Source: Candidatus Daviesbacteria bacterium RIFCSPHIGHO2_02_FULL_43_12
GTDB lineage: Bacteria; Patescibacteriota; Microgenomatia; Daviesbacterales; UBA10151
Length of the DNA: 64,000 nt
Assembly (NCBI GenBank): GCA_001776775.1
Contig: MFDD01000014.1
Span: 126,053 to 190,052, forward strand
Direction of reading: 5' to 3'
Shown here: piece after piece, positions 1 through 64,000 of the stretch
How positions within the stretch are numbered: position 1 is the stretch's first letter
Layout: the number at the start of each line of letters is the position of its first letter
Position numbers and translations under genes: made by a program
The notes under the pieces: generated by a model
Seen by the model: the letters and a program-made list of their open reading frames with translations, nothing else
Databases searched by the model: none
Told to the model about the DNA's origin: nothing

Positions 1-257
1 TTATCCAGATGGTCCAAAACCGGTAGCAGCTTAGTCAAAATCCCGGCACTAACCCAAGTCTTTAACTCCGAGCGACCCTCGGCTACCCTTTTCTCTAAAT
101 TCTGATAGTCAGCGACTGCTCTTTTTAGCTGAGAGTTTTGTAACTCAAACTGCTCTTTGAGCTCCGTTAACTCTTTACCTAACTGATCTAGCTGCGCGTT
201 TTCTGTTGTAGCCTGAGAAACTACATCATCTTGTTGTTTTTTATCATCCTTTTTCAT
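1..257 (-). CDS. grpE: GrpE nucleotide exchange factor, N-terminal part; the 3' end runs off the window edge
   Basis: Minus-strand frame from ATG at 257 reads MKKDDKKQQ...ADYQNLEKRVAEGRSELKTWVSAGILTKLLPVLDHLD, which matches the conserved GrpE core (F/YxNxxKR...LLPVxDxL). It lies directly downstream of hrcA, the classic hrcA-grpE order. Confidence 0.7.
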   Translation of the reverse strand, partial: MKKDDKKQQDDVVSQATTENAQLDQLGKELTELKEQFELQNSQLKRAVADYQNLEKRVAEGRSELKTWVSAGILTKLLPVLDHLD

Positions 258-287
258 CTTAATTCTTCATTCTGAACTCTGCATTCG

Positions 288-1016
288 CTACCAACTTCTG
301 CTTGCTTCCTCTATTAATCTACTGGTGTACTTAACATAGGGCATGACTACCGGAAAGTTCAAGCGAGCTGGTCCGATTACTCCCACTACCCCGCCGTGCT
401 CTCCTCTGCTTTTGAATCTACAAAAGACAAAGCTGGTAGGCCCCATATCTTCAAACCCTGTTTCTTCACCAAATAAAACATGTAAAAATTCTTCGCCTTT
501 GGCCTTACCAATGATCTCCTGCAGAGTTGGAAACTCATCAAACAGCGATAAGACAAATCTAGCGACATCAATATCCTCAAACTCAGGAAAGTCCAAAATA
601 TTGGCTGCTCCTGAATAATAGATATCTCCTTCATCGTCAACTGCTAGAGCCAAGACTCGAAGCTTGTTGGCTAAAGCTTTGACCGCCTCTTTGAGCAGAC
701 GCTGCTGATGATACCGCTGCTGCCACATTGACTCTTTCATCGAGACTTCCGCTGAGACGGGCATGTCCTTTTCTTTCATCAATTCGGCAATATACAGCCT
801 ATAGCCCATTGACGTTGGTGACCGACCAGCACTGGTATGCAGCTGCTTTAGATATCCCATCTCGGTTAGCCTGACCATCTCGTGACGAATGGTTGCCGGC
901 GAGACTCCTAGGTTATGTTCTTTTTCAACGTTCTCGGATCCGACAGGCTCTCCGCTTTTAACGTAGATCTCTACGACCGCTTTTAGTAATTGGCGTTGCC
1001 TTTCTGAAAGATCCAT
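288..1016 (-). CDS. hrcA: Heat-inducible transcription repressor HrcA
   Basis: N-terminus MDLSERQRQLLKAVVEIYVKSGEPVGS is the typical HrcA winged-helix start. The size is right (242 aa), a CIRCE element sits upstream and grpE follows. Confidence 0.85.
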   Translation of the reverse strand: MDLSERQRQLLKAVVEIYVKSGEPVGSENVEKEHNLGVSPATIRHEMVRLTEMGYLKQLHTSAGRSPTSMGYRLYIAELMKEKDMPVSAEVSMKESMWQQRYHQQRLLKEAVKALANKLRVLALAVDDEGDIYYSGAANILDFPEFEDIDVARFVLSLFDEFPTLQEIIGKAKGEEFLHVLFGEETGFEDMGPTSFVFCRFKSRGEHGGVVGVIGPARLNFPVVMPYVKYTSRLIEEASRSW

Positions 1017-1076
1017 TAATTTACAAACTGCTTGTGGTGAGCTTGTCGAACCGTTAGCAATAGAAACTCTCCATTG

Positions 1077-1103
1077 CTAGCACTAATTTACCACGAGTGC
1101 TAA
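1077..1103. promoter_or_regulatory. CIRCE operator (HrcA binding site) upstream of hrcA-grpE
   Basis: CTAGCACTA-ATTTACCAC-GAGTGCTAA fits the TTAGCACTC-N9-GAGTGCTAA inverted repeat (7/9 and 9/9 matches). It is about 60 bp upstream of the hrcA start on the minus strand. Confidence 0.65.
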
Positions 1104-1109
1104 CTACTG

Positions 1110-1781
1110 TCAAGAGGGATATTTATTTAAATAGTTAGGTAAGTCTGTCAAGCCATTGAGGATCTTCTTCTCACTTAGTCCTGCCTCTATAAACTGCTCC
1201 TTGGTAGCAAATCCTGAAAGTAATCCGACAAAATCAATTCCTCTGGCTTTGGCGGCTAGAAGATCACTCATTCCATCTCCGATAAACAAAACGTCATTTT
1301 CCTCAATCCCCTTCTTGTCCAGCTCGGAAAAGGCAGGGTCAAAAACTCTTGGGTCAGGTTTATGAAACTGACAGTCATCAGCCATGCAGATAAAAGTAAA
1401 GACTTCTGGAGCATCGGAAAAAAAGCGGCTGACAGTTTTATTAAAACCTCGACGAGGAGAGGAGCTAACCACTCCCATAACCTTATACTGCCGACTAATT
1501 TTCTTGAGAATTTCTATTGCATAAGGAAAGGGCTTAACTACAAAGTCGGCTTGATCGATAAATTTATAGTATTCCTCTTCTATCTTTTCTACTTGGTCTT
1601 CGGGATGAATATCTGCTAAAACTTTTCTTAAAGGATTACCCCAGAGTTGCCTTAACTGATCTTCAATATTCTCCTCTCTGCCTCTAGCTTTCAAGAATTG
1701 ATGGTGGAGAGCTAAGACATCTTTAAATGTCGCCACGATCGTATCATCCCAATCAAAAATCAAAGCCCTGGGTTTGGTCAT
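1110..1781 (-). CDS. HAD-superfamily hydrolase (phosphatase-like)
   Basis: N-terminal LIFDWDDTIV is HAD motif I (DxDxT). C-terminal FIGDGMSDLLAAKARG is HAD motif IV. Confidence 0.6.
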   Translation of the reverse strand: MTKPRALIFDWDDTIVATFKDVLALHHQFLKARGREENIEDQLRQLWGNPLRKVLADIHPEDQVEKIEEEYYKFIDQADFVVKPFPYAIEILKKISRQYKVMGVVSSSPRRGFNKTVSRFFSDAPEVFTFICMADDCQFHKPDPRVFDPAFSELDKKGIEENDVLFIGDGMSDLLAAKARGIDFVGLLSGFATKEQFIEAGLSEKKILNGLTDLPNYLNKYPS

Positions 1782-1897
1782 AAAAGTAGTATACCCTCCA
1801 GGAAATAATTATCAAAGAGTTAAACTAGAACCGGTAAAGGTGATGCCCTTGGGTCGAATAACAACTTGCTTTGGCCCTTTTTCGACATAGCCTGCTC

Positions 1898-2692
1898 TTA
1901 AGAGTGGATAACCTGGGTGCCTTCGGCAATTTCAGAGGCGGTCTGGGCATCCGATTCTGGCATAAAAAGCGCATAGCCAGCACCCATATTAAAAGTGCTA
2001 TACATCTCGAGAAGGGTTTCCGTTTGGGGATAATGCCTCTCAATAAAATCAAATACTGGCTGAGGCTGGGGAACTTGATCAATGATATACCTTAAATCAT
2101 TTCGCTGAGCCCGCATCAGCTTTCTCCAGCCATGTCCGGTAATATGAGCTAGGTAATGAATGTCTACCTTCCCGAGTAACTCTTGAACTAAGGGTGAGTA
2201 TTGCCTCGAAGCCACGAGTAACGCCTCACCATACATCATTCCGTCCGATAGTTTTGTGCGATAGCCTTGCGGTAAAGATCTAGCGATCTGGCGAGAAAGA
2301 GTTAATCCGTTATCATGAATGCCCGTTGAGGGAGCTAAGAGTATACAGTCTCCATCCTCTAACATATGACCATCTCCTGGATAATCATCCTTTGGATGAA
2401 TAATTCCAGTTGCGCTCCCAGCCAGAACAGCTGTTTTAGCATTCACTTGCCCAAATAATGTTTGGCTTTCTCCTCCGCCCCATCTGGCTCCTGTATCTAA
2501 ACAAGCATCAGCCCAACCCTTAGCCAGATCTCTTTGCTTTTCTTCGTCGGCAAACCAAGCAGAACGTCCACTCGCCCAAAAAGCATTAACCGTTAGAGGA
2601 CACGCAGTGGAAGTTGCCAGATCATTTAAAATTGTTGCTACCGTTGAGTAGCCCATGGCATCATAATAAGTTCTTCCAGTGACCCGCCTCAT
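1898..2692 (-). CDS. PurM-like AIR synthase family protein (C-terminal ~265 aa; the N-terminal part lies in another frame upstream, see findings)
   Basis: Segments GDCILLAPSTGIHDNGLTLSRQI, HITGHGWRKLM and FNMGAGYALF align with the PurM motifs [30 protein letters not shown] and FNCGVGM. The in-frame upstream extension carries TEGLGTRNQVA, matching SGTDGVGTKLKLA. Confidence 0.5.
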   Translation of the reverse strand: MRRVTGRTYYDAMGYSTVATILNDLATSTACPLTVNAFWASGRSAWFADEEKQRDLAKGWADACLDTGARWGGGESQTLFGQVNAKTAVLAGSATGIIHPKDDYPGDGHMLEDGDCILLAPSTGIHDNGLTLSRQIARSLPQGYRTKLSDGMMYGEALLVASRQYSPLVQELLGKVDIHYLAHITGHGWRKLMRAQRNDLRYIIDQVPQPQPVFDFIERHYPQTETLLEMYSTFNMGAGYALFMPESDAQTASEIAEGTQVIHS

Positions 2693-2959
2693 GGCATCGG
2701 CAACTTGATTGCGAGTTCCTAATCCTTCGGTTAATGTCGCCAGATAAAATGGTCCTACATCTATTACATATGCAGATTCGCCCCGACTCTCTGGTAGCTC
2801 TCGAAATCCACCGGGATGAGGCCTAGCAGCAGTGAGTCTCTGCTCAACGCTTGAGCATGCAGTTTGGCCGGATCCATTTGGCCATAGTCAACCCCCGATA
2901 GTGTATATGCATCTTTACGCCCACCGCTTGCCATGTGATCAGTATACAAGCTGATAGTA

Positions 2960-3529
2960 TTATTTCAAGAGAGTAATAGTTCGAATTGGACGGGCTGTTT
3001 GATTTGCTTGATCCTTTCCCCAAATAGCGACTTGAGTCACCGGAAAGCTCCAATTTATCCCTGCGCACATCTCTCTTAATTTTTGTTCATTTCTTCTAAA
3101 AGTCCTTTTTTGCTCCTGTCTCGGCATGAAAGCAAACCTGAGATGTGGATGATACTCTAAACGTTCGTCTCGGCAGAAGGTAGAGAGATCCGCTCTTGTA
3201 GCCGTTCGAAAATCTACTAACTGGGGAGGAACTCGAGCCTCCAGATAGGCCATAAAAGGATTGTCTGGTAGCAGATAGCCTAGCCCCGATACCATAATAG
3301 AAGCGCCTCTCAACATTTCCCTATGTCGTTCCAGAGTATTTTGCATTGGCTCCAAGGATCTTTCCCTTATATCTACTGAATTCCAAACTGTTATCCTGGG
3401 CGCGTCCTGAGAATAGCCCAGTCCCGGAACCGCCTGTCTAACTTTATTCTTAAATCTTTCGTAGGCTATAGCTACATCGTCGGGCACAAGCACGCCGATG
3501 AAACAATCGTAAATAATCTTTTCTGGCAT
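2960..3529 (-). CDS. Hypothetical protein (weak 2H-phosphoesterase-like H-x-T/S hints)
   Basis: Long ORF co-directional with its neighbours. It has two weak H-x-[TS]-like elements (PRITVW, HPHLRF). I cannot assign a family confidently. Confidence 0.25.
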   Translation of the reverse strand: MPEKIIYDCFIGVLVPDDVAIAYERFKNKVRQAVPGLGYSQDAPRITVWNSVDIRERSLEPMQNTLERHREMLRGASIMVSGLGYLLPDNPFMAYLEARVPPQLVDFRTATRADLSTFCRDERLEYHPHLRFAFMPRQEQKRTFRRNEQKLREMCAGINWSFPVTQVAIWGKDQANQTARPIRTITLLK

Positions 3530-3588
3530 AGGCCGATTATAATAACTACTAGGTCTAATTACTAGGGGTGAGCCGAGATGACTGAGGA

Positions 3589-6036
3589 TTATCTTTTGGT
3601 GGATTTTTCTGGAGTGGAATCTTGTTTAGCTGAACTTTCATCTTTTTCAAAGCTTTCTCGGACATTATTGATTGCCTCTTGAATAAATTCATCAGTAAAG
3701 ACTCTATCGGTAAAGATACCTTTATAGACTTGGTCCCCTTTACTGCAGTATTTATCGGAAATCTCGCCCGTTAAATTAGTATGCATAATTTTGCGAATGA
3801 ACTCTAACCGTTCTCGACCATCCATCTTTTTTTGCTGAGAAGCAATTCCGAGTGCAAAACATAATTTTTGATATGCACTCTCTTTAATCATATCCCCTAG
3901 AGCTATTCCTCCAGCTTTGATAAACTCTCCCCTCCTTTTATCTAAGGCGATCTCTGCTACTCCATTGTCGGTGGTAGCGATAATACAGATCGGTTTATGG
4001 TAGGAGTTGACTGCTGTGGCGATATAATATTTCATCTGCATCGGCATATTCGCCTCGTCGTAACCTCCAACTAAGATAGCGGAGATATCATCTGACTCGA
4101 CATAACTTTCAAATTGCTTAATATCCACGGCACTAATACATTCAAAATAAGCCACTTTTTGGTTGAAACCAGTAAACAAATTAAAGGGTCTCTTTTTAAC
4201 TCCATCCAAAATATCAATAATCTCCACATGATGGCTCAGGGTTCCCGCCAAGGGATGTTTTTCAATCGGAGCAAAGGCATTAATACCGTGTTCATCTTCT
4301 TTGACTACCGTCGTTCCGATCATCAGCTTATCCCCAAAAGCCACTTTGACCCCAGCCTTAGCACGGCTTTCTTTGGGCTGCTCTAATCTGGCAAAGATCG
4401 CTTTAATCGATTTAACAAAATTGCGATCAAAGTCGGAAGATCCAAATCCGGGTTTTTGAGCTCCAGTTAAAATGACATCTTTATCAATACCCACCAACAT
4501 GTAGGAGATCGCAGCGGCAGTATAGGCTAGAGTGTCAGTACCATGCAAAACAACTACTCCATCATATTTATCGATGTTTTTAGCTATCACTCTTGCTAGC
4601 TGAGCTCTATAGCGATGCTCCATATTCGAGCTATCAATATTAACTAGCTCTAGATAATCTAGGGAGGTTAGCCGATCAATTCCCTTAAGTTTGACGTCAA
4701 ACAGCTCTTGGAGAGTTTTCTTGGTAGGAGCGAGCACGCCTTCAAGGTTAGGTTCTTGGAAAAAAGTTCCCCCAAGCGAGATCGTTAAAATCTTATATTT
4801 ACTAGTCTTAGATTTACAATAAGTTTTTATATCATTACTAAACGCCTGGTCTTCTTGGGGTTTAAAGAAGCTATCTAAAGTCGGGGCCGTTTTAATAAAT
4901 TGATCCCTGGTGTTATTGACCATATGCCGAGAAAAGGTATCGGGGATCTCTTCAGCCACTGCTGTCAGTAAAAGACGGCTGGCGTCTTGGAGTTTTCTAA
5001 ACTTATCCTCCCCTTGAGCATTGCTTAGGGCATATCTCATTTTTTCGATAGCGGCTGGTTTAACCATTGGCCCCAAAGAGATTGCTCCAGCTTTAACAGC
5101 CACCGCCCCCACATCATAAAGCCCCATGTCCGAGGAACCCTTTTTACAATTAGTGATTACTCCGATTAGTTTGGCTTTTTCATAAACTGCTCTATAGATT
5201 AAAGGAATTAACTTAGCTGGACAGTTTCCAGCCCCAAAAGCTCCGATAATAATCCCTTGGATTGTGTCGTCCGTAACCAGCTGTTCAAAGCTGCCTAAAT
5301 GAGTTTCCGAGACCAGGTCAAAATAGGCGACATTTACGTTGGTGTTATAGGAGTAGTTGACCTGAGACGGTTTACGAGGTACTGCATGAGAGCTAATCTT
5401 GACGGTCCATCCAACATCCCCAATTTTTGGAACTCGAGGAGAGAGGATTGGATTATTGGAACGAGTTCCCCGGTTAGTTGCTACCGTCGCTCGAGTTAAA
5501 GAGTCATCGAAAAGGATCGCTACTTCTCCAACTGATGGAGCGTTGACATCTTTAGCGCCCATTAAAGAAACTTTGATGGCGTTAGGTAAGTTGAGCCGAA
5601 AGTCTGAGTCTGGATCCCGGGCACTTTGGGTTGCTCCGGTAAAAATAACCGGTGCCCCTAAACCTCGTAGAGCAAAGGCCGTCGCGCAAGTGTAATAGGC
5701 TGCCACATCCATCCCTCCGATAACTACAAAACCATCATAGTCATTTTGGTAATCTTTAATGGTTTTAGCGATATCGGCAATTTCAAAAGAGGTGAGATCT
5801 GCACTATCTTTTTGACTAAGAGCCAAACAGTCAATCCGACCCGCTTCGTCTTTGAGATACGGAACCAAATCTAAGGACTCTCGGAGATTAAAGTTAAGAT
5901 CTTCGGTCGGACGTTCTATCCCCAAGCCTCCCAGAGAAAGAACCAATACCTTGCCGTCTTTATGCGGATTCTCCGAATAAGTAAAAATTTTATTAGTCAT
6001 AACTGGGTTGTGAGTACTAAAATTAAAAAGTCCCAT
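3589..6036 (-). CDS. 815-aa protein with two tandem asparaginase/GatD-like domains (probably non-canonical)
   Basis: The C-terminal half carries VVLHGTDTLAYTAAAISYML (the asparaginase HGTDTM-type motif), VILTGAQKP (TGAMRP-like) and ILVGGYDEANMP (GxGxGN-P-like). The N-terminal half shows the same order in degenerate form (LSLGGLGI; VVIGGMDVAAYYTCATAF; VIFTGATQSARDPDSD; IIIGAFGAGNCP). The nucleophilic Thr of TGGTIAG is not conserved in either copy. Confidence 0.5.
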   Translation of the reverse strand: MGLFNFSTHNPVMTNKIFTYSENPHKDGKVLVLSLGGLGIERPTEDLNFNLRESLDLVPYLKDEAGRIDCLALSQKDSADLTSFEIADIAKTIKDYQNDYDGFVVIGGMDVAAYYTCATAFALRGLGAPVIFTGATQSARDPDSDFRLNLPNAIKVSLMGAKDVNAPSVGEVAILFDDSLTRATVATNRGTRSNNPILSPRVPKIGDVGWTVKISSHAVPRKPSQVNYSYNTNVNVAYFDLVSETHLGSFEQLVTDDTIQGIIIGAFGAGNCPAKLIPLIYRAVYEKAKLIGVITNCKKGSSDMGLYDVGAVAVKAGAISLGPMVKPAAIEKMRYALSNAQGEDKFRKLQDASRLLLTAVAEEIPDTFSRHMVNNTRDQFIKTAPTLDSFFKPQEDQAFSNDIKTYCKSKTSKYKILTISLGGTFFQEPNLEGVLAPTKKTLQELFDVKLKGIDRLTSLDYLELVNIDSSNMEHRYRAQLARVIAKNIDKYDGVVVLHGTDTLAYTAAAISYMLVGIDKDVILTGAQKPGFGSSDFDRNFVKSIKAIFARLEQPKESRAKAGVKVAFGDKLMIGTTVVKEDEHGINAFAPIEKHPLAGTLSHHVEIIDILDGVKKRPFNLFTGFNQKVAYFECISAVDIKQFESYVESDDISAILVGGYDEANMPMQMKYYIATAVNSYHKPICIIATTDNGVAEIALDKRRGEFIKAGGIALGDMIKESAYQKLCFALGIASQQKKMDGRERLEFIRKIMHTNLTGEISDKYCSKGDQVYKGIFTDRVFTDEFIQEAINNVRESFEKDESSAKQDSTPEKSTKR

Positions 6037-6086
6037 TAATTCTAGGTTATCCTAAAATACTGGAAATTTCTAGTTGTACTCTCCTT

Positions 6087-7661
6087 TCATTTATAAGACT
6101 CATCTAAGCCTAGATTTTCTTCTATAACTCGGTCAATTAAAGCTTCCCCAGGGGAGAAGAGGATTAACCTTCTTCTTTGGGACAGAGTTGTTTCGAAATA
6201 AGGTTCGGTAAATTTTTTAGCGATAAACTCTGGATCAGCTGAGGCTACTGGAGCCCAGAGAGACGGGGCTTTCGATCGATTCTTTTTCCACTCCTCAACC
6301 ATCTTAGCAAGTTCAGTTGCACCATTGACAACCACAACCGTAGGTTTTCTTAAAGCCTCTCTACCCTCTTCGGGCTCCCCCCAAACTAGATCGTCAAATT
6401 TATCTCGTAAATGGCGTCTTAATATCACCTCAACGAGCTGAAAGTAGCGAGCAATGTCTGGAAGGGTAGTTTTAGCGTCCTTAATTAGACCTTCCATGGT
6501 TTTTTGTGTTTCATTAGAAACAGGAACGGCTCTGTCTAAGATTCTCCCAGCAAAAGCCGATGTTTTAGGATCGTAATTGGAAGAAAGACCAAGCAAAACG
6601 ACCTGTGCAACCTTTATGTCGTAATCGGTTAGTCCTTTTAGAAACTTTTCTGTCGTCTCTCTTCTTCCTCTATAGTGAATGCCCTCAACCCCTCTTAAGG
6701 TGTCGCCTAATACTCCATCTCCAGCTGTAGAAGAGACAACCCAGGTTTCATTAGACCCTGCATGCTGGGCCGCCTTTTTAGCTATCTGCTGCTGCAGTAG
6801 TAAACCATATTCTCCAGTATCAATGGTTCTTGCCATAAATGGAATTGACTCTGAAATAACTGCTAAATCTGATCTATCTCCATAATATTCACCCACCTCT
6901 ATTAGCCTCTCCCGAGATCTATCTTTTAGTTTTAAGGCTAGTTCGTCTGGATCTTTGGCATTGTCTCCTCCTAAAATTCTAATCGCTGAACGCCGGTAAA
7001 TCCTTCTTTTCTCTGAACCAGGTTGACTGATTAGAAATGTAGGTGGTTGATCGACTCCGTAATAGCTTCTTAAATAGCTTCTGATATCAAACTCCACATA
7101 CATCCGCGGATCTCCTGAGCTGGTTAAGACAAAGTCGTCTCGAGGATAATCTGCACCTTGCACTAAGTCCATATCAAAAATATGATGGGGTTCAACTCTT
7201 ATAGAGGATCCTGCGGCGGTTACTTTCTCTACTTCAGCAATGAATGGATTAATAGTACCGTATTGAAGACTGAACTCTTCTAGGTTAGCTAAAGCTAAAC
7301 CTTCTGGGTCTATCCCAAGCTCCAGGGCAAGCTTTTTAACGTCTACTTTACGATCTTGTCTTAAGTGAGCAATGACCAGCTCCTCTTGTGGGGTTGTATA
7401 GGCAATAGATTTGATAGGACGCCAGGGTTCCACTCCCTCTTGTCTTAAGTAAACTGCCCGTTTTTGATTATCTTTACCGGAACTTGATTCACCTTGATAC
7501 TGACCAAAAAAATAATGGATCCGGTGTTGAAGTCTTAAAGCGAAAAAAGCTGCAGACACTTTGTGGAATTTGTCTACTATTTTATTATCGGGTGTTAAAC
7601 CGATTTTCTCCGGTCGAAAATTTCCGGTTGGTAAATATTGCTCAGTGATTTCCCTTTGCAT
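6087..7661 (-). CDS. 524-aa protein with an N-terminal YbaK/ProX-like aminoacyl-tRNA deacylase domain and a large unknown C-terminal region
   Basis: ELVIAHLRQDRKVDVKKLALELG...LQYGTINPFIA resembles the YbaK/ProRS-editing fold (LAVAV...LDLKKVAKALG...GGISPLG). The remainder has no family I can name. Confidence 0.4.
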   Translation of the reverse strand: MQREITEQYLPTGNFRPEKIGLTPDNKIVDKFHKVSAAFFALRLQHRIHYFFGQYQGESSSGKDNQKRAVYLRQEGVEPWRPIKSIAYTTPQEELVIAHLRQDRKVDVKKLALELGIDPEGLALANLEEFSLQYGTINPFIAEVEKVTAAGSSIRVEPHHIFDMDLVQGADYPRDDFVLTSSGDPRMYVEFDIRSYLRSYYGVDQPPTFLISQPGSEKRRIYRRSAIRILGGDNAKDPDELALKLKDRSRERLIEVGEYYGDRSDLAVISESIPFMARTIDTGEYGLLLQQQIAKKAAQHAGSNETWVVSSTAGDGVLGDTLRGVEGIHYRGRRETTEKFLKGLTDYDIKVAQVVLLGLSSNYDPKTSAFAGRILDRAVPVSNETQKTMEGLIKDAKTTLPDIARYFQLVEVILRRHLRDKFDDLVWGEPEEGREALRKPTVVVVNGATELAKMVEEWKKNRSKAPSLWAPVASADPEFIAKKFTEPYFETTLSQRRRLILFSPGEALIDRVIEENLGLDESYK

Positions 7662-7711
7662 AAAATTAAAAACAAGTCCTGACGACTTGTGGCAGAAATC
7701 TTATAGTTTTC

Positions 7712-7740
7712 TTGACTTAATGTAAAATTTATTGTATTAT
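7712..7740 (+). promoter_or_regulatory. Sigma-70-like promoter (TTGACT -17 bp- TATTAT) in an AT-rich divergent intergenic region
   Basis: TTGACT at 7712-7717 and TATTAT at 7735-7740, with a 17-bp spacer, about 100 bp upstream of the + strand gene at 7839. The region 7662-7838 is very AT-rich and lies between divergent genes. Confidence 0.35.
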
Positions 7741-7838
7741 CTTGCAGATTGTAATATTTACTTACGTTTATCCAAGTTAGCAATAGTTATATTTGGATTT
7801 AATGTAATAATATGCAACTAGATATATAAATCTAACAA

Positions 7839-8495
7839 ATGATTAAAGCGGCTGATGCGGTATTACAACTCCTTAAAAACGACGAGATCGCCCTGGAATC
7901 TTTTCGGGAAAGTATTCTTAACTTAAGTGCTTATGCAACTAAGATTCAGAAAAGTGTTGAGAAATTAACTTATAAACCGGTTAAAAAGGGAACTATTGTG
8001 GTAGCCTTATCCCGGCTTTCCAAATCAGACTTAAAGGCTTCCCAAAAACCCGAGATAAAAATTAATCATTTAAGCACCCGCTCGCCGGTCATCTCTTATA
8101 CTTACCAAAAAACTTTCGACACTCAAAGACGGGTTTCTACGCTTAACCCTTATCTCGTGACTCCAACGGACTTATTTGGAATTATCGAAGGAGAAAGTGA
8201 GATCATCATCATTGTGTCCGAGAAAGCGGTCGATTTAGTTAAAGACCATATCGGAGTTATCCCAAAAAGAGAAGTTGCCAATCTGGTTGGGCTAACAGTC
8301 CAGTTCTCCGATAAAATACCCAGCCAAAAGGTTTTACAATCGCTTTTAAGCTTACTCTCAACACATCAGGTTAATATTGAAAATATTCTACCAGGAATGA
8401 ACGAGATCTCCTTTATCATTGCTCAAAACAGCCTGGAGCAGGCAATCTCAGCTCTAAATTTATATACTATTAAAAAGGAGTCAGCTGGTGGTTAA
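7839..8495 (+). CDS. ACT-domain-like protein (resembles aspartokinase regulatory domains)
   Basis: ANLVGLTVQFSDKIP...VNIENILPGMNEISFIIAQN...AISAL follows the aspartokinase C-terminal ACT pattern (ISVVG.GM...INI.MIS.SE..ISFVV). It has no kinase domain. Confidence 0.35.
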   Translation: MIKAADAVLQLLKNDEIALESFRESILNLSAYATKIQKSVEKLTYKPVKKGTIVVALSRLSKSDLKASQKPEIKINHLSTRSPVISYTYQKTFDTQRRVSTLNPYLVTPTDLFGIIEGESEIIIIVSEKAVDLVKDHIGVIPKREVANLVGLTVQFSDKIPSQKVLQSLLSLLSTHQVNIENILPGMNEISFIIAQNSLEQAISALNLYTIKKESAGG

Positions 8496-8967
8496 TCCTA
8501 AGACGCCTGATTCAATATTAGTGATATTAACCGGAGGACGGATTGATTCTGTTTGGGACGGCGGGATTGATGAAATTGTGGTGGCCAAACATTCAGTGAT
8601 CCCGGAGTATTTTAAGGAACTAAAGACTGAGGGATTAGAGTTTAAAGAAGTTTGTATGAAAGATTCTAGAGCCCTAGTGCTGGAAGATCGTATAGCTATT
8701 TTGCAGGCAATTGAACAAAGTCATACTAATAAGATCCTGATTACTCATGGAACTCATACGCTACCAGACACTATTGAGTTTCTAAACAAACATCTCAAAG
8801 ATAAGTCAAAGACTATTGTCTTTACCGGATCATCAACACCATTAAAAGACTTTAAATCCTCTGATGCAGCTTTGAATCTAGGATATGCCCTAGCTAAAGT
8901 TGAAGATTTACCGGCTGGACTGTACTTTTGTGCAAATAACCAGACTACTCCTGCTGAAAGAATCTGA
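8488..8967 (+). CDS. Stand-alone asparaginase/GatD N-terminal-domain-like protein (159 aa), GTG start
   Basis: ILVILTGGRIDSV (TGGTIAG-like), ILITHGTHTLPDTIEFL (HGTDTM-like) and IVFTGSSTPL (TGAMRP-like). A GGAG RBS lies 8 nt upstream of the GTG. It overlaps the upstream gene by 8 bp. Confidence 0.45.
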   Translation: MVNPKTPDSILVILTGGRIDSVWDGGIDEIVVAKHSVIPEYFKELKTEGLEFKEVCMKDSRALVLEDRIAILQAIEQSHTNKILITHGTHTLPDTIEFLNKHLKDKSKTIVFTGSSTPLKDFKSSDAALNLGYALAKVEDLPAGLYFCANNQTTPAERI

Positions 8968-9003
8968 TTGCTAGATTAAATCTTTTGTCCTATAATCCTG
9001 AAC

Positions 9004-9483
9004 ATGGCGTATTCCGGAGAAAGCTTGGTTAAAACTTCAAAACAAGTTGTCGCTCAATTAAGATCTTTAGGGATATCCACACCGAGCTTGGAAGAACCAG
9101 TCGGACAGTTCCTCTGCTCTATTGCCGCTGATGCTGCCAACTCAACCCTGGCATTTTACTTTAGAGTCAACCAAGATGGTACAAGACCTAACTTTTTAGT
9201 AGCAATATCCGACCCACCTGTTGATATATCTAACTGGAGTCAGTGGATTAATAAGTATCGTAGGGACAGATCCCAGCTTCTACTCGCATCTCATGCCCAG
9301 CTGAGATATAGCTTGCAACCTCACCTACTCTGTAGCTTGGACACTCCTCGTGGAGGAGAGCTTGATAGTATCAGACAGGCTATGCAAAGAATACAACCTG
9401 GAGGAATCTATCGAGCTTGGCCATATACTAGATACGAGCTCCTTGCTTTCCTAGACCTTCACCCTTCTCAAAAGATTCACTGA
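9004..9483 (+). CDS. Hypothetical protein
   Basis: 159-aa ORF co-directional with and immediately downstream of the asparaginase-like gene. No recognisable motif. Confidence 0.3.
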   Translation: MAYSGESLVKTSKQVVAQLRSLGISTPSLEEPVGQFLCSIAADAANSTLAFYFRVNQDGTRPNFLVAISDPPVDISNWSQWINKYRRDRSQLLLASHAQLRYSLQPHLLCSLDTPRGGELDSIRQAMQRIQPGGIYRAWPYTRYELLAFLDLHPSQKIH

Positions 9484-9527
9484 AATCCTTGGTTGATTTT
9501 CATATCAAATCACTAGTAGAAGAGGGG

Positions 9528-11354
9528 TTAGCTTTTTAAAATACTTAAGAAAGCTTCTTGGGGGATCTCCACTCGACCGATCATTTTCATCTTTTTCTTA
9601 CCCTTTTTCTGCTTATCTAATAACTTGTCTTTTCTCGTTCTATCTCCGCCATACATTCCAGCAGTGACATCTTTTCTAAAGGGACTGACCGTTTCTCTGG
9701 CGATAATACTCCCCCCAATGGCAGCTTGAACAGCGATCGCAAAGTTTTGTCTGGGTAAAACCTCTTTTAGTTTCTCTACCATCCTTCTGCCGGTCGCTTC
9801 TGCCCGTTCTTTGACTAAAATCATCGAAAGCGCATCGACTTTTTCTCCGCCGACCATAATATCTACCCTGACTGCCTCAACATCTCTAAACTCTAAAAAG
9901 TCCCAGTCTAATGAGGCAAACCCGGAAGACACTGATTTGAGCTTGTCATAAAAGTCGGTGATCATTTCCGACAGAGGCATTTCATATAGCAGCTCAACCT
10001 GCATTCCGTAATGTTGCATATTCACAAATTTTCCTCTTTTGTCCTGAATCAATTCCATGATTGTCCCGATATATGGCTGAGGGGTAAAGACCGTCAGTTT
10101 AACCCAGGGCTCTTTAAGGTCTTTAATTCCACTGCTCACATCCAACTCTGAAGGGCTATGAATAGATACACCAGCTTGCATATATTCAACTGAGGGAGCG
10201 GTGGCCAATAGATCGACATTAAATTCTCCGGATAGCCTCTCCTGCACCACTTCAGCATGAAGCAGCCCCAAAAACCCACAGCGAAACCCAGACCCCAGCG
10301 CAGCTGATTGTTCGGCGACATAAGAAAAAGCTGGGTCATTGAGTTTAAACCTAGACAGAGCTTCTTTTAATTCAAAATATTCCGAAGAATCCAGCGGATA
10401 AAGCCCCACATAAACCATCGGCTTTACTTCTTTATACCCAGGCAAAGGTTCAACTTCGTTTATGGTTAATGGTTTATGGTTTATGGTTCCTGTTTCTGCC
10501 GATACACCATCTACCATATACGATAAACTAGTAATAGTGTCGCCTACCCTAACCAAATCAGAAGTCTTAATTCCGGTGGCGATATATCCGATATCACCGG
10601 CTTTTAACCCATCATTAGGGGTCAGTTTAGGCGAGAAAAACCCGGTTTCTAAGACCTGCCCTGTGGCTTTAGTTCCCAAAAAAGTGAGGGGGGTTTGATT
10701 GGGTGGCGTTTGGCCCTCGACAATTTTGACCTGGGCTACTACTCCTTTATAAGTATCAAAAAAAGAATCGAAGATCAAAGCCCTTAGAGGTTTGTCTACC
10801 TCCTGTTTGGGGGCTGGAACTCTTTCGATAATCGCCCGCAGAATCTCTGCTACCCCTAGACCGCTTTTGCCAGAGGCTAAAATAATCTCTGATTCCAGAA
10901 ATCCGAAAGTATCCACTAATTCTTTGGTACATTTTTCAACATTGGCATTAACCAAATCGACTTTGTTAATCACCGGAATAATCACTAAGTTTTGCTCCAG
11001 GGCAGCTAAACCATGCGACAGAGTCTGGGCCTGAATACCTTGGGTCGCATCAACCAGCATGATCGCTCCCTCTACGGCGGCCAGCGCCCGGGAGACTTCG
11101 TAGGAAAAATCGACATGGCCGGGAGTATCTATTAAGTTTAGAGTGTAGAGTTCGGAGTTCAGAGTGTACGATAATCTGACTGGGGCGAGCTTGATGGTAA
11201 TTCCTCGCTCTCTTTCAAGATCTAGCGAATCGAGCATCTGTTCCCCCATTTTATCTTTGTTGATAGCCCCTGTAATTTCGAGAAACCGATCAGCCAAGGT
11301 TGACTTACCGTGATCGACATGAGCAATGATCGAAAAATTTCGGATATTAGCCAT
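9528..11354 (-). CDS. lepA: Translation elongation factor 4 (LepA)
   Basis: MANIRNFSIIAHVDHGKSTLADR is the LepA/EF4 G1 region. DTPGH, NKVD and the C-terminal LepA-specific tail are present. I placed the start at the internal ATG (11354) because the ORF's 12-aa N-terminal extension is atypical. Confidence 0.9.
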   Translation of the reverse strand: MANIRNFSIIAHVDHGKSTLADRFLEITGAINKDKMGEQMLDSLDLERERGITIKLAPVRLSYTLNSELYTLNLIDTPGHVDFSYEVSRALAAVEGAIMLVDATQGIQAQTLSHGLAALEQNLVIIPVINKVDLVNANVEKCTKELVDTFGFLESEIILASGKSGLGVAEILRAIIERVPAPKQEVDKPLRALIFDSFFDTYKGVVAQVKIVEGQTPPNQTPLTFLGTKATGQVLETGFFSPKLTPNDGLKAGDIGYIATGIKTSDLVRVGDTITSLSYMVDGVSAETGTINHKPLTINEVEPLPGYKEVKPMVYVGLYPLDSSEYFELKEALSRFKLNDPAFSYVAEQSAALGSGFRCGFLGLLHAEVVQERLSGEFNVDLLATAPSVEYMQAGVSIHSPSELDVSSGIKDLKEPWVKLTVFTPQPYIGTIMELIQDKRGKFVNMQHYGMQVELLYEMPLSEMITDFYDKLKSVSSGFASLDWDFLEFRDVEAVRVDIMVGGEKVDALSMILVKERAEATGRRMVEKLKEVLPRQNFAIAVQAAIGGSIIARETVSPFRKDVTAGMYGGDRTRKDKLLDKQKKGKKKMKMIGRVEIPQEAFLSILKS

Positions 11355-11398
11355 GCGGGTATTGTAGCTTAAGTAAACGTGGTGAAGCAATTTAAAAG

Positions 11399-13039
11399 TC
11401 AGACAGAGGTTGTCTCTTTGGAAATCTCCTCAGTCTTCACCCGAACCCGGAGCTTAGTAAACTTATTAATCAGATCCCAAAAAGTATATAGTTCACGAAC
11501 TTTTAACCACCAAACGACCCATATATAGATTCCTAATCCAAAGATAGAAGCAACTCCGGTCAGGAAAATTAAATTAAGCGTATGGGTGGTATCGACTACT
11601 TGCTGATCCAAAGCCTTTACTGGCAAATAGAGGGCGATTGCCGCAATGACCGCAGCAAGAAGCATCTTGATCGCCGGATAAAAAAGTAACGGCATCGAAA
11701 AATGGTCGACTTTTTTATGTAATAAATGAAGCAGTAAAATCATAGACACGATACTGGTAATGGCATAGGATAAGCCTAGGCTCCAGACATCTAAATGGAA
11801 AAACAGCACAAAAGTACTACTCAGCGCAATATTCAGAATTACTGTCCCAACCGAGATAAACACCGGAGATTTGGTATCCTTTAGGGCATAAAACCCTCTC
11901 ACCAGCAGCAAAATGACCGACTGAGCGCTGAGTCCAAGCGCCAATAAGGCCACTGTTCGACCGGTTAACACGGTATCGTCCCAAGTAAATTGAGAAGCCC
12001 CAAAAACCAAGCGGACTAAGGGAATCCGGAGCACTACCAACATCGCGGTAGCTGGTAATGTCAAAAAAAGAATCTGATGAAAAGTGGTCAGGAGTGTTCG
12101 TTTAAAAGCTTCTTTGTCAGTTTCAGCCTGCTCCTTAGAAAGAACCGGTAAGGCAGCCTGGGCGATAGTTGCCCCAAAAAGCCCAATCGGTACTGTTTGT
12201 AAATGTTGGGCAAAAGTCAAAATAGTAATCGCCGAGCTGTTATTAATCACCAACGAGGCCAACGCCGTACCTACTACCTCATTAAGCTGCTCAACTGCCA
12301 AACCTATATTTCGAAAACTCATTAATCTAACTACTTCTCTAACCCCGGAATTAAAAAAATTAAAGGAGAATTTATAGCGATATCCAAGCGAGCTGACCAG
12401 GGGAATTTGGATTAAAACATGCAATAAGGCTCCTATGACCACTCCAAAAGCTGGTCCGGTGATCCCTAATACCGGCGAGAGTAAAATACCAATAATCATC
12501 CCTAAGTTATAAAAAAGTGGGGCAATTGACGGAACAATAAATCGCTGGTGAGACTGTGCGATGCCCACAAAAAATGCCCCAACTACTAAAATGATTTGCC
12601 CTAGCAAGATGATGCGGGTCAGGTCGTCCGTCAGGGCTTTTTGAGAACCACTAAATCCGGGAACAATCAAAGAATTGATGGGTCCAATAAAGATAAAGGC
12701 GAAAAGGGCAACCACCCCAAAGAGAGTTAGGGAAAGGTTTAGAATATTATTAGCAAAACACATGGCGTCTTTTTCACCGTTTTTGCTTAAATGCTCTGTG
12801 AAAACTGGAATAAAAGCTACCGATAAAGCTCCGAAGATCAAAAGCTGAAAAAGCAGATCAGGCAACCTAAAGGCTGCAAAAAAAAGCGATGCCTCGGCCG
12901 AAGAAAAATTGTGAACCAGGAGTCTATCCCTAATCAGGCCCAGAAATTTTGAGGCAAATACTGCCATCATCAAAATAGATGCTCCGGATAAAATACTGCT
13001 TTGTCGGGAAGAAAGTATCGCTAGAAGATTTTTGACCAT
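11399..13039 (-). CDS. murJ: Lipid II flippase MurJ (MviN)
   Basis: N-terminus ASKFLGLIRDRLLVHNFSSAEASLFFAAFRLPDLLFQL and 14-TM topology are typical of the MurJ/MviN MOP-family flippase. Length 546 aa. Confidence 0.85.
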   Translation of the reverse strand: MVKNLLAILSSRQSSILSGASILMMAVFASKFLGLIRDRLLVHNFSSAEASLFFAAFRLPDLLFQLLIFGALSVAFIPVFTEHLSKNGEKDAMCFANNILNLSLTLFGVVALFAFIFIGPINSLIVPGFSGSQKALTDDLTRIILLGQIILVVGAFFVGIAQSHQRFIVPSIAPLFYNLGMIIGILLSPVLGITGPAFGVVIGALLHVLIQIPLVSSLGYRYKFSFNFFNSGVREVVRLMSFRNIGLAVEQLNEVVGTALASLVINNSSAITILTFAQHLQTVPIGLFGATIAQAALPVLSKEQAETDKEAFKRTLLTTFHQILFLTLPATAMLVVLRIPLVRLVFGASQFTWDDTVLTGRTVALLALGLSAQSVILLLVRGFYALKDTKSPVFISVGTVILNIALSSTFVLFFHLDVWSLGLSYAITSIVSMILLLHLLHKKVDHFSMPLLFYPAIKMLLAAVIAAIALYLPVKALDQQVVDTTHTLNLIFLTGVASIFGLGIYIWVVWWLKVRELYTFWDLINKFTKLRVRVKTEEISKETTSV

Positions 13040-13143
13040 TTAATTGCTAATTATACGCGGCAAAGAGATTTACAACAATGTGTGAAAAAAGGATGGAAAT
13101 TTGTAGATTGCCTAAAGACGTCACTCATGGTAAACTTCTCCTC

Positions 13144-13389
13144 ATGCCTATCATCAAAAGTGCAAAAAAGAAAATGCGCAAAGACAAAAAGCGCACCTTA
13201 CTAAACGACCTGATCCAAAAAGATCTCAAGAGTCTGCTAAAAAATGCTCGTCGAGAGCCATCTGTCAAAACTTTTTCGGCAGTTTTTAGCAAACTTGATA
13301 AAGCAGTCAAAACCCACTTAGTCCACGCCAACACGGCTGCTCGTTTAAAAAGCCGTTTAGCTAAATCGGCGGCGACTAAGTCAGCTTAA
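13144..13389 (+). CDS. rpsT: 30S ribosomal protein S20
   Basis: MPIIKSAKKKMRKDKKRTLLN...HANTAARLKSRLAKS matches the S20 signature (MANxKSAxKR...). The start is at the internal ATG; the upstream in-frame extension of the ORF is unlikely to be real. Confidence 0.8.
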   Translation: MPIIKSAKKKMRKDKKRTLLNDLIQKDLKSLLKNARREPSVKTFSAVFSKLDKAVKTHLVHANTAARLKSRLAKSAATKSA

Positions 13390-13427
13390 AACTAGTACAG
13401 ACCTTTTAATTTTGCTATGCTTAGGGT

Positions 13428-13991
13428 ATGGCTGCCCCTAAAAAAGACAATCTGCACCGTCTTAAGGTTAACCTGCTTTATCCCCAGGGTTCACCAAGTA
13501 AAATTTACGTTAAATTTATTAAGTGGCTTCTCTCCTATGGACGGTTTATTGTGATGGGTGTAGAGCTGTTGGTAATTGGGGCTTTTGTACTTCGGTTTCA
13601 ACTGGATGCAAAGCTCTCGGATCTTAACACCCAAATTGGGAGACAAGTGCCCTTTATAGAAAACCTTCGAGAAGACGAGGCCTTAGTCCGCAGAGCCCAA
13701 TTCAAATTACAAACTATCAAAACTAACTTTGCCCAAACACCGCTGTGGAGTTCCCTGCTGGGCAAGATCTCAAGTCAGCTGCCTCCAAGTATTGTACTAG
13801 AAGGTTTTAACTTAGATTCCAAGGAAAAGATCTGGGAATTTAGAATCACTGGTAGTGCTGTCTCTAATAAAGATTTAGCACTCTTGCTATCCGGTTTACG
13901 AAATGACCCTTCGCTAGTTGGGGTTACATTAATATCTTTAAATTTTGATCGAGGGAATATCTCTTTTGTTATCACTGGGAGTTTTGAATGA
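13428..13991 (+). CDS. PilN-like type IV pilus/competence assembly protein (N-terminal TM + coiled coil)
   Basis: Single TM helix (LLVIGAFVLRF) followed by a coiled-coil and a periplasmic domain. It is the first of three short co-directional genes with PilN/PilO/PilP-like architecture. Confidence 0.35.
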   Translation: MAAPKKDNLHRLKVNLLYPQGSPSKIYVKFIKWLLSYGRFIVMGVELLVIGAFVLRFQLDAKLSDLNTQIGRQVPFIENLREDEALVRRAQFKLQTIKTNFAQTPLWSSLLGKISSQLPPSIVLEGFNLDSKEKIWEFRITGSAVSNKDLALLLSGLRNDPSLVGVTLISLNFDRGNISFVITGSFE

Positions 13992-14590
13992 ATCCATATT
14001 ATTCTCGTTACTATACTTTTGTAAAACCACTCTTGCGTAATAAATACGTTCAGAGTTATTCCTCAATTACCTTTAGTTTGGTGCTTATTATCGTTTTTGT
14101 TATCTTTGCTATCAAACCAACCCTGGTTACGATCATCGCCCTAGAGAGGAGTATTGATCAACAAACCCAAGTCCTGCAAGAGCTCAAAGATAAAGGAGTC
14201 AATTTATCTCGGGGCAAAGATAATTATTTAAGCCTAGACCGAGATCTACGAAATACCATGGAGAATCTAATTCCCAATACAACAGATGTTACAGGAATTA
14301 TCAGCTCTTTGAATAACTTGAGTCTCGCCGGTCAAGCCTCGGTTTCTGGAATACAGGTTCAGCCTACGGAATTAACCATCAAAGGAAAAGTTCTGAAAAA
14401 AAATAGTACTTTAGCAGAAGTGTTTTTTACTCTTAATATTTTAACGACTTACCAGCAAGCTGTCTCTTTCTTAGATGCATTGGTTACATCCCCTCGACTT
14501 TTTGCGATTGATTCCATCTCGATGGGTGCGCGCAAAGACACAGATGGATTGCTGGTTACAATTAATGGCAGGGCCTTTGTTCTACCTTAA
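13988..14590 (+). CDS. PilO-like type IV pilus assembly protein
   Basis: N-terminal TM (ITFSLVLIIVFVIFAIKPTL), a coiled-coil segment and a C-terminal beta-rich domain. 4-bp overlap with the upstream gene. Confidence 0.35.
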   Translation: MNPYYSRYYTFVKPLLRNKYVQSYSSITFSLVLIIVFVIFAIKPTLVTIIALERSIDQQTQVLQELKDKGVNLSRGKDNYLSLDRDLRNTMENLIPNTTDVTGIISSLNNLSLAGQASVSGIQVQPTELTIKGKVLKKNSTLAEVFFTLNILTTYQQAVSFLDALVTSPRLFAIDSISMGARKDTDGLLVTINGRAFVLP

Positions 14591-14593
14591 TTT

Positions 14594-14902
14594 ATGAATA
14601 AAAACCGTTTAATTATTTTAATCGTTACGACTATAGCTGTGGTGACATGGGTCGCTTCGCAAGTCATTTTTGCCAAACCAAGCACCCCGGTCCCTGCTAA
14701 CCTGCAGTCAGCTCTTGAACCAGTCTCTCCTGATTTTGACCAAGAAACTCTGGCTAAAATTGCCAAAACTATCAAGCCTCTACTGGTTCAACAAGTGCAA
14801 GTTATCCGCAGTAGTCCATCACCCACCCCATCAATCAAACCAGCCACTCCCAGCGCTAAACCGACCGCATCAAACGCGGCTTTGCCTGGAGGTGGGCAAT
14901 GA
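14594..14902 (+). CDS. Small secreted/membrane-anchored Pro-rich protein (PilP-like?)
   Basis: Signal/TM segment then a Pro/Ser/Thr-rich linker (PSPTPSIKPATPSAKPTAS). Position within the pilus-like cluster. Confidence 0.3.
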   Translation: MNKNRLIILIVTTIAVVTWVASQVIFAKPSTPVPANLQSALEPVSPDFDQETLAKIAKTIKPLLVQQVQVIRSSPSPTPSIKPATPSAKPTASNAALPGGGQ

Positions 14903-15825
14903 AACTCACTTCTCCTACTCGAATTCCCACTATTCTTGGATTAGGCTTACTCTTTACCGCCCTTTTCCTCGGAATATCTATCTATCTTTATAACCTTGAG
15001 CTGGCGAAACGCACTAATGTTGCTTTTCAGCCAAAAGATATCCAGGTTATAAACCTAACTGATAACTCTTCAACTATTATCTGGCAAACCGGTGCCGAGA
15101 CGACAGGAAGTTTACTTTGGGGACAAAATAATTTTGATTCGATGCAGGAAGATGATCGAGACGATAAGTTGCCTTCGCCTCATCAAATCCATATCGTCAC
15201 TCTCAAACATCTCTTGCCGGAAACAACTTATACTTACAAGATAAAGAGCAGTCAATCGATCTATCCGGGGAAATATAGTTTCAAAACTCTAGGCAAGATA
15301 AACCACCCAAGTGAAGATTCAATTAACAAACCCCTTACCGGCAAGATCCTGGGTGGCGATCTTGAACCCGTGACCGAGGCCCTGGTGTTGCTACAGCTGG
15401 AAAATTCCTCTCCTCTGGGGGTAGTTACTTCAACCGCCGGAAATTTTATTCTACCCTTAGCTGACCTTCGCACCCAAGATTATGCGCAGTTTATTGTTAT
15501 ACCTCCCACCACGGAGGCTACCCTCGCCATACTCAAAGGTAACACAGAAACAAAGGTCAAAGTCGTTCTTCCCAGAGAGAAAACTCTTCCGCCAATTATC
15601 CTAGGTCAGCTTAACGATTTTAGCCAGATAGCAACGAGCAGTGCCTTGATGGCCCCCAAAAACCCGTTTGATCTGAACAGTGATGGCAAAATAAATTCAG
15701 TCGATCTTTCAATCATTTTCACCAATTTCGGGAGGAAAAATTCTCCGGCCGATGTCAGTGGAGACGGTTTCGTTGACCAGAAAGATGTCGATTTAATTAA
15801 GAAATCTCTGGAGGATTTGCCCTAA
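14899..15825 (+). CDS. Membrane-anchored protein with FN3-like domain and C-terminal dockerin type I repeats
   Basis: N-terminal TM. The C-terminus DLNSDGKINSVD...DVSGDGFVDQKD gives two canonical Ca-binding dockerin repeats (DxNxDGxxNxxD). Confidence 0.45.
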   Translation: MKLTSPTRIPTILGLGLLFTALFLGISIYLYNLELAKRTNVAFQPKDIQVINLTDNSSTIIWQTGAETTGSLLWGQNNFDSMQEDDRDDKLPSPHQIHIVTLKHLLPETTYTYKIKSSQSIYPGKYSFKTLGKINHPSEDSINKPLTGKILGGDLEPVTEALVLLQLENSSPLGVVTSTAGNFILPLADLRTQDYAQFIVIPPTTEATLAILKGNTETKVKVVLPREKTLPPIILGQLNDFSQIATSSALMAPKNPFDLNSDGKINSVDLSIIFTNFGRKNSPADVSGDGFVDQKDVDLIKKSLEDLP

Positions 15826-16471
15826 GAAATTTCTCTATCAAAGAAACAAGTCCGATATCTTCCCGGACTCTTCCCTGTTTGATTTTGAAATCAGTCTCCA
15901 GGATCTCTTGATAGTAAAATGGCAACGCCGCTACAGGAAAAAGTTTCTTTTGAACAGCCAATTTTTGAAGCATAAAGTCGGACTGCTTACCGGATAAGAT
16001 CAGGCGGCGACAACCATAACCTATCATTGCTAACACATACTGGGCTCCAAACTGTTTTAACAATTTTTCGAGTTCTATATAAGCTTGCGGATTTTTCGTA
16101 AATAAAAAGTCCAGAAAGGGAAAGGCTGTCACAGTCTGGCGGGTAGATAAATTCAAAATTTGAGGTTTGAAAGGTTTCGAGGAGATAACTAAGGTTGACT
16201 CGGAGGAAAGCTCCTTCTCAGCAATAAAAACTAGATTTACTCCTTCAAAAACCAGACCGGTCAGATCTAGTTCTGCGGCAGGCTCCTTGACTATAATCAA
16301 TCTATCCAAACCAAATAGACCTTGCACCCCTAACGCCTCTTTTAATTCTTGAATCGTCAGACAAGATCCGTCCAGCTCCAGAATCTCCGCAGCAGGGTGT
16401 TCTTTCTTAAGTTGCATCAAGGCACCGGCAATTTTAGTCTCATCAGTTCCGTAAAGAAAGGTAAGTTTCAT
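15797..16471 (-). CDS. DNA polymerase III delta subunit (HolA)-like, short form
   Basis: MKLTFLYGTDETKI...ELDGS is the typical HolA N-terminal pattern (LYGxDxxL...). Short clamp-loader delta proteins of this size are common in reduced genomes. Confidence 0.4.
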   Translation of the reverse strand: MKLTFLYGTDETKIAGALMQLKKEHPAAEILELDGSCLTIQELKEALGVQGLFGLDRLIIVKEPAAELDLTGLVFEGVNLVFIAEKELSSESTLVISSKPFKPQILNLSTRQTVTAFPFLDFLFTKNPQAYIELEKLLKQFGAQYVLAMIGYGCRRLILSGKQSDFMLQKLAVQKKLFPVAALPFYYQEILETDFKIKQGRVREDIGLVSLIEKFLRANPPEIS

Positions 16472-17673
16472 AAAGAGGGCTTCGCCGATCGAGTTGCTTC
16501 CTGGTCTGCCTGAATTAGGGTTTGGTGGACAAAGTCGGCAATTTTAGAAAAATCCCTATCTTTTGGGATCAAAACCCAAGCTCCTCCATAATCTGCCGGA
16601 GAAGGATTAATAAATAATGAGCCACCATTTCCTAGATCGCCTAAGACCACACTGACAGTCTTCTTGTTGTTTTTGGCCAGGTTATAAAACTCAAGAAATT
16701 TGTCTCTGGGAATATCCGTCTCTACGCTTTTACTAAAGGTCGTATACAAATCAATCAGTTTAGATGGATTAATTAAAGTTGGCAGCGACAGAGCTTTTTT
16801 ACCAAATGCTTCAATTACCAATTGTTGACGTCGTGACCGGGCGAAATCTGACCCCTCACCGTTCGTGCCATGCCTCGACCTGACAAAAGTCAGGGCGATC
16901 GGACCATTTAAGTGATTGCTGCCTTTATCAAAATGAATATGCTCAAAACGGCAAGCAAAGTCCGCTGAAGTTGAGGCAATTTTTCCTTGATCATTAACCA
17001 GCACTTTGGCCTTACCTACCTCGCGATTCAAAGCTTTGGCTTGATCTTCGTTTAAATCCACTTCTTGTTCATGTAGTCCGCAGAGATTATCTTCCTCGCC
17101 GGTGATCGGATACTCATAATCGTCAAACGTAGTCGGCACCTCTATATCTATCCCATCTACCAAATCAATCGCCTTTCCGAATCCATCAAAATTAATTAAC
17201 ACTCCATAATGAATAGTCAGACCTAGGATATCGTCGATTTTATCTTCAGCAAAGCTTAAGCCTGAACCTGTTTTTTTACCAATTTCATATGTCGCATTAA
17301 TCCTTTGTTTTATATTATCCATCCATAGATCCCGCGGGATAGAAAACATCACTGTTTGCTTAGTTTTAAGATTTAAAGAGGCAACAATAATTGAATCAGT
17401 AAGATCGGGTCCTTCATGCGTGCCTCCTCCTATTCCAAAAAGCAAGATATTTACTCTTCCTTCAGTTGACTTAATTGGATCAGCGACCGGTAACCCAGGA
17501 AAAGAGATCCCTCCTGGCTTAAGAGGCGCAAAAATAGACCAAAACAAAGAGAGACCAATCAGTAGACCCACTATGCTTAAAACAAAGAAGATTCGTTTAA
17601 AATTTCTGACTTTTTTGGATTCTCTTTCGCTAACTGCATCAGATAGATCAATTTTTCTAATCTTCATAAACAA
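16468..17673 (-). CDS. LytR-CpsA-Psr (LCP) family cell-envelope phosphotransferase
   Basis: N-terminal TM, then LLFGIGGGTHEGPDLTDSIIVASLN...MFSIPRDLW, the LCP core motif. Confidence 0.75.
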   Translation of the reverse strand: MFMKIRKIDLSDAVSERESKKVRNFKRIFFVLSIVGLLIGLSLFWSIFAPLKPGGISFPGLPVADPIKSTEGRVNILLFGIGGGTHEGPDLTDSIIVASLNLKTKQTVMFSIPRDLWMDNIKQRINATYEIGKKTGSGLSFAEDKIDDILGLTIHYGVLINFDGFGKAIDLVDGIDIEVPTTFDDYEYPITGEEDNLCGLHEQEVDLNEDQAKALNREVGKAKVLVNDQGKIASTSADFACRFEHIHFDKGSNHLNGPIALTFVRSRHGTNGEGSDFARSRRQQLVIEAFGKKALSLPTLINPSKLIDLYTTFSKSVETDIPRDKFLEFYNLAKNNKKTVSVVLGDLGNGGSLFINPSPADYGGAWVLIPKDRDFSKIADFVHQTLIQADQEATRSAKPSL

Positions 17674-18328
17674 TCTTTACAATCTTGACGAACTCTCTGG
17701 CGTCTAAAGAAGCTCCTCCTATCAGCACACCCGAAATATCTGGTTGTTTAATAAAACTTCCCACGTTCCTACTCTCCACACTACCACCATAAAGTACGGT
17801 TAAATCTGGACCATACCTCTCCTTTAAGGAAGTTGCCACCTCCTCTGCATCCTTTGGGGTATCAGGCTGGCCTGAACCAATAGCCTCAATCGGCTCAAAG
17901 GCAACAAGCCTGCAACCATCAGGAACTGGTGTCTGCGTACTTTGGACACAAACTAGGGGAGTGATCCCCGCTTTATCAGCTTGTTTGACTTTTTGGGCGA
18001 TCATCTCATCGGTTTCGGCAAAATTTAAACGGCGTTCAGAGTGACCCAAGATCGCAAGCTGCACCAACCCCACCAGTTCTTGAGCTGATTCTTCTCCGGT
18101 ATATGCTCCGGGTGGAAAGGGTGAGAGGTCCTGAGAACCAACCATTATTGGAAAGTTTCCGGTCAGCACTGATTTATGCACCTCTTCTAGTTCAGTGAAG
18201 CCCGGACAGACAACAATTTGAATATCTTCTCTAGGCCTGAGATGAGGCCCTACTTCAGAAATCCACGTCAAGGCTTCTGTGATATTTTTATTTGACTTCC
18301 AATTAGCAATAATCCAAATTTTCTTCAT
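17657..18328 (-). CDS. tpiA: Triosephosphate isomerase
   Basis: IANWKSN, ILGHSERR, PLVCV, VAFEPIEAIGSG and VLYGGSV are the TIM catalytic and phosphate-binding motifs. Confidence 0.85.
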   Translation of the reverse strand: MKKIWIIANWKSNKNITEALTWISEVGPHLRPREDIQIVVCPGFTELEEVHKSVLTGNFPIMVGSQDLSPFPPGAYTGEESAQELVGLVQLAILGHSERRLNFAETDEMIAQKVKQADKAGITPLVCVQSTQTPVPDGCRLVAFEPIEAIGSGQPDTPKDAEEVATSLKERYGPDLTVLYGGSVESRNVGSFIKQPDISGVLIGGASLDAREFVKIVKIVYED

Positions 18329-18645
18329 TTTGACTCACCAAACCAACCGTATATCGTCAAGTCTACCATGAAGGCGGGACTGACCACTACACCTTCCTGC
18401 TCTAACAGGGCTTTTTGCAACTGCTTGGGGTGATCCATACAGTTAATCGAGAGATAGCCTTCTCGATTAATCACTCGATGCCAGGGTAGCGGAGTTTTTT
18501 CATTGGTGTAGTGTAAGATTCCACCTACCAACCGGGCTCCTCTAGGCACCCCAGACAAAGTTGCTAATGTTCCATAGGTTGTAACTTTGCCGTAGGGAAC
18601 TTTTTTGACTAAGTTTATGACACGCTCTTTAAAAGCTAACATCAC
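18325..18645 (-). CDS. atl: Alkyltransferase-like protein (ATL; MGMT-fold DNA-binding domain with Trp replacing the acceptor Cys)
   Basis: VPYGKVTTYGTLA...PWHRVIN is the MGMT helix-turn-helix with PWHRV instead of PCHRV, as in Atl1/YbaZ. Confidence 0.6.
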   Translation of the reverse strand: MMLAFKERVINLVKKVPYGKVTTYGTLATLSGVPRGARLVGGILHYTNEKTPLPWHRVINREGYLSINCMDHPKQLQKALLEQEGVVVSPAFMVDLTIYGWFGESK

Positions 18646-18661
18646 CTAAATAAATTGAAAA

Positions 18662-18928
18662 TTATTGCTGTAGCAATGCGAGTAGGTCTGCTTTTGAAGT
18701 TACTCCAATTTTTCGTCCGACTTCTTTACCATCTTTTTCGATGACAAAAGTGGGGATACTCATTACCCCATATTTTTGAGAAACCTCCCCTTCTTCATCG
18801 ACGTTAATTCTCTTAAACTCGACCTCAGGAGACGCTTTTTCGATTTCATCAAGAACTGGGTTCATCATTTTACAAGGTCCACACCAGGGAGCCCAAAAGT
18901 CTAAAAGAGTAACCTTTGCCATAGACAT
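18662..18928 (-). CDS. trxA: Thioredoxin
   Basis: WAPWCGPCK active site, thioredoxin fold length (88 aa). Confidence 0.85.
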   Translation of the reverse strand: MSMAKVTLLDFWAPWCGPCKMMNPVLDEIEKASPEVEFKRINVDEEGEVSQKYGVMSIPTFVIEKDGKEVGRKIGVTSKADLLALLQQ

Positions 18929-18964
18929 CTATTCTACCTTTAGATCTTTCAAAAGGCAATATTT

Positions 18965-20839
18965 ATGATACCATACATCCATTCCATGCCCCCGACTGAT
19001 TTCCTAAATGATCTAAATCCTATCCAACAACAAGCCTGTCAGGCGACCGATGGACCATCCTTAATTTTGGCCGGAGCTGGCTCAGGTAAAACTCGGGTTT
19101 TAACTTACCGAGTAGCTTATTTAATGTCTCAAAAAAATATTTTGCCCGAGAATATCTTGGTAGTAACCTTTACCAATAAGGCCGCTCAGGAGATGAAAGA
19201 TCGGATTAAGCTATTAATTGGGCGAGCGGAGCAGCCGATCATGGGTACCTTTCACTCGATTTGCGCCCGGTTACTCCGCAAGGAAGGGTATCAGGTTGGA
19301 CTTAAACCTGGGTTTTCTATCTATGACGAAAACGACGCCCTCGATGCGATCAAGGAAGCCATGGCCACTTTGGCGATTGATGTTAAGAAAACTTCACCCT
19401 CTTCTATTCGCTACACTATCTCTGGAGCTAAAAACGAAAATATTGCAGATACTGAATACCCTCAATTCGCCAGAGGGTATTTTCAGGAAACTGTGGCCAA
19501 AGTTTACTTGGAATATCAGAAGATTCTGCGGCGTAATCAGGCCTTAGATTTTGATGACCTGATTATGTACACCATCCGGCTTTTTCAATCTGTACCAGAG
19601 GTTTTGCATAAATACCAAACTCAGTTTAGATATATCTTGGTTGACGAATACCAGGATACTAACGCTACTCAGTACCTATTAATAAAACTGCTCGCCGCGC
19701 GCAATCGGAATGTTTGTGTCATCGGCGATGCAGCACAGAGTATTTATTCATTTAGAGGCGCTGACTTTCGAAATATCATCAACTTTCAGAAAGATTATAA
19801 AGAGGCTAAAGTCTTTAATCTAGAACAAAACTACCGCTCGACTCAAATCATCTTAGACGCTGCTCATGCTGTAGTTAGCACCAACAAGTCCCACCCAATC
19901 TTAAATCTCTGGACCAATAAAAAAGAAGGTGCAAAAATTACTGTCTATCAAGCACGGTCAGAAGTTGATGAAGCTAATTTCGTCATCGATGAAACAAAAA
20001 AATCCAAACTTCCCTATGCTCATTTTGCCATTCTTTATCGAACTAATGCTCAGTCCCGTTCATTGGAGGAGGCTTTCTTAAAAAACGCTATCCCCTACAC
20101 TTTGGTTGGAGGACTGAAGTTTTATGAACGCAAAGAGATTAAGGATGTGCTGTCGTATCTTCGACTAATTGCTAATCCAGAGGACAGCATTGCTCGTAAG
20201 AGGATCGAGAAAATTGGCTTAAAAAGAGCCTTGAAATTTGATCAGCTACTCACCGAGATCCTATCTACTATCACTCAGTTTTCCACCTTAGAGTTAATGG
20301 AGCTTCTGTTGCAAGCCACCGATTACTTAGCCACTATTGACGATGGCACCGAGCAGGGTATGGCCCGAGCAGAGAATGTTAAGGAGCTAAAGTCGGTGGC
20401 GGAAGAATTTCCAGACCTGTTGGCCTTTTTGGAAAATGTAGCTTTGGTTCAAGACAATACTATGCCCGACGGTAAACTCAGTGAAGACAAAAAAAATGCT
20501 GTAACGCTGATGACTATTCATGCTTCCAAGGGCTTGGAGTTTCCAGTAATATTTTTGGTAGGGATGGAGGAAGGACTGTTTCCTCATTCTCGGTCGATGC
20601 TTGACCCAGAAGCAATGGAGGAAGAACGGCGCTTGGCGTATGTGGGTATTACCAGAGCCAAAGAACGGCTGTATTTCATCTATACCCGCTCAAGGTTGTA
20701 TTTTGGAACCCGTTCCAATAACCTGGTCTCTCGTTTCCTAGCCTCTATCCCAGAATCTTTACTGGACGGAAGCAAAGGTTATAGTGATGCTGTTGACGAT
20801 GACATCTATCCTACGCAAGAAGATGAGTGGCTAAATTAG
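18965..20839 (+). CDS. pcrA: ATP-dependent DNA helicase PcrA/UvrD family
   Basis: LNPIQQQA...LILAGAGSGKTRVLTYRVAYL (motifs Q, I, Ia), VDEYQDTN (motif II), GDAAQSIYSFRGA (III), TIHASKGLEFPVIFL (VI-like). Confidence 0.85.
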   Translation: MIPYIHSMPPTDFLNDLNPIQQQACQATDGPSLILAGAGSGKTRVLTYRVAYLMSQKNILPENILVVTFTNKAAQEMKDRIKLLIGRAEQPIMGTFHSICARLLRKEGYQVGLKPGFSIYDENDALDAIKEAMATLAIDVKKTSPSSIRYTISGAKNENIADTEYPQFARGYFQETVAKVYLEYQKILRRNQALDFDDLIMYTIRLFQSVPEVLHKYQTQFRYILVDEYQDTNATQYLLIKLLAARNRNVCVIGDAAQSIYSFRGADFRNIINFQKDYKEAKVFNLEQNYRSTQIILDAAHAVVSTNKSHPILNLWTNKKEGAKITVYQARSEVDEANFVIDETKKSKLPYAHFAILYRTNAQSRSLEEAFLKNAIPYTLVGGLKFYERKEIKDVLSYLRLIANPEDSIARKRIEKIGLKRALKFDQLLTEILSTITQFSTLELMELLLQATDYLATIDDGTEQGMARAENVKELKSVAEEFPDLLAFLENVALVQDNTMPDGKLSEDKKNAVTLMTIHASKGLEFPVIFLVGMEEGLFPHSRSMLDPEAMEEERRLAYVGITRAKERLYFIYTRSRLYFGTRSNNLVSRFLASIPESLLDGSKGYSDAVDDDIYPTQEDEWLN

Positions 20840-20900
20840 TACATAGTTGTCAGTTCTCAGTTCACGGCCGAAGAAGTGGAATATCTGATATTATATCCAT

Positions 20901-21593
20901 GTGACCTCATTACTAGCTGGAATCTTACTTATTGGGCTAACCTTACTTTCCATTAATCAAACTCTTCCTGTTCCTAGAGTATCTGCTCAGGAAATTGCCC
21001 CGGTCGAAACTTTAACTCTTCCCCAGCCCATCGAAACTAAAACTGAGTTTAGTACCAAATTAATGACTGAGGTCATCTCTATTGACAAACCTATTCAAAC
21101 CCAGGACGACCCTGAAAAAGAAGTGGGTGAGGAAACTGTCCTAAATGATGGCGCTGATGGCAAGCTGACCAAGGTTATTAGAGTTACTTATCATTTGGAC
21201 CAAGAATACGAGAGGGAGTTAATCTCTTCCGAAACTATTGCTCCCAAGCCAAAGGTCATCTCTAAAGGTACAAAAATCGTTTGGAGAACTCTGGAAACTG
21301 TAGAGGGACCAATTCGCTACTGGAGAAAAATCCGGGTTTGGGCTACTCACTACGATTCACATTGCCTGGGATGCAATGACTGGACTGCTATTGGTATGCG
21401 TCAGGGCAAGGGTGTCATCGCTGTTGACCCAAAAGTAATTAAACTCCGCAGCCAGGTTTATATTCCTGGATATGGCAAGGCTGTAGCTGGGGATACAGGT
21501 GGCGCGATTAAAGGAAATATCATCGATCTGGGTTTTGAAGATGCTCGAACAGCTGGCTGGAGTGCAAGATTCGTGGATATCTATCTACTTTAG
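20901..21593 (+). CDS. Secreted G5/3D-domain protein (MltA-like 3D domain, cell-wall associated)
   Basis: Signal peptide. The C-terminal WATHYD...GKAVAGDTGGAIKGNIIDL is the 3D domain signature (DxGxAIxGxxID). Confidence 0.55.
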   Translation: MTSLLAGILLIGLTLLSINQTLPVPRVSAQEIAPVETLTLPQPIETKTEFSTKLMTEVISIDKPIQTQDDPEKEVGEETVLNDGADGKLTKVIRVTYHLDQEYERELISSETIAPKPKVISKGTKIVWRTLETVEGPIRYWRKIRVWATHYDSHCLGCNDWTAIGMRQGKGVIAVDPKVIKLRSQVYIPGYGKAVAGDTGGAIKGNIIDLGFEDARTAGWSARFVDIYLL

Positions 21594-22219
21594 GAGCCGC
21601 CGCCGAAGCTTAAAGAAGAGATCATCTGTTCAACCTGAGTGGAATAATCGTCTTTGCTAGTTGCTCTTGATCCAGTTGAAGAAACTCGATGAGTTACATC
21701 TAAACTGGCTGTTGCTCCGTTGACACACCAGCGGTAATTAATATCACCATTTGCCTTAGTGGTTTTACTGCGCAGAACTGCTAGGTTGCCGAGTTGAATA
21801 GTCTCTCCGGTACAAGACAATTGAATATTGCTAACCAGAAATGTAATTGGTTTAACTGCATAATCACACTTGACACCCAACTGTTCGGTTGGGTTGGTCG
21901 GATCAAATTCAAAATTCTGAGTATTGTTGCACTTAAGTAATCCCCAGGCTTCTGGATAATGCAGACTAAATCCTTCACCTGTGTAGGTTTTTGTACCGAC
22001 AACATTTTGAGGTGACTGTGTAGATGAATCTGTACCAGGCTCTGGAGAAGCAACTGGAACAGTTAATGATCCAGCCGAGGAAGGACTGGGGGTGGGTTTT
22101 CGAACTTGAGGTTTTTTGGCATTTTGGGAAGAGAAGTAAGCTACCCCAAAAACTATTGCCAGCAGTAAAATAATGATCCCACCAATTGCCATCAAGGCTC
22201 GCCTTTGGTCCATATCCAC
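21590..22219 (-). CDS. Membrane-anchored secreted hypothetical protein (Cys-containing)
   Basis: N-terminal TM (LMAIGGIIILLLAIVFGVAYF), a Pro/Ser-rich linker and several Cys in the ectodomain. No named family. Confidence 0.3.
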   Translation of the reverse strand: MDMDQRRALMAIGGIIILLLAIVFGVAYFSSQNAKKPQVRKPTPSPSSAGSLTVPVASPEPGTDSSTQSPQNVVGTKTYTGEGFSLHYPEAWGLLKCNNTQNFEFDPTNPTEQLGVKCDYAVKPITFLVSNIQLSCTGETIQLGNLAVLRSKTTKANGDINYRWCVNGATASLDVTHRVSSTGSRATSKDDYSTQVEQMISSLSFGGGS

Positions 22220-22309
22220 AATTTACCATAAACAGCCCATAATATCAAGTGAGGGGATGCCCTTTTATCTTGGGGGTCGGAAGTTCTCCGAAAAGGTTAT
22301 AATACAGTC

Positions 22310-23338
22310 ATGGATTTGCGACTTCTGGAGGAAAAAGACCAAACTACCTACGATAAACTGGTGACACATGTGATCCAATCTTGGCAGTGGGGAGAGTTCC
22401 GTAAAAGCCTAGGTTTACCCCTACTCCGTTTTGGCATCTTCGAAGAAGGTAAGATGGTGACCGCTTTTCAAATGACTCTGCATAAAATCCCTTTGACTAA
22501 CTCTTTTGTAGGATACCTCCCCAAGGGTCCTCGTCCAGATAAAGAACTTTCCAAAGCCCTGCAACAAATAGCTCAGGATTATCACTGCGCGTTTATTAAA
22601 ATTGAACCAAACATTATTGATGACGGAGAGCCATTCCGGGTCTATCCTACTTTCCTACCTTCCCCTAAACCGCTTTTTACCAAATTTAACTTTGTGCTAG
22701 ATCTTAGTCCTTCGGAAGACCAATTAATGGCTAATCTTCATCAAAAAACCCGCTATAACATTAGGTTAGCTCAGAAAAAAGGAGTCATTGTCGAAGAACG
22801 AACTGATGATCAAGCCTTAGAGATCTATTTAAAGCTATATTTTGAAACCACGACCAGGCAGGGCTATCATGGGCACAGTCCTGATTACCACCGCAAGGTC
22901 TGGCAGACTATGAAAGCCGCCGGCATGGCTCGGTTTTTGATTGCATTTTACAGCGAACCGGGAACTGATAACAGGCAACCTCTTACAGCCTGGATGCTTT
23001 TAAACTTTAAAGATACTTTGTATTATCCCTATGGAGGATCACTTCCTATTTATAGAGAGCTGATGCATTCTAATTTGGTTGCCTGGAAAGCGATTGAACT
23101 AGGGAAAAAACTCAAACTAAAACAGTTTGATATGTGGGGAGCCTTGGGACCTAACCCTAACCCCAAAAATCCTTGGTATGGATTTCATCGATTTAAGCAA
23201 GGATACGGCGGTAAACTAGTTGAATATATCGGAACTTATGACTTGGTTGTTGACCGATCGCTCTATTTTGCTTTTAATATTATTGATCGGCTAACCACGG
23301 TGAAAATATTTCTACTCAAACTTCTTAAAAAAGCCTAA
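22310..23338 (+). CDS. FemAB-family aminoacyl-tRNA-dependent peptidoglycan aminoacyltransferase
   Basis: 342 aa. The N-terminus QSWQWGEFRKSLG is typical of Fem/MurM family proteins, with a two-GNAT-like organisation. Confidence 0.55.
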   Translation: MDLRLLEEKDQTTYDKLVTHVIQSWQWGEFRKSLGLPLLRFGIFEEGKMVTAFQMTLHKIPLTNSFVGYLPKGPRPDKELSKALQQIAQDYHCAFIKIEPNIIDDGEPFRVYPTFLPSPKPLFTKFNFVLDLSPSEDQLMANLHQKTRYNIRLAQKKGVIVEERTDDQALEIYLKLYFETTTRQGYHGHSPDYHRKVWQTMKAAGMARFLIAFYSEPGTDNRQPLTAWMLLNFKDTLYYPYGGSLPIYRELMHSNLVAWKAIELGKKLKLKQFDMWGALGPNPNPKNPWYGFHRFKQGYGGKLVEYIGTYDLVVDRSLYFAFNIIDRLTTVKIFLLKLLKKA

Positions 23339-23341
23339 TTC

Positions 23342-23839
23342 ATGGAATTCACTATACTCACCTTTTTAATAGTGCTTTGTTTACTGGGCTTGTCCTGGTT
23401 TGCCGGCTCGGGTGCTCCTTATATACCCACTAAATATCCCAAACTAAAAGAACTCTTTAAACTAGCCGGCTTAAAACCTGATGATGACTTTTATGAACTG
23501 GGGTCGGGAGATGGTCGGGTGGTTTTGGTCGCCGCTCAAATGGGCGCGGAGAGTTTTGGTATCGAAGAATCTTGGCTACGGGTGTGGTGGTCTCGCTGGA
23601 AGGCCTATCAATTAAAATTATCTAACGCCCATTTTTTCCATGGCAGCATTTTTACCAGGCATTATTTCAGCGCAGAGGTAGTTTACATTTATATGCTTCC
23701 GGTTACAGTGGATCGATTAGAGCCGATTTTAAAAGAAGAGCTTAAGCCAGGAGCCAAAGTTATTACCCAAAAGTATCATTTCAAAAACTGGAAACCCACC
23801 AAAACTATCGATGACTTTTATATATACACTAAAACTTAA
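23342..23839 (+). CDS. Small SAM-dependent methyltransferase-like protein
   Basis: N-terminal TM, then YELGSGDGRVVLVAAQMGAESFGIE resembling methyltransferase motif I (ExGxGxG). Confidence 0.4.
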   Translation: MEFTILTFLIVLCLLGLSWFAGSGAPYIPTKYPKLKELFKLAGLKPDDDFYELGSGDGRVVLVAAQMGAESFGIEESWLRVWWSRWKAYQLKLSNAHFFHGSIFTRHYFSAEVVYIYMLPVTVDRLEPILKEELKPGAKVITQKYHFKNWKPTKTIDDFYIYTKT

Positions 23840-23927
23840 AGATCAATGATGTACCGGCTTACGTTACTTACAACATCCTTACTTCTTTATCACACTAACC
23901 CATAAGCAAAACAAGTAATATACGCTT

Positions 23928-24287
23928 GTGTCAACTTTAGTAACGCTTGTATTATTTGGAATACTTAGTGCTCTATTTGCCAATCAAAATACGGGCACAG
24001 CCACGTTACATTTAGGGTATATTACTCTCGCTAATATTCCTCTGTATTTAATAATTCTTGGGTCAATGTTATTTGGACTGCTGATGGCTTGGGTAATTAA
24101 TATTATTGAATCGGTACTAGTTTCTTTTCAAATTATGGGTAAAAATAGAGCGATCAAAGCTACCCAACAAGAGGTCGATGAGCTTTCGAAAAAGTTGCAA
24201 GAAGTGGAGATTGAAAATGCCCGGCTCAAAGGCGAGGATACAATGATCGTTAAAAAAACTATCGAAGATCAAACAGCCTTAAGCTAA
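23928..24287 (+). CDS. LapA/DUF1049-like small membrane protein
   Basis: Two TM helices followed by a coiled-coil tail (ATQQEVDELSKKLQEVEIENARLK), the LapA-domain architecture. Confidence 0.4.
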   Translation: MSTLVTLVLFGILSALFANQNTGTATLHLGYITLANIPLYLIILGSMLFGLLMAWVINIIESVLVSFQIMGKNRAIKATQQEVDELSKKLQEVEIENARLKGEDTMIVKKTIEDQTALS

Positions 24288-24294
24288 ACCGCCT

Positions 24295-27200
24295 TCAGAT
24301 CATCAATCCTCGTAGCTCACAATATTCGCAGGTCGGTTCTTGACACCGACGATCCCAGAAATCGAGATTAATAATTTCTTTAGCTACTTGCAAAATCATG
24401 GTTTCTAAAGTTGCGACCTGCTCGGAGGTTATCTCAAAACTTTCACTACGAATTTTACCCTTGACATCCGACTCGACAAAATCTATTACCCCTTCTTTCA
24501 TCTCCATTTTCCCTTGATAGTATTTATCAATTAGTAATTTATAAAAAACCAGCTGTCTTAAATAGTCTCCATTACTATCTCCAGTTTTTCCCTCTATCTC
24601 TCCTCTTGACCGAGGCTTACCTGTTTTAAAATCAAAGACTCTGACATGTCCTTTGGAATCTATTTTTTCAATCATATCGACAACTCCATTAATTATGACG
24701 TCGTCAGTTAGTCTAACTCCTTTAATTACCACTTCACTTTGCACTCCTTTATTCCAACGGGTAATTCTTTGGTCAAAGTAATTTTGTAATACTTTTTGAC
24801 CCTTCTTAAGCAGATCTTCAAAATCTTTTTCAGCTAGAGGCTCCCTTGCTAGGGCGTCGATAAATCCTTGAATGAGCAAGGTGTTGGAAGCGTCACCCTG
24901 GTTGAGATGATTAATATAGTTTTGCAGGGCTTTATGAATGGCTGTACCGAACATTCTGCTACGATCTTTAATCTCTGGTAAGAGCAGCAGGTTTCGATAA
25001 AAAAATCTCCATGGGCATTTTAAATAATTATTTAATCCACTAACTGACAAGCCTCTTTCCAGAAAAATCTCCTTAAAGAACTCCATATCCTTGACTCTTG
25101 ACTCTTGACTCTTGACTCTTGGTCTGAAAATTTGCTCTTTCCGAGAAGAAAAATCTTCTTGAAACGAAGTTGTATCCTCTATTCTCTTATACTTATCCTC
25201 TATTTCTCCTATAAACTGTGCGGGTAGCTGCTCTTTTCCCTCTAGGGATTTCGAGGAATAGGAGATAGTTACTCCCTTTTTGGCTCGAGTTAAGGCCACA
25301 TAAAACAACCGTCTCTCATCTTCATTTTGTTCAATGTCTATTCCTAATTTAAGCTTGACTCCAAAATATTCCCAGGGAATAGCAATACCCGAAGACCTTC
25401 TTCTCATGTTTCCCCAGTGACCATTAAAGCAATTAATAATATATACATATTCAAACTCCAAGCCTTTGGATTTATGAGCAGTCATCAGTCTGACGTAATC
25501 TTGTCGAGGGGTTTGGGTGGGACATTTAATTAAGATATCGTGTTCTTTGAGCAAATTTAAGTAAGCCAAAAAGTCTGTTAAATTAAACTGAGGATTTCTC
25601 ATCACTTGTAACTTAATCTCTTCAAAAAGAATAGTTAGCTTTTCGATAATCTCTATGGAACTAGGTTGAGTTAAAATGTAATCAAGAAGTTTTGAATCAT
25701 TGAGCACCGATACAAATAGAGTTTCGAGGTTATCGTTTTTACTTTGAATCTGCCAATTTTCCAGCAACTTATAAAACGTGGTTATTCCTTCTTTTTCTAT
25801 CCCAACCAAATTCAAAATCTCGGATTTAGTAACTATTTCAAAAACAGATAGCTTACTCGCTCTGGCATACTTCATTAATTTATACAGATCTAGGGGTTTA
25901 ATTCCTAAAAAATCAAGATGCAGCGCTGGTATAAGATAGGCATCTTCGCCGTAAAAAGCCACTGCTTCAAGAAGCATTAAAAACTTTCTAACAGATGCGT
26001 CAGCAAAAATATTTTGGTCGGCTTCAACACTATACTTGACTCCTGCCTGCTCTAAGACACTGGCTAAAATAATTAAATCCCGGTTATTTCGGGCTAGTAC
26101 TGCGATCTCTTTTGGAGCAATTCCAGCAGTTATTTTTTCTCCAATATCTTTGGCATAAAAGTAATACTCGCTGTAATAGTCGGTAAACTCTATAAGTCTG
26201 ATTGGCTCTTCCGGGTACTTGCTACTTGACTGCAAGGCAACTCTTTCCGGCATTAAATCTGAGATAATATTTATTTTTATAACCGATCCCGCAGCATCCA
26301 GAATAGTCTGAGTAGAACGATAATTAAAGTTTAGATTAATTAAGATTGCTTTAGGATAGAGCTTTTTGAAATATAAAAAATTCTCTAGGGATGCTCCTTG
26401 AAATCTGTAGATCGCTTGTTTTTCATCTCCCACTACAAAGAGATTAGGATTTTCATAAAAGTTGCACAGTAGCTCAACCAATTTATTTTGAGCAGTGTTG
26501 GTATCTTGATGTTCGTCGACTAAAATATATTGATATCTCTCCTGCAGACGAAGCAGCAATTCTTTGTTAGTAGATAGAGCTTTAACTACTTCCAGTAACA
26601 TATCATTAAAGTCGTAGAGTTTTTTTGTTTGCAGTGCTTGTTGATATGCTGTATATATAATAAGTAGCTCTTTTTGTTTATTTATATCTCGCAAAGTCTC
26701 TGAGTACTTGCCTTTCATCTGCCCTTTGTAGGCCCCCTTTTCGTGATACAGATCTTTGATAATTGCGAAATCTTTTTCTTGAGCGATAATCCCCTCAGCA
26801 AAATCCGTCACCGAGACTCCTTCTTTTTTTAAATCATTAATCGCCGATAAACTATATTTTAGATAATAGAGAGGATCTCCGAAGGGTTTAAGTAGCTCTA
26901 GCGAAGATTGATTGATGATCTCTTCTAGTAGTTGGATCTGTTCGATCTCCGTCATACTAGTAGCGGAAATCAGGTGCGGGAAATCTTCAGGATTATGTTT
27001 GATTACCTCACTTCCAAAAGAATGAAAGGTGGTAATCTCCACTTTGTAGGCCAAAGTACCAATAATTTCGGCTAAACGCTTGCGCATGGCTAGCACCGCT
27101 GAATCAGTAAAGGTTAGAGCTAAAATATTATCTGGATTAACCTGAGTTTGCAGTAATATATTGGCAATCCGCAGCGTCAGGATCTGAGTTTTGCCAGTCC

Positions 27201-27321
27201 CCGGACCAGCTATCACCATTACTGGACCTTCGATAGAGTCAACTGCCTGTTTCTGTTGTGGGTTCAAGTTCCTGTAAGCTTTTCTGAATTCAAAGGTTTC
27301 CATCTGTTTGGGGGTCTTCAA
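24295..27321 (-). CDS. UvrD-like helicase fused to a C-terminal PD-(D/E)XK (Cas4/AddB-like, FeS) nuclease domain
   Basis: N-terminal VMVIAGPGTGKTQILTLRIANIL and VDEHQDTN are helicase motifs. The C-terminal GVVDMIEKID...VFDFKTGK and YLRQLVFYKLL (QxxxY) are nuclease motifs. Cys ligands CPWRF...CQEPTCEYC fit a 4Fe-4S cluster. Confidence 0.65.
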   Translation of the reverse strand: MKTPKQMETFEFRKAYRNLNPQQKQAVDSIEGPVMVIAGPGTGKTQILTLRIANILLQTQVNPDNILALTFTDSAVLAMRKRLAEIIGTLAYKVEITTFHSFGSEVIKHNPEDFPHLISATSMTEIEQIQLLEEIINQSSLELLKPFGDPLYYLKYSLSAINDLKKEGVSVTDFAEGIIAQEKDFAIIKDLYHEKGAYKGQMKGKYSETLRDINKQKELLIIYTAYQQALQTKKLYDFNDMLLEVVKALSTNKELLLRLQERYQYILVDEHQDTNTAQNKLVELLCNFYENPNLFVVGDEKQAIYRFQGASLENFLYFKKLYPKAILINLNFNYRSTQTILDAAGSVIKINIISDLMPERVALQSSSKYPEEPIRLIEFTDYYSEYYFYAKDIGEKITAGIAPKEIAVLARNNRDLIILASVLEQAGVKYSVEADQNIFADASVRKFLMLLEAVAFYGEDAYLIPALHLDFLGIKPLDLYKLMKYARASKLSVFEIVTKSEILNLVGIEKEGITTFYKLLENWQIQSKNDNLETLFVSVLNDSKLLDYILTQPSSIEIIEKLTILFEEIKLQVMRNPQFNLTDFLAYLNLLKEHDILIKCPTQTPRQDYVRLMTAHKSKGLEFEYVYIINCFNGHWGNMRRRSSGIAIPWEYFGVKLKLGIDIEQNEDERRLFYVALTRAKKGVTISYSSKSLEGKEQLPAQFIGEIEDKYKRIEDTTSFQEDFSSRKEQIFRPRVKSQESRVKDMEFFKEIFLERGLSVSGLNNYLKCPWRFFYRNLLLLPEIKDRSRMFGTAIHKALQNYINHLNQGDASNTLLIQGFIDALAREPLAEKDFEDLLKKGQKVLQNYFDQRITRWNKGVQSEVVIKGVRLTDDVIINGVVDMIEKIDSKGHVRVFDFKTGKPRSRGEIEGKTGDSNGDYLRQLVFYKLLIDKYYQGKMEMKEGVIDFVESDVKGKIRSESFEITSEQVATLETMILQVAKEIINLDFWDRRCQEPTCEYCELRGLMI

Positions 27322-28438
27322 TCACTAATTCAATTTCTTCAAACTCTAAACTTTTTATATCTGCCATTGGTTCATCAATAAGTCCTGACAAAGATCCGTG
27401 CATTGAAAGAGTATTATTTTTTAACCTTTCAATTTCTTTGTCTCTTTGGGCCCAAATTTTCTGCATGACCATTTTTTCTTTATCTAAGGTCTGCTGCATT
27501 TTAGAATAGGTTTCCAGCATTGAGTCTATTCTTTGAGCAAATTCAGAACTGGTTATATATCTATAAAGAGATTCTATTTTTTCATTTTTTCCTACAGACA
27601 GAGCTTTTGTTTGTGCTATATCCAGTAAACTTTTGCGTAAGATGAACGCAACCTGTAGCACACAATCGAAACTTGTTATATACACGCCATCTTTTTGAGT
27701 AAAGAACTTAGCACCAGAGGGCAAAATTGTTGAGACAATTACCGATACATCTGCTTTTGCCTCTCTCATATCTTCTTTTAATTTAACAATCCATTCCTCC
27801 GTAAATGCCTTTGTCCTTTTGCTCTCCCAGATAATCTTGCCCGCATCTCTTCCGATCTGATCTTTTACAAGTTGCACTAAATCCGCGCCTCTTACACCTT
27901 TCCCAACTTCGCTTAATTCATCAATAGGGAATTCGCGTTTTAATATTTCCATAAGCTCCAGCTCCATTACCTCACCTTGAAGCTGTTGAGAACCAACTGA
28001 GGCTTTTCTTTGAGCCTCATCCAAGGATTTTTTTAGAGATTCTATCAGCTGATCTTTTTCTTTCTCCTTTAAATGAAACTTTTCAGTGACCTCCGTTTCT
28101 GTTTTCTCCTGGATTTTTTTTCTTTCTTCATCGATTTGCCTTTGCATTTCCAGCTCCAAATTTTTTTCTTTTTCTTCTAATTCCTGAGCTTTCTTTCTTA
28201 AAATTAACTCGTTTTCTCTAAACGTCTCAATCTCTTTCTTGTTTTTTGATAATTGCTCCTGAAGTTCTAATTTTTCTTTTTGGGATTGCTCCGATAGTTG
28301 TAGTTTTAGAGATATGTATTTTTGATTATATTCATCCCGCAGGTCTCCTTTGACCGATTCCTCAATCTGATGACGTAGCACCTCGTCAACTGAGATTTGA
28401 GTATGGCACTTTGGGCACTGAATAGATGAAACGCTCAT
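27290..28438 (-). CDS. Zn-ribbon / long coiled-coil / C-terminal PD-(D/E)XK-like (DUF2130-like) protein
   Basis: N-terminal CPKCHTQ zinc ribbon. About 130 aa of E/K/Q-rich coiled coil. The C-terminal GADLVQLV...GKIIWESKRTK shows a D...ExK motif. It overlaps the helicase-nuclease gene by 32 bp. Confidence 0.45.
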   Translation of the reverse strand: MSVSSIQCPKCHTQISVDEVLRHQIEESVKGDLRDEYNQKYISLKLQLSEQSQKEKLELQEQLSKNKKEIETFRENELILRKKAQELEEKEKNLELEMQRQIDEERKKIQEKTETEVTEKFHLKEKEKDQLIESLKKSLDEAQRKASVGSQQLQGEVMELELMEILKREFPIDELSEVGKGVRGADLVQLVKDQIGRDAGKIIWESKRTKAFTEEWIVKLKEDMREAKADVSVIVSTILPSGAKFFTQKDGVYITSFDCVLQVAFILRKSLLDIAQTKALSVGKNEKIESLYRYITSSEFAQRIDSMLETYSKMQQTLDKEKMVMQKIWAQRDKEIERLKNNTLSMHGSLSGLIDEPMADIKSLEFEEIELVIEDPQTDGNL

Positions 28439-28519
28439 GGGAAATAGTACCCCATTCTAAGCTTTACGCCCGCTTAAAACAACCATCCAAATCTTCCTTT
28501 AATTAGGTACAATTAAGCT

Positions 28520-28894
28520 ATGCGGGTACTGAAGAATTTTCTGTTAGTCGTGATCTCTTTGATCTCATTTCTGCTGGTAATCTGGAGAGTGCCAGCCCCT
28601 AACTCTTGGACTGAGGCTAGCATCTGGCAAATTGTAATCTTTATGATTCCTTTGCTGGCCTTAATCTTTTCGTTAATATATTTGATTCTTAAAAAATTCA
28701 CTGTTTGTTTCTTGATTAGTTTGGGGGTGCTGCTGACTTTGGTTTTAAAAATTATTGATCAGTTAAGCTGGCTTACCGGAATCCTCACTTGGATGATCTT
28801 TACCCTGCTACTTGTCTATTTTTTCAAACAACGTTTGACATCTGATAAAAGAATTCCTAAACTATCTACATCAGAAGGGAGCCGCCGTGAATAA
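28520..28894 (+). CDS. Small integral membrane protein (hypothetical)
   Basis: Four predicted hydrophobic helices. It sits immediately upstream of and overlapping the metG start. Confidence 0.3.
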   Translation: MRVLKNFLLVVISLISFLLVIWRVPAPNSWTEASIWQIVIFMIPLLALIFSLIYLILKKFTVCFLISLGVLLTLVLKIIDQLSWLTGILTWMIFTLLLVYFFKQRLTSDKRIPKLSTSEGSRRE

Positions 28895-30302
28895 ATTTTA
28901 TATAACATCAACACTTCCATACGTCAATTCAGATCCCCATCTCGGATTTGCTTTGGAAATTATTCTTGCAGATTTTATTGCACGATACCATCGACTTCTT
29001 GGGGAAGAAGTAGTATTTAATACCGGCACCGATGAACACGGGATTAAGATCTATCGGGCCGCACAGGCTCAAGGAAAGGAGCCACAAGCCTATGTGGATG
29101 AATACGCAGCCAAATTTAGTCAACTTAAGGAAGCTTTAAACTTAAGCTATACAAACTTCATTAGAACATCCAGTATAAACCATAAAAAGGCCGCGCAAGA
29201 GTTCTGGAAAAGATGTAAAGAGAGTGGAGATATTTATAAACAAGCTTATAAGATAAAGTACTGCGTGGGGTGCGAGCTAGAGAAAACAGCTTCAGAATTA
29301 GACAATGAAAGATGTCCAATTCACCCAAACTTAGAAGTAGAAACGATTGAGGAGGAGAATTATTTCTTTAAATGGTCCAAATATCAACAGCCACTTTTAG
29401 ATTTTTACGAAAAGAATCCCGATTTTGTTGTACCAGATTTCCGTTTTGATGAAATTAAGAAATTTGTTAAAGAGGGTCTTCATGATTTCAGCATCTCAAG
29501 ATTAAAAGAGAAGATGCCCTGGGGGGTGCCTGTTCCTCATGATCCTGACCATGTAATGTTTGTCTGGTTTGACGCCCTCGTTAGTTATATATCTACACTG
29601 GAATGGCCCGATGATGAGAAAAATTTCAACGATTTCTGGCCTGGAATGCAAATAGCAGGAAAGGATAATTTAAGACAACAATCCGCAATGTGGCAAGCAA
29701 TGCTCCTGTCTGCTGAATTACCTAATTCAACACAAATAGTTATTCATGGTTTTATTACCAGCAATGGTCAGAAGATGAGTAAGAGTCTCGGAAATGTAGT
29801 TAATCCCTATGAGGTTGTGGAAAAATATGGGACTGATGCCCTGAGATATTGGGTTGCAGCACAAGCAAATCCTTTTGAAGATAGTGACTTTACCTGGGAA
29901 AAATTTCGGGAAGATTATAACGCAAACCTTGCTAATGGGTTAGGCAACTTAGTGTCGAGAGTCGCCAAGCTCTGTGAGAAAAATAGTGTCAGCGCTCCAC
30001 CACCACCAACTCAGTTTGATCCCCAATTAGAAGCACCCTTAAAAGAGTTTAAATTTAATGAGTGTTTGGCACATCTTTGGGGAGAAATTAGTGAGGCAGA
30101 TAAAAGAGTCAACGAAACCAAACCCTGGGAGCTATCTGCTAAAGAGTCTCAACCGGTTCTTAAAGAATTAGTGGAGAAAATCCAACATATTGCTTTTAAT
30201 TTGCAGCCATTCTTACCAGAAACTGCTGAGAAAATCCTCAAACAATTTTCCGGAGAGATTAAATCGAGTGCTCCACTTTTTCCGCGAGTAGAGAATGTTT
30301 AA
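28887..30302 (+). CDS. metG: Methionyl-tRNA synthetase (short form)
   Basis: LPYVNSDPHLGFALE is HIGH-like (class I aaRS). The Zn knuckle CVGCELE...CPIHP and the KMSKS loop (QKMSKSLGNVV) are present. Size 471 aa. Confidence 0.85.
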   Translation: MNKFYITSTLPYVNSDPHLGFALEIILADFIARYHRLLGEEVVFNTGTDEHGIKIYRAAQAQGKEPQAYVDEYAAKFSQLKEALNLSYTNFIRTSSINHKKAAQEFWKRCKESGDIYKQAYKIKYCVGCELEKTASELDNERCPIHPNLEVETIEEENYFFKWSKYQQPLLDFYEKNPDFVVPDFRFDEIKKFVKEGLHDFSISRLKEKMPWGVPVPHDPDHVMFVWFDALVSYISTLEWPDDEKNFNDFWPGMQIAGKDNLRQQSAMWQAMLLSAELPNSTQIVIHGFITSNGQKMSKSLGNVVNPYEVVEKYGTDALRYWVAAQANPFEDSDFTWEKFREDYNANLANGLGNLVSRVAKLCEKNSVSAPPPPTQFDPQLEAPLKEFKFNECLAHLWGEISEADKRVNETKPWELSAKESQPVLKELVEKIQHIAFNLQPFLPETAEKILKQFSGEIKSSAPLFPRVENV

Positions 30303-30765
30303 AAACCTACAACAAGACGAGAACGAGATTTTTTACATTGGGGTCAAGGCTCTCATTAAAAACTCATTGGGTCAAATTCTGGTAGTCCACGATACACCTC
30401 GTATAAAAGTTGATGGTCGGTCGGAAACCTACTGGGATATTCCGGGAGGACGAGTACAACTTGACGAAAGAGCTTTAGTGAACACTCTCAAAAGAGAGAT
30501 CGAAGAAGAGCTCGGTATTACAAATTTAAAAGTCGGCAAACTTTTTGATTGCACTATCTCTAATCACTACTCCGAGTTTGATGAGAAGAGACGGGTGGCT
30601 CTTTGTTTAGTAGTCTATCTTTGTCAGATTCCCGATTACACAAAGATCATTTTAAGCACGGAGCACGACGACTTCGAATGGGTCTCTACCCCGGATGCTG
30701 CCATCAGACTCGAGAATAAATACTCAAAAGAATTTACCAAAAAAGTGGCTTCTCTACATGAATAG
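30295..30765 (+). CDS. NUDIX hydrolase
   Basis: GGRVQLDERALVNTLKREIEEELGI matches the Nudix box GX5EX7REUXEEXGU. Confidence 0.7.
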   Translation: MFKNLQQDENEIFYIGVKALIKNSLGQILVVHDTPRIKVDGRSETYWDIPGGRVQLDERALVNTLKREIEEELGITNLKVGKLFDCTISNHYSEFDEKRRVALCLVVYLCQIPDYTKIILSTEHDDFEWVSTPDAAIRLENKYSKEFTKKVASLHE

Positions 30766-31633
30766 TTATACTGTACATAAACTAACTGACTCACACGCCC
30801 ATTTATACTTTGATAAACTCAGAGATCAACTAGATTTGGTCTTAGAAAATGCTGTGGCAAATGGCTTGGGAATAATCATTAATGTTGGGGTTGATGTTGA
30901 GACATCGAAGGAAGCAGTTAGACAAACAATAGATTTCCGCCTTCGCGGGAATGACAAGGAAAGCGGGAATAACAGTTTAAAAATTTATTCAACAATCGGG
31001 ATTCATCCCCATGAAGGAGTTAACTACCCGACAAAAGAATCGGAGATCCAAAATGATCTTGAAGCATTAAAGGATCTTTACTTGAATAACCAGTCACTAG
31101 TTGTAGGAATTGGAGAATGTGGTTTAGACTTTTTCTTTGAACATAATGCAGGTTTTGTTGAGTCTGGGTTGATAGTTGAAGAAAAGAAAAAATCTCAGAT
31201 GAGGCTTTTTGAAGCTCAAATTGTCTTGGTTAACGAACTTCAGCTGCCTTTAATAGTCCATTGTCGTGATGCTTGGACAGAGATGCTACCTTATTTAAAT
31301 CAATTTAATGGAGTTTTGCATTGCTATAGCGGGAATACCAAAATTACCAAACAAGTTTTAGAGACTAACCTGTATATCTCTTTTGCTGGAAATATAACTT
31401 ATCCTAAAAATGACTGGTTAAGAGAGTCTTTAAAAATGATTCCCCTAGAGCGCGTACTGATTGAAACTGATTCTCCCTTTTTGGCTCCTCAATCAAAAAG
31501 AGGTCAGCCTAATGAACCGGCTAATATTAGAGAAGTAGCCGAACGTGTTGCCCAAGTTAAAGGAATTTCTGTTGAGGAAGTGGCTAGACAAACTACTCAG
31601 AATGTAATAAAGGTTTTCAACTTGAATGCGTAA
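30758..31633 (+). CDS. tatD: TatD-family metal-dependent hydrolase
   Basis: LTDSHAHL at the N-terminus, GIHPHE, IGECGLDF and IETDSPFLAP are the TatD motifs. I placed the start at the internal ATG 30758, giving an 8-bp overlap with the Nudix gene. Confidence 0.8.
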   Translation: MNSYTVHKLTDSHAHLYFDKLRDQLDLVLENAVANGLGIIINVGVDVETSKEAVRQTIDFRLRGNDKESGNNSLKIYSTIGIHPHEGVNYPTKESEIQNDLEALKDLYLNNQSLVVGIGECGLDFFFEHNAGFVESGLIVEEKKKSQMRLFEAQIVLVNELQLPLIVHCRDAWTEMLPYLNQFNGVLHCYSGNTKITKQVLETNLYISFAGNITYPKNDWLRESLKMIPLERVLIETDSPFLAPQSKRGQPNEPANIREVAERVAQVKGISVEEVARQTTQNVIKVFNLNA

Positions 31634-32264
31634 AAACTATATTCCTGCCTTTAATTTTGACTTTTTAACACCATTCTATGATTTACTCTTAGAGTTAATC
31701 GGTTACGGATACACTCAACGAATAAAGGTAGTTAAATTACTAAAGCTAAGAGGTGGCGAGAAGTTACTAGATGTTGGATGTGGTACTGGCACACTTCTTC
31801 AAGTTGCTAAACAGTTACACCCTGAAGTTAACATGTTTGGAGTTGACATAGATAATAATGTTTTAAGTTTGGCTAGAAAAAAGGTAAACAAAAATAAACT
31901 CCAAATAGCGTTTACTCAAGCCAGCGCTAATAATCTTCCCTTTAAAGACCGGACCTTTGATATTGTAGTTAGTACCTTAATTTTTCATCATTTACCCACA
32001 CAAGTTAAGATTCAAGCAATCTCTGAAATTTATAGAGTTCTTAAACCAAAAGGGAGATTTCTACTGGCCGATTTCGGGAGAAATAATAGTTTTAGCATAA
32101 AGCTTTGGAGCGCCCTAGCTCATTTAATCAAGTTACCTGAGGCAATTACCATAGAAGATAATCTTTCAGGATTTATACCTAATTATTTAGAGAAGGCTGG
32201 ATTCAAGATCATGGAAGTAGCACCAGTTTATAAAGGAATTCAGTTTTTACTGTGTACTAAGTAA
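31626..32264 (+). CDS. Class I SAM-dependent methyltransferase (UbiE/COQ5-like)
   Basis: LLDVGCGTGTLL is motif I. VVSTLIFHHL and GRFLLADF are the post-I/II motifs. Confidence 0.7.
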   Translation: MRKNYIPAFNFDFLTPFYDLLLELIGYGYTQRIKVVKLLKLRGGEKLLDVGCGTGTLLQVAKQLHPEVNMFGVDIDNNVLSLARKKVNKNKLQIAFTQASANNLPFKDRTFDIVVSTLIFHHLPTQVKIQAISEIYRVLKPKGRFLLADFGRNNSFSIKLWSALAHLIKLPEAITIEDNLSGFIPNYLEKAGFKIMEVAPVYKGIQFLLCTK

Positions 32265-32734
32265 CTAAGTCTTTTTTTTAGACGCTGTTTAGCTGTATCG
32301 GTCTGGCCGGTTACCTTAGTTAATTTGAAAGCTTTACCCAAACCTAGTGTTGGAGTATTAATATAAATTGATTCTACGTCTTTTGGATCAATAAGATAAG
32401 TTTCATGCCAAATTCCTACATCCTGACTATTTCTGGCATAGTAATTTCTTCTGGATTTGACATGTTCATCCTTGGGGTTGTTAGCAAACTTGTGCAACTC
32501 ATCAAAGGAACGCCAATACTGAATAACTCCAAATCCCCCCAGGTAGATAAAGACTTCGTAGTGAAGTAGCCCTTTTTCTCTGTGGATGCTCAAATTTCTA
32601 ATCATCGAGGCCATTGCTAAAAATATGACTGGCCAGAACCATATTTTCCAGAACGCGTTAATACGCATCCCGATAATAAATAGTACGAATGGTTTATCAA
32701 TGACGGATGTGTACCTACCTGTATTGATTTTCAT
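32240..32734 (-). CDS. Hypothetical membrane-associated protein
   Basis: 164-aa ORF with a hydrophobic N-terminal segment. No confident family. Confidence 0.3.
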   Translation of the reverse strand: MKINTGRYTSVIDKPFVLFIIGMRINAFWKIWFWPVIFLAMASMIRNLSIHREKGLLHYEVFIYLGGFGVIQYWRSFDELHKFANNPKDEHVKSRRNYYARNSQDVGIWHETYLIDPKDVESIYINTPTLGLGKAFKLTKVTGQTDTAKQRLKKRLSYLVHSKN

Positions 32735-32795
32735 TTATAAAATGAGTATACCAGAGATATCTCAATTTGATTTCTGAGCTCAGTTTGAGCTACAC

Positions 32796-34583
32796 TTGAG
32801 GGTACTTATGAGGATTCTTCTGGTCTTTGTGTTTGGTCTGTTGGGTTTTTTTTACCTGGGTGAGATATTAAGTCGCTTACTTAAAAAGCCCCTCCATAGT
32901 ATCCCTGGGTTATTTATGATTTTAATTGGGCTAGTGATTGGCCTGTCGGGACACTTTTGGATGCCTGCTGCGATCAGTATTATGGTTTCCTCATTTCTGA
33001 TGGGTTCCGGAATTGGTCTAACAGCTCACCATCTGCTGTCTCGTCGCTTTATTGTTAGTGAGCGGATCGAACAAGAATTTATTTCTCGCCATCAAACTTT
33101 TTTCGAAAGACTGATTGAGATCATGCCCGGAGCTTTGACCTGGATTGCTCTCACCTCACCTTTCTGGCTCTCTTTTACCCTACCTTTTGCCGTGGCTTAT
33201 ATTATTATTTTTGCTGATGTTTATTGGCTTTTAAACTCAATGAAGATCGCTGTGTTGATTTATCTTGGATATCACAAGATGCAGTGGGCTAAAAAACAAG
33301 ACTGGGCCGAACTTTTAAAGAGTGATTTTCCGAATGCTTGGCAGGATTACTACCACCTGATTATGCTCCCCACCTATAAAGAGCCGCTATACGTTTTAAA
33401 AACGTCTTTTGAAGGAATTTTGAAATCTAACTACCCTAAGGAAAAAATAATCTTGGTGGTGGGTTTCGAAAGTCGGGATAACGAAGAGAAGATCGCCGAA
33501 ACAAAAAGGTACCTTAAGTCCATCGAGAAACAGCTCGGCGGAATTTATATTACGACTCATCCCTTTGGCCTGTCGGGAGAAGTTCCCGGACAAGGATCCA
33601 ATAAAAACTGGATGATTAATCAGACGGTGGCTGCTCTTACGAAACGCGGCTTGGATTTCAGTAAAATCTTTGTCACTACATTAGATGCAGATTTTATTAT
33701 TCATCCCAATTTTTTAGCCGGAGCGCTACATAAATACCTCTCCACGCCAGAACCAGAGAGGGATAGGCGAAGCTATACCGGCGTCTTTTTATATCACAAT
33801 AATTATTGGCAAGCCCCCACCCCAATGCGCCTAATCGCTTCTGGGACAGCTTTTTGGCAAATGGCCGAGATGGTCGGATCGGATAAATATATCAACTATT
33901 CCTCTTTGTCGATTACCTTAAAGTCTCTGATAGAGATTGGTCTGTGGATTCCTAATAAGGTAAACGATGATTCAGGATTTTTCTGGAAAGCATATTTTCA
34001 TTACCGAGGCAACTATAAGGTTATCCCACATTTTTTACCGATTAGCGCCGATGCTGTTTTAGATGTATCGCTTTTTAAAACTTTTCAAAACCAGTATTTA
34101 CAACTGAAGCGTTGGGCATACGGAGTAGAACACCTGCCCTATATTGTGCGGGAATATTTCAAGCGCACTGATATTGATTTTTGGGATAAAACAGATAAAT
34201 TAATTTTTGTTATTTGGGCAAATTTGAAATGGGGGACACTGGCTCTGTTTATCACTTTCGGCGGAATCTTAATCCCGTATATCAACCCCGACTACCGAGA
34301 ATCGGTACTATCAATTAATCTGCCTATCATCTCTTCGTGGATTTTGACGGCAGCCTTTTTTGGACTTTTTGCGACGATCTATGTCCACGAAAAAACTGCT
34401 CCTCCCAGACCTAAAAACTGGGGAGTAATCACCCGAGCTTGGTCGTACATCCAGTGGCTTTTGGTCCCAGTAGTCTTGGTTACTATCTCTACCTTACCCG
34501 CCATCGATGCTCAGACTTCTTTAATGTTTGGTAGGTACTTGGAGTTTCGAGTAACGAACAAGGCAAGGGTAACTGAAACTTAA
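32796..34583 (+). CDS. Membrane-embedded family 2 glycosyltransferase (processive, cellulose/hyaluronan-synthase-like)
   Basis: Multiple TM helices flank a cytoplasmic domain with TTLDADFI (DxD) and YLQLKRWAYG (QxxRW), diagnostic of processive GT2 enzymes. Confidence 0.6.
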   Translation: MRVLMRILLVFVFGLLGFFYLGEILSRLLKKPLHSIPGLFMILIGLVIGLSGHFWMPAAISIMVSSFLMGSGIGLTAHHLLSRRFIVSERIEQEFISRHQTFFERLIEIMPGALTWIALTSPFWLSFTLPFAVAYIIIFADVYWLLNSMKIAVLIYLGYHKMQWAKKQDWAELLKSDFPNAWQDYYHLIMLPTYKEPLYVLKTSFEGILKSNYPKEKIILVVGFESRDNEEKIAETKRYLKSIEKQLGGIYITTHPFGLSGEVPGQGSNKNWMINQTVAALTKRGLDFSKIFVTTLDADFIIHPNFLAGALHKYLSTPEPERDRRSYTGVFLYHNNYWQAPTPMRLIASGTAFWQMAEMVGSDKYINYSSLSITLKSLIEIGLWIPNKVNDDSGFFWKAYFHYRGNYKVIPHFLPISADAVLDVSLFKTFQNQYLQLKRWAYGVEHLPYIVREYFKRTDIDFWDKTDKLIFVIWANLKWGTLALFITFGGILIPYINPDYRESVLSINLPIISSWILTAAFFGLFATIYVHEKTAPPRPKNWGVITRAWSYIQWLLVPVVLVTISTLPAIDAQTSLMFGRYLEFRVTNKARVTET

Positions 34584-34584
34584 T

Positions 34585-34959
34585 ATGTCTTTTTTATCTA
34601 TTTTCCAAAAGTTCCTAAAATTTTACGAGATCTCGGATAAGATAGTCTTTTACGCTATTTCGACCAGCCTCATACTTGTCCTATTCCAAGGAATTTTTAT
34701 CGCTATTCAGTTTAGTAAATTACCCCTATCCGTACCACTTTTTTTCTCCATTCCGTGGGGAGACGCACAGCTAGCAGCGACTTCTCAAATTCTAGTTCTA
34801 CCTGCCCTCAGCTTGTTATTTACTCTGACTAATATTATTTTCGCCTGGTATTTACATGATTCCCAAAAGAATCTAAAACGGATGCTTGCTGTTACTAATA
34901 TTGTGATTGTTTTTATGTTTCTGATTACTGCCGTCGGTATAATTTCAATTTTTACATAA
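34585..34959 (+). CDS. Small membrane protein (hypothetical)
   Basis: 124 aa, three or four hydrophobic helices. Translationally coupled between the GT2 and GT4 genes. Confidence 0.3.
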   Translation: MSFLSIFQKFLKFYEISDKIVFYAISTSLILVLFQGIFIAIQFSKLPLSVPLFFSIPWGDAQLAATSQILVLPALSLLFTLTNIIFAWYLHDSQKNLKRMLAVTNIVIVFMFLITAVGIISIFT

Positions 34960-34964
34960 AGGAT

Positions 34965-36092
34965 ATGGATATTTTATTTGTGTTCGCACTTGCCTGCCTT
35001 TTAACTGCAGCTTTCGTTCCCGTAACCATTAAGATCGCCGAACGTTTTGGTTTGATTGATAACCCTAGTATTAGACCCCATCCTGCTCATGTTCACACCA
35101 AGATAACACCTCGAGCCGGCGGCTTAGCCATTTATGTAGGCATTGTTGTCACCTCTTTGCTGCTACTCCCGTTAACTAAGTACCTGGTTGGAATTGTGAT
35201 TGGCTCAACTATCCTGCTGATTCTGGGACTAATTGATGACCGAGTCAGAACTTTTAACCCTTATCTTCGCTTGTGTTTGCTTTTTTTAGCCGCTGGTGCA
35301 GCTGTCATTTCGGGAATTGGCATTACTTATGTGAATAATCCTCTGATTGGCTTTCTTCAACTAGGTCCTCCCTTTAATGAACAGATCCTCCGTTTGGATC
35401 AAATAATTATCCCTATCAATATTTTTGGGTCTCATAATATCGTACTCTTTGCCGATATCTTTGCCTTTTTATGGATTGTTACCCTGACTCAAGTCATTAA
35501 CTGGTCAAAAGGCGTTGATGGACAGATGCCAAGTATTACTCTCACCTCGGCTGTGATACTGGGTCTTTTGTCCCTTAAACTATTTTTGGCGGGAGACCCG
35601 AACCAACTCAATGTTGGCAAATTAGCCTTTATAGTGGCTGGTAGTTCTCTGGGATTTTTATTTTTTAATTGGTACCCGGCCAAAATACAACCAGGCTTTT
35701 CTGCTTCAACTATCCTGGCCTTTCTTTTGGCTATCCTATCTATACTTTCGGGGGCCAAACTAGCTACGGCTTTACTGGTCATGGCCATTCCGATCATTGA
35801 TTTTCTATATACTTTTTTTCGGCGGATTATGCAGGGACGCTCCCCTGTTTGGGGAGACCGTGGACATCTGCATCATAAGTTACTGGCTCTAGGGTGGAGT
35901 CCTCAGAGGATTAGTTTGTTTTATATGGCAACATCTTTTATCTTGGGTGGCATTTCTTTGTTTGCAAATGCGGAGGGTAAGTTTTTTGCTCTTTTATCTG
36001 TTACTATAGTGGTGCTACTATTCATTGTATGGATAAACTCGTTTGGGGACTTATCAAAGAGGCCAGGCCTAGACAATGGATCAAAAACTTAA
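34965..36092 (+). CDS. MraY/WecA-family (GT4) polyprenyl-phosphate N-acetylhexosamine-1-phosphate transferase
   Basis: FGLIDNPSIRPHPAHVHTKITPRAGGLAIY is the typical WecA/TagO/MraY N-terminal region. About 10 TM helices; 375 aa. Confidence 0.7.
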   Translation: MDILFVFALACLLTAAFVPVTIKIAERFGLIDNPSIRPHPAHVHTKITPRAGGLAIYVGIVVTSLLLLPLTKYLVGIVIGSTILLILGLIDDRVRTFNPYLRLCLLFLAAGAAVISGIGITYVNNPLIGFLQLGPPFNEQILRLDQIIIPINIFGSHNIVLFADIFAFLWIVTLTQVINWSKGVDGQMPSITLTSAVILGLLSLKLFLAGDPNQLNVGKLAFIVAGSSLGFLFFNWYPAKIQPGFSASTILAFLLAILSILSGAKLATALLVMAIPIIDFLYTFFRRIMQGRSPVWGDRGHLHHKLLALGWSPQRISLFYMATSFILGGISLFANAEGKFFALLSVTIVVLLFIVWINSFGDLSKRPGLDNGSKT

Positions 36093-36961
36093 GCCTTTTT
36101 GCCGGGTTAATTTTTTCAGGATATTTAGATAACCCCCTATATTTATTTACTGTAATTCAAGCTTTTCTAATTTTTTGCGCGGCTGCCTCTAGTGTCTATT
36201 TATTAAATGACATCTTTGATATCGAAAGAGACAAGCTCCACCCGTTCAAGAAACTCCGTCCAATAGCCTCCGGTGTCGTTCCGATTCCTCTCGCCTTAGG
36301 TTTGAGTTTACTAATAATGGTGGTGGTGATTCCTCTGGCTTATCAAATTAGTACCACTTTTTTTATCGCAATACTAGCTTATCTTTTTTTGCAGTTTGCT
36401 TATTCGGCCTATCTTAAATCGGTAATTTTGCTTGATGTCATGACCATTGCTGCCGGGTTTGTTCTACGAATCTATGCCGGAGTTTGGGCTATTGATGCAC
36501 ATTTAAATGTTTGGTTTTTGCTGACCGTGACATCTTTTGCGCTTTTCTTGGCGATAGGCAAACGTCGCTCAGAACTAACTCTCCTCGAAGGCCAGGCCGC
36601 CAAACATCGAGAAACTCTACTTCACTATCCCGAAAGCTTACTGGACATTCTAACTTCGATGTTTGCTAATTCGACATGGCTAGCTTATGCTATTTTTACT
36701 TTTTTCCAACCAACTATCGCTGCCAAATCGAAATTTGCCGGAATACTGAATAACTTTACCCTGTCTGTCGGACAAGCAAAATACTTAATGATTACTGTTC
36801 CCATCGTGATTTATGGGGTAATGAGGTATCTATATATTATTTATGAGAAAAAACAGGGAGAATCCCCGGAGAGAGTCCTCCTGACTGATCGACCGCTATT
36901 AATCAGTGTCCTGCTCTGGCTAACTATGGTCATTGGGCTGATTTATTATCTCGGTGTATAA
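36029..36961 (+). CDS. UbiA-family prenyl-phosphate transferase (decaprenyl-phosphate phosphoribosyltransferase-like)
   Basis: ARPRQWIKN...YLLNDIFDIERDKLHP is the UbiA NDxxDxxxD motif. The TM-rich architecture resembles DPPR-synthase-type UbiA members. The long overlap with the upstream gene suggests the true start may lie downstream. Confidence 0.6.
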   Translation: MDKLVWGLIKEARPRQWIKNLSLFAGLIFSGYLDNPLYLFTVIQAFLIFCAAASSVYLLNDIFDIERDKLHPFKKLRPIASGVVPIPLALGLSLLIMVVVIPLAYQISTTFFIAILAYLFLQFAYSAYLKSVILLDVMTIAAGFVLRIYAGVWAIDAHLNVWFLLTVTSFALFLAIGKRRSELTLLEGQAAKHRETLLHYPESLLDILTSMFANSTWLAYAIFTFFQPTIAAKSKFAGILNNFTLSVGQAKYLMITVPIVIYGVMRYLYIIYEKKQGESPERVLLTDRPLLISVLLWLTMVIGLIYYLGV

Positions 36962-37583
36962 TCGCTTCATGCGAAAGAACAACCCTCCTCCCTTTAGAGC
37001 CTTTAAGAAGTTCCGCTTAAAACAGGCCTTACAATTTAGTAGTTTTATCTACCAACTAGGAGAGTCTTCGCTGCTCCGGCAAAAATCGACTCCAGTTAAT
37101 TTAATAGCCCTGAAGACTGTCTCCCAGCAAAAAAAGATTGAGCATCTAAAAAACTATCTGCTGCGCTACCGAGAAATTACCGGGCAAGGCCGGGGAATTA
37201 CTGGTGTCCAGGTAGGAATACTGGAGAGGATTTCGGTAGTCTTTACTCCGGAAAACGAACTGCTGGTGATCATAAATCCCGTGATTACTAAGACTGCAAA
37301 TAAAAAATATAAATATCCGGAGATGTGTATGAGCGCTTGGCCAATTATCGCCCCGGTTATTCGCCCGGCTTGGATTGAGTTTGAATATTTCGATGAGAAC
37401 GGTCAGCAAAAAATCTGGAATGAAAAATCGGATACTGAGCGAGGTCGGATGTTAAATAGAGTTTTTCAACACGAATTTGATCACCTGGAGGGAGTTTTAA
37501 ATATTGATTACTGCAAAGGCGAGGATCTGATCCTTGAATCCGATCCTGACTTTTATAAAACAGCTACTTTTCAGGAGGTTTAG
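36954..37583 (+). CDS. def: Peptide deformylase (with N-terminal extension)
   Basis: GRGITGVQVG (GxGxAAxQ-like), EMCMSA (EGCLS-like) and HEFDHLEG (HExxH metal site) are the three PDF motifs. Confidence 0.65.
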   Translation: MYNRFMRKNNPPPFRAFKKFRLKQALQFSSFIYQLGESSLLRQKSTPVNLIALKTVSQQKKIEHLKNYLLRYREITGQGRGITGVQVGILERISVVFTPENELLVIINPVITKTANKKYKYPEMCMSAWPIIAPVIRPAWIEFEYFDENGQQKIWNEKSDTERGRMLNRVFQHEFDHLEGVLNIDYCKGEDLILESDPDFYKTATFQEV

Positions 37584-38398
37584 GGGAGTTTTTCAACATA
37601 TTGGGCAGATACATACCCTTCTTTTCCATCAGATAACTTAACCTTTTTCCAATTCGGAACCTCATCTAGTAAAGTCAGAACATCTCCGGGGGCAACCCTG
37701 CTGATTTCTACACTTGACTGATTAGCTTTACTACGGACCCGCAAGAATCCAGTAGGAGTATCCAGTACCTTAACTGAAGAGTTACTGCTGATCGGGTCAG
37801 TTGGAATCTGGGTAAGGTCAATCTCGGACACAGCCAAGTCCACTGCTAAGTTAAGTCTAAACCCGGCCGTGACCACTGATCGAATACTCCGAGTTAAAAA
37901 ATTGCCTTTGGTAAGCACAAATTGGTGTTCACCAGGAGTAATGTCTACTAGAGTGGGCGTTTTACCCTTTATTATTCCGTCAATGCTAACCTCGGCCCCA
38001 GATGGAGAGGAAATAATACTCACTCCTTCGCCTTTTTCCAAGGTAATTATCTCACCAGATGCTTCGGTTGAGCTTTTAGACAACTCTCGATTGACGACAG
38101 TCAGAGTACCCGGATTAAGCTTGACATAGCCTTGCCAGGAAAGAGCAGAGTCTCCTTTGATCTCCACCAGATGATCTCCTTTTTTAAGATCTTCTTTTTG
38201 GTAAGGAGTCTTACCCCCAGCCTGAGAATCAATAAAAACTTCACCAGCTGGATTACTTTCTACTCTGATTCCGGCCCGAGAAGAGCTCTCTAGAAAATCG
38301 CTGATATGTTTGCTGCTTAACCTAATCACAATAAAGAGGGCGCTTAAGGCCACAAAAAAAATAAAGACAGTTTTACGCATATCTATTATTATAACCAA
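37580..38398 (-). CDS. Secreted PEGA-like / SH3b-domain protein
   Basis: N-terminal signal/TM, beta-rich repeats and a C-terminal SH3b-like segment (PGDVLTLLDEVPNWKKVKLSDGKEGYVSAQYV). Confidence 0.4.
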   Translation of the reverse strand: MVIIIDMRKTVFIFFVALSALFIVIRLSSKHISDFLESSSRAGIRVESNPAGEVFIDSQAGGKTPYQKEDLKKGDHLVEIKGDSALSWQGYVKLNPGTLTVVNRELSKSSTEASGEIITLEKGEGVSIISSPSGAEVSIDGIIKGKTPTLVDITPGEHQFVLTKGNFLTRSIRSVVTAGFRLNLAVDLAVSEIDLTQIPTDPISSNSSVKVLDTPTGFLRVRSKANQSSVEISRVAPGDVLTLLDEVPNWKKVKLSDGKEGYVSAQYVEKLP

Positions 38399-38448
38399 AG
38401 GTTGCGCCTAAAGTCTAAGCCAAATAGATCATTAAACGAAGCTCTTAG

Positions 38449-38478
38449 TTTGACTTCCAGATAGATTTTTGCTATGAT
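38449..38478 (+). promoter_or_regulatory. Sigma-70-like promoter (TTGACT -18 bp- TATGAT) upstream of the M23 peptidase gene
   Basis: TTGACT at 38449-38454 and TATGAT at 38473-38478, about 40 bp before the start at 38519. Confidence 0.4.
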
Positions 38479-38518
38479 GCTTCCTTGTTCAGCTTAAAGC
38501 TTGCTTTAGCCGAGCGAT

Positions 38519-39172
38519 ATGTTTACAGCTAGACCATCATTCGGCCTGCCCAAGCTAACAAACTTCGCTAGAATTCCTGCTCGAATTGCGTTAGGGGTTT
38601 TCCTATTGGTTTTTTTCCTGGGGTATCAACCATACTTTGGCTATCCACCTCTTAAACATTCTGTAGTTTACGCTGAAGCTACTCAAGAACAAACTATTAG
38701 TTCACAAGCCTTACCTTTTGCTTTTCAATTACCTCATCTTGGCTATGTCAGTACCCATTTTTCTGTATATCACCCAGCGATCGACATTGCTGCCGGATTA
38801 GGCATGCCTATCCATCCCATCACCGGGGGAACTGTAGTCGATACTGGCTATAATCTCTGGGGGCTAGGGCTGGTAGTCACCCTTGACCATGGTCAAGGGT
38901 ACCATTCACTTTATGCCCATTTGGGCAAAATTTATGTTAAAACAGGTCAAAAAGTGAGTATGACCGATACCTTAGGTGAAGTCGGACTAACTGGAAATAC
39001 TTCCGGTCCCCATACTCATCTTGAACTAAGCAAAGCTGGAGTCAATATTAATCCCCTGCCTTTTCTGCCTCCCCTGCAAGATCTGGCCAGTGTCTATCCT
39101 CAACCGACCACTACTCCTTTAACCTCTCCCGCACCTTTGGATTTGAAAAAAGCTATAAAAGCTAGCTTGTAG
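38519..39172 (+). CDS. M23-family peptidase (LytM-like)
   Basis: HPAIDIAAGLGMPIHPITGGTVV...HGQGYHSLYAHL...GNTSGPHTHLE contains the HxxxD and HxH zinc-ligand motifs of M23 metallopeptidases. Confidence 0.8.
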   Translation: MFTARPSFGLPKLTNFARIPARIALGVFLLVFFLGYQPYFGYPPLKHSVVYAEATQEQTISSQALPFAFQLPHLGYVSTHFSVYHPAIDIAAGLGMPIHPITGGTVVDTGYNLWGLGLVVTLDHGQGYHSLYAHLGKIYVKTGQKVSMTDTLGEVGLTGNTSGPHTHLELSKAGVNINPLPFLPPLQDLASVYPQPTTTPLTSPAPLDLKKAIKASL

Positions 39173-39210
39173 CTCGTAATGTCCACCCGGGCGGGCTCTT
39201 CGTATATCGT

Positions 39211-39810
39211 TTATCGATCGACCAGCTCCCCTTCTATTTCTTCTAGCACCTCGGGGTTACGGCGAAAGTATTCTCTCTCCTGATGAATCAGCCTTTCGAG
39301 CACATTCTTAAACTCCAAGGGGTATTCAACATACTTAAGTATTAGCTCATCTTTATTCGCTCCGGCAGTATTTACGATAATGGTGCCATGGTGGAGGAGG
39401 AAGCGATCAATCAAGCCCTGGTCAACCTCAATATGGGTGATTTTGTCGTACAGGGCTGACGAGAGCCTGACTCTAAAAAAACCATGTTTAACCATCACGC
39501 GCCTGGTGGTCAGTAAATATCTATTTGATTGATAGATAATCCAAGTTTGCAAAGTGGAAGAAGCTACGGCCAAAATTATTCCTCCAATAAAACCATAGAG
39601 CAGATCAAATTTTTGGAAGTAAGCCAAGAGAATTCCAGCAAGCATATAAACTGCCCCCGGTAGCATGATCTGAATCATAAATTTCTGTCTCAAGTAAGTA
39701 TGTCCGTAGCCTGTAGCCACGATTAGCTCTTCGTCCTCAGACAAGTATTTAGCAAACTTTTGGGTCTCAGACTCAGGAATTTCTTTAGCGTAGTGAGGTT
39801 TTTGGGACAT
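39211..39810 (-). CDS. Membrane-flanked bacterial PH-domain (YdbT/DUF304-like) protein
   Basis: Two TM helices following an N-terminal segment, and a C-terminal PH-like beta region (TTRRVMVKHGFFRV...HIEVDQGLIDRFL). Confidence 0.45.
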   Translation of the reverse strand: MSQKPHYAKEIPESETQKFAKYLSEDEELIVATGYGHTYLRQKFMIQIMLPGAVYMLAGILLAYFQKFDLLYGFIGGIILAVASSTLQTWIIYQSNRYLLTTRRVMVKHGFFRVRLSSALYDKITHIEVDQGLIDRFLLHHGTIIVNTAGANKDELILKYVEYPLEFKNVLERLIHQEREYFRRNPEVLEEIEGELVDR

Positions 39811-39857
39811 CTATATTCATTCTACGAGTGTTGCAGCACTTGTGCAAATGAGGAAGT

Positions 39858-41474
39858 TTACATATCCATACCCGGCATACCCCCAGGCTGGGGTTTCTCT
39901 TTTTCCGGAGCGTCCGTAATAAGCACGTTAGTTGTCATCACCATGATCGCCACCGAGGCCGCATTTTGCAAAGCAGTTCTGGTTACCTTTACCGGATCAA
40001 TAACTCCGGCCTTTACTAAATCTTTAATCAAACCATCGCTAACATCTAAACCCATATTACCGCTAACTTCCAGAATCTTAGAGAGCATTAGCCCGGCATC
40101 GAATCCGGCGTTTTCTACTAGTCTTCTAAACGGTTGTTCAATTGCTCTTTTTACAATCTCTACACCAACTTTTTCTTCGCCTTCTAGTTTCAGGCTTGTT
40201 AAAGATTTTGCTACTCGTAATAATGCGACTTCTCCTCCTGGAACTATACCTTCTTCAATCGCCGCCTTGGTAGCTGCGACCGCATCGATTACTCTTTCTT
40301 TCTTCTCTTTCATCTCCACTTCTGTGGCTGCTCCCACATTAATTACTGCTACCCCGCCAGTAAGCTTTGCTAAACGCTCCTGAAGCTTCTCTTTATCAAA
40401 CTCAGACTCGGTATTTTCCATTTCACGACGAATTTGGGTAATTCGGGCGGCAATCCGTTTTGGCTCACCCTTTCCATCAACGATCAAAGTCGAGTCTTTG
40501 GTAGATCTAATTCTAGCAGCCCTACCCAAATCCGAAACCTCTACCGATTCAATCTTCGTTCCCATATCCGCCGAGATTACTTTACCGCCAGTTAAAATAG
40601 CAATATCCTCGAGCATGGCTTTACGTCTGTCTCCAAATCCGGGAGCTGACAAGGCTAATACCTGGAATGTGCCTCGTAATTTATTCACTATTAATGTCGC
40701 TAAAGCATCACCTTCAACTTCATCAGCAATAATTACTAAAGTTTTAGATACGGCAACAAATTTCTCTAAGAAGGGTAGTAGATCTTGCTGCATTGAGGAG
40801 ATCTTTTTGTCGGTAATCAATATATACGGATCCTCTAGGCTGGCTTCCATATGTTCCGTATCAGTCACAAAGTATGGTGAAGCATAACCTTTTTCAAACT
40901 CCATCCCTTCTTTATAGTCGATAGACATAGCCGTCGCTCTACCCTCTTCCACTGTAATCACTCCGTCTTTACCAATTTTGGTAATTGCTTCAGAGATGAG
41001 CGCCCCTATCTCTTCATTTTGAGCAGAGATAGTCGCAACCTGAGTAGTTTCTCCTGGGGTAGTGATTTTTTTAGCCATTTTACTCAGAGCCTGAACCAAT
41101 ACAGTCACCGCCTGGTCAATGCCTTTACGCAAGATCATTGGATTAGATCCTGCCTGGATATTTTTCAGTCCTTCAGACACAATTGCCTGCGCTAAAATAG
41201 TCGCTGTAGTTGTACCATCTCCCGCGATATCGTTGGTTCTGGAAGCAGCTTCTTTGATAAGTTGAGCACCCATATTCTCGAAAGGATCTGCCAGTTCAAT
41301 CTCTTTGGCAACAGTTACTCCATCATGGACCACTGCCGGAGCTCCCCATTTTTTGTCGATCGCTACGTTACGCCCTTTTGGACCTAGGGTGGAAGCCACT
41401 GCCTCGCTAAGGAGATTAATCCCTTTCAATAATTTCTCTCTAGCCTCTGTGTCGAATTTTAAAATTTTTGGCAT
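39858..41474 (-). CDS. groEL: Chaperonin GroEL
   Basis: [48 protein letters not shown] and the C-terminal GGMPGMDM tail are diagnostic. Confidence 0.9.
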
Positions 41475-41497
41475 AATTTTTATCTCGTTTTAAATAA

Positions 41498-41809
41498 CTA
41501 CGGCTCGAAAACAGCCATGACATCATCAAATCTGACTAGCTTGTAATCTACTCCACCAACCTTGATCTCATCTCCACCCCATTTTTTGTAAATAATTTTA
41601 TCCCCAAGAGCGACCGGCGGCATAATTTCTCGACCTAAATCGTACAGAGGTCCGCCTACTGCTATAACTGTCCCTTGAGCAGGTTTTTCCTGAACCGTTT
41701 CGGGTAGCACAATCCCTGATGCTGTTTTTGTCTCAGCTTGGCTCGGTTCAACTAAAAGATACCCTGATAACGGACGGAGTCCTATTTTTTTTATATTTGT
41801 ATTGACCAT
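41498..41809 (-). CDS. groES: Co-chaperonin GroES
   Basis: LRPLSGYLLVEP...SGIVLPE...GTVIAVG and YKKWGGDEIKV fit the GroES family; 103 aa. Confidence 0.9.
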   Translation of the reverse strand: MVNTNIKKIGLRPLSGYLLVEPSQAETKTASGIVLPETVQEKPAQGTVIAVGGPLYDLGREIMPPVALGDKIIYKKWGGDEIKVGGVDYKLVRFDDVMAVFEP

Positions 41810-41873
41810 AAATTAAAAAGTCGCTTCTCGAATGGGCAGAAGATTTTAGAGTCGTCTAAATATATACCTTAAA

Positions 41874-41900
41874 TTAGCACTGTTTGTCAAGAGGTGCTAA
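41874..41900. promoter_or_regulatory. CIRCE operator upstream of groES-groEL
   Basis: TTAGCACTG-TTTGTCAAG-AGGTGCTAA fits TTAGCACTC-N9-GAGTGCTAA (8/9 and 7/9). It lies about 65 bp upstream of the groES start. Confidence 0.6.
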
Positions 41901-41907
41901 TAAACAA

Positions 41908-42699
41908 TTACCCAACTTCTGTTTGGAGCCAAAAGTTAAGGTGTCGTCTTTGAATATGTAGGCGGCTCTCCAGAGAGCAGTTCATTGATGTTTCCAGGGT
42001 TGTAACTCTCTTGCTGATACCCTTTAGTACTAAGCATCCTCCCAAAGAACCTAGCTTACCGATTTGAGGATCCGTTTTGGCACCAGGCGAACGAGGAATT
42101 ATCCCTGCTTTACTTCTCATCCCACATATTTTAGGATTTTTATTGACCTTTATCCCTTGAAGACTGATCCAGTCTAAAAATTTATAGCATAGCTCAAAGA
42201 TCTGTGGATCGGCTGACCCGTCTCCTGTTTCGTAGATATAAGCTCCTAGGTTTTGTTGATCAATATCTTCATGCATATCCAGATGATGGTTAAAAAGACA
42301 ATTTTTAAGATACCTTAAGACTATTTCGTTCTCCGGAAAACAGTCAACTTTACCAAAATACCGATTTAAATCCTTATTTCCCGATCCTCTTCTGGTCTTT
42401 TTTTCGAAGCCGGTTGGGTTGATAATTGGAATAATTGTAAAGGTATACTCTTTAAGATAATGCTTTAAATCATGCTTTAGAAACTCTGCTAAGGCTAGCG
42501 GTGCCGCTTGTTCCTCACCATGTGTTCCGGCCGTTATTAGAATTTGTCTGGGACCATTACCAGCTTTAGCTGCATATAGGGGAACCTTTGTCGTATCCGA
42601 ATAAAAACTACCAATTTGAGTGAGGGTAGATTTTAGATCTTCAAAGACTGGCTGGAGTGTTTTTATTAAAGCAAAATAACCAGGAAGAGTGTTAAGCAT
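41908..42699 (-). CDS. M14-like zinc carboxypeptidase / AstE-AspA family hydrolase
   Basis: ILITAGTHGEEQA (HxxE zinc motif) and IIPIINPTGF are typical of the succinylglutamate desuccinylase/aspartoacylase and M14 fold. Confidence 0.5.
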   Translation of the reverse strand: MLNTLPGYFALIKTLQPVFEDLKSTLTQIGSFYSDTTKVPLYAAKAGNGPRQILITAGTHGEEQAAPLALAEFLKHDLKHYLKEYTFTIIPIINPTGFEKKTRRGSGNKDLNRYFGKVDCFPENEIVLRYLKNCLFNHHLDMHEDIDQQNLGAYIYETGDGSADPQIFELCYKFLDWISLQGIKVNKNPKICGMRSKAGIIPRSPGAKTDPQIGKLGSLGGCLVLKGISKRVTTLETSMNCSLESRLHIQRRHLNFWLQTEVG

Positions 42700-42798
42700 T
42701 TGGGGAAGGATATAGAATCCATGCCCTTAAATTTTAAAGATTGATAGAAGAGCTGTCAATGCTTTTGCGCTTGAAAAATGAAAAGTACCTTACTTCTT

Positions 42799-43056
42799 TT
42801 AAATGTCTCGACTCTGAAACAACCTGCCGATAAATAAAAGCAAGAGCGACCCACCTACCGCAATTAAAAATGAGGTTAAGTTAAAGCCACTTATAGTCAG
42901 GCCAAGTAAGACATTTGCCAGAAAGCCTCCTACTAAAGCACCTATGATTCCTAAGACAATCGAGCCGAGAACTCCACCTCGAGAAGGTTCTGGATCAAGT
43001 AAATTAGCAATACTTCCGGCAATAAGACCGAAGAGTACCCAAGTTAAAATATTCAT
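42799..43056 (-). CDS. GlsB/YeaQ/YmgE-family stress membrane protein
   Basis: MNILTWVLFGLIAGSIANLL...GIIGALVGGFLANVL is the signature of this small transglycosylase-associated family. Confidence 0.65.
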   Translation of the reverse strand: MNILTWVLFGLIAGSIANLLDPEPSRGGVLGSIVLGIIGALVGGFLANVLLGLTISGFNLTSFLIAVGGSLLLLFIGRLFQSRDI

Positions 43057-43089
43057 CCGCTATTTTCTCACCCCCTTTTATTAAATACA

Positions 43090-43326
43090 TTAGTACCAAC
43101 CTTTTGCTTGACCCCCCTTACGGCCAGCTTCTCTGGCTCTTTGGGGATCATTTTTAAAGTTTCCGGGACTCATTCGCCCACCCTTTCGACCAATCGTGCT
43201 ATAGAATCTTTCTCCATGAGTTTTGGCAGTCGCCTGACCTCCCTTACGGCCAGCACGGGCATGTCCGATGGAATCTCCCCTCCAACCTCGACCGCTATCC
43301 GTTTTAGTTTTAGACATCCTAAGCAT
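43090..43326 (-). CDS. KGG-repeat stress-induced protein
   Basis: Repeated GRKGGQA, GRKGGRM and GRKGGQAKG (KGG motifs) in a 78-aa basic protein. Confidence 0.55.
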   Translation of the reverse strand: MLRMSKTKTDSGRGWRGDSIGHARAGRKGGQATAKTHGERFYSTIGRKGGRMSPGNFKNDPQRAREAGRKGGQAKGWY

Positions 43327-43366
43327 TTGAGTTTACCTCACCTCCTACTTGTTATAATAGCTTTCT

Positions 43367-44743
43367 TTGGTAAGACCCCCCTGTGAGGCCTGTAAGAGCT
43401 TGGAAAGACTTAGATTTGCTTCTGAGGACTTAAATGTTACAATCATAGAAATCGTGACGAGATCTAGTATTATAGAAGCACAGTATCCAAATAACTTCAG
43501 GGAGAAGGATGCTTTAGCTCTGTCTTCAAATCTGGCGTCTGATCAGTCCTTGGTGCTGATTGGCATAAAAAGGGTGGGGATTAGTAACTTCCTGCGCTTT
43601 TATTTAAATCACCCGCATATCATTTCTCAGCTAGAAAGAGGTGGTAGAAAATACCTCTTTATCAAAGTAGATCTCAATGACTTGGTAGAAAAAGAGATTT
43701 ATCCTTTTTGGGTACTCACCTTTAAGCGGATTGTTGACGCAACAGAAGAATCATCCCTGGACACCGAAACTCAAAAAAAGATCGCGGAACTCTTTTTGGA
43801 TAGTATTCAATCTAAGCACTTGGTTTTACTGCTTGATGGAATTCGAAAAAGTTTACAGCTGCTGGTTGAGGAGAGGATAACTCCAACAATTTTTTTTGTA
43901 CGGTTTGATCGTATGCGCGAATCTGTAACCCCAGATTTTTTTGCTAATTTACAAAGCTTAAAGGATGTCGCACATCGGTTACTGACTCTCATTTTTACTA
44001 GTTTTCGTAGCTTAGATCAGCTTGCTCCTTTGGTCTTCTCTAAAGCGTCCCTTTCTATGTTTGCTAAAAACATGTACCTAAAACCAGTACACGAGGAGGA
44101 CTTAGAGATTATTTATAATGTTTATCAAAAAAACTATGATTTAAGTTTCAGTTTAGAAATTAAAAAAAAGCTTTTTGAAAGTGTTGGAGGATATATCCAA
44201 TTCTTGCAGTTAGCACTAATTTTACTTCACGAAAATCGATTGGTAGTTACTCCTGATCAACTGTTTGATGCTCTTTGTAAAGATGAGCGAATTATTTTGC
44301 AGTGTGAAGAACTATGGGAAAGTTTAACTCCTGATGAAAAACAGATCTTGCTTAAGATTCACCATAAACAACCTTTGCGTCCAGAAGACAAGGAGAAGGG
44401 AGCTTATCTCTGGGATACTGGTATGGTCCATAGTAAAGGCAAACTCTTCTCTCCTCTTTTTAGTTATTTTCTCGAATCTAATATGAAACACAAAAGCCAT
44501 ACATCGGTAGATTTTACAAAAAAGGAGCTACTATTTTTTCATTACCTAGAGAATAATAAGTTAGGGATTTGCGATAGAGAAAGTATTATCACCGCTGTTT
44601 GGCCAGAAGAAGAAGATTTAGGAGTGTCTGACTGGGCGATTGATAGGTTGGTTTCCAGAGTCCGCAGTAAACTTAAAAAGCAAAAAAGCCGTTACCAAAT
44701 AGTCACCATTAAAACCCGCGGCTTTAGATTGGTAGAAAGTTAA
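43367..44743 (+). CDS. Transcriptional regulator with C-terminal OmpR/PhoB-type winged helix and a large N-terminal NTPase/STAND-like domain
   Basis: The C-terminus LLFFHYLENNKLGICDRESIITAVWPEE...AIDRLVSRVRSKLKK...IKTRGFRL is a trans_reg_C domain. There is no receiver domain. The roughly 370-aa N-terminal region is alpha/beta and otherwise unassigned. Confidence 0.45.
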   Translation: MVRPPCEACKSLERLRFASEDLNVTIIEIVTRSSIIEAQYPNNFREKDALALSSNLASDQSLVLIGIKRVGISNFLRFYLNHPHIISQLERGGRKYLFIKVDLNDLVEKEIYPFWVLTFKRIVDATEESSLDTETQKKIAELFLDSIQSKHLVLLLDGIRKSLQLLVEERITPTIFFVRFDRMRESVTPDFFANLQSLKDVAHRLLTLIFTSFRSLDQLAPLVFSKASLSMFAKNMYLKPVHEEDLEIIYNVYQKNYDLSFSLEIKKKLFESVGGYIQFLQLALILLHENRLVVTPDQLFDALCKDERIILQCEELWESLTPDEKQILLKIHHKQPLRPEDKEKGAYLWDTGMVHSKGKLFSPLFSYFLESNMKHKSHTSVDFTKKELLFFHYLENNKLGICDRESIITAVWPEEEDLGVSDWAIDRLVSRVRSKLKKQKSRYQIVTIKTRGFRLVES

Positions 44744-44758
44744 CCAAAGGTAAAAGCG

Positions 44759-44798
44759 TAGAGTTTGGGCTACGAAGAATCAAACTCTAGTTTTGTTG
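44759..44798. terminator. Rho-independent terminator-like hairpin between convergent genes
   Basis: TAGAGTTTG / CAAACTCTA 9-bp stem with a 13-nt loop, followed by GTTTTGTTG. It lies 16 bp after the stop of the + strand regulator gene. Confidence 0.4.
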
Positions 44799-44857
44799 AA
44801 GTATTGCTTGAAAATCTTCCAGAAACTTTACTGACTAATCCCATCATATCAAAAAAA

Positions 44858-45355
44858 CTAGAGATTAAAGCTTGTGACTTCTGTGACCTGATTACCAAGT
44901 TGCTGATAAACTTTCTTCAGATCCTCTCCTCTAGCTTGGATTGTTTGAGTAGGATAGAGCGGACTAAAGAGTAGCCATTCTTGTTCATAGATTTGTGGAT
45001 CAATATAAATTGGATATTGTTCATTAAAACCAAAGGGATAAGCACAACCCGGTTCAGCTCCAAAATTGTCCATTAACTCCTCCTGAGTAGCCAGTCTTAC
45101 TTTAGTAGCATTTAAGACTTCCTTCATATTTTCAAAATTTACTTTTTGTCCTTGGATGGTAATATAGACCAGAAAGTTATCATCAGCTTTTAGAACTAGA
45201 CATTTCCCCTCTGTTCCAATGAACCCTGTTTCTTTTTGGACTGCTGCTAAATCTTCATACGTCAAAGCTGCGCGATGCTTAAGTAGTTTATATTCCACTA
45301 CTGAGTCGTTCATTAGTTGAATAATTCTTTGATAGATTGCCTGTTGATCAACCAT
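44858..45355 (-). CDS. YbaK/EbsC-family aminoacyl-tRNA deacylase
   Basis: GKCLVLKADDNFLVYITIQGQKVNFENMKEVLNATKVRLATQEE...PGCAYPFGF follows the YbaK/ProX pattern, including the GxxPFG loop. Confidence 0.6.
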   Translation of the reverse strand: MVDQQAIYQRIIQLMNDSVVEYKLLKHRAALTYEDLAAVQKETGFIGTEGKCLVLKADDNFLVYITIQGQKVNFENMKEVLNATKVRLATQEELMDNFGAEPGCAYPFGFNEQYPIYIDPQIYEQEWLLFSPLYPTQTIQARGEDLKKVYQQLGNQVTEVTSFNL

Positions 45356-45773
45356 TTTTCTTTAACCTTTTGAGATTAAGTTTAGTAATTATGGATAAAG
45401 GTTGGGGTAAGTTATCTAAGCCAAACCATCCAATGGCGTCGCATTTATGTGGTTCCATAATTTTGGGGGCTTGCCCTGATTTTAGTTTAGCAAGATAAGT
45501 CACGGCAATCCAGTGCTGCTTTTCTTCCGGGATAACATGATCCTCTGCAGAAAGTTGTTTGATTATCTCGATTTCAATGCCGTATTCTTCGAGCATCTCC
45601 CTTCTAACAGTTTCCTCCATTGTTTCATCAAAATGCATTGATCCTCCCGGAACTTCCCAGCATCCCCTTTCGTTACTGGCGTTTTCGGAACGCTTAGCCA
45701 AAAATAAGTCTCCTTGGTCATTGAAGGTAGCCGCTCCAATACCAACTCCGATATAATCTAGGCCTTGTTTCAT
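45348..45773 (-). CDS. NUDIX hydrolase
   Basis: GGSMHFDETMEETVRREMLEEYGIE is a Nudix box. 8-bp overlap with the downstream YbaK gene. Confidence 0.7.
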   Translation of the reverse strand: MKQGLDYIGVGIGAATFNDQGDLFLAKRSENASNERGCWEVPGGSMHFDETMEETVRREMLEEYGIEIEIIKQLSAEDHVIPEEKQHWIAVTYLAKLKSGQAPKIMEPHKCDAIGWFGLDNLPQPLSIITKLNLKRLKKNG

Positions 45774-46363
45774 AAAATATTTTTTTCGACTACCTTTTCA
45801 AAGTTTTTGAAGTCAGTATAAAGATGCGCTTTCCATCCAACATTTTTTGCTCCCTGCACATTCTCTAGACCATCATCAAAAAACAAAATTTCTTCGGGCT
45901 TTAATTTTATCTCTTGACGAATGGTATTAAAAAATTCTGGAGATGGCTTTTTTTGACCGAGGTGTGCAGAGATAAAAACTTTATCCACCGCCAGACCAAG
46001 CCCTAAAACTTCTGTTAAATACTCTCCACGATACTTTTCTTGATTACTGGCTACAAAGATTTTTACTCCTTTCAGTTTTAAATCGTTTATAACGGCCATT
46101 ACTTTGGGGTCTAAGGTAGTATCCGATTCAAACCAGTAGCCAAGCAGCTCGTCGACAGATTTATCCCAGCCCCATTTTTTTAGATGATTTTTTAAAACCT
46201 CTTTTAGGTCGGCTCTGCCTAAGATACACTGTTCAAAGTCGGAATGGAAAAAATAAGCAAGATGATCACTGGCTAGACCATGCTCTTTGGTATACCTATT
46301 ACTAAAACGGAACAACTCGGGAAGGAGTACTCCATCTATATCAAAAACAATTGCTTTAATCAT
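45770..46363 (-). CDS. HAD-superfamily hydrolase
   Basis: MIKAIVFDIDGVLL is motif I (DxDGxL). FFDDGLENVQGAK is motif IV. Confidence 0.65.
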   Translation of the reverse strand: MIKAIVFDIDGVLLPELFRFSNRYTKEHGLASDHLAYFFHSDFEQCILGRADLKEVLKNHLKKWGWDKSVDELLGYWFESDTTLDPKVMAVINDLKLKGVKIFVASNQEKYRGEYLTEVLGLGLAVDKVFISAHLGQKKPSPEFFNTIRQEIKLKPEEILFFDDGLENVQGAKNVGWKAHLYTDFKNFEKVVEKNIL

Positions 46364-46409
46364 CTTGTCTATTATATCAGCTGTTGTTACAATCTCTTTT
46401 ACACTCTTG

Positions 46410-47033
46410 ATGAACCTTGACTCCTTTAACTCTGGTATGCTCCTAATCCTAACTGGTGTGACCAGCGCAGCTGGTAAAGATACAGTGATGCGCAGGCTAC
46501 TGGAGATCTTTCCGCAGATGGAACGGATCGTAACGGTAAATACTCGGCCGATGAGACAGGGAGAGATTGAGGGAGTTGATCACTACTTTCGTTCCAAAGA
46601 GCACTTTGCAGATATGTTACAAGCTAACGAATTTTTTGAATGGAAAGAATTCGCTGGAAATTTTTATGGCACTCCCAAATCGGAGATAGAAAAAGTTTTG
46701 TCTGGCAGAGTGGTTATTTGGCGAATCGATCCAATCATGGCGTTAAAAATGCAGGTAGCATTAACCGATTTCTTTGGCGAGGATAAAGGCAAGGAGATAT
46801 GGAACCATACTCTAACTATTTTTCTCGATGCCCCAAATAAACAAACTCTTTTACAACGGATGCTCAGACGCGGAGCCAACGAACAAGAGATCTCGGCGCG
46901 TCTGGAAGATGTCTGGAATGAGCGGAACAAGGTCGTTGGAAAATTTAAAAATGTAATTGTAAATACAGATGGTAGATTAGAAGAAGCGGTTGAAAGGGTA
47001 ACGAAGTTAATGTCGGAATTCCGACCAAGTTAG
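46410..47033 (+). CDS. gmk: Guanylate kinase
   Basis: LLILTGVTSAAGKDT (P-loop-like), VNTRPMRQGEIEGVDHYF (matches TTRxxRxGExDGxDYxF) and EFAGNFYGT (Gmk YGT). I chose the start at the internal ATG to avoid overlapping the opposite-strand HAD gene; 46437 is an alternative. Confidence 0.6.
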   Translation: MNLDSFNSGMLLILTGVTSAAGKDTVMRRLLEIFPQMERIVTVNTRPMRQGEIEGVDHYFRSKEHFADMLQANEFFEWKEFAGNFYGTPKSEIEKVLSGRVVIWRIDPIMALKMQVALTDFFGEDKGKEIWNHTLTIFLDAPNKQTLLQRMLRRGANEQEISARLEDVWNERNKVVGKFKNVIVNTDGRLEEAVERVTKLMSEFRPS

Positions 47034-47063
47034 AACATATCTATACGACTATTACTTAAAAAT

Positions 47064-47498
47064 TTAAGCTTTTTGTCTTAATATACTTACCACAGCTATT
47101 GCCTGAATAGCCAACATTATTAGGTTGACGCTTTCGGTTGAGGGGGACGTCCAGCCGGCGGCCAAGAAAAATATTAGATTTAAAATTACCCCAACCAACA
47201 GCCCTAGAACCAAAATTATACGAGCAAAGTCAGGCGTTTTTACTTTTAGCAAAAGACTCAAGCTGACCAAAGTTAAAGCAAGCGCTGCAAAAGCTTCTCC
47301 CCATAAAACCAGCGTCCCCAAAAAAGATGCATTGGGTAAAGCGACTTGATTTAAAAAGCTCTTCTCCCAAGGGTAGGGATTTTTACTGGCAAATTTTTCC
47401 AGCGTACCCCCAAGATTTTGGACAAAATTACCCGAAGCAAATTTTCCATAGCTGCTTTTCAGCCAAATCAGGCCAGTAGCCAACAGTATTGCAAGCAA
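47064..47498 (-). CDS. Integral membrane protein (DoxX-like?)
   Basis: 144 aa with four hydrophobic helices. No catalytic motif. Confidence 0.3.
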   Translation of the reverse strand: MLAILLATGLIWLKSSYGKFASGNFVQNLGGTLEKFASKNPYPWEKSFLNQVALPNASFLGTLVLWGEAFAALALTLVSLSLLLKVKTPDFARIILVLGLLVGVILNLIFFLAAGWTSPSTESVNLIMLAIQAIAVVSILRQKA

Positions 47499-47588
47499 GG
47501 TGTTATCGATTTTTTTAATTCTAATCTCACCCCCTTCCTCTATTCATTCTGGCAGGGGTATCGAAAAAAGACAAGACTTCAGAATCTA

Positions 47589-48197
47589 TTAGTAGCCGAG
47601 GTTTTCTTTGACAAAGATTAAAGTAATCCGGGAAGGGTTGATTTCTTTGTTGATGATTAATAATTTATTAATAGCACTTCCCTCTACTCCGTAAGCTTTA
47701 CGAGCCCTTTCGCTCTCTAAAGGCAGAGTATACTCTTCTAATCTCTTCATCGCAGCATTTACGTCTTTGACAATCTTTTGAGTTCCCACAACCCAAACGA
47801 CATGAGGCGAGCCATAAGCATAAGCCGGGAGTTGACTACCGGTATTTGAGGCAACTAGGACCCTTCCGTCTTCTGTCACCGCATGCACACTACCTAAGCA
47901 AAAGTCGGGAGCAGCACCCAATTTTTGTTTTTCCGATGTATCTACTTCCGGGTCCATTAGTTTAGTTCTGGCCAGGCTATATTTGTCCGAGTGGTTAATT
48001 TCATTGGTTATTCCAATGGTCTCCAGAGTAACTGAGGTCATGGTCATCACTTCTGCACCTTTGGGAACAAGGGAAAAAACTTTTTCTTTGGCTTCTGCAG
48101 CATTTTCGACAACTACTGTGGTAATCCCATGATCCTTTAGGGCAGCGATAGTTTTATCCAGAGATTCCTGAGTGGCGAGGGTCTTCCAGTTAGACAT
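47589..48197 (-). CDS. LUD-domain (LutC/DUF162-like) protein
   Basis: An alpha/beta protein of about 200 aa. The pattern KGAEVMTMTSVTLETIGI ... GSVHAVTEDGRVLVAS ... PHVVWVVGTQKIV is typical of lactate-utilisation LUD domains. Confidence 0.45.
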   Translation of the reverse strand: MSNWKTLATQESLDKTIAALKDHGITTVVVENAAEAKEKVFSLVPKGAEVMTMTSVTLETIGITNEINHSDKYSLARTKLMDPEVDTSEKQKLGAAPDFCLGSVHAVTEDGRVLVASNTGSQLPAYAYGSPHVVWVVGTQKIVKDVNAAMKRLEEYTLPLESERARKAYGVEGSAINKLLIINKEINPSRITLIFVKENLGY

Positions 48198-48255
48198 GAC
48201 TTATATTGTATACACTAATCTAACTTTGTAAAGTAAGTATTGTGCGTGAGAAGCC

Positions 48256-48744
48256 CTAAGGAGAGTCGGTTGAGCTTATTTTTTCTAGGATTGCACTTGT
48301 GGAGTATTCCTCTGCTAGTTCCATAACTTCTACAACCTGCGCAGCAACTAAATCGGCAATCCTGGTTTTATGGTGAATTTGGCTGTCTCCTTTGGTGGTC
48401 GCTATCACCTGAGGAGAGATCTGAAAAATTATTTTCTCGTAATCTGAGTCCCTCATCACAGAGGGGAGACAGATTACAAAATCAACTGAACGCAGAGCGT
48501 TTAAAACTAAGGCCCTATCGGATTGAAGATGAAGCGGCCGGTGTGCTCCCTTTAGCTCTTTGATCCTCAGGTCACTTTCTAATAAAACTACCAGGACTTC
48601 TCCTTGTTCCTTAGCTTTTTCTAAAAACAAGATATGGCCCTTATGCAAAACATCAAAACACCCCCCGACTAAAACGATTTTCTTATTCTCTAACTGATAC
48701 TGCTGACGGAAGTTGGGTAACTCTAAGTTAGTGAGAATAGGCAT
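48256..48744 (-). CDS. Cytidylyl/adenylyltransferase-family protein (HxGH nucleotidyltransferase)
   Basis: IVLVGGCFDVLHKGHILFLEKAK is the (T/H)xGH nucleotidyltransferase motif of the RfaE-II/TagD/FMN-adenylyltransferase superfamily. Confidence 0.6.
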   Translation of the reverse strand: MPILTNLELPNFRQQYQLENKKIVLVGGCFDVLHKGHILFLEKAKEQGEVLVVLLESDLRIKELKGAHRPLHLQSDRALVLNALRSVDFVICLPSVMRDSDYEKIIFQISPQVIATTKGDSQIHHKTRIADLVAAQVVEVMELAEEYSTSAILEKISSTDSP

Positions 48745-48745
48745 T

Positions 48746-49531
48746 TTAATAAACCTTAACTAATCCCTTCTTTAAAACCTGATTAAAACTAGTCCTTAAA
48801 AAGGCTAGTGATAACCCTAAATAAACAATATTTAAAAGTAGCGAGAGCAGGAGGGGAAAAATATCAAATTGGCCATTGTTAACAATCGCCCTGGCCCCTT
48901 CAAAAATATAGGTCGTGGGGATAAACCAGGCTACAAACTGAGCCCACTGGGGTAAAACCGAGACCGGATAATAAATTGCCGAAAAAGGGGAGATCACTGC
49001 CACAAAAGCCCAAGCTAGTGTTTGAATCTTGGTACCAAAGCGCAAGATTAGCCCCCCGACCAAAAAGCCAATCCACCAACCAGTCAGGATTAGTGAAATA
49101 ATATAGGGAATCAGGTAGAATCCATAAATAAAAATACTGATTTTATAAAGCAAAAAAGCTATTAAAGAGGCGAAGCTAACGCTTAAAGCGGCCTTAATAA
49201 CACCAATAATAATAAAAGAGGTTACCCACTCCCAAAAACTTAGAGGGGAGACAAAAATATTGACCAGATTTTTATTCCATAAATCCTCTAAGATATTCAC
49301 CGTAATCTCGTATTGACCCCGCCAAACAATTAGCCAAAAGAGGATTCCGGTGACAATAATAACCATAAAATTAGTGTCTCCCGGGTTGCGGGCTTGGAAA
49401 TAGGCACTCATTAGCCCCCAAACCAGCAGATCAATTGTTGGCCAATAAAAAGCATCAGTTAACCTGTCGTAACTGCGCCGGAATAAAAATAGATAGCGCA
49501 GGACTATCGCTTTAACTCGATGGGCTCTCAT
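48746..49531 (-). CDS. ABC-2 type transporter permease
   Basis: Six TM helices, 261 aa. Translationally coupled (4-bp overlap) to the upstream ABC ATPase. Confidence 0.6.
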   Translation of the reverse strand: MRAHRVKAIVLRYLFLFRRSYDRLTDAFYWPTIDLLVWGLMSAYFQARNPGDTNFMVIIVTGILFWLIVWRGQYEITVNILEDLWNKNLVNIFVSPLSFWEWVTSFIIIGVIKAALSVSFASLIAFLLYKISIFIYGFYLIPYIISLILTGWWIGFLVGGLILRFGTKIQTLAWAFVAVISPFSAIYYPVSVLPQWAQFVAWFIPTTYIFEGARAIVNNGQFDIFPLLLSLLLNIVYLGLSLAFLRTSFNQVLKKGLVKVY

Positions 49532-50442
49532 TTGATCTCCTTGGCGGTCACTTGTAAAAAGAAATCCTCCAGGGTTGGTTTATCAATACTAATTTCTTTA
49601 TAAAAAATCTTTTCCTCCATCAGCAGTTGTAAGAATTTGGGGATTTCCCGCTCTTTAACACTGATCTTTAGTCTCTTGCCCTGTTTGGCAAAAGAGATTG
49701 ATTGGCTATTTAAGTAGGAGAGGGCCGTTTCAAGACTACTCTCAATTAACAGCTCTACATGAACCAATTCAATGGTCTTGGCTAAATTATCAGGAGTATC
49801 ATCGGCGATGGTTTTGCCGCTACTAATAATTATCACCCGGTCACAAAGCTCTTCCACCTCAGCCATATTATGGGAGGTGATGATGATTGACAGATCAAAA
49901 TCCGCTCTTTGCTCAAGTAAGTATTTGCGAATCGTCATCGCCACATCTGGGTCAAGTGAGGCAGTTGGCTCATCCAGCAGCAGCACTTTTGGGCTATTGA
50001 TAAAAGCTTTGGCTAAATTAACCCGAGTTAGCTGTCCGGCCGACAGGTCCTGCATTCGTTCATTCAAAAGCTGTTTTAAATTAAAGATTTCGCTAAGCTC
50101 GGAGAGTTTAGCCCCCCTGTCAGACAAATCATAAAGATAAGAGATAAAAGTTAAGTTTTCTTTAACAGTCAGGCTCCAAGGCAAATTGGTATAGGTTGAG
50201 GAAAAATTAACCTTTTCCATAATTTCCTGACGATGAGTAGCTAGATCTTTGCCAAAATAGCTGACCTGGCCTGAGGTGGCAGTCAGCACCCCTAAAAGCA
50301 TTTGGATGGTAGTGGTTTTACCCGCTCCATTTGGACCAAGTAACCCCAAGATTTCCCGCTCTTGCAGAGCAAAGGAAATATCATCAACAGCCCTAAAATC
50401 ACCAAATTTTTTTGTTAAGTTTTTAGCTTCCAAAACGATCAT
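49528..50442 (-). CDS. ABC transporter ATP-binding protein
   Basis: GLLGPNGAGKTT (Walker A), LSAGQLTRVNLAKA (signature), LLLDEPTASLD (Walker B) and the H-loop ITSH. Confidence 0.85.
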   Translation of the reverse strand: MIVLEAKNLTKKFGDFRAVDDISFALQEREILGLLGPNGAGKTTTIQMLLGVLTATSGQVSYFGKDLATHRQEIMEKVNFSSTYTNLPWSLTVKENLTFISYLYDLSDRGAKLSELSEIFNLKQLLNERMQDLSAGQLTRVNLAKAFINSPKVLLLDEPTASLDPDVAMTIRKYLLEQRADFDLSIIITSHNMAEVEELCDRVIIISSGKTIADDTPDNLAKTIELVHVELLIESSLETALSYLNSQSISFAKQGKRLKISVKEREIPKFLQLLMEEKIFYKEISIDKPTLEDFFLQVTAKEIK

Positions 50443-50495
50443 GAGAAGATTTTATCACTAAAGAGTCTTCAGCACGACCTGTTAAAATAACTTAA

Positions 50496-51038
50496 GTGGA
50501 AAATAAAGATATAGCAACTTTTGCCGGGGGATGTTTTTGGTGTACCGAGGCGATCTTTAAAAGATTAAAAGGCGTTGAAGCTGTTACTCCTGGATATACC
50601 GGAGGAACTATAGAAAGCCCAACTTATTGGGATGTGGCAAGCCGACAAAGCGGACACGCTGAAGCAATCCAGTTAACTTTCAACCCTCGGGTGATTTCTT
50701 ATGAGCAATTACTCGATGTGTTTTGGCATATGCATAATCCAACCACTCTTAATCAACAAGGCGTAGATAGAGGAACAGAGTACCGGTCAGAGATCTTTTA
50801 TCACTCAGATGAACAACAAAGGTTAGCCGAAAAATCTAAGCAAGATATTGAAGATTCGGGAATGTATAAAGAAGGCGTTGTGACTAAAATCTCGCCTGCC
50901 GTAACTTTTTACCCAGCTGAGGAAGATCATAAAGATTTCTATGAAAAGAATCGATACTCCCCGTACTGTATGATCGTGATCGACCCTAAAATCCAGAAGT
51001 TGTATAAAGATTACAAACCACTACTTAAGAAATCTTAA
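50496..51038 (+). CDS. msrA: Peptide methionine sulfoxide reductase MsrA
   Basis: IATFAGGCFWCTEAIF is the MsrA active site GCFWC/G. Length 180 aa. Confidence 0.85.
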   Translation: MENKDIATFAGGCFWCTEAIFKRLKGVEAVTPGYTGGTIESPTYWDVASRQSGHAEAIQLTFNPRVISYEQLLDVFWHMHNPTTLNQQGVDRGTEYRSEIFYHSDEQQRLAEKSKQDIEDSGMYKEGVVTKISPAVTFYPAEEDHKDFYEKNRYSPYCMIVIDPKIQKLYKDYKPLLKKS

Positions 51039-51577
51039 TCTTTTAAAACTTCAGCGAGAGCTAATCGGGTACTTTCGAAAAGACTCAAAGCCTCGGCTTC
51101 TTCTCGGGTAAACCAGTCGATGTTATGTGACTCATCATTGATAGTTAAGGACTGCTCTGGTACCTCGACTCGGTAGATTACATCCAGGTGATAATGTTCT
51201 GGTTCGTCCCCTCTTTCCGGAATGAGAAACTCTCTCATCGAATACGGTAAGGGAAGCTCTGTGCCTGTTTCTGTTACATTACTAATTGGACGGGCTGGAA
51301 TATCTATGACTAAACCAGTTTCTTCTTTTACTTCACGGATGGCGGCCTGAGCTGGGTTTTCATGCCTTTCTATATGTCCGCCCGGAGGCAGCCAAAAGTT
51401 ATATTTTTTATGATGGAGTAGTAAAACTTTTTTAGGAGAATCGTTGGTTACTATCCAGACCGTAGCGGTAAAATGTTTATCTCCCTGTTGTATAGACATA
51501 TACCTTAAGAGAAAAACCCGAGGAAATAAAGATTGGCCAGGCCAGCTAATAATCCTATGGCTATAATTACCCACCAA
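51035..51577 (-). CDS. NUDIX hydrolase
   Basis: PGGHIERHENPAQAAIREVKEETGL is a Nudix box. It converges on msrA with overlapping stop codons. Confidence 0.7.
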   Translation of the reverse strand: MVGNYSHRIISWPGQSLFPRVFLLRYMSIQQGDKHFTATVWIVTNDSPKKVLLLHHKKYNFWLPPGGHIERHENPAQAAIREVKEETGLVIDIPARPISNVTETGTELPLPYSMREFLIPERGDEPEHYHLDVIYRVEVPEQSLTINDESHNIDWFTREEAEALSLFESTRLALAEVLKD

Positions 51578-51846
51578 CGTGGGGTAACAAGCTGAAACCC
51601 CTTGAGGTTACTCAGGTCTTCTCCTTTGGCCAGGCGTTCTTCTCGATACGTGGGAAAAAGAATCATTGCTATTCCGAGTACTACGGCGGCTGGGCCTACT
51701 CCCGCAGCCTGAACTAAGTAACGTCCAGTATCCTGGGCCGATGACCAGATCATCCGGGTAATAAATATTCCCCCGATCATAATTAGCAGTCCAACTAGTT
51801 GATGTTTGATTTTAGTACTCATGGGGTTTTTTATGCCTAGGAACAA
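51505..51846 (-). CDS. Small integral membrane protein
   Basis: 113 aa, three or four TM helices. It overlaps its neighbours in an operon-like way. Confidence 0.3.
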   Translation of the reverse strand: MFLGIKNPMSTKIKHQLVGLLIMIGGIFITRMIWSSAQDTGRYLVQAAGVGPAAVVLGIAMILFPTYREERLAKGEDLSNLKGFQLVTPRWWVIIAIGLLAGLANLYFLGFFS

Positions 51847-52372
51847 AAACTAAGGTTGTGGCTAAGGTAGCTAAGATAGCTGCCACCCAAGCTAAAGAGA
51901 TTTGAGCCAGCAGCTGCTCTTCGCGCTTTTCGACTTCCCGAAGAGACCTACCGGCTAAGACATAGCCTGAACTTTTACCGACAAATCTAGTAACGACTGT
52001 CGCACTTCTGACTCCGGTTTTGGGCTGCCAAGTTAATCGCTCCTGGCCATGAGTTTTAACAAAGTCCAATACCCCGGAAGGCAAGGTGGGTGTTGCCCCA
52101 TCCAGCTTTGCAGTCGAAGCAACTATTTGACCCGAGTCATCGTAAACAATCATAAAAGTGGCCAGACTGGTGGAGAGATCGACAGTTTCTGTTGGCACTA
52201 GTTTTGCTATATCTTCTCCTGTAGAGAGCGCTCGACTTAAGTCCTCGGAGACTTGAATCTGCGGGTCATTGGCGGATTGTCGGTAGTCTTGTTGAACGGC
52301 TAGATAGACCAGTCCGCAAAGGACGGTAGTAGCTACTACCAGAGGAATCCAAGTTCTTAGTTTACTCAGCAC
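51812..52372 (-). CDS. Membrane-anchored hypothetical protein
   Basis: N-terminal TM followed by a periplasmic domain and a C-terminal TM. No named family. Confidence 0.3.
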   Translation of the reverse strand: MLSKLRTWIPLVVATTVLCGLVYLAVQQDYRQSANDPQIQVSEDLSRALSTGEDIAKLVPTETVDLSTSLATFMIVYDDSGQIVASTAKLDGATPTLPSGVLDFVKTHGQERLTWQPKTGVRSATVVTRFVGKSSGYVLAGRSLREVEKREEQLLAQISLAWVAAILATLATTLVFVPRHKKPHEY

Positions 52373-52408
52373 AAGATCTATTATACACCTTAGGTAGTGA
52401 CGAGTCGT

Positions 52409-52966
52409 CTACTTACTCAACATCTTTTCTAATAATAGGGGGAATCTAGTATAACCGGATTCGGCGTTAAGATGACCGGCGTCGGGAATAAAGTTAAATT
52501 CTCCTCCTAAGTGTCTCGCCAGTTCTTCCCCATTCTCAAGTGAGATATATGGATCATTGTCTGAATGAAAAACTTTAAAGTGAGCAGCATTAGATTTGAT
52601 CTTACGCCAGTCAAAGCTAAATCCCGGACTGAAGGCGTCATCTCCGGCGTAGTTTTGAATCGGGAGGATTCCGACCGGTGCTGCCACAAAAAAGGCGGTT
52701 TTAATCGGAGAATCTAATCTTTCTAACACCCGGAGCAAAAACAAACCACCCAAACTATGACCAATTATAACTGTATCTTGATTGATATATTTCTGATATT
52801 TTTTAAGGACTTTGAGCCAGGACTCCAAGGACTGATTCTCGGGAGTAGGAAGCTGAGGGACTTCTACTTTGTATCCCTCGTCTTCTAGTTTTTCCTTAAG
52901 CCAGGGAAACCAGTTTTCTTTAGGATGTCCGCCTGTTCCATGAAAGATTAGGACATGACGCTGCAT
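52409..52966 (-). CDS. Alpha/beta serine hydrolase (RBBP9/YdeN-like)
   Basis: MQRHVLIFHGTGGHPKENWFPWL ... VIIGHSLGG (GxSxG nucleophile elbow), with a distal D and H (HSDNDPY, DAGHL). Confidence 0.5.
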   Translation of the reverse strand: MQRHVLIFHGTGGHPKENWFPWLKEKLEDEGYKVEVPQLPTPENQSLESWLKVLKKYQKYINQDTVIIGHSLGGLFLLRVLERLDSPIKTAFFVAAPVGILPIQNYAGDDAFSPGFSFDWRKIKSNAAHFKVFHSDNDPYISLENGEELARHLGGEFNFIPDAGHLNAESGYTRFPLLLEKMLSK

Positions 52967-52991
52967 AATAATATTGTATCAGAAGAAATGG

Positions 52992-53549
52992 TTATTCGGT
53001 TTTGCCGGTGAGGAGAGCATCGATAATATCATGTGGCAGGGCGGCAGCATTCAGCAAAGCTTTGCGGACAACTCCAGCTGCTTCACTCCCCAATTCATCT
53101 GCTGCACTGATTGCCCCCAAGGCGGCATCTTTAGCTAGTTCCCCAGAATCCTCCCCAATATTGCGAGCTGCTGAGATTGCTCCTTCCACTGCTGAAACGG
53201 CTGCTTCTCCGACATCTCCACCAACATCCTGTGCACCCTTAACAGCTCCTTTAGCGGCTTCTGTGGCTGTAGCGCCCACATCACCACCGACTACTTTGAC
53301 TCCTTTAATCGACCCTGTCACTAGTCCAGTGACAGCTTGGGCCGTAGAAGCACCAGTAGACGAGGCAGCTCTGACTCCTTCAGAAACAAGTGACCCGACT
53401 ACAGCTACACCAGTTGCAGCCACTTCTCCACCAGCTTGGAGAGTTTTAACAATTGTATCTTTGGTAACATTTTCCGTTGTGGAAACAACGTCACCAACAC
53501 CAGACACTACAGCAGAGAGAGCGTTTTTGAGATCATCAGTAATGGACAT
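52992..53549 (-). CDS. Low-complexity Ala/Gly/Val-rich repeat protein
   Basis: Internal imperfect repeats (GGDVGATATEAAKGAVKGA / GGDVGEAAVSAVEGAISAA). The strand is consistent with the flanking genes. The opposite-strand 191-aa ORF is probably a compositional artefact. Confidence 0.35.
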   Translation of the reverse strand: MSITDDLKNALSAVVSGVGDVVSTTENVTKDTIVKTLQAGGEVAATGVAVVGSLVSEGVRAASSTGASTAQAVTGLVTGSIKGVKVVGGDVGATATEAAKGAVKGAQDVGGDVGEAAVSAVEGAISAARNIGEDSGELAKDAALGAISAADELGSEAAGVVRKALLNAAALPHDIIDALLTGKTE

Positions 53550-53591
53550 CTATTTTAACGTATCATTTTTATTTTAGACTGTCAAGTGGGG

Positions 53592-54386
53592 TTACTTCGA
53601 GAGCGCTGCATCGATGACAGTTTGGATAGAAGCATAAGGCTGTGCTCCAACAATCCTGGTCGCGGTAATAGTGCCGCTTGAGTCAGATTTACCGATGAAG
53701 AATGTCGGAGTCCCGTTGGCTCCAACTGTCGATGCATAAGCCAGATCTTTATCTACATAATCTTTATATTTACCAGAATCAAGGCAGGATTGGACTTTAG
53801 CACCATCCACACCCACTTCACTAGCAATTTTAGCCAATTGATCCAATGCTAAACCGGTTCCATTTGAGGTTGTTTTAGTAAACATCGCATCGTGATATTT
53901 GTAGTAAACACTATCTCCGCCCTGGTCACGCACACAGAGAGCAGCTTGGGCTTCTTTGTGAGCGTTTTGATGAAAGCTTAAAGGTAGATTTCTAAAAACC
54001 ACCTTGACCTTTCCCTTATCGACATAATTTTCCTTAATCTGGGGATAAGTACTGGTAAAGTAACTCTTACAGAAAGGACATTCATAGTCGGAAAACTCAA
54101 TCATTGTGACTGGAGCATTTTTATCTCCCAAAACAGGAGCATCGGCCAGTGCAACTTGCACCGGTGTAGTGTCCTCAGGAGGAGCAGCAGAGGGGGCGGT
54201 AGGTTGGGTCGGAACGACAGCTGATGGAGTACCAAGTCCTCCTGATGAATTCAATCCTTTGATTTTGATAATCCCTCCACTGAGTAAAATTGAAACAGAA
54301 ATGATAATTGACCCGACAATAATTGCCCCTGACTGACTACCGAATAATGAATCAAAAAAGGATTTACCGCTCTCTCTAAGTGCCAT
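53592..54386 (-). CDS. DsbA/BdbD-family thiol-disulfide oxidoreductase (membrane-anchored)
   Basis: N-terminal TM, a Pro-rich linker, then the thioredoxin fold with CPFCKSY (CxxC) and a C-terminal cis-Pro region. Confidence 0.7.
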   Translation of the reverse strand: MALRESGKSFFDSLFGSQSGAIIVGSIIISVSILLSGGIIKIKGLNSSGGLGTPSAVVPTQPTAPSAAPPEDTTPVQVALADAPVLGDKNAPVTMIEFSDYECPFCKSYFTSTYPQIKENYVDKGKVKVVFRNLPLSFHQNAHKEAQAALCVRDQGGDSVYYKYHDAMFTKTTSNGTGLALDQLAKIASEVGVDGAKVQSCLDSGKYKDYVDKDLAYASTVGANGTPTFFIGKSDSSGTITATRIVGAQPYASIQTVIDAALSK

Positions 54387-54444
54387 ATATCTTTTCTAGT
54401 CTAATATGAAATATTCAAATAGTCAAACCCTATTTTAAGAAAGT

Positions 54445-54480
54445 TCACTGAAAAAGAGAGAATTTACCGGTAAATTCTCG
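54445..54480 (-). terminator. Rho-independent terminator downstream of the metal ABC operon
   Basis: Perfect 22-bp palindrome GAGAATTTACC|GGTAAATTCTC (54458-54479), followed on the minus strand by TCTTTTTC. Confidence 0.45.
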
Positions 54481-54559
54481 AATCTCCATAGTCGAACCAA
54501 ACAAACATATTCCGTAATATTCTAGCTTTAGTTCTGATGTATCCTTAGTTCTTGCTTGC

Positions 54560-55360
54560 TTACTTATGAGATTTGAAGAGTAAGGTTAAAACAAAAATAG
54601 TTAGAACTACCAGTACTGTGGAACCTCCAGTCGGCAGATTCAGATAAAAAGCCGCAAAGATACCCGCTACCACCGATACTACAGAGATAACTTCAGCCCA
54701 AATAATCGTGGTCAAAAAACTCTTTTGCAGCTGCAAGGCAGTTACTGCCGGAATCACCACCAAAGCAGAGATCAAAAGGATGCCCACTACTGGAATAGAC
54801 ATGGTAATGGCGATCGCCGTAATAATAATAAACAGCGTATTAATAAACCCAACCGGCAAACCAGACACTCTGGCTGCTTCCTCGTCAAAAGCAATGAAAA
54901 ATAACTCTTTGAAAAAAAGTGAGATAACCGCAAATACCACAAGGCCGAGTAGAGCGATTAAATAGATCTCCGTCTGCTTCACCGTGACCAGACTACCAAA
55001 CAGATAATTAAAAAGGTTAACGTTAAAACCCCGACCTACGCTAATCAGTAAGATAGCCAGAGCCAGACTTCCTGAGAGAAAGATGGATAACGCACTTTCT
55101 CCATAAACTTTTTTGGCAAGCCTCAATCGGTCGATAATCAAAGAAGATAAAACGGTGGTGATCAGCGCGGTAATCAATGGATCGATCTTGGTGATTAACC
55201 CAATAGCAATCCCTGTCAGTGAAACATGAGAGAGCGTGTCGGCAATTAGCGAATAACGTCTTAGGACCAAAAACAGACCGATTAAAGGACAAATCAGAGC
55301 AACAATCATACCTGCTTCTAATCCTCTGACGATAAAGCTGTAATTAAAAAGCTGTAACAT
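54560..55360 (-). CDS. znuB: Metal (Zn/Mn) ABC transporter permease
   Basis: Eight TM helices with the ZnuB/MntB-like conserved region. It overlaps znuC by 1 bp. Confidence 0.7.
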   Translation of the reverse strand: MLQLFNYSFIVRGLEAGMIVALICPLIGLFLVLRRYSLIADTLSHVSLTGIAIGLITKIDPLITALITTVLSSLIIDRLRLAKKVYGESALSIFLSGSLALAILLISVGRGFNVNLFNYLFGSLVTVKQTEIYLIALLGLVVFAVISLFFKELFFIAFDEEAARVSGLPVGFINTLFIIITAIAITMSIPVVGILLISALVVIPAVTALQLQKSFLTTIIWAEVISVVSVVAGIFAAFYLNLPTGGSTVLVVLTIFVLTLLFKSHK

Positions 55361-56121
55361 TAGTGTTGGTGAGCCAGGTGGCTGATCCCCTCCCCATAAA
55401 AAATATCTAGCAGATGTTTTTTGCGCAGCTCCTGGAGCTGACCATAATAGATTAATTTTTTATTGATACAAGCGACTTCCGTTACTTCACTGGCGATAAC
55501 CCCAATATCATGGGAGACCAGCACTAAAGTTAATCCTAAATCTTTATTCAGTTTTTTTAACAGAGCGTAGAACTCCTCTTGAGTTTGAAAATCTATTCCA
55601 GCCGTCGGCTCATCAAGAAAAAGAATCTGCGGTTCTCCTGCCAAAGCCCGGGCGATAAAAACCCGTTGCTGTTGTCCACCAGAGAGGTCCGAAATCAAAC
55701 GATCCTGGTACTCAGTCATGTTCACAGCTGCCAGCGCCCGTTTAATATGCCTCGAATCTTCAGAATTTAAAGCTTTAAATAGACCCCTCTTGCCAAATCT
55801 GCCCATAGAAACAACTTCTTTAACTGTCGCCGGAAACTTGACTTGAAAGTCCACATGTTTTTGGGGAACATAACCGATTTTCGACCAGTCTTTAAAGTTT
55901 TTGATATCCTGACCAAAAAGTCTGATCTGACCACACTGGGGTTTAATTAAGCCAAGTACAATCCGCAGAAGAGTCGTTTTGCCGCCACCATTGGGACCAA
56001 TAATGCCCAGATAGTCTCCTCGGTGAATATTAAAGCTAATATCATGCAAGACTTCTTCTTTGCCGTAATTAAAACAGACATTATCGATCTCTAATATATT
56101 GGCAGTGTGATCTACAGACAT
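55360..56121 (-). CDS. znuC: Metal ABC transporter ATP-binding protein
   Basis: GIIGPNGGGKTT, LSGGQQQRVFIARAL, LFLDEPTAGID and a short C-terminal His-rich tail (HLAHQH). Confidence 0.8.
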   Translation of the reverse strand: MSVDHTANILEIDNVCFNYGKEEVLHDISFNIHRGDYLGIIGPNGGGKTTLLRIVLGLIKPQCGQIRLFGQDIKNFKDWSKIGYVPQKHVDFQVKFPATVKEVVSMGRFGKRGLFKALNSEDSRHIKRALAAVNMTEYQDRLISDLSGGQQQRVFIARALAGEPQILFLDEPTAGIDFQTQEEFYALLKKLNKDLGLTLVLVSHDIGVIASEVTEVACINKKLIYYGQLQELRKKHLLDIFYGEGISHLAHQH

Positions 56122-57059
56122 TCTAAGGCCACCTTTAAATTAGCTAGATTATCTTTCATGACAGTCAGGTAGTTTTTCCCACTGGCCAGATCTTCTGGGG
56201 TCAGACCTTCCAGCGGATTTAGGACCAGGGTTTTAGTACCAGTTTCGGAGGCAATAGTTTCGGCCAGTTTCGGACTAACTAAACTTTCAAAGAAGATATA
56301 TTTAATCTGACGAACTTTAACAAACTGCGCCACTTCGGCAAGCTTAGCGGGGGAGGGTTCTTCGTCCGGAGACAGTCCGGCGATAGCGATCTGATTTAAG
56401 CCATAAGCTTCGGCCAGATAGCCAAATGCCACATGGGCGGTCACAATATCTCTCCTCTGACAACTACTTAAACCCTGTTTATACATCATATCTAGCTCAT
56501 CTAGTTTAAGTTTAAGTTGGCTGGAGCGATCTGTATAGTAAGCCATATTTTGAGGATCTATTTTTTGCATAATCTGGGTAATTTTATCTGCTTCTATCTT
56601 CGCTAGAGGCGGACTAAGCCAAATATGAGGATCTAGAAAGACGACTTCACCATCCTCGGTCAGCTGTCTTGTTAACAGCCCTTCCGCCGCTTCCAGGACT
56701 ACTATTGGCTTGTCTTTGAGAGTATCTTTAATTTTATCCCCCCAGGGTTCTACTCCTCCATTTAAAACCAGCAGCTGACTATCTTCGATACGAGCTAAAT
56801 CTTGGGTGGTTGGCTCGTAGTCATGGGGCTCTGCTCCAGCCGGAGTAATATTGGTCACACTTCCCTTATCTGCTACAACCTCTGAGGTAAAAAAGTAGAG
56901 TGGATAAAAAGAGGTAGTGATATTAACTTTTCCGACAGCAGATTGCTTAAAAGAAGAAGTTTTATCAACATTACTTTTAATAAAGTAGCCTAAAATTACA
57001 GCGACAATTATGATGATAAAGACGATAAAAATTAGTCTGTTATTCATACTTGCTGGCAA
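56112..57059 (-). CDS. znuA: Metal ABC transporter substrate-binding protein (ZnuA/TroA family)
   Basis: Signal/TM, then the cluster-9 SBP pattern with conserved His/Asp/Glu (EPHDYEPT, DPHIWLSP). Confidence 0.7.
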   Translation of the reverse strand: MPASMNNRLIFIVFIIIIVAVILGYFIKSNVDKTSSFKQSAVGKVNITTSFYPLYFFTSEVVADKGSVTNITPAGAEPHDYEPTTQDLARIEDSQLLVLNGGVEPWGDKIKDTLKDKPIVVLEAAEGLLTRQLTEDGEVVFLDPHIWLSPPLAKIEADKITQIMQKIDPQNMAYYTDRSSQLKLKLDELDMMYKQGLSSCQRRDIVTAHVAFGYLAEAYGLNQIAIAGLSPDEEPSPAKLAEVAQFVKVRQIKYIFFESLVSPKLAETIASETGTKTLVLNPLEGLTPEDLASGKNYLTVMKDNLANLKVALECL

Positions 57060-57508
57060 GTTTTACACAACCCAAAAAATTCCAGTGAATGATTTAAAAC
57101 TTTAAAGTGGGTATTTTTGGTAATTTTTTGCTCTTCTTCGTCTAATTCTCTTTCTAGTTCATAATCTAGGATATCTTCGCATTTGATACAGACTAAATGG
57201 TGATGATGAGTCTCTCCTTCTATCTCAAACCGCTTCTTATCTTCCCCTAGCTGAATCTCCTTGATAATTCCTTGCTCTTTAAGAAAGGTTATTTCTCTAT
57301 AGAGGGTGGATTTGTTGGCTTTGAGTCCTTGATTAGAAAGATTTAGCTCTAGCTCTGGTACAGATAGAGGAGTCCTGGTTTGCAGGAGGGACTTAAGTAA
57401 GGCGCTTCGTACTTTAGTCTGTTTAAAGCCAGCTTGTTTAATCTTGGCAACTATCTCGGATAATTTATTCACTTTCAGAGCATAATGCAACTTAGTTGCA
57501 TTTGTCAA
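57044..57508 (-). CDS. zur: Fur-family metalloregulator (Zur-like)
   Basis: DNA-binding helix VRSALLKSLL, the metal sites HHHLVCIKCEDI and a C-terminal CKTC. It sits directly upstream of znuACB. The start is a probable TTG. Confidence 0.75.
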   Translation of the reverse strand: MTNATKLHYALKVNKLSEIVAKIKQAGFKQTKVRSALLKSLLQTRTPLSVPELELNLSNQGLKANKSTLYREITFLKEQGIIKEIQLGEDKKRFEIEGETHHHHLVCIKCEDILDYELERELDEEEQKITKNTHFKVLNHSLEFFGLCKTCQQV

Positions 57509-57575
57509 GATAAGATTTTAGAACCCAGCCCAGATTTGCACAGCCTATAAAAATGAAGTATACTTCATTTTTACT

Positions 57576-58532
57576 ATGCTTCAAGAAACTACTATTGTTA
57601 CTATTGGACATATTACCAATGACCTGGGCCAAGACGAGGTCCCTGATCATCTCGGAGGCGGTGCTGCTTATTCGGCTGTAGCTGCCAAGAATCTGGGGCT
57701 TGATGTACATATTGTCACTAAATGTCCGCCGGATCACCCCTATGTCGAAGAGCTTCGTCATAGGGGCATCCATGTACACGTTCTACCCTCTCCACTGGAT
57801 CGAATTACCACTTTCCGCAATAATTATAACCAATGGGGACATAGACAACAGAAATCTCCAGAACAGCAAGAGCCGATATCTATAGCTGACTGGGAAGCTT
57901 TTCCGCATCAGGCCATGGGAGGTGCAAGTATCCTAGTTGCTCCGGTGGTGGGAGAAGTCGATCCCCAACTTTTTCCCATGCTCGCGAGCATGGGTTCTTT
58001 AAGTGTTACTCCTCAGGGATATTTTAGAAAGATTAATGAAGAAGGCGCAGTTTCACAACAGCCCTGGGCAGAATCTTCTGCTCTTGGGACTGTCGGGCTT
58101 ACAATCTTAAGTGATGAGGACTTAGGTAATGCAGGTAGGATTGATTTAGCTCAGCTTAGAACAATTCGAGCCACTAAAACGACAGTAGTTTTGACCCAAG
58201 GCTCAAGTGGAGCGACCATCTATGAACCTGGCCACCAACCGATCTCAACGGACTGTTTCCGCCTTCAGCCAGAAGAGGGTCGAAATTTTACCGGAGCCGG
58301 AGATATCTTTGCCGCTGCAATGTTGGTTTGTCGAGCGAGAGGATCAATCGTCAGGAAGGCCGTCACTAATGCACATCTTTTTGCAGCCCTCAAGATTGCT
58401 GGGCCGGGCGGTGACGGGATCGAGTCAATACCCACCAGGCAACACTTTGACGACTTTATGGCTGACCAGGCACCAAGAGTAAGAACGTTTATGACTAGAT
58501 CAGGCGTGCGTAGACTTAATTTGTTTAAGTAG
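57576..58532 (+). CDS. PfkB-family carbohydrate/nucleoside kinase
   Basis: N-terminal GGGAAYSAVAAKNLG and C-terminal GAGDIFAAAML (the anion-hole GAGD motif) are diagnostic of ribokinase/PfkB kinases. Confidence 0.6.
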   Translation: MLQETTIVTIGHITNDLGQDEVPDHLGGGAAYSAVAAKNLGLDVHIVTKCPPDHPYVEELRHRGIHVHVLPSPLDRITTFRNNYNQWGHRQQKSPEQQEPISIADWEAFPHQAMGGASILVAPVVGEVDPQLFPMLASMGSLSVTPQGYFRKINEEGAVSQQPWAESSALGTVGLTILSDEDLGNAGRIDLAQLRTIRATKTTVVLTQGSSGATIYEPGHQPISTDCFRLQPEEGRNFTGAGDIFAAAMLVCRARGSIVRKAVTNAHLFAALKIAGPGGDGIESIPTRQHFDDFMADQAPRVRTFMTRSGVRRLNLFK

Positions 58533-59127
58533 AGTTGAGTCTTGTTGGGTTTTTGAAGATTTTGCCATGGCCGGGAATGATTGGGTCAGCCTTTTCTAAA
58601 ACAAGATCTCGAGATTTCATCAAAGCTTTTTCATCGGTAGCATATGGATCCTTGAAGCTTAATAAATCCTCTTTCGTTTCTGACTTTTGTTGACCATCTT
58701 CCCACCAGAAGACATCACCAGCGATACAAATTACTCCTTCTTTGGTACTTACCAACAGTGAGGAATGATCAGAAGTATGTCCGGGGGTGGGTAAAATAGC
58801 GATATCTGTCCCAGGAATAAAATCCGAATGAAAGTATTCTTTGTCTTTTCGCCACTTAATAGTCCCCTCATAGATGTCTAAATTGGGAAAGAGGTTGATA
58901 TTTAAGAAATGATCCGGGTGGTAGTGGCTAATGTAGATCAAGCTGATCTCCTCTGGTTTGATATTCAGTTTAGCTAAGCCTGCCAGAAGCAACTCCTTAT
59001 TAGCCCCTGGGTCGACTAGGATCTTTTTATCCGATGTCTCGATGAGCGAGGTAGTTGAACTGGCTAAGAATGAGTCGTTCGGTCCAGGACGAGCATAACC
59101 TTCTACTAAAACTGTCACCTTATTCAT
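58525..59127 (-). CDS. MBL-fold metallo-hydrolase
   Basis: ISHYHPDH (HxHxDH), later HTSDH and a terminal GHG are the metallo-beta-lactamase-fold zinc ligands. Confidence 0.7.
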   Translation of the reverse strand: MNKVTVLVEGYARPGPNDSFLASSTTSLIETSDKKILVDPGANKELLLAGLAKLNIKPEEISLIYISHYHPDHFLNINLFPNLDIYEGTIKWRKDKEYFHSDFIPGTDIAILPTPGHTSDHSSLLVSTKEGVICIAGDVFWWEDGQQKSETKEDLLSFKDPYATDEKALMKSRDLVLEKADPIIPGHGKIFKNPTRLNST

Positions 59128-59391
59128 TAGAAGGATTATACCAGAAGATATTTTAGCTACTTTTTAAAACTTTGTCAGATGAATTGGATCCTCACCCAAA
59201 AAGCATATCAGGTGAAGCTATAAGCTCCCCTTTTTTTCGAGATGAGAGAAAACGGAGTTTGCGGCGAGCCAATAGATAAAGCAGCCGAGACCTGACCGAG
59301 CGGTTTTTATTAAGATATAGCGAAAGATATGTTTTCATAATTAATTAAACAAAGATACAAGAAGGTTTTTCCATCTAGGGTGGCCCTTTGT

Positions 59392-59724
59392 TCATTTTGA
59401 GCACTCCTGGCATTTGGCGGCGGTGGCAATAATCCGCAGCCTCTGGGCGTCAATCTGCTGACCACACTTTTCGCACCGCCCATAGCTGCCTTGTTCTAAC
59501 CTTTGCAAAGAGTGCTGAATCTCTTTGAGCAGATTGCCAGAGTGAGCTTTGACTTCCATACGAAGAGGTGCTACCTCTGTTAACCACATTTGATGTTCAG
59601 CCGAAGAGACTTCAGAAACTGAATCTCTTAAGAATAGGTCTTCTGTTGCGAAGGAATCTAACCTCTGGAGAAGCTGTTTTTTCTGCTCTTCTAAGGACTG
59701 TTTTATTTGGTTTAAATTGCTCAT
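59392..59724 (-). CDS. DksA/TraR-family C4 zinc-finger protein
   Basis: N-terminal coiled coil, then CEKCGQQI...AAKCQEC (C4 finger); 110 aa. Confidence 0.6.
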   Translation of the reverse strand: MSNLNQIKQSLEEQKKQLLQRLDSFATEDLFLRDSVSEVSSAEHQMWLTEVAPLRMEVKAHSGNLLKEIQHSLQRLEQGSYGRCEKCGQQIDAQRLRIIATAAKCQECSK

Positions 59725-59806
59725 ATTAAATGAGTTTATGTTAAAGACATAGAGTCACACAGTAATAGTGCTCACAATTAGCCTGTGAGAATTCTTACAA
59801 GATGGA

Positions 59807-60487
59807 TTGTTTAAATCTCTGGCTTGGGGTAAAATTGATCTGATGCAAGAAGGTGCCTTGATGGAGACATTTTATGGTGGTTTCAAATTAATCCACTACA
59901 AAAAAGGGGAGGTTATTTTGCATGCCGGAGATATCCCTAGAGGAGTGTTTTCTTTGGTTAAAGGCTACGTTCGCCAATATTCTATTTCTCCGGAAGGTGA
60001 GGAATTTACTTCCATTATTTTTATGCCGGGAGATTTTTTTCCGAGTATCTGGGCTGTGCATGGCAGCGAATTTCTTTATTATCTGGAAACTCTAACTCCC
60101 GTTGAGCTAAGATGTGTCCCCCGTGATGAGTTTTTGTCATCTATAAAGTCTCACCATGAGATGTGTTTTAACTTATCCAGCAAGATTCTGGTTAGAATGG
60201 GTGGCTTGATGACCCGGATGGAACATCTGGTGTTCGGTAACGCGGCAGACAAGGTAACCTCTATCTTGATTCTTTGTGCAGAAAGATTTGGACAAAAAAG
60301 CGGTCAGGGAGTCGAGCTGCCGATGGTCTTATCTCATAAACAGATTGCTAGTTTAGTAGGGGTTAGCCGGGAGACGGCCAGTGTCGAAATTAAAAACCTA
60401 GAAAGAGAGGGATTTGTGGGGTATAAGAAGCGGCGAATTGTGATAAAAAACATTGAGGAACTAAAATCACACTCACTGCTAAGATAG
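59807..60487 (+). CDS. Crp/Fnr-family transcriptional regulator
   Basis: cNMP-binding beta-roll (GEVILHAGDIPRGVFSLVKGYV) and a C-terminal HTH (HKQIASLVGVSRETASVEIKNLEREGFV). Confidence 0.7.
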   Translation: MFKSLAWGKIDLMQEGALMETFYGGFKLIHYKKGEVILHAGDIPRGVFSLVKGYVRQYSISPEGEEFTSIIFMPGDFFPSIWAVHGSEFLYYLETLTPVELRCVPRDEFLSSIKSHHEMCFNLSSKILVRMGGLMTRMEHLVFGNAADKVTSILILCAERFGQKSGQGVELPMVLSHKQIASLVGVSRETASVEIKNLEREGFVGYKKRRIVIKNIEELKSHSLLR

Positions 60488-61066
60488 TCTTCCTAATTTA
60501 CGAGTAGTTAATTTGTGTTTAAGAATTACCAGCGCGATCGTTAAATTTACAAAAAACAAGGCTGTGGGAAAAAGAAAAGTGGCCAGGTTTAACCTTTCCA
60601 AAGCCAGAATAGATAATCCATGACGGAAGATATTTAGAAAATAGGTCATAAATGTTTCACTACGGGGAGATTTGATAGTCTTGCGCAGAGTTGGGACAGC
60701 GGCTGAGACGTCGATTAAGGTAATAATTATTACCGAGAGCGTGGGGTCTTTAGTGAGTATCCAGGGGATAATCGCCAGCAAGGCCCCTCCAAAAAAGAAC
60801 TTATCTGATCTGGTGATATCTTTGCTGCCTTTTTTGAAGGCGAGTATGGCAATAAGGATGGTCATTAGACCGGTGGCGGCAGTGGTCCAGGAACCGGCTC
60901 CCCCACCTTTTTGCCATTGACCTAAAAAGGCGATTATCGTCATTACTGCCCAAATGATCCAGGAAAAGACATGTGGCTTGGTTTTGTTTTTGAGGATATC
61001 TAAGATGTAGAAGCCGTGGCCGATAATAGTTAAGATAACGGCGATAATTCCGATAAGCTCTTTCAT
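60479..61066 (-). CDS. Integral membrane protein (hypothetical)
   Basis: 195 aa with six hydrophobic helices. Confidence 0.3.
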   Translation of the reverse strand: MKELIGIIAVILTIIGHGFYILDILKNKTKPHVFSWIIWAVMTIIAFLGQWQKGGGAGSWTTAATGLMTILIAILAFKKGSKDITRSDKFFFGGALLAIIPWILTKDPTLSVIIITLIDVSAAVPTLRKTIKSPRSETFMTYFLNIFRHGLSILALERLNLATFLFPTALFFVNLTIALVILKHKLTTRKLGRLS

Positions 61067-61119
61067 GAGTCTGCAGAGATTATACTCGTGAAATTAGAAT
61101 AATTAAAGGACATCAAGGG

Positions 61120-62184
61120 ATGGCATCCAGATTTGCATATTGCTATAAGACATGTTATGATCTGGTGGTATTTACAACTATGGCCTCAGAAACAGATGGA
61201 CCAACTATTATTCATCGAGCCAAAGAACAAGGACCACCCGGATGGCCAGTTCGTTTGGTAGCTATGGCGGTGAGACACGGCGAAAAACAGGGCGAGGGGT
61301 TAACCTTAAGAGGAGAATTGGCTGCTGCCACTAAAGGTGTCCTCCTCAGAAACTCTGGTGACTTCGCAGGGCTAACCACTAAACCCTACGTAAGCCCAAA
61401 GGATAGGACTGTCCACACCATTACCCGGATTATGAGACAGGTAGACCCAATGTTTGATGAAACACAACCAATGCGAGCAAAGGGCTTACTGCTTGGATTT
61501 GGCTCAGCTGGAGAAAGAAACCCGGAAGATAATTTTTGGGGTGTAGAAGGACAGAGAACGGATGCTGTAGTTACCAGAGATCAAGAGATTCGAGATCCTG
61601 CTTTACTTGGCAGATCTCGTGATGAGCTTGAAGAAGAAGTTATTAAAGAATGGCTGAGGGGTGAGGACAGGGAGTTGGTCGGACTTCATAACCCAGTGGA
61701 TGCTGCAGCCGATACTTCAGTTGCCGTGGCGAGAGCGATTGGCTCACTTAGTCTAGTTACATCTTCCCTATTCCCCCAAGTAAACAATTTGAGACTTGCA
61801 GGTTATGATACTGATACTTTGCCGGTGACAGATATCGTAGGTGAGCTATGGGCAAGCAGACCCTTAGTTAGAGAGAACGCTGGTCTGATCGGCGGAACGC
61901 ATCGAGGGGTTTGGGAACCATGGATGACTTCGGGAGTTTTACTTCATGAAAGCGGCAAACCGGTTACCGATATCGAAGCGGTCGGAGGGGTATTAGGCTT
62001 TTTGGATAGTGTCAGATTGGAAGCTCAACGAGATGCGGAAGGTCTTATTACGGCTAGTTTTAGAGTAGACAAGCTATCTGGAGAAGAAGGAGACTCCTTC
62101 GATGTTGATTTTAACAAACTCAATGAACTCTATACGCTTGGAGTCTGGCGAATACGTCAAAGAAGGGCTGGCAAAATCTCCTAA
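61120..62184 (+). CDS. Hypothetical protein, first gene of a three-gene unit with the PEP-utilizing swivel domain
   Basis: 354-aa ORF, noticeably more GC-rich than its surroundings. No motif I can assign. Confidence 0.3.
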   Translation: MASRFAYCYKTCYDLVVFTTMASETDGPTIIHRAKEQGPPGWPVRLVAMAVRHGEKQGEGLTLRGELAAATKGVLLRNSGDFAGLTTKPYVSPKDRTVHTITRIMRQVDPMFDETQPMRAKGLLLGFGSAGERNPEDNFWGVEGQRTDAVVTRDQEIRDPALLGRSRDELEEEVIKEWLRGEDRELVGLHNPVDAAADTSVAVARAIGSLSLVTSSLFPQVNNLRLAGYDTDTLPVTDIVGELWASRPLVRENAGLIGGTHRGVWEPWMTSGVLLHESGKPVTDIEAVGGVLGFLDSVRLEAQRDAEGLITASFRVDKLSGEEGDSFDVDFNKLNELYTLGVWRIRQRRAGKIS

Positions 62185-62211
62185 CTACAACTTTACTGAT
62201 ATAATTTCTCC

Positions 62212-62541
62212 ATGAAAGAATTAGTCCTTGAAGGTACTCCAGCTAGTCAGGGTTCCGCTACAGGCCCAGCCAAAATACTATTTCCCCGGCAAGACATCTC
62301 AGGATTTAAGGAAGGCGACATTTTAGTCACGAATATGACTGATCCCTCTATGGTCCTGGTGATGAGTATGGCCTCGGCGATTGTGACTGATATTGGTGGA
62401 GTGACGGCTCATGCTGCTATATTGAGCCGGGAATTAGGTATTCCCTGTGTAGTCGCGACAAAGCTTGGAACCAAGACTTTAAAAAATGGCGATCAAGTAT
62501 ATGTCGATGGCACCCAGGGTAAGGTTTATAAATTAAAATGA
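62212..62541 (+). CDS. Stand-alone PEP-utilizing-enzyme mobile (phosphohistidine swivel) domain protein
   Basis: GDILVTNMTDPSMVLVMSMASAIVTDIGGVTAHAAILSRELGIPCVV matches the swivel domain of PEP synthase / PPDK / rifampicin phosphotransferase (T-D-x-GG-x-T/S-H-A-A-I-x-x-R-E-x-G-I-P), with the catalytic His present. Confidence 0.6.
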   Translation: MKELVLEGTPASQGSATGPAKILFPRQDISGFKEGDILVTNMTDPSMVLVMSMASAIVTDIGGVTAHAAILSRELGIPCVVATKLGTKTLKNGDQVYVDGTQGKVYKLK

Positions 62542-63602
62542 AGAAAAACGGACAGCTATTTGAAGAGTTTATCACTGGGATATCAGCCAACGCTTTAGGT
62601 ACCTCAGCCGAGGCCGAAAAACCGTTTCCGATGACTGACTCTTTGCCCCTGTGGTATGACCTGTTTGTGATTAAAGTCGCGGAGGCTTTACAAAAAAATA
62701 AGCTTCAACCAGAACTACTCCCCACTGTTTCTAACCTGCGCTTTATTTTGTATAAAATTATGCGCTCGTATGTGGGACTGTCTGAGGAGAGAAAACGGCA
62801 GGTTCAAAAGCCTTACCAGAAAGTTTTTAATCTCTTGCTAGAAACCATTCGCAAGCTTGTGCCGATTGATTCGTTTTGTGTGCACTCTAACCTGTACTGG
62901 AGTCAGGAAGAGGTAGAAGACAGACTCAGTCAGTTAGAATTAAGCCCAGTTCAAGATCGAGAGGAATCTAGGTTGATTGCCAAGCTCAACTTAGGGCTAA
63001 CGAGCTTGGTCCACGGATTGTATAACGATATCGTCACCGATTTTGGGATCGATGTTTACGGACCGTACCAGGTAGCTATCGATGGTCAGGAGTATGCGCT
63101 GCTGGTGAAAAACTTTCCTGATCTAAACCCCCTAGCTCTTAGCTGGCCCCAGCAGTTTTTACCCAAGATCAAGCAGGTTTATATGTACTTATTATATGCA
63201 GGAACCAAATGGGAGATTAAAGGTGTCGGGTGTCACACTAACTTACTCTCCGGAAACCCAATTGATGATTTAAGAAAAGTAGCCGTGGTGGCTGATGGAG
63301 AGATATTAGATCAAAAAGAGATAGAGGCCCTAACTAAAGAAACTCTCCTTAAATCTCAAGACCTCTACATTCATATTATTGACTCTGGATTTGAGGAACA
63401 AAAGAAACAAGCCCTTTTCCAAGAGTGTTTTCAGTTTAAAAAGCTATTTGATAAAGCTGGGATAGATTGGAAACCCAGCCAGGAGATGATAGCAAGAGTG
63501 GCTGGAAAAGAGATTATCCCCACTCCGGGAGTAATCCAGGATATGACCGAATACCGCCAAAAACTTGGAGTAGATAGGTTTAAAGAAGAGGTCGTTTTAT
63601 AG
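62538..63602 (+). CDS. Hypothetical protein, third gene of the unit (4-bp overlap with the swivel-domain gene)
   Basis: 354-aa ORF translationally coupled to the PEP-utilizer domain gene. No assignable motif. Confidence 0.3.
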   Translation: MKKNGQLFEEFITGISANALGTSAEAEKPFPMTDSLPLWYDLFVIKVAEALQKNKLQPELLPTVSNLRFILYKIMRSYVGLSEERKRQVQKPYQKVFNLLLETIRKLVPIDSFCVHSNLYWSQEEVEDRLSQLELSPVQDREESRLIAKLNLGLTSLVHGLYNDIVTDFGIDVYGPYQVAIDGQEYALLVKNFPDLNPLALSWPQQFLPKIKQVYMYLLYAGTKWEIKGVGCHTNLLSGNPIDDLRKVAVVADGEILDQKEIEALTKETLLKSQDLYIHIIDSGFEEQKKQALFQECFQFKKLFDKAGIDWKPSQEMIARVAGKEIIPTPGVIQDMTEYRQKLGVDRFKEEVVL

Positions 63603-63610
63603 ACTCTGGA

Positions 63611-63829
63611 TTATGCTTTTGAATTAGCTTTGACTACAAAATAATAGATTAAAGCTCCCGCAAAATGGGTAAAGACAATCACCAGTACCCAGACTAAACG
63701 CTCTGATTGATCCTTGAACTTTCTCTGGATCGCATCTACTAACATCCAAATCCAAAAGACAGTGGCAGCTAGGCCAAATAGCCCCATGAAAGTTCCAATC
63801 GCGAGTGGGATGCCCAACCACCAAAACAT
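63611..63829 (-). CDS. PLDc_N-like small membrane protein
   Basis: Two TM helices with the WIWMLVDAIQRKFKD pattern typical of cardiolipin-synthase N-terminal-domain (PLDc_N) proteins. Confidence 0.45.
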   Translation of the reverse strand: MFWWLGIPLAIGTFMGLFGLAATVFWIWMLVDAIQRKFKDQSERLVWVLVIVFTHFAGALIYYFVVKANSKA

Positions 63830-64000
63830 AAGATAAATTATAGCAGCTTAAATAATTACTTGATTGTTTCGGATATGAGTATATAATATCTATAGATGTT
63901 GAATTTTACTGAAAGAGCCGGACGGTCATTAATAAATATAGTCGAGGTGGCTAAGACAACGATTCAAAAAGCGCCAACTTATGCAATGCAACTTCGAGAG

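Follow-up and report, generated by a model that had tools for sequence, protein, structure and literature searches.

L-Asparaginases have attracted much research as drugs against leukaemia and as food enzymes; a short-chain family was added to their classification as recently as 2024. The type I (cytosolic) class 1 enzymes, such as AnsA of E. coli and V. cholerae (structures 2p2d and 2ocd) and the Pyrococcus/Thermococcus enzymes (1wls, 4q0m and 9ufq), share a two-domain fold (N + C) in each unit. GatD, the asparaginase-like component of the archaeal Glu-tRNA(Gln) amidotransferase GatDE (1zq1, 2d6f), uses the same fold and is also dimeric. The short-chain enzyme RrA of Rhodospirillum rubrum (8uoo, 8up6) has the N-domain only; its family bears a strictly conserved Thr16, in addition to Lys19, Thr87-Asp88 and Lys158 (PMC10949315). 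Two further folds are relevant for the locus described here. The YbaK/ProX/ProXp-ala/INS trans-editing deacylases (1dbu, 1wdv, 5vxb) are recognized by a signature of K45/K279 and GXXXP (bioRxiv 10.1101/2020.09.11.293571), and the Asp racemases (1jfl, 5wxy, 3ojc) belong to the Asp/Glu/hydantoin racemase superfamily with its two-cysteine motifs CNT and GCTE. We found no description in the literature of a pairing of asparaginases with YbaK/racemase proteins.

RESULTS

A cluster with three copies of the asparaginase fold

The cluster lies in a stretch of 64,000 nucleotides from a Candidatus Daviesbacteria genome (the window). All five open reading frames listed in the initial annotation are present and intact (Table 1). 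Pfam identifies an asparaginase N + C pair twice in the 815-aa protein (PF00710 and PF17763, well above the cut-offs; E 9e-59 and 1e-20) and one N-domain in the first 159-aa protein (E 3e-16); the claimed threefold occurrence of the fold within 6 kb is therefore real. The 815-aa gene follows the 524-aa gene after 50 nt on the same strand, and the 218-aa gene overlaps the downstream first 159-aa gene by 8 nt. Housekeeping genes (hrcA, lepA, murJ) flank the cluster. Promoter-like hexamers are found on both strands of the divergent intergenic region (+7712-7740 and -7726-7698), at a count that does not exceed that of shuffled sequence, and the same holds for the promoter and terminator scan in general. 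The window contains no Rfam family and no tRNA, and neither a tRNA gene nor a synthetase is linked to the cluster.

Table 1. Features of the cluster (window coordinates; residue numbers refer to the respective protein)
Feature	Position	Strand	Remarks
815-aa tandem asparaginase gene	3589..6036	-	units N1-C1-N2-C2, single chain
C-terminal asparaginase unit, ~residues 415-760	3757..4794	-	alignment to archaeal asparaginase 9ufq
N-terminal asparaginase unit, ~residues 28-350	4987..5955	-	alignment to V. cholerae AnsA 2ocd
524-aa protein gene	6087..7661	-	YbaK/ProX-like + Asp/Glu-racemase-like domains
Asp/Glu-racemase-fold domain of the 524-aa protein, ~residues 222-520	6102..6998	-	
YbaK/ProX-fold domain of the 524-aa protein, ~residues 45-205	7047..7529	-	invariant columns, 2j3l alignment
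Divergent intergenic region, 524-aa gene vs 218-aa gene	7662..7838	.	
218-aa protein gene	7839..8495	+	possible C-terminal ACT-like module
First 159-aa protein, RrA-like short-chain asparaginase homologue	8488..8967	+	predicted catalytically dead
Second 159-aa protein	9004..9483	+	lineage-specific

The 815-aa protein combines an intact and a degenerate asparaginase unit

The two units of the 815-aa protein are mutually only 29% identical: the N-unit resembles bacterial AnsA and the C-unit the archaeal enzymes. In the alignment of the N-unit to 2ocd and to the family, SLGGL replaces GGT, GGMDV replaces HGTDT and an Asn is found at the Lys position; the consensus of this unit in the family alignment is GGAGIP / AGTDT / NRGTRSNNP. 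D77-S78 and D110 are kept; in solved asparaginases these residues bind the backbone of the amino acid. The fold is present, but the Thr/Thr-Asp/Lys catalytic set is not, and we predict the N-unit to be catalytically dead. The C-unit carries the whole set (SLGGT424, HGTDT498-502 and K579) in a class 1 type I L-asparaginase fold: T424, T500, D501 and K579 align with GGT, HGTDT and the catalytic Lys of the solved enzyme 9ufq and are invariant in 19 family sequences, although the mobile-loop Tyr could not be identified in this unit. The whole protein scores 250.6 bits with TIGR00519, just below the cut-off of 260.5, with the best stretch in the C-unit. The active-site alignments yield one apparently live and one apparently dead unit, and the statement of the initial annotation that no copy keeps the nucleophile proved wrong, as T424 shows. 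The HGTDT motif ascribed to every copy holds for the C-unit, but the N-unit (GGMDV) and the first 159-aa protein (HGTHT) deviate from it; GxGxGN-P, likewise ascribed to all three, is missing from the first 159-aa protein because it has no C-domain.

Like the type I asparaginases, the 815-aa protein has a complete catalytic set in its C-unit and no signal peptide; in contrast to them it fuses two units, one of them degenerate, in one chain. Judged by its sequence it is a pseudo-heterodimer that unites two type I-like asparaginase units in a single chain. Each chain would provide one hydrolytic site (L-Asn to L-Asp and NH3), and its second site would be non-catalytic, with a structural or ligand-binding role.

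A tRNA amidase or transamidation module had been proposed; in such a module the asparaginase units would be GatD-like ammonia donors and the YbaK-like domain would hold the aminoacyl-tRNA end. The C-unit shares fold and catalytic residues with GatD and matches both GatD models (205 bits) and the structures 1zq1 and 2d6f, true GatD genes adjoin the tandem asparaginase gene in two archaeal loci, one relative of the 524-aa gene (L016) is divergent from gatC-gatA-x-gatB, and the YbaK fold normally binds aminoacyl-tRNA ends. However, the 205 bits (TIGR02153) fall well short of the cut-off of 324 and also of the type I score, and NF003217 gives 196 bits against a cut-off of 310. The 815-aa protein lacks the GatD_N domain (PF18195) that the true GatD of L010 contains, and a GatE/GatB-like kinase-amidotransferase is absent from the cluster and from ten large ORFs scanned elsewhere in the window. 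Moreover, archaeal loci with a tandem asparaginase encode true GatD in a gene of its own, the 815-aa family is mostly a solo gene, and the YbaK family is known for hydrolysis and not for amidation. An identification of the 815-aa protein as GatD was rejected on scores, domain content and partner; the transamidation proposal finds no support here and we consider it very improbable.

Relatives of the 815-aa protein form 50 clusters at E<=1e-30. Full-length members are 58-82% identical. The family occurs in CPR bacteria and DPANN archaea only, and an identity of 56-82% across both groups points to probable gene exchange between these ultra-small symbionts. Amino-acid-type regulators are recurrent neighbours: Lrp/AsnC is found divergently upstream of the tandem asparaginase gene in four archaeal loci and TrmB in two CPR loci. 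No relative was found on viral contigs, and no paper on tandem asparaginases in the literature. A YbaK-racemase gene is absent from the vicinity in all 16 other loci of the family examined, so the adjacency seen here could be fortuitous. The five genes are not co-conserved as a set; the neighbourhood comparison splits the cluster, and the 815-aa and 524-aa families behave independently.

The 524-aa protein joins a YbaK/ProX-like to a racemase-like domain

The suspected YbaK/ProX-like N-terminus of the 524-aa protein was borne out. Its profile aligns to the ProRS editing domain 2j3l, and the fold is recovered with a profile match above the cut-off; the window protein itself is below Pfam's cut-off. 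Lys84 (IKS) and the loop G135-T-I-N-P139 correspond to the signature Lys and GXXXP; K84, G135 and P139 are invariant in the family alignment and align with the KS and G...P positions of 2j3l. The signature His could not be placed. In contrast to the YbaK/ProX trans-editing deacylases, this domain is fused to a racemase-fold domain and its gene adjoins asparaginase genes, not ProRS.

The C-terminal 300 residues, overlooked in the initial annotation, adopt the two-lobed Asp/Glu-racemase fold. Unlike in the Asp racemases, Ser311 stands in place of the first catalytic Cys and an Ala (GATEL) in place of the second, so that the role of this domain is a guess; other polar residues are conserved instead (GDRS, SAF and Lys397). 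In the broad family of 524-like proteins the first Cys is kept (ACNTT) and the second is Leu. Members of the 524-aa family are only 27-39% identical, yet many polar residues are invariant in both domains, which argues for selection. Searches of viral contigs and plasmids gave only a partial racemase match on one viral contig and one plasmid. No paper on an aspartate racemase together with YbaK was found.

The fold raises the possibility of a D-Asp/D-Asn pathway: asparaginase and racemase-like domain would interconvert Asn, L-Asp and D-Asp, and the YbaK-like domain would clear D-Asp misloaded on tRNA. The Cys kept in the broad family is consistent with this, as are the neighbours of the broad-family genes (canonical Asp/Glu racemases, a DAO-type oxidase, a class IV (D-amino-acid-type) aminotransferase) and one member fused to a beta-hydroxyaspartate-dehydratase-like PLP domain. 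However, with the second Cys replaced in the broad family and both lost in the window subfamily, two-base racemisation is unlikely in the latter, and no D-amino-acid enzyme is found in the window cluster. We regard such a pathway as quite improbable for this locus.

Relatives of the 524-aa gene adjoin asparaginase genes

Relatives of the 524-aa gene directly adjoin an asparaginase-family gene in 13 of 13 loci, several of which are short metagenome contigs. In all five informative loci of the close family the asparaginase-family gene is directly upstream: four contain a short-chain asparaginase on the same strand (L015, L016, L018, L019) and one a 418-aa asparaginase-like gene (L017). Asparaginase genes are adjacent in the eight loci of the broad family as well. 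The partner is either a live asparaginase of the short-chain type or two long asparaginases, and P0111 is a single protein composed of an ATPase, an asparaginase N-domain and a YbaK-like domain. A subfamily common to the 418-aa partner of L017 and the 424-aa asparaginase-like protein of L001 was rejected, as the two show no similarity. An Asp/Asn/D-amino-acid theme runs among the further neighbours, which include aspartokinase-homoserine dehydrogenase, aspartate-semialdehyde dehydrogenase, glutamate dehydrogenase, gatCAB, racemases, glutamine synthetase, DAO, class IV aminotransferase and S51 peptidases. The 524-aa protein is thus a conserved partner of asparaginase-family enzymes. Co-occurrence by chance, which the initial annotation had reckoned with, does not account for the asparaginase/YbaK link in view of the consistent adjacency and the P0111 fusion.

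In other bacteria the pair is part of a larger arrangement: seven of the eight broad-family loci share a conserved four-gene set composed of a P-loop ATPase carrying HTH or TIR, an ATPase-asparaginase fusion, an asparaginase and a YbaK-racemase protein; L030 has a reduced version. The ATPases are STAND-like and some contain a TIR domain. The window cluster might accordingly be a reduced remnant of a conflict system, in which asparaginases and YbaK-racemase protein deplete Asn or discharge tRNA on infection. In the four-gene set two asparaginases and the YbaK-racemase protein would act under the control of the STAND-like ATPases and TIR proteins; the TIR protein of L021 (TIR-ATPase) matches ThsB (E 2e-42), and neighbours include a Tn7-like transposon, a RES toxin, HepT and a group II intron reverse transcriptase. 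However, the window contains neither an ATPase nor a TIR gene and the flanking genes are housekeeping ones, many of the neighbouring genes encode enzymes of Asp, Glu or D-amino-acid metabolism, and some HTH-ATPase proteins may simply regulate transcription. Viral contigs and plasmids yielded neither family apart from the partial racemase match, and PADLOC-DB 2.0 has no model for the asparaginase or YbaK-racemase components. We consider a conflict-system remnant rather improbable. A known defence system was rejected, as PADLOC-DB 2.0 returned nothing for any of the five window proteins, nor for the L021 and L022 asparaginases and YbaK-racemase proteins; no paper on asparaginase in phage defence was found either. 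As a point against a metabolic Asn/Asp module, the STAND-like ATPases and TIR domains of the relatives, which are absent here, fit a conflict system better than plain metabolism.

A probably decayed short-chain asparaginase and two lineage-specific proteins

The best solved relatives of the first 159-aa protein are the RrA structures 8up6 and 8uoo (E 3e-12; next group 5e-7). It aligns over its full length with homologues of 138-167 aa and has the architecture of the RrA family (N-domain only, ~140-190 aa, nearer to RrA than to the long asparaginases). Compared with RrA, however, Thr16 is replaced by Arg18, Lys19 by Ser21 and Asp88 by His90 (Thr89-His90), and the C-terminus ends before the Lys158 segment, so that four catalytic positions are lost. 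The short-chain homologues beside 524-like genes keep GGTID-K, HGTDT and the C-terminal Lys, whereas the window copy does not. It is most probably a decayed member of the known short-chain family, as far as can be read from its sequence.

The ACT assignment of the 218-aa protein is less clear: ACT_9 (17 bits) and ACT_7 (16.3 bits) match residues 164-207 with E 0.005-0.009, both below the cut-off of 27, and a PDB sequence search gave no solved relative. A single-sequence AF2 model is poor (pLDDT 37.6) and shows a beta-alpha-beta-beta-alpha pattern at residues 149-216 that is compatible with ACT. The second 159-aa protein has no Pfam or NCBIfam match; the idea that it represents the missing C-domain of a split asparaginase was rejected (hhalign probability 0.2% vs the family profile). 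No homologue of the 218-aa, the second 159-aa or a 189-aa protein was detected in any fetched locus, and the former two are lineage-specific additions.

DISCUSSION

The evidence points to a previously undescribed Asn/Asp-handling partnership rather than a tRNA amidotransferase. Our tentatively favoured interpretation, which we hold to have slightly less than an even chance of being correct, is that the region is an Asn/Asp-processing module in which two independent families happen to be joined. The short-chain asparaginase of the window would have decayed and the tandem asparaginase taken over the partner position. The tandem enzyme would supply Asp, this mechanism being the weakest step of the model; the cysteine-less racemase-fold domain would bind Asp or Asn via its polar pocket (GDRS, SAF, Lys397), and the YbaK-like domain may hydrolyse an aminoacyl ester, e.g. 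Asp- or Asn-tRNA, which would link charged tRNA to the pool of free Asn/Asp.

A plainer explanation is a chance neighbourhood combined with decay: only the tandem asparaginase would be functional, as an ordinary enzyme that scavenges Asp and ammonia, and the 524-aa, 218-aa and both 159-aa genes would be unrelated or degenerating. This is consistent with the occurrence of the 815-aa family alone elsewhere, with the catalytic positions lost from the first 159-aa protein, with the missing racemase cysteines, and with two proteins (218-aa and second 159-aa) having no detectable relatives in the fetched loci. However, all reading frames are intact and the invariant polar residues of the 524-aa family speak for selection. 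Since that family adjoins asparaginase genes wherever it was examined, a second and third asparaginase-fold gene beside it here is unlikely to be chance. We judge this explanation unlikely. The pseudo-enzyme idea in the other option of the initial annotation is right in part: the N-unit, the first 159-aa protein and the racemase-like domain lack catalytic residues.

Beyond the favoured Asn/Asp module, a bolder interpretation can be formulated. The asparaginase-YbaK/racemase pair could be the core of an undescribed system acting on tRNA-esterified Asn/Asp or on the Asn pool. The versions with ATPase and TIR would then represent a new translation-arresting conflict system, working via Asn removal or tRNA discharge, and the Daviesbacteria cluster a stripped-down, pseudo-enzyme-rich derivative in which the fused double asparaginase replaces the usual partners. 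We think that this is unlikely.

The pairing of asparaginases with YbaK/racemase proteins and their fusion to STAND-type ATPases place both folds in a setting for which we found no description. A natural polypeptide that combines an active with an inactive site would offer a model of how asparaginase activity is governed by the dimer interface and the second site. Should the pair indeed act on aminoacyl-tRNA, or should the ATPase/TIR versions be immune systems, a new effector chemistry would be added: the depletion of an amino acid or of tRNA charge.

Gene layout and flanks

All five open reading frames that the initial annotation had described as a cluster of degenerate asparaginase genes with a YbaK fusion and an ACT protein were recovered with identical boundaries. 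The cluster is flanked by housekeeping genes (hrcA, a HAD hydrolase gene, a PurM-like gene, lepA and murJ).

Features of the window and of the relative loci (L-numbers)
Feature	Location	Strand	Remarks
PurM-like protein (AIRS + AIRS_C), 264 aa	1898-2692	-	covers PurM model positions 73-318 only; either an N-terminal truncation or a mis-called start
189-aa ORF	2960-3529	-	59 nt 3′ of the 815-aa gene, same strand, and may share its transcript; no Pfam family, NCBIfam only a weak PRK13679 match (E 0.014)
815-aa gene, tandem asparaginase	6036-3589	-	NCBI locus tag A2631_04610, identical protein; 50 nt after the 524-aa gene
524-aa gene	7661-6087	-	NCBI locus tag A2631_04615, identical protein
218-aa gene		+	divergent from the 524-aa/815-aa pair
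159-aa gene	at 8488	+	8-nt overlap with the 218-aa gene
second 159-aa gene	at 9004	+	divergent from the 524-aa/815-aa pair
AddA-like UvrD helicase with PD-(D/E)XK nuclease domain, 1008 aa, and DUF2130 protein, 382 aa	24295-28438	-	helicase gene directly 3′ of the DUF2130 gene; stretch of lower G+C (0.37-0.38)
424-aa degenerate asparaginase-like gene, Nanoarchaeota contig	L001:8681-9955	+	SAGGA, YGTDD; directly 5′ of the tandem gene
gatC-gatA-(143-aa ORF)-gatB operon	L016:7-3429	-	divergent from a short-chain asparaginase/YbaK-racemase pair, which is followed closely on its 3′ side by a HepT-like toxin gene
four-gene set	L021:524-7374		
four-gene set	L023:1493-8422		
free-standing YbaK-type (tRNA_edit) gene, 181 aa	L023:8466-9011	-	next gene after the four-gene set; ~3 kb beyond it, a Tn7-like transposition module (TnsA, TnsB-like, TniB)

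The 524-aa protein and its relatives

The AlphaFold model of the 524-aa protein consists of two domains (pLDDT 83.2, pTM 0.74). With 20.8 bits the tRNA_edit match of the window protein lies under the Pfam cut-off; three representatives of its family were scanned and score above it (31.6-48 bits). Lys84 and the loop G135xxxP139 are kept in the family and align with the lysine and loop of the ProRS editing domain, which are the signature of the trans-editing family (bioRxiv 10.1101/2020.09.11.293571). Both catalytic cysteines of the racemase-like domain are substituted, the first by Ser311 and the second by alanine. An exhaustive profile search among 1.84 billion proteins yielded about 14 full-length representatives of this family. 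Distant YbaK-racemase relatives of about 450 aa form at least 206 clusters, some of them labelled aspartate/glutamate racemase/YbaK by JGI; they retain the first cysteine (ACNTT) and carry leucine in place of the second. Because polar motifs (GD-x-S, SA-F/Y and a lysine) are common to both subfamilies, the racemase-like domain does not appear to be simply decaying. Extra C-terminal domains were observed on three YbaK-racemase proteins (P0076, P0218 and P0118), namely a PP2C phosphatase or a beta-hydroxyaspartate-dehydratase-like PLP domain.

Asparaginase genes beside YbaK-racemase genes

Scanning metagenomes with the family of the 524-aa protein gave five close-family neighbourhoods. In four of these a short-chain asparaginase gene (138-167 aa) lies directly upstream of the 524-like gene on the same strand, and in the fifth the upstream gene encodes a 418-aa asparaginase-like protein. 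For the broader family, asparaginase genes were adjacent in all eight contigs looked up. These 13 of 13 adjacencies cannot be due to chance, since class 1 asparaginase genes are few or absent in most bacteria (PMC10949315). Furthermore, the relative protein P0111 (1081 aa) joins both folds in one chain as a Rosetta-stone fusion: besides an AAA_16 ATPase it carries an asparaginase N-domain at residues 442-626 and, at 850-973, a YbaK-like segment. Adjacency and fusion thus support the initially suspected link between asparaginase and YbaK-like folds, a partnership for which a published description was not found.

Seven of the eight broad-family contigs (L020-L025, L029 and L030), from diverse environmental bacteria, contain a conserved set of four genes: a P-loop ATPase (AAA_35/STAND-like) carrying HTH or TIR at its N-terminus, an ATPase-asparaginase fusion of 741-781 aa, a second asparaginase of 496-542 aa with a C-terminal extension of ~150 aa, and the YbaK-racemase protein. 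Catalytic motifs are intact in both asparaginases. The eighth contig, L030, has a smaller version made up of TIR, asparaginase, YbaK-racemase and DAO. Given their ATPase and TIR genes, these relatives could represent a conflict system. However, PADLOC contained no model matching the four-gene set, no viral or plasmid signal was found beyond a partial racemase match of the YbaK-racemase family on one viral contig and one plasmid, and the ATPase and TIR genes are absent from the window. Literature searches did not return a description of the four-gene set, nor of tandem asparaginases, asparaginase in defence systems or racemase-YbaK fusions.

The short-chain asparaginase of the window

The best solved relatives of the 159-aa protein at 8488 are structures of RrA from Rhodospirillum rubrum (E 3e-12), which served as prototype when short-chain asparaginases were described in 2024 (PMC10949315). 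In RrA, Thr16 is strictly conserved, and Lys19, Thr87-Asp88 and Lys158 are key residues (PMC10949315). The corresponding residues of the window protein are Arg18, Ser21 and Thr89-His90, and its chain ends before the Lys158 segment; the short-chain homologues beside 524-like genes retain all RrA key residues. This difference points to decay, in the Daviesbacteria genome, of the short-chain asparaginase that canonically accompanies the 524-aa protein.

For the 218-aa protein, ACT matches were sub-threshold, no solved relative was found and the structure model was uninformative. The second 159-aa protein (9004) has no family match; that it might be a split-off asparaginase C-domain was ruled out by profile comparison. 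No homologue of either protein occurs among the fetched loci.

The tandem asparaginase

The 815-aa protein comprises two complete asparaginase units with N- and C-domain each (Pfam; E 9e-59 and 1e-20), which share only 29% identity. Bacterial AnsA (2ocd, 2p2d) gives the best alignment to the N-terminal unit; for the C-terminal unit, GatD and the Pyrococcus/Thermococcus asparaginases of archaea do so. GGT424, HGTDT498-502 and K579 of the C-terminal unit match the catalytic residues of solved enzymes and do not vary among 19 aligned family members (56-80% identity to the window protein). Contrary to the initial statement, then, one copy does keep the nucleophile, and the observation of a degenerate cluster holds only in part. 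In the N-terminal unit the nucleophile motif GGT is changed to GGAG in the family and SLGGL in the window protein, the second motif reads AGTDT and GGMDV, respectively, and asparagine occupies the position of the catalytic lysine. D77-S78 and D110 are invariant in this unit; at the equivalent positions, RrA and EcAII anchor the alpha-amino and alpha-carboxylate groups of their Asp ligand. The most plausible reading of the protein is a heterodimer whose halves are covalently linked, one with a putatively live site and the other with a putatively dead one.

The type I asparaginase model (250.6 bits, cut-off 260.5) scored higher than GatD (205 bits, cut-off 324) and a GatD_N domain was not found, leaving the specific transamidation idea of the initial annotation unsupported. 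The tandem protein represents a new form of an enzyme kind that is already known.

Distribution of the tandem gene

At E≤1e-30 the family comprises 50 clusters from many CPR lineages, with one member named Pacearchaeota; full-length members are 58-82% identical. A pattern scan with one genome per species yielded 13 loci (57-71% identity) from CPR bacteria, DPANN archaea (Nanoarchaeota, Pacearchaeota, Forterrea) and two bins labelled Methanosarcinales and proteobacterium. This high identity across bacteria and archaea suggests that ultra-small symbionts of both domains exchanged the gene horizontally, perhaps recently. Homologues of the 524-, 218- and second 159-aa proteins were found neither in these loci nor in three further contigs. 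An Lrp/AsnC regulator lies divergently upstream of the tandem gene in four archaeal loci and a TrmB regulator in two CPR loci; an extra asparaginase-family gene adjoins it in L001, L012, L013 and, as true GatD, in L010 and L011. The 424-aa gene of L001 appears to be another dead paralogue. Other neighbours are translation and housekeeping genes. The tandem asparaginase thus stands as a mobile unit of one self-contained gene.

Proposed function

Two features stand out: an asparaginase site with intact catalytic set, predicted live, in the C-terminal unit of the 815-aa protein, and a conserved genetic partnership of asparaginase and YbaK/racemase-fold genes. The wider neighbourhoods of YbaK-racemase relatives have an Asp/Asn/Glu/D-amino-acid flavour, with genes for aspartokinase-homoserine dehydrogenase, aspartate-semialdehyde dehydrogenase, glutamate dehydrogenase, gatCAB and glutamine synthetase as well as canonical racemases, DAO, class IV aminotransferase, PLP decarboxylase and S51 peptidases. 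We infer that the asparaginase/YbaK-racemase pair would handle Asn and Asp, with the racemase-fold domain as a candidate module for binding Asp or Asn; the YbaK-like domain might hydrolyse an aminoacyl ester. In the Daviesbacteria genome the tandem asparaginase, encoded immediately downstream of the 524-aa gene, may have replaced the decayed short-chain asparaginase as its partner.

What the first reader, a model, noticed from the sequence alone, without database searches (positions are those of the whole stretch)
6087..7661. Novel fusion: YbaK/ProX-like deacylase domain attached to a ~350-aa uncharacterised domain
Residues ~80-160 of the 524-aa protein follow the YbaK/ProRS-editing pattern (…VDVKKLALELG…YGTINPF…). 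The remaining two thirds have no match to the usual YbaK partners (ProRS, Cys-tRNA deacylase) that I can recognise. A second, conventional stand-alone YbaK (44858-45355) exists elsewhere in the window, so this copy is probably specialised.
Basis: partly seen in the sequence, partly recalled or inferred. Interest (0 to 1): 0.6.

Follow-up and report, generated by a model that had tools for sequence, protein, structure and literature searches.

The report
YbaK-like deacylase fused to cysteine-less racemase domain
This candidate-phyla bacterium encodes a real, undescribed two-domain protein, a tRNA-editing-type hydrolase domain joined to an aspartate-racemase-like domain that has lost its catalytic cysteines, and its relatives are almost always encoded next to asparaginase genes, pointing to an unknown asparagine/aspartate-handling module.

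Summary
The 524-aa ORF (6087-7661, minus strand) is real. It is identical to a hypothetical protein of Candidatus Daviesbacteria. Residues ~45-205 are an INS/YbaK-superfamily editing fold. The query alone is sub-threshold in Pfam, but all 14 close family members hit PF04073, and Foldseek gives TM 0.73-0.81 to YbaK/ProX. Lys84 and the G135xxxP139 loop are invariant.

The "uncharacterised" C-terminal part (~226-520) is an Asp/Glu-racemase fold. Both catalytic cysteines are replaced (Ser311, Ala448), so it is not a canonical racemase.

The protein belongs to a Patescibacteria clade of a wider family with the same YbaK-like + racemase-like architecture. I found no paper describing it. In 36 of 38 well-flanked loci an asparaginase-family gene lies beside or near it, and one relative is a direct fusion. 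In CPR relatives the order is short asparaginase, this gene, aspartokinase-homoserine dehydrogenase. In other bacteria the partners are STAND-type ATPase-asparaginase fusions and TIR proteins.

In the window, a tandem asparaginase lies 50 nt downstream and a degenerate short asparaginase lies upstream.

Best guess (inferred): it is an Asx-directed aminoacyl-ester (tRNA) hydrolase or binder that works with asparaginase. The fusion is genuine and interesting, but its function is untested.

The parts
6087..7661 (-). Whole gene: 524-aa YbaK-like + racemase-like fusion protein (identical to NCBI hypothetical protein A2631_04615, Candidatus Daviesbacteria)
7530..7661 (-). N-terminal leader, aa 1-44. 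Partly conserved in the family (P17, F39, L42 invariant among the 7 closest homologues). Low model confidence for aa 1-20.
7047..7529 (-). INS/YbaK-superfamily aminoacyl-tRNA-editing fold, aa ~45-205
   Evidence: Pfam PF04073; PDB profile hit to the ProRS INS domain; Foldseek hits to 1dbx, 1wdv, 2z0k; hhalign of N-domains E=3e-30
7410..7412 (-). Codon of Lys84. It aligns with the conserved Lys of the ProRS INS 'IIKSV' motif (the E. coli K279A mutant is editing-defective).
   Evidence: PMC3973320
7242..7259 (-). G135-T-I-N-P139-F140, the GxxxP loop of the editing pocket. G and P are invariant in 14/14 family members.
6987..7046 (-). Inter-domain linker, aa ~206-225, containing invariant R220
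6102..6986 (-). Asp/Glu-racemase-fold domain, aa ~226-520, lacking both catalytic cysteines
   Evidence: Foldseek hits to 5ell, 3ojc, 5wxy, 2zsk; hhalign of C-domains E=4e-13; A3 relatives hit PF01177 and 3ojc/1jfl
6729..6731 (-). Codon of Ser311, at the position of racemase catalytic Cys 1 (Cys82 of 1jfl). Ser in 13/14 of the clade.
6318..6320 (-). Codon of Ala448 (in G-A-T-E-L), at the position of racemase catalytic Cys 2 (Cys194 of 1jfl, G-C-T-E). Never Cys in the clade or in the wider family.
3589..6036 (-). Probable partner, 50 nt downstream on the same strand: an 815-aa tandem type-I asparaginase. The N-terminal unit is degenerate (SLGGLG, GGMDV). The C-terminal unit has canonical GGT and HGTDT motifs.
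8488..8967 (+). 159-aa short asparaginase (N-domain only). It is the orthologue of the 166-167-aa gene that precedes the fusion gene in CPR relatives, but here the catalytic motifs are degenerate (TGGRID, HGTHT).
7839..8495 (+). 218-aa protein, divergently transcribed, overlapping the short asparaginase by 8 nt. Its C-terminus weakly resembles the aspartokinase ACT domain.
   Evidence: all weak: E 0.005-0.011

Best explanation
Shown: the gene encodes a two-domain protein. The first domain is an INS/YbaK-type aminoacyl-tRNA-editing fold that keeps the catalytic Lys and the GxxxP loop. The second is an Asp/Glu-racemase-fold domain that has lost both catalytic cysteines. The protein is the Daviesbacteria member of a Patescibacteria clade within a wider, undescribed 'YbaK-like + aspartate-racemase-like' family. 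The conserved genomic partner of that family is an asparaginase-family enzyme.

Inferred: the protein works together with the asparaginase on an asparagine/aspartate substrate. The thiol-less racemase-fold domain acts as an Asx-binding, specificity or docking module, not as a racemase. The YbaK-like pocket binds and hydrolyses an aminoacyl ester, most plausibly the Asn- or Asp-charged 3' end of a tRNA. The asparaginase deamidates the released Asn. In CPR relatives the resulting L-Asp would feed the aspartokinase-homoserine dehydrogenase encoded immediately downstream.
For: Architecture:
- Pfam PF04073 hits 14/14 clade members, and the family profile hits ProRS INS.
- The AF2 model (pLDDT 82) matches YbaK/ProX at TM 0.73-0.81 and Asp/Glu racemases at TM 0.70-0.75.
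- hhalign to the PF01177-positive wider family gives E=1.4e-37 overall. Per domain it gives 3e-30 and 4e-13, and cross-domain controls give probability <=0.5%.

Likely catalytic competence of the N-domain: K84, H99, D103, G135 and P139 are invariant. In the wider family the Lys is K in 41 and R in 5 of 46.

Loss of racemase chemistry: the Cys1 site is Ser in 13/14 and the Cys2 site is Ala or Val. In the wider family Cys1 is kept in 35/46 and Cys2 is never present.

Link to asparaginase:
- An asparaginase-family gene is adjacent in 33 of 38 well-flanked loci and within the locus in 3 more.
- P0061 fuses AAA_16 + asparaginase + YbaK-like, and a separate racemase-like gene follows it.
- In the window, a tandem asparaginase lies 50 nt downstream on the same strand.

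Link to aspartate: the order short asparaginase, this gene, AK-HSD (then ASADH) occurs in four clusters that are <50% identical to each other, P0003, P0005, P0006 and P0007.
Against: - No activity was tested. tRNA as the substrate is inferred only from the fold and the retained Lys/GxxxP.
- The query alone scores below the Pfam threshold.
- The window copy departs from its clade at five near-invariant or majority-conserved positions (D49H, G102Q, G131S, S234N, P305E).
- Its short asparaginase partner has lost the nucleophile Thr and the Asp of HGTDT.
- No AK-HSD gene lies in the 64-kb window.
- Two clade members show no asparaginase neighbour. L076 sits between dnaG and rpoD. L075 has little flank.
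- Non-CPR relatives sit with STAND ATPases and TIR proteins, which suggests a conflict role rather than metabolism.
- SadB shows that a YbaK-like domain can be a non-catalytic adaptor.
Confidence: 0.4

Rival explanations
1. Non-catalytic sensor or adaptor. Both domains serve as ligand- or protein-binding modules, as in SadB (YbaK-like + HDOD). The protein would sense Asp/Asn and regulate the partner asparaginase or aspartokinase rather than hydrolyse anything.
For: Both racemase cysteines are lost. SadB is a structurally verified YbaK-fold adaptor. An ACT-like protein is encoded next door. Relatives associate with STAND ATPases, PP2C and TIR signalling-type partners.
Against: The Lys and the GxxxP loop of the editing pocket are strictly conserved across both clades. 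That is hard to explain without catalysis or specific ester/phosphate binding. The wider family keeps one catalytic Cys in 35/46.
Confidence: 0.22
2. Component of a conflict (anti-phage or abortive-infection) system. On a trigger it depletes asparagine and/or Asn-/Asp-tRNA. The deacylase strips the tRNA, the asparaginase destroys Asn, and the one-base racemase-like domain (plus DAO in some loci) removes L-Asp.
For: In non-CPR relatives the operon is AAA_35/AAA_16-asparaginase, then asparaginase, then the fusion protein. TIR genes occur in 11 loci and the ATPase in 19 loci. The TIR gene directly downstream matches the PADLOC defence candidate PDC-S35 at E=1e-40. TIR_2 and DAO flank the pair in L009.
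Against: The core components hit no PADLOC model. None was found on viral contigs or plasmids. The window and CPR loci lack STAND and TIR genes and sit among housekeeping or aspartate-pathway genes. Defence-island adjacency can be coincidental.
Confidence: 0.15
3. Ordinary ProRS-type trans-editing factor (Ala-, Cys-, Ser- or Thr-tRNAPro deacylase). The extra domain merely helps tRNA binding or dimerisation, as the plant ProXp-ala CTD does.
For: The best sequence match is the ProRS INS editing domain. There is precedent for an appended domain in ProXp-ala-CTD.
Against: This does not explain the near-obligate asparaginase neighbour or the fusion in P0061. A conventional stand-alone YbaK already exists in the window. 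The protein scores far below the YbaK equivalog cut-off (12.7 against 153 bits).
Confidence: 0.08
4. Active epimerase or lyase with non-thiol chemistry. The racemase-fold domain would use Ser311 or water to abstract the acidic alpha-proton of an aminoacyl ester held by the YbaK-like domain, giving racemisation, elimination or cyclisation of Asx-tRNA.
For: Ser311 is conserved in 13/14. The YgeA/3ojc-type racemases already carry Thr at the Cys1 site. The wider family is a one-Cys variant. From general knowledge, the one-Cys arylmalonate decarboxylase belongs to the same superfamily.
Against: No member has any residue at the Cys2 site that could act as a base; it is Ala, Val or Leu. No precedent is known to me.
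Confidence: 0.08
5. Decaying or neofunctionalised copy in this particular genome. The Daviesbacteria locus would be a remnant of the CPR operon.
For: The query is the odd one out at five conserved positions. The short asparaginase has lost catalytic residues. AK-HSD is absent from the window, and only an ACT-like fragment-sized ORF is present.
Against: The ORF is intact and full length. The key Lys and GxxxP are kept. An identical protein is seen on 15 contigs. An intact asparaginase unit is supplied by the adjacent 815-aa gene.
Confidence: 0.07

Closest known systems
YbaK / ProXp free-standing trans-editing deacylases (INS superfamily; e.g. H. influenzae YbaK 1dbx, T. thermophilus ProX 2z0k, APE2540 1wdv)
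   Same: Same fold for aa ~45-205 (Foldseek E~1e-6, TM 0.73-0.81). The conserved Lys and the GxxxP loop are retained.
   Different: The known families are single-domain proteins (PMC11295145). This protein carries a ~300-aa racemase-fold domain and a conserved N-terminal extension. It scores far below the YbaK equivalog cut-off. It is genomically tied to asparaginases, not to ProRS.
INS editing domain of bacterial ProRS (E. faecalis 2j3l)
   Same: Best sequence-level match of the family profile (E=7e-5). 'VE.WRILKSV...RGDR.VD...G.GT..P' aligns with 'VEPQRIIKSV...RGDHDVN...GFGSIGP'.
   Different: It is not inserted in a synthetase, and no aminoacylation or anticodon-binding domains are present.
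Aspartate/glutamate racemase superfamily (P. horikoshii AspR 1jfl, E. coli YgeA/EcL-DER 5ell, Y. pestis 3ojc, McyF 5wxy)
   Same: Same fold for aa ~226-520 (TM 0.70-0.75). Homology is traceable through PF01177-positive relatives.
   Different: Both catalytic cysteines are replaced (Ser311, Ala448). There are extra helices and one extra beta-alpha unit. The query gives no Pfam PF01177 hit.
SadB of Pseudomonas aeruginosa (9qzk; YbaK-like + HDOD)
   Same: Another multi-domain protein with an N-terminal YbaK-like fold (Foldseek E=3.8e-4). It shows this fold can be recruited to non-editing roles (PMC12075610).
   Different: Its C-domain is an all-helical HDOD, not a racemase fold. The match covers the N-domain only (TM to target 0.25).
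GatD subunit of archaeal GatDE (asparaginase-fold glutaminase working on a tRNA-bound substrate)
   Same: It is a precedent for an asparaginase-family enzyme acting with a partner that holds an aminoacyl-tRNA. The neighbouring 815-aa protein scores 205 bits on the GatD model.
   Different: That score is below the GatD cut-off (324 bits). No GatE/GatB-like kinase partner is present. The partner here is a hydrolase-type fold, so amidation is not implied.

Membership tests
INS/YbaK aminoacyl-tRNA editing superfamily (Pfam PF04073) | Significant match to the family profile | tested here: inconclusive
   The query alone gives E=4.4e-4, 20.8 bits, below the gathering score of 25.5. All 14 clade members match at E<=0.1, best 3.9e-15. 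P0002 scores 25.6 bits.
INS/YbaK aminoacyl-tRNA editing superfamily (Pfam PF04073) | YbaK/ProX three-dimensional fold | tested here: met
   The AF2 model (pLDDT ~90 over aa 80-170) matches 1dbx, 1wdv, 2z0k, 2cx5 and 2dxa at E 1e-6 to 1e-5, TM to target 0.70-0.81.
INS/YbaK aminoacyl-tRNA editing superfamily (Pfam PF04073) | Conserved catalytic or positioning Lys (E. coli ProRS K279) | tested here: met
   K84 aligns with the Lys of 'IIKSV' in 2j3l and is invariant in 14/14. K279A is the standard editing-defective mutant (PMC3973320).
INS/YbaK aminoacyl-tRNA editing superfamily (Pfam PF04073) | GxxxP substrate-binding loop | tested here: met
   G135-T-I-N-P139, with G and P invariant in 14/14. 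It aligns with 'GFGSIGP' of 2j3l. The role of the loop is taken from my own knowledge of the family.
INS/YbaK aminoacyl-tRNA editing superfamily (Pfam PF04073) | Hydrolysis of a mischarged aminoacyl-tRNA | not testable with these tools
   This needs a deacylation assay.
YbaK proper (Cys-tRNAPro deacylase, TIGR00011 equivalog) | Score above the equivalog cut-off | tested here: not met
   12.7 bits against a cut-off of 153.25.
Asp/Glu/hydantoin racemase family (Pfam PF01177) | Significant match to the family profile | tested here: not met
   No PF01177 hit for the query, its C-terminal 304 aa, or any of the 14 clade members. 29 of 46 wider-family relatives do hit, best 9.2e-15.
Asp/Glu/hydantoin racemase family (Pfam PF01177) | Two-lobed racemase fold | tested here: met
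   Foldseek hits to 5ell (TM 0.75), 3ojc (0.70), 5hra (0.74) and 2zsk (0.66), E 5e-5 to 7e-4. hhalign of the C-domain to PF01177-positive relatives gives E=4e-13.
Asp/Glu/hydantoin racemase family (Pfam PF01177) | Pair of catalytic cysteines (Cys82/Cys194 of 1jfl) for two-base proton transfer | tested here: not met
   In the query these sites are Ser311 and Ala448. In the clade they are Ser 13/14 and Ala/Val.
Known anti-phage defence systems (PADLOC-DB v2) | Match of the protein or its window neighbours to a defence-system model | tested here: not met
   No hits for the query, the 815-aa, 159-aa or 218-aa neighbours, or P0020, P0021 and P0061. Only accessory TIR genes of distant relatives match.

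The most novel reading that the evidence does not exclude
The pair 'asparaginase + YbaK-like/racemase-like protein' is the catalytic core of a previously unrecognised system directed at asparagine or at Asn-/Asp-charged tRNA. In free-living bacteria it is wired to STAND ATPases and TIR proteins as a new amino-acid- or aa-tRNA-depleting immune system. In Patescibacteria it has been domesticated, with cysteines lost and a short asparaginase, as the entry step of the aspartate-to-homoserine operon.
Probability: 0.15. Interest if true: 0.85.

Novelty: new variant of a known kind. Interest (0 to 1): 0.65.

Why it matters
INS/YbaK editing domains are regarded as single-domain proofreaders of prolyl-tRNA synthetase errors. 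This finding would widen that view in three ways:

- There is a conserved clade fused to a catalytically disarmed aspartate-racemase fold and locked to asparaginases.
- That would extend the superfamily to a new substrate sphere (Asn/Asp).
- It would give a second example, after GatD, of an asparaginase-fold enzyme cooperating with an aminoacyl-tRNA-binding partner.

It could also explain how amino-acid-poor Patescibacteria feed their aspartokinase pathway. The STAND/TIR-linked relatives are a concrete, clonable candidate for a new type of defence system based on amino-acid or aminoacyl-tRNA depletion.

Tried and rejected
- Structure prediction with a 2-sequence alignment gave an unusable model (pLDDT 33). 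The 14-sequence alignment fixed this.
- A second word-indexed homologue search with the family alignment returned only the same two proteins and was wasted.
- The search for related loci failed on the 14-sequence alignment because it had no conserved stretch. With 7 sequences it found only two GTDB genomes.
- Viral contigs held no relatives.
- Plasmids held only a stand-alone racemase.
- PADLOC gave no hit to the core proteins.
- SadB as a homologue is rejected. Only the N-domain matches, and its C-domain is HDOD.
- The clade consensus 'GGDS..DT' resembles a GDSL/SGNH block I by eye. I rejected this because the fold search and hhalign place it at the racemase 'GGMGPE' position, and the query has N instead of S.
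- The ~290-aa gene upstream of the CPR operons is not homologous to the window's 218-aa ORF and is probably not part of the module.
- The 189-aa ORFs next to the window cluster and next to L075 are unrelated.
- Five literature searches for the fusion or the operon found nothing relevant.
Full report
**1. Observation**

The window has an intact ATG-initiated ORF on the minus strand at 6087..7661, encoding 524 aa. The protein is 100% identical to NCBI 'hypothetical protein A2631_04615' of Candidatus Daviesbacteria (Patescibacteria/CPR) and is seen on 15 contigs.

The second, conventional YbaK at 44858..45355 also exists, on the minus strand. It is 165 aa and matches PF04073 over the full profile at E=2.3e-17.

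**2. N-terminal domain**

For the query alone the evidence is weak:
- Pfam tRNA_edit gives E=4.4e-4, 20.8 bits, against a gathering score of 25.5, covering aa 73-140.
- NCBIfam YbaK gives E=0.08 and ProRS gives E=0.14.
- A PDB sequence search finds nothing meaningful.

The word-indexed protein search found only one other homologue, P0002 (36% identity, full length). An exhaustive HMMER scan of 1.84 billion cluster representatives found 77 proteins at E<=1e-3, 13 of them full-length relatives of 520-700 aa.

At family level the evidence is strong:
- All 14 members of this clade (alignment A2) match PF04073, best E 3.9e-15.
- The clade profile hits the INS editing domain of E. faecalis ProRS (2j3l) at E=7e-5. 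'VE.WRILKSV...RGDR.VD' aligns with 'VEPQRIIKSV...RGDHDVN'.
- An AlphaFold2 model built on A2 has mean pLDDT 82 and pTM 0.69. A first model on two sequences was useless (pLDDT 33).
- Foldseek against the PDB puts YbaK/ProX structures first: 1dbx, 1wdv, 2z0k, 2cx5, 2dxa and 8huz, at E 1e-6 to 1e-5 and TM to target 0.66-0.81.

K84 is invariant in 14/14. G135 and P139 of the GxxxP loop are invariant. F140 is F in 10 and L in 4. H99, D103, D165 and G183 are also invariant. K84 aligns with the INS lysine. The K279A mutant of that lysine in E. coli ProRS is the standard editing-defective enzyme (PMC3973320). The domain covers roughly aa 45-205.

**3. C-terminal domain**

The query's C-terminal 304 aa hit no Pfam family. 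The wider set of hits (alignment A3: 46 proteins, mostly 430-490 aa) carries both domains. PF04073 is found in 31/46 and PF01177 Asp/Glu/hydantoin racemase in 29/46, best E 9.2e-15. The A3 profile hits PDB aspartate racemases: 3ojc at 2.2e-15, 1jfl at 3.8e-11, and 5ell at 1.4e-10.

Profile-profile alignment links the two sets:
- A2 against A3 overall: 99.95% probability, E=1.4e-37, 401 columns spanning both domains.
- N-domains alone: E=3.4e-30.
- C-domains alone: E=4.2e-13 over 241 columns.
- Cross-domain controls: probability <=0.5%.

Independently, the AF2 model's second half matches E. coli YgeA (5ell, TM 0.75), 3ojc (0.70), 5hra (0.74), McyF and PH1733 at E 5e-5 to 7e-4. The 'uncharacterised ~350 aa' is therefore an Asp/Glu-racemase fold, aa ~226-520, with extra helices and one extra beta-alpha unit near the C-terminus.

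**4. Active site of the racemase-like domain**

The two catalytic cysteines of P. horikoshii AspR (in 'PCNTAH' and 'GCTE') map to defined columns.

| Set | Cys1 site | Cys2 site |
|---|---|---|
| Query | Ser311 (VVSSTAG) | Ala448 (GATEL) |
| A2 clade (14) | Ser in 13, Ala in 1 | Ala in 9, Val in 3, never Cys |
| A3 wider family (46) | Cys in 35 | Leu, Ser, Met, Gly; never Cys |

No member of either clade can be a canonical two-thiol racemase. The wider family is a one-base variant and the CPR clade is thiol-less. 3ojc has Thr at the Cys1 site, so hydroxyl substitution at that position has a precedent.

**5. Genomic context**

In the window the gene is followed after 50 nt, on the same strand, by an 815-aa tandem type-I asparaginase (3589..6036). 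TIGR00519 gives 250.6 bits, PF00710 gives E 9e-59, and the GatD model gives 205 bits, below its cut-off. Its N-terminal unit has degenerate motifs (SLGGLG, GGMDV). Its C-terminal unit has canonical GGT and HGTDT.

Upstream and divergent lie two more genes. One is a 218-aa ORF whose C-terminus weakly resembles an aspartokinase ACT domain (E 0.005-0.011). The other overlaps it by 8 nt: a 159-aa asparaginase with the N-domain only and degenerate motifs (TGGRID, HGTHT).

Relatives in the CPR clade:

| Locus (protein) | Gene order |
|---|---|
| L002/L004 (P0005), L003, L006 (P0003), L077 (P0006), L078 (P0007) | 166-167-aa asparaginase N-domain with canonical TGGTIDS/HGTDT, then the fusion gene |
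| P0003, P0005, P0006, P0007 loci | followed by bifunctional aspartokinase-homoserine dehydrogenase |
| L004, L078 | AK-HSD followed in turn by aspartate-semialdehyde dehydrogenase |
| L079 (P0013), L074 (P0011) | full-length asparaginase adjacent |
| L076 (P0014) | gene sits between dnaG and rpoD, no asparaginase seen |
| L075 (P0012) | too little flank to judge |

Sources.

A metagenome scan with a wider-family alignment returned 64 loci. I called ORFs on these and searched them with an asparaginase HMM. Of 38 loci with at least 1.6 kb on both sides, 33 have an asparaginase-family gene within 300 nt, nearly always on the same strand. Three more have one within the locus, and two have none.

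The typical non-CPR operon has three genes: AAA_35/AAA_16 ATPase fused to asparaginase (730-890 aa), then a ~505-aa asparaginase, then the fusion protein, sometimes with a C-terminal PP2C. P0061 fuses AAA_16 + asparaginase + the YbaK-like domain in one 1081-aa protein, and a separate racemase-like gene follows it.

Other recurrent neighbours:
- TIR genes in 11 loci. Five of these are a TIR gene directly downstream that matches the PADLOC candidate PDC-S35 at E~1e-40.
- The ATPase in 19 loci.
- DAO-family oxidase in 3 loci.
- An unknown ~440-aa protein in 12 loci.

The partner asparaginases mostly keep the catalytic motifs.

**6. Interpretation**

What is shown:
- The domain architecture.
- Retention of the editing-pocket residues.
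- Loss of the racemase cysteines.
- The near-obligate link to asparaginase genes, including one direct fusion.
- In CPR, the link to the aspartate-to-homoserine operon.

What is inferred:
- The protein acts with an asparaginase on an Asn/Asp substrate.
- The racemase-fold domain supplies Asx binding or docking.
- The YbaK-like pocket hydrolyses or holds an aminoacyl ester, most plausibly Asx-tRNA.

GatD is the only other well-known use of the asparaginase fold besides free-amino-acid hydrolysis, and it is also a tRNA-linked enzyme. This makes a tRNA-linked role attractive but does not prove it. I give this model about 0.4. The rivals are: non-catalytic sensor or adaptor of the SadB type (0.22); conflict-system effector (0.15); ordinary ProRS trans-editing factor (0.08); non-thiol epimerase or lyase acting on an aminoacyl ester (0.08); and a locally decaying copy (0.07).

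Several points count against a smoothly functioning canonical module in this particular genome. The window protein is the outlier at D49H, G102Q, G131S, S234N and P305E. Its short asparaginase is catalytically degenerate. No AK-HSD gene lies within the 64 kb.

**7. Comparison with known families, and novelty**

The INS superfamily is currently described as ProRS INS plus eight single-domain trans-editing families. Appended domains are known only for plant ProXp-ala-CTD and Plasmodium ProXp-ala-ProRS (PMC11295145). SadB (YbaK-like + HDOD) is a different fusion.

Five literature searches found nothing on a YbaK-racemase fusion or an asparaginase-YbaK-racemase operon. Database names are only 'YbaK/EbsC', 'aspartate racemase' or 'hypothetical'. 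PADLOC has no model for the core proteins. None is found on viral contigs or plasmids.

I rate it a new variant of known kinds: two known folds in a new, conserved combination and operon. There is a modest chance that the module as a whole is a new kind of system.

**8. Verdict**

Interest 0.65.

Noticed in passing
window 3589-6036 (-): An 815-aa protein made of two complete type-I asparaginase units in tandem. The N-terminal unit has lost the nucleophile motif (SLGGLG for TGGT, GGMDV for HGTDT). The C-terminal unit is canonical. It may be a built-in heterodimer of a regulatory and a catalytic unit.
   Followed up: partly
window 8488-8967 (+) and 7839-8495 (+): A short asparaginase (N-domain only, 159 aa) with degenerate catalytic motifs (TGGRID, HGTHT). 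Its orthologues in five related loci are canonical. It overlaps by 8 nt a 218-aa ORF whose C-terminus weakly resembles the aspartokinase ACT domain.
   Followed up: partly
L010-L073 (metagenome loci of the wider family), e.g. L022 2226-7323, L023 2147-9057, L059 1841-7668: The non-CPR relatives form a recurrent operon: AAA_35/AAA_16 ATPase-asparaginase, then a ~505-aa asparaginase, then YbaK-racemase (sometimes with PP2C). TIR genes are often adjacent, including one matching the PADLOC candidate PDC-S35 at E~1e-40. This is possibly an undescribed defence system.
   Followed up: partly
L009 1373-6451 and L030: A variant cluster in one direction: a TIR_2 protein, a full asparaginase (412 aa), the YbaK-racemase (458 aa), and a DAO-family FAD oxidase (416 aa). 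This order is suggestive of an Asn to Asp to D-Asp to oxidation sequence.
   Followed up: no
L078 5877-6494: A MazE-Fic toxin-antitoxin pair is inserted between the fusion gene and the aspartokinase-homoserine dehydrogenase gene of an otherwise conserved CPR operon.
   Followed up: no
L076 4067-8779: In one clade member (P0014) the fusion gene sits between dnaG and rpoD, inside the classical macromolecular-synthesis operon, with no asparaginase nearby.
   Followed up: no
L074 6001-8091 (P0011): This clade member has an extra ~230-aa N-terminal extension with no Pfam annotation.
   Followed up: no
L042, L047, L048, L050, L052, L053, L055, L057-L061 (e.g. L058 4744-6117): A ~420-460-aa protein with no Pfam or PADLOC match recurs next to the fusion gene in 12 loci.
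   Followed up: partly
window 43367-44743 (+): A 458-aa protein with a C-terminal OmpR/PhoB-type winged-helix domain (PF00486, E 1.5e-11) and a long N-terminal region without any Pfam match. It lies convergent to the stand-alone YbaK.
   Followed up: partly
window 44858-46363 (-): The conventional stand-alone YbaK overlaps the stop/start of two upstream ORFs. By eye these carry a Nudix box and a HAD-type DxD motif, suggesting a small housekeeping operon. The neighbours were not checked with a profile search.
   Followed up: no
window 24001-34000: G+C drops to 0.37-0.40 against 0.41-0.46 in most of the window. This may be a region of different origin.
   Followed up: no

What the first reader, a model, noticed from the sequence alone, without database searches (positions are those of the whole stretch)
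24295..28438. Overlapping pair: UvrD-helicase/Cas4-like FeS nuclease fusion plus Zn-ribbon/coiled-coil/PD-(D/E)XK protein
The 1008-aa protein joins a superfamily-1 helicase to a RecB/Cas4-type nuclease with four Cys ligands. The upstream gene (382 aa) overlaps it by 32 bp and has a Zn ribbon, a ~130-residue coiled coil and a C-terminal D…ExK restriction-endonuclease-like motif. This could be an AddAB-type end-resection machine in minimal form, or a two-gene defence/anti-MGE module. The coiled-coil nuclease partner is not a standard AddB.
Basis: partly seen in the sequence, partly recalled or inferred. Interest (0 to 1): 0.55.

Follow-up and report, generated by a model that had tools for sequence, protein, structure and literature searches.

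The report
Helicase-nuclease beside DUF2130 nuclease gene
Two real, neighbouring DNA-enzyme genes in a Daviesbacteria (CPR) genome, an AddA/RecB-like helicase-nuclease and a DUF2130 coiled-coil nuclease, are adjacent only in this lineage, so they look like ordinary housekeeping neighbours rather than a new two-gene machine.

Summary
Both ORFs exist, and the domain reading is right. The 1002-aa protein (start ATG 27303, not TTG 27321) is an SF1A UvrD/PcrA-type helicase fused to a PDDEXK_1 nuclease with four invariant Cys. The 382-aa protein is a standard DUF2130 (PF09903): a CPxC knuckle, a helix of about 130 residues and a PD-(D/E)XK core with D186...E205-x-K207.

The window comes from a Candidatus Daviesbacteria genome, and the surrounding genes are housekeeping (MetRS, NUDIX, TatD, FemAB, PcrA).

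The proposed two-gene module is not co-conserved:
- Of 80 DUF2130 loci from many phyla, only 7 have the helicase-nuclease next door. All 7 are Daviesbacteria-like.
- Of 80 loci with full-length helicase-nuclease orthologues, none has DUF2130.
- Within the Daviesbacteria block the pair is interrupted by other genes, pulled 5-7 kb apart, or the helicase is replaced.
- DUF2130 stays linked to the upstream neighbours about as often as to the helicase.

Best reading: two independent DNA-metabolism genes, co-transcribed here through lineage-specific synteny. A Daviesbacteria-specific partnership remains possible (about 0.2). Both genes are new members of known families, and interest is low to moderate. 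As a side observation, DUF2130 elsewhere often sits in defence islands.

The parts
24295..27303 (-). Helicase-nuclease gene (1002 aa plus stop). The start is revised from TTG 27321 to ATG 27303.
   Evidence: ORF list. Pfam UvrD-helicase, UvrD_C and PDDEXK_1. Homologue N-termini and the 1002-aa gene calls. AF2 pLDDT 85, with Foldseek best full-length match AddA 4cej_A at E 1.6e-34.
25252..27267 (-). SF1A UvrD/PcrA-like motor (about residues 13-684 of the 1002-aa protein), with Walker A GPGTGKT and DEHQD.
   Evidence: Pfam. PDB phmmer hit to PcrA 1pjr at 1.5e-67. Invariant columns G33-T39 and D263-D267.
24310..25050 (-). C-terminal PDDEXK_1 (RecB/AddB/Cas4-type) nuclease domain. It has D876, D891-x-K893, Q917...Y921 and four invariant Cys (C763; C987-x4-C992-x2-C995), a putative Fe-S site.
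   Evidence: Pfam PF12705 at 3.1e-27. Invariant columns in 58 homologues. NCBIfam cas4 scores 34.8 bits, below the 65-bit cut-off.
27290..28438 (-). DUF2130 gene (382 aa plus stop).
   Evidence: ORF list. PF09903 at 1.6e-58, 198 bits against a 26.7-bit cut-off. A 100%-identical database protein from Candidatus Daviesbacteria.
28406..28417 (-). CPKC knuckle (C8, C11). These are the only conserved Cys of DUF2130.
   Evidence: Alignments. CxxC is present in 73 of 77 homologues across phyla with no second Cys pair. AF2 places a beta-hairpin at residues 5-16.
27998..28390 (-). Single long alpha-helix (residues 17-147), a presumed coiled-coil arm.
   Evidence: AF2 secondary structure, with pLDDT up to 92. 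Its length varies between homologues.
27674..27988 (-). PD-(D/E)XK core of DUF2130 (residues 151-255) with E156/E159, D186 and E205-x-K207.
   Evidence: AF2 alpha-beta-beta-beta-alpha-beta topology. Foldseek top hits are all restriction-endonuclease-fold proteins: BstEII, Bax1, DdmD, SPARDA, McrC and MspJI, with E about 7e-3 and probability 0.95-1.0. Invariant residues. Listed as PD-(D/E)XK group 109 in PMC3424549.
27290..27303 (-). 14-nt overlap between the DUF2130 stop (TGA 27292-27290) and the helicase ATG (27303-27301).
   Evidence: Sequence. No terminator-like site lies between the genes. Spacing of 31 nt or less in the 7 syntenic loci.

Best explanation
These are two separate, chromosomal DNA-metabolism genes of a Candidatus Daviesbacteria (CPR) genome. 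They sit in one short operon because of lineage-specific gene order, not because they form an obligate two-part system.

Gene 1 is a single-chain member of the AddA/RecB/AdnAB helicase-nuclease class. A UvrD/PcrA-like SF1A motor (inferred 3'->5' translocation on ssDNA) unwinds DNA ends and feeds a strand to its own C-terminal nuclease. That nuclease is of the RecB/AddB/Cas4 type and is braced by a Cys4 (inferred Fe-S) cluster. It most likely carries out end resection or recombinational repair in CPR bacteria (inferred).

Gene 2 is an ordinary member of the large DUF2130 family. It has a CPxC metal knuckle, an arm formed by a helix of about 130 residues, a catalytically intact PD-(D/E)XK domain and two long C-terminal helices. 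It is most likely an oligomeric, metal-dependent DNA endonuclease. Its biological role is unknown and it works independently of the helicase in most bacteria.

Shown here: the domains, the conserved catalytic residues, the predicted folds and the distribution of gene neighbourhoods. Inferred: the activities, polarity, Fe-S binding, co-transcription and cellular roles.
For: Domains and active-site conservation. Folds.

The helicase-nuclease is a widespread stand-alone housekeeping gene.
- 80 metagenomic loci carry full-length orthologues (32-50% identity). None has DUF2130 within 4 kb, and 61 of them have at least 1.2 kb of upstream sequence.
- The recurrent neighbours there look like rpoD, dnaG, recR, a DsbA-like gene and HisRS. 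This is judged from the representative sequences of the blastp clusters, not from a family search.
- The Roizmanbacteria locus L084 has the helicase beside ribosomal-protein genes and no DUF2130.

DUF2130 is a widespread stand-alone gene.
- It has 4444 representatives at E<=1e-10 and 586 genomic relatives across many phyla.
- No neighbour is conserved across 77 loci. The helicase is at position +1 in only 7.

Within the Daviesbacteria block the link is loose.
- An extra 139-aa gene lies between the two in L168.
- An opposite-strand gene lies between them in L169.
- Unrelated genes spanning 5-7 kb separate them in L005 and L085.
- The helicase is replaced by a secreted protein in L003 and L007.

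The upstream 124-aa/MetRS neighbours of DUF2130 are kept in 7 loci, the same number as the helicase.

The window context is housekeeping. No AddB-like or second PDDEXK_1 gene exists in the 64 kb.
Against: In eight Daviesbacteria-like sequences (the window plus 7 loci) the two genes are directly adjacent on the same strand, overlapping or 31 nt or less apart. This holds down to about 41-42% DUF2130 identity and about 50% helicase identity.

Many DUF2130 and helicase database hits share contig lengths, including contigs of only 5-7 kb. This persistence is compatible with selection for co-expression.

Both proteins act on DNA. Classical end-resection machines use two nuclease sites, so a partnership is mechanistically plausible.

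Phyletic co-occurrence in whole genomes could not be tested, and no interaction prediction was possible.
Confidence: 0.65

Rival explanations
1. This is a Daviesbacteria-specific, split two-nuclease end-resection machine. The helicase-nuclease unwinds and cuts one strand. The co-translated DUF2130 dimer docks through its helical arms and cuts the other strand, playing the role of the second nuclease of AddAB or AdnAB.
For: - Tight same-strand adjacency or overlap in the window and 7 related loci.
- Both nuclease active sites are intact.
- No AddB-like partner exists in the window.
- In another lineage (L167) a different stand-alone PD-(D/E)XK gene (276 aa, PDDEXK_1) sits immediately upstream of the orthologous helicase-nuclease. 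This hints that a second nuclease is sometimes recruited.
Against: - The helicase-nuclease occurs without DUF2130 nearby in all 80 non-Daviesbacteria loci.
- DUF2130 occurs without it in about 70 loci of other phyla, including other CPR groups.
- Within the lineage, adjacency is broken by insertions, an opposite-strand gene or replacement.
- The L167-type upstream nuclease is a one-off among the loci examined.
- Flanking unrelated genes are equally syntenic.
Confidence: 0.2
2. This is a two-gene anti-phage or anti-MGE defence module, Gabija-like in logic, made of a UvrD-type helicase and a nuclease effector.
For: - The helicase scores strongly against PADLOC GajB models (1.4e-80).
- DUF2130 homologues in other phyla lie beside Ppl, PDC-S06, OLD-family ATPases, type I R-M, GmrSD, a type III Res subunit and Cas12a.
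Against: - The GajB hits reflect generic UvrD homology. The protein scores higher against the PcrA, Rep and UvrD models.
- No GajA/OLD-type partner is present, and DUF2130 matches no PADLOC model.
- The neighbourhood is conserved housekeeping synteny: MetRS, NUDIX, TatD, FemAB and PcrA.
- Helicase orthologues elsewhere sit beside genes that look like dnaG, rpoD and recR.
- No mobile-element genes, tRNAs or known RNAs lie nearby.
- The lower GC (0.37-0.40) covers the whole 24-34 kb stretch, including MetRS.
Confidence: 0.07

Closest known systems
AddA of AddAB (Bacillus subtilis, PDB 3u44/4cej chain A), and more broadly RecB and AdnA/AdnB
   Same: The order of parts is the same: an N-terminal UvrD-like SF1A motor followed by a C-terminal RecB-family PD-(D/E)XK nuclease in one chain. 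AddA is the best full-length structural match (Foldseek E 1.6e-34, about 1200 aligned columns). AdnA and AddB give TM about 0.55-0.57.
   Different: - At about 1000 aa it is shorter than AddA or RecB (about 1200 aa).
- Sequence scores against the addA, recB and RecB-like equivalog models are far below their cut-offs (147 vs 708 bits; 154 vs 696 bits).
- The helicase part is closest to PcrA/UvrD.
- The nuclease carries the four-Cys signature. From my own knowledge, this is typical of AddB, Cas4 and Dna2 rather than AddA.
- No AddB/RecC-like partner gene lies next to it here or in 80 orthologous loci.
DUF2130 / COG4487 (Pfam PF09903, PD-(D/E)XK clan; group 109 in Steczkiewicz et al. 2012, PMC3424549)
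   Same: The 382-aa protein is a full member: 198 bits against a cut-off of 26.7. It has the family's invariant D...ExK, long helix and CPxC N-terminus.
   Different: Nothing distinguishes it from the family except its Daviesbacteria-specific position upstream of the helicase-nuclease. The family itself has no known function.
RmuC (E. coli YigN). From memory, it is a coiled-coil protein with a C-terminal PD-(D/E)XK domain.
   Same: The general architecture is similar: a long helical region followed by a restriction-endonuclease-like domain. This is a resemblance recalled from memory only.
   Different: There is no detectable homology. hhalign of the DUF2130 profile against E. coli RmuC gives probability 0.06%, and there is no Pfam RmuC hit at E<=10. 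DUF2130 has an N-terminal CPxC knuckle.
Gabija (GajA + GajB)
   Same: It pairs a UvrD-type helicase with a nuclease gene. The helicase matches GajB HMMs.
   Different: There is no OLD-family ATPase/TOPRIM GajA. The helicase has its own fused nuclease and is a housekeeping-context gene.

Membership tests
DUF2130 (PF09903) | Score above the Pfam gathering threshold over the full domain | tested here: met
   198.4 bits against a cut-off of 26.7, covering profile positions 3-250 of 255
PD-(D/E)XK superfamily (for the 382-aa protein) | Alpha-beta-beta-beta-alpha-beta core with a conserved acidic residue on beta2 and (D/E)xK on beta3 | tested here: met
   AF2 topology H151-169, E174-177, E187-192, E198-207, H215-227, E231-236. 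D186 and E205-x-K207 are invariant in 57 sequences. Foldseek top hits are restriction-endonuclease-fold proteins, but with weak E of about 7e-3. Listed in PMC3424549.
Four-ligand zinc ribbon (for the N-terminus of the 382-aa protein) | Two CxxC/H pairs on two beta-hairpins | tested here: not met
   Only one CPxC is conserved (73 of 77 homologues) and there is no second Cys pair. pLDDT is only 49-59 at residues 1-20.
AddAB | AddA equivalog-level similarity | tested here: not met
   addA_Gpos scores 146.9 bits against a cut-off of 707.65. addA_alphas scores 147.1 against 860.75.
AddAB | Adjacent AddB subunit, a helicase-like scaffold of about 1100 aa with an Fe-S PD-(D/E)XK nuclease | tested here: not met
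   The upstream gene is a 382-aa DUF2130 with no helicase-like domain. There is no other PDDEXK_1 or AddB-like sequence in the 64-kb window, and none beside 80 orthologues.
AddA/RecB/AdnAB helicase-nuclease class (architecture) | SF1A UvrD-like motor followed by a RecB-family nuclease in one chain, with ATPase and nuclease motifs intact | tested here: met
   Pfam architecture, invariant Walker A/B and D...DxK...QxxxY, and full-length structural matches to AddA, AddB, AdnA/B and RecB.
RecBCD | RecB equivalog similarity, with RecC and RecD partners | tested here: not met
   recB TIGR00609 scores 153.6 bits against a cut-off of 696. No RecC- or RecD-like ORF is adjacent.
Cas4 | Cas4 equivalog score and a CRISPR-cas context | tested here: not met
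   TIGR00372 scores 34.8 bits against a cut-off of 65. The neighbouring genes are housekeeping. Presence of a CRISPR array in the window was not checked.
Fe-S cluster nuclease (AddB/Cas4/Dna2 type) | Four Cys (one upstream and three downstream of the nuclease core) that bind a [4Fe-4S] or [2Fe-2S] cluster | tested here: inconclusive
   The four Cys are invariant (C763; C987-x4-C992-x2-C995). The spacing differs from the CX2CX5C that I recall for AddB and Cas4. Metal binding cannot be tested with these tools.
Gabija | GajA (OLD-family ATPase plus TOPRIM) next to GajB | tested here: not met
   DUF2130 matches no PADLOC model. The Pfam scans of the two proteins and of 10 genes around them list no AAA_15 or TOPRIM hit.
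Co-conserved two-gene module (DUF2130 + helicase-nuclease) | Adjacency retained across lineages beyond general synteny | tested here: not met
   Adjacency in 7 of 80 DUF2130 loci, all Daviesbacteria-like, and in 0 of 80 helicase loci. It is interrupted or lost in L003, L005, L007, L085, L168 and L169.

The most novel reading that the evidence does not exclude
DUF2130 is a dimeric nuclease 'on a stalk'. Its lone CPxC knuckle at the tip of a helix of about 130 residues would pair with that of a second protomer around one metal ion, in the manner of the Rad50 zinc hook. In Daviesbacteria this nuclease would have been recruited as the second nuclease of a single-chain AddA/AdnAB-like helicase-nuclease, giving a split, minimal two-nuclease end-processing machine. 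In other phyla the same protein would serve as a defence-island effector.
Probability: 0.12. Interest if true: 0.55.

Novelty: new member of a known kind. Interest (0 to 1): 0.25.

Why it matters
If the ordinary reading is right, the finding matters little. It records that Daviesbacteria, like many CPR bacteria, carry a compact single-chain helicase-nuclease, probably their substitute for AddAB/RecBCD. By lineage-specific gene order it is co-transcribed with a DUF2130 nuclease.

Two modest points remain of interest:
- The helicase-nuclease family of about 1000 aa, which combines a PcrA-like motor with a Cys4 nuclease, is widespread in CPR genomes and has not been studied biochemically. It is a candidate minimal end-resection enzyme.
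- DUF2130 is a large family (over 4000 clusters at 50% identity) with an intact nuclease site and no known role. It repeatedly turns up beside known defence genes in other phyla.

Tried and rejected
- **AddB identity of the 382-aa protein.** Rejected: it has no helicase-like scaffold, and it has DUF2130 and PD-(D/E)XK features only.
- **Gabija.** Rejected: the GajB hits are generic UvrD similarity and there is no GajA.
- **RmuC relationship of DUF2130.** hhalign against E. coli RmuC gives probability 0.06%, and there is no Pfam hit at E<=10.
- **Sequence search of the DUF2130 profile, and of the isolated nuclease domain, against PDB.** No meaningful hits.
- **A general 'second nuclease upstream of the helicase' pattern**, suggested by L167. 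No other locus among about 160 has a stand-alone PDDEXK_1 neighbour.
- **Association of DUF2130 with AddAB-like genes in Bacteroidota** (L012 and L033). It is seen in only 2 of about 70 loci. By my rough estimate, not a computed test, that is no more than chance would give.
- **RNA genes or terminators separating the pair.** No tRNAs and no Rfam hits were found in the window, and no terminator-like site lies at the gene junction. The one terminator-like site (27998-28019) lies inside the DUF2130 gene.
- **The L003 tail as rRNA.** No Rfam hit. It encodes the N-terminus of a secreted protein homologous to L007_6.
- **Literature.** DUF2130, COG4487 and PF09903 appear only in catalogues. Nothing useful was found on AddAB in Patescibacteria.
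- One family-search call was malformed and returned an error.


Full report
**What is in the sequence**

The minus strand carries two consecutive ORFs: 27290..28438 (382 aa, ATG) and 24295..27321 (1008 aa from the first TTG). The 382-aa protein is 100% identical to a hypothetical protein of Candidatus Daviesbacteria bacterium RIFCSPHIGHO2_01_FULL_44_2x. The window is therefore from a CPR/Patescibacteria genome.

The start of the large gene needs correction. Three lines of evidence place it at the ATG at 27303:
- homologue N-termini share the consensus MxTxxFxxxYKxLNP;
- the 100%-identical database protein is 1002 aa;
- gene calls on three independent contigs agree.

The overlap with the upstream stop (TGA 27292-27290) is therefore 14 nt, not 32. 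No terminator-like site lies at the junction between the two genes. The one site found in the region (27998-28019) lies inside the DUF2130 gene.

**The large protein**

Pfam finds UvrD-helicase (1.6e-65), UvrD_C (7e-37) and PDDEXK_1 (3.1e-27, residues 758-1004). The following are invariant in 58 homologues of 49-66% identity:
- Walker A (GPGTGKT) and DEHQD;
- the nuclease residues D876, D891-x-K893 and Q917...Y921;
- four Cys: C763, and C987-x4-C992-x2-C995.

Both activities are therefore predicted to be intact.

NCBIfam equivalog models for PcrA, Rep, UvrD, RecB, AddA, the RecB-like helicase and Cas4 all score far below their cut-offs. The protein belongs to none of those named families. By sequence the motor is closest to PcrA/UvrD structures (1pjr, 1.5e-67).

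An AlphaFold2 model (pLDDT 85, pTM 0.71) matches AddA over its whole length (4cej_A, E 1.6e-34). It also matches AddB, AdnA/AdnB and RecB with TM about 0.5-0.57. It is a compact single-chain member of the AddA/RecB/AdnAB helicase-nuclease class. It combines an active PcrA-like motor with a four-Cys nuclease. From my own knowledge, that Cys pattern is typical of AddB, Cas4 and Dna2, not of AddA.

**The small protein**

It is a standard DUF2130 (PF09903, 198 bits against a cut-off of 26.7). This family is already placed in the PD-(D/E)XK superfamily with 'unknown' function (Steczkiewicz et al. 2012, PMC3424549, group 109). It is otherwise absent from the searchable literature.

The AlphaFold2 model (pLDDT 79) gives:
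- a beta-hairpin at residues 5-16;
- one continuous helix at 17-147;
- an alpha-beta-beta-beta-alpha-beta core at 151-255;
- two long helices at 257-351.

D186 and E205-x-K207 are invariant.

The best Foldseek hits are all restriction-endonuclease-fold proteins: BstEII, Bax1, the DdmD nuclease domain, the SPARDA nuclease, McrC and MspJI. Probabilities are 0.95-1.0 but E-values are weak, at about 7e-3. The nuclease fold is therefore supported.

The 'Zn ribbon' is only half there. A single CPxC is conserved (73 of 77 homologues across phyla) with no second Cys pair. A four-ligand site would need either a partly conserved His or a second protomer, and that is inference only.

No relationship to RmuC, an architectural look-alike, could be detected.

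**Is the pair a module?**

*From the DUF2130 side.* A scan of one genome per species found 586 relatives in many phyla. Among the best 80 loci, the helicase-nuclease is the next gene in only 7: L001, L002, L004, L010, L015, L029 and L054. All are Daviesbacteria-like. Five of them (L001, L002, L004, L010, L015) keep at least part of the upstream MetRS/124-aa-protein synteny. In L029 and L054 the upstream sequence is missing because DUF2130 lies at the contig end. No neighbour of DUF2130 is conserved across the 77 loci that could be analysed.

*From the helicase side.* 80 metagenomic loci carry full-length orthologues (32-50% identity, aligned over about residues 5-1001). None contains DUF2130, and 61 of them have at least 1.2 kb of upstream sequence. 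Their recurrent neighbours look like rpoD, dnaG, recR, a DsbA-like gene and HisRS. I named these from the representative sequences of the blastp clusters, not from a family search. A Roizmanbacteria orthologue lies next to the ribosomal-protein cluster, although the Roizmanbacteria loci examined do carry DUF2130 genes (L028, L048, L053, L076, L080).

*Inside the Daviesbacteria synteny block.* The link is loose:
- a 139-aa gene lies between the two in L168;
- an opposite-strand gene lies between them in L169;
- 5-7 kb of unrelated genes on both strands separate them in L005 and L085;
- a secreted protein takes the helicase's place in L003 (65% DUF2130 identity) and L007.

DUF2130 keeps its upstream neighbours in 7 loci, the same number as keep the helicase.

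The adjacency in the window is best explained by inherited gene order.

**Context**

The surrounding genes are:
- MetRS, NUDIX, TatD, a methyltransferase, FemAB and a DOT1-like methyltransferase;
- a LapA-domain protein, a G5/3D cell-wall protein and a 624-aa PcrA-type helicase;
- LepA, MurJ and GroEL.

There are no tRNAs and no Rfam hits in the window. The somewhat lower GC (0.37-0.40) spans all of 24-34 kb, including MetRS. No AddB-like or second PDDEXK_1 gene is present in the 64 kb. This is not a defence island.

**Mechanism (best-supported reading, confidence about 0.65)**

The two genes are probably co-transcribed here, given the 14-nt overlap and the absence of a terminator at the junction. 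This is inferred. They probably act independently.
- The helicase-nuclease is the likely DNA-end-processing or repair enzyme of these reduced genomes. Its SF1A motor would unwind DNA, and its own Cys4-braced nuclease would degrade a strand. This is inferred by analogy with AddA, RecB and AdnAB.
- DUF2130 is a probable oligomeric, metal-dependent endonuclease on a helical stalk, of unknown biological role.

**Rivals**

A Daviesbacteria-specific partnership in which DUF2130 supplies a second nuclease remains possible (about 0.2). The arguments for it are the tight adjacency, which persists to about 41-42% DUF2130 identity, and the L167 lineage, where a different stand-alone PDDEXK_1 gene sits upstream of the orthologous helicase. 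That arrangement is a one-off among the loci examined.

A defence module is unlikely (about 0.07). The strong PADLOC GajB hits are generic UvrD similarity. There is no GajA, and DUF2130 matches no PADLOC model.

**Novelty and verdict**

Both proteins are new members of known families. The proposed module is not supported. Interest is low to moderate (0.25).

The most novel reading not excluded is a zinc-hook-like dimeric stalk nuclease, recruited as second nuclease to a minimal resection enzyme. I give it about 0.12.

One side observation deserves a separate look. In about 8 of 70 non-Daviesbacteria loci, DUF2130 sits directly among known defence genes: Ppl, PDC-S06, OLD-family ATPases, type I R-M, GmrSD, a type III Res subunit and Cas12a.

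Noticed in passing
L025:5989-7233, L032:5989-7242, L039:6001-7590, L044:5296-7374, L051:3766-5013, L045:3730-4992, L014:5983-7209: DUF2130 homologues in other phyla sit inside defence-island-like gene strings. The phyla are Parcubacteria, Oscillospiraceae, Elusimicrobia, Acidobacteriota, Moranbacteria, Nitrospirae and Saccharibacteria.
- L025: a type I R-M methylase/specificity gene, then a Ppl-like PHP-ATPase, then DUF2130, with 4-nt overlaps.
- L032: PDC-S06 (AAA_13) lies upstream and GmrSD downstream.
- L039: a full-length Ppl (E 2.9e-145) lies two genes upstream, with a Schlafen/AlbA_2 gene between.
- L044 and L051: OLD-family ATPases are adjacent.
- L045: a type III Res subunit lies upstream.
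- L014: Cas12a lies immediately downstream.
DUF2130 itself matches no PADLOC model. It may be an unrecognised defence-associated nuclease.
   Followed up: partly
L167:5077-5907 (upstream of the helicase at 6001-9036): In one CPR lineage, whose helicase is 52% identical to the window's, a stand-alone 276-aa PDDEXK_1 (Cas4-like, Cys-containing) gene lies 94 nt upstream of the helicase-nuclease, in the position DUF2130 occupies in Daviesbacteria. No other locus examined shows this.
   Followed up: partly
window 28406-28417 (DUF2130 residues 8-11), and homologues in L001-L080: The N-terminal metal motif of DUF2130 is a lone CPxC, followed by a conserved I-[SP]-[IL]-x-E-A motif and an often-present His. 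With only two Cys per chain at the tip of a helix of about 130 residues, an inter-subunit metal site like the Rad50 zinc hook is conceivable. This is speculation.
   Followed up: partly
L086-L165 (neighbours of helicase-nuclease orthologues): In roughly 20 of 76 loci, the CPR/other helicase-nuclease orthologues lie directly downstream of genes whose representative sequences look like dnaG and rpoD (named by eye, not by a family search), resembling a macromolecular-synthesis operon arrangement. In 8 loci a recR-like gene follows within 2-3 genes. This supports a housekeeping replication or repair role.
   Followed up: partly
L012:10-4694 and L033:8489-11503: In two Bacteroidota genomes DUF2130 lies within 1-3 genes of UvrD-type helicase genes. 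In L012 the order is a UvrD_C helicase, a 949-aa PDDEXK_1 (AddB-like) protein, a dGTPase, DUF2130 and HflX. In L033 a 1004-aa homologue of the L012 helicase lies about 1.4 kb downstream of DUF2130. There are too few cases to distinguish this from chance.
   Followed up: partly
window 18965-20839 (+): A second UvrD-family helicase (624 aa, PcrA-like, without a nuclease domain) lies about 3.5 kb from the helicase-nuclease. The same arrangement is kept in relatives (L081, L082, L085).
   Followed up: no
window 3589-6036 (-): An 815-aa ORF appears to contain two asparaginase/glutaminase units. The Asparaginase and Asparaginase_C domains each match twice, which suggests a tandem duplication or fusion.
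   Followed up: no
L007:7242-9728 and L003:7135-8517: In two Daviesbacteria-like genomes the gene after DUF2130 is a large Cys-rich and Pro/Thr-rich secreted protein with no Pfam match (828 aa in L007). It occupies the helicase-nuclease's position.
   Followed up: partly
L029, L054, L007 (record titles): Contigs labelled 'uncultured Gammaproteobacteria' carry the Daviesbacteria-type genes. L029 and L054 have the DUF2130-helicase pair, with a helicase 53-54% identical to the window's. L007 has the 124-aa upstream neighbour. They are probably mis-binned or mislabelled CPR contigs.
   Followed up: no
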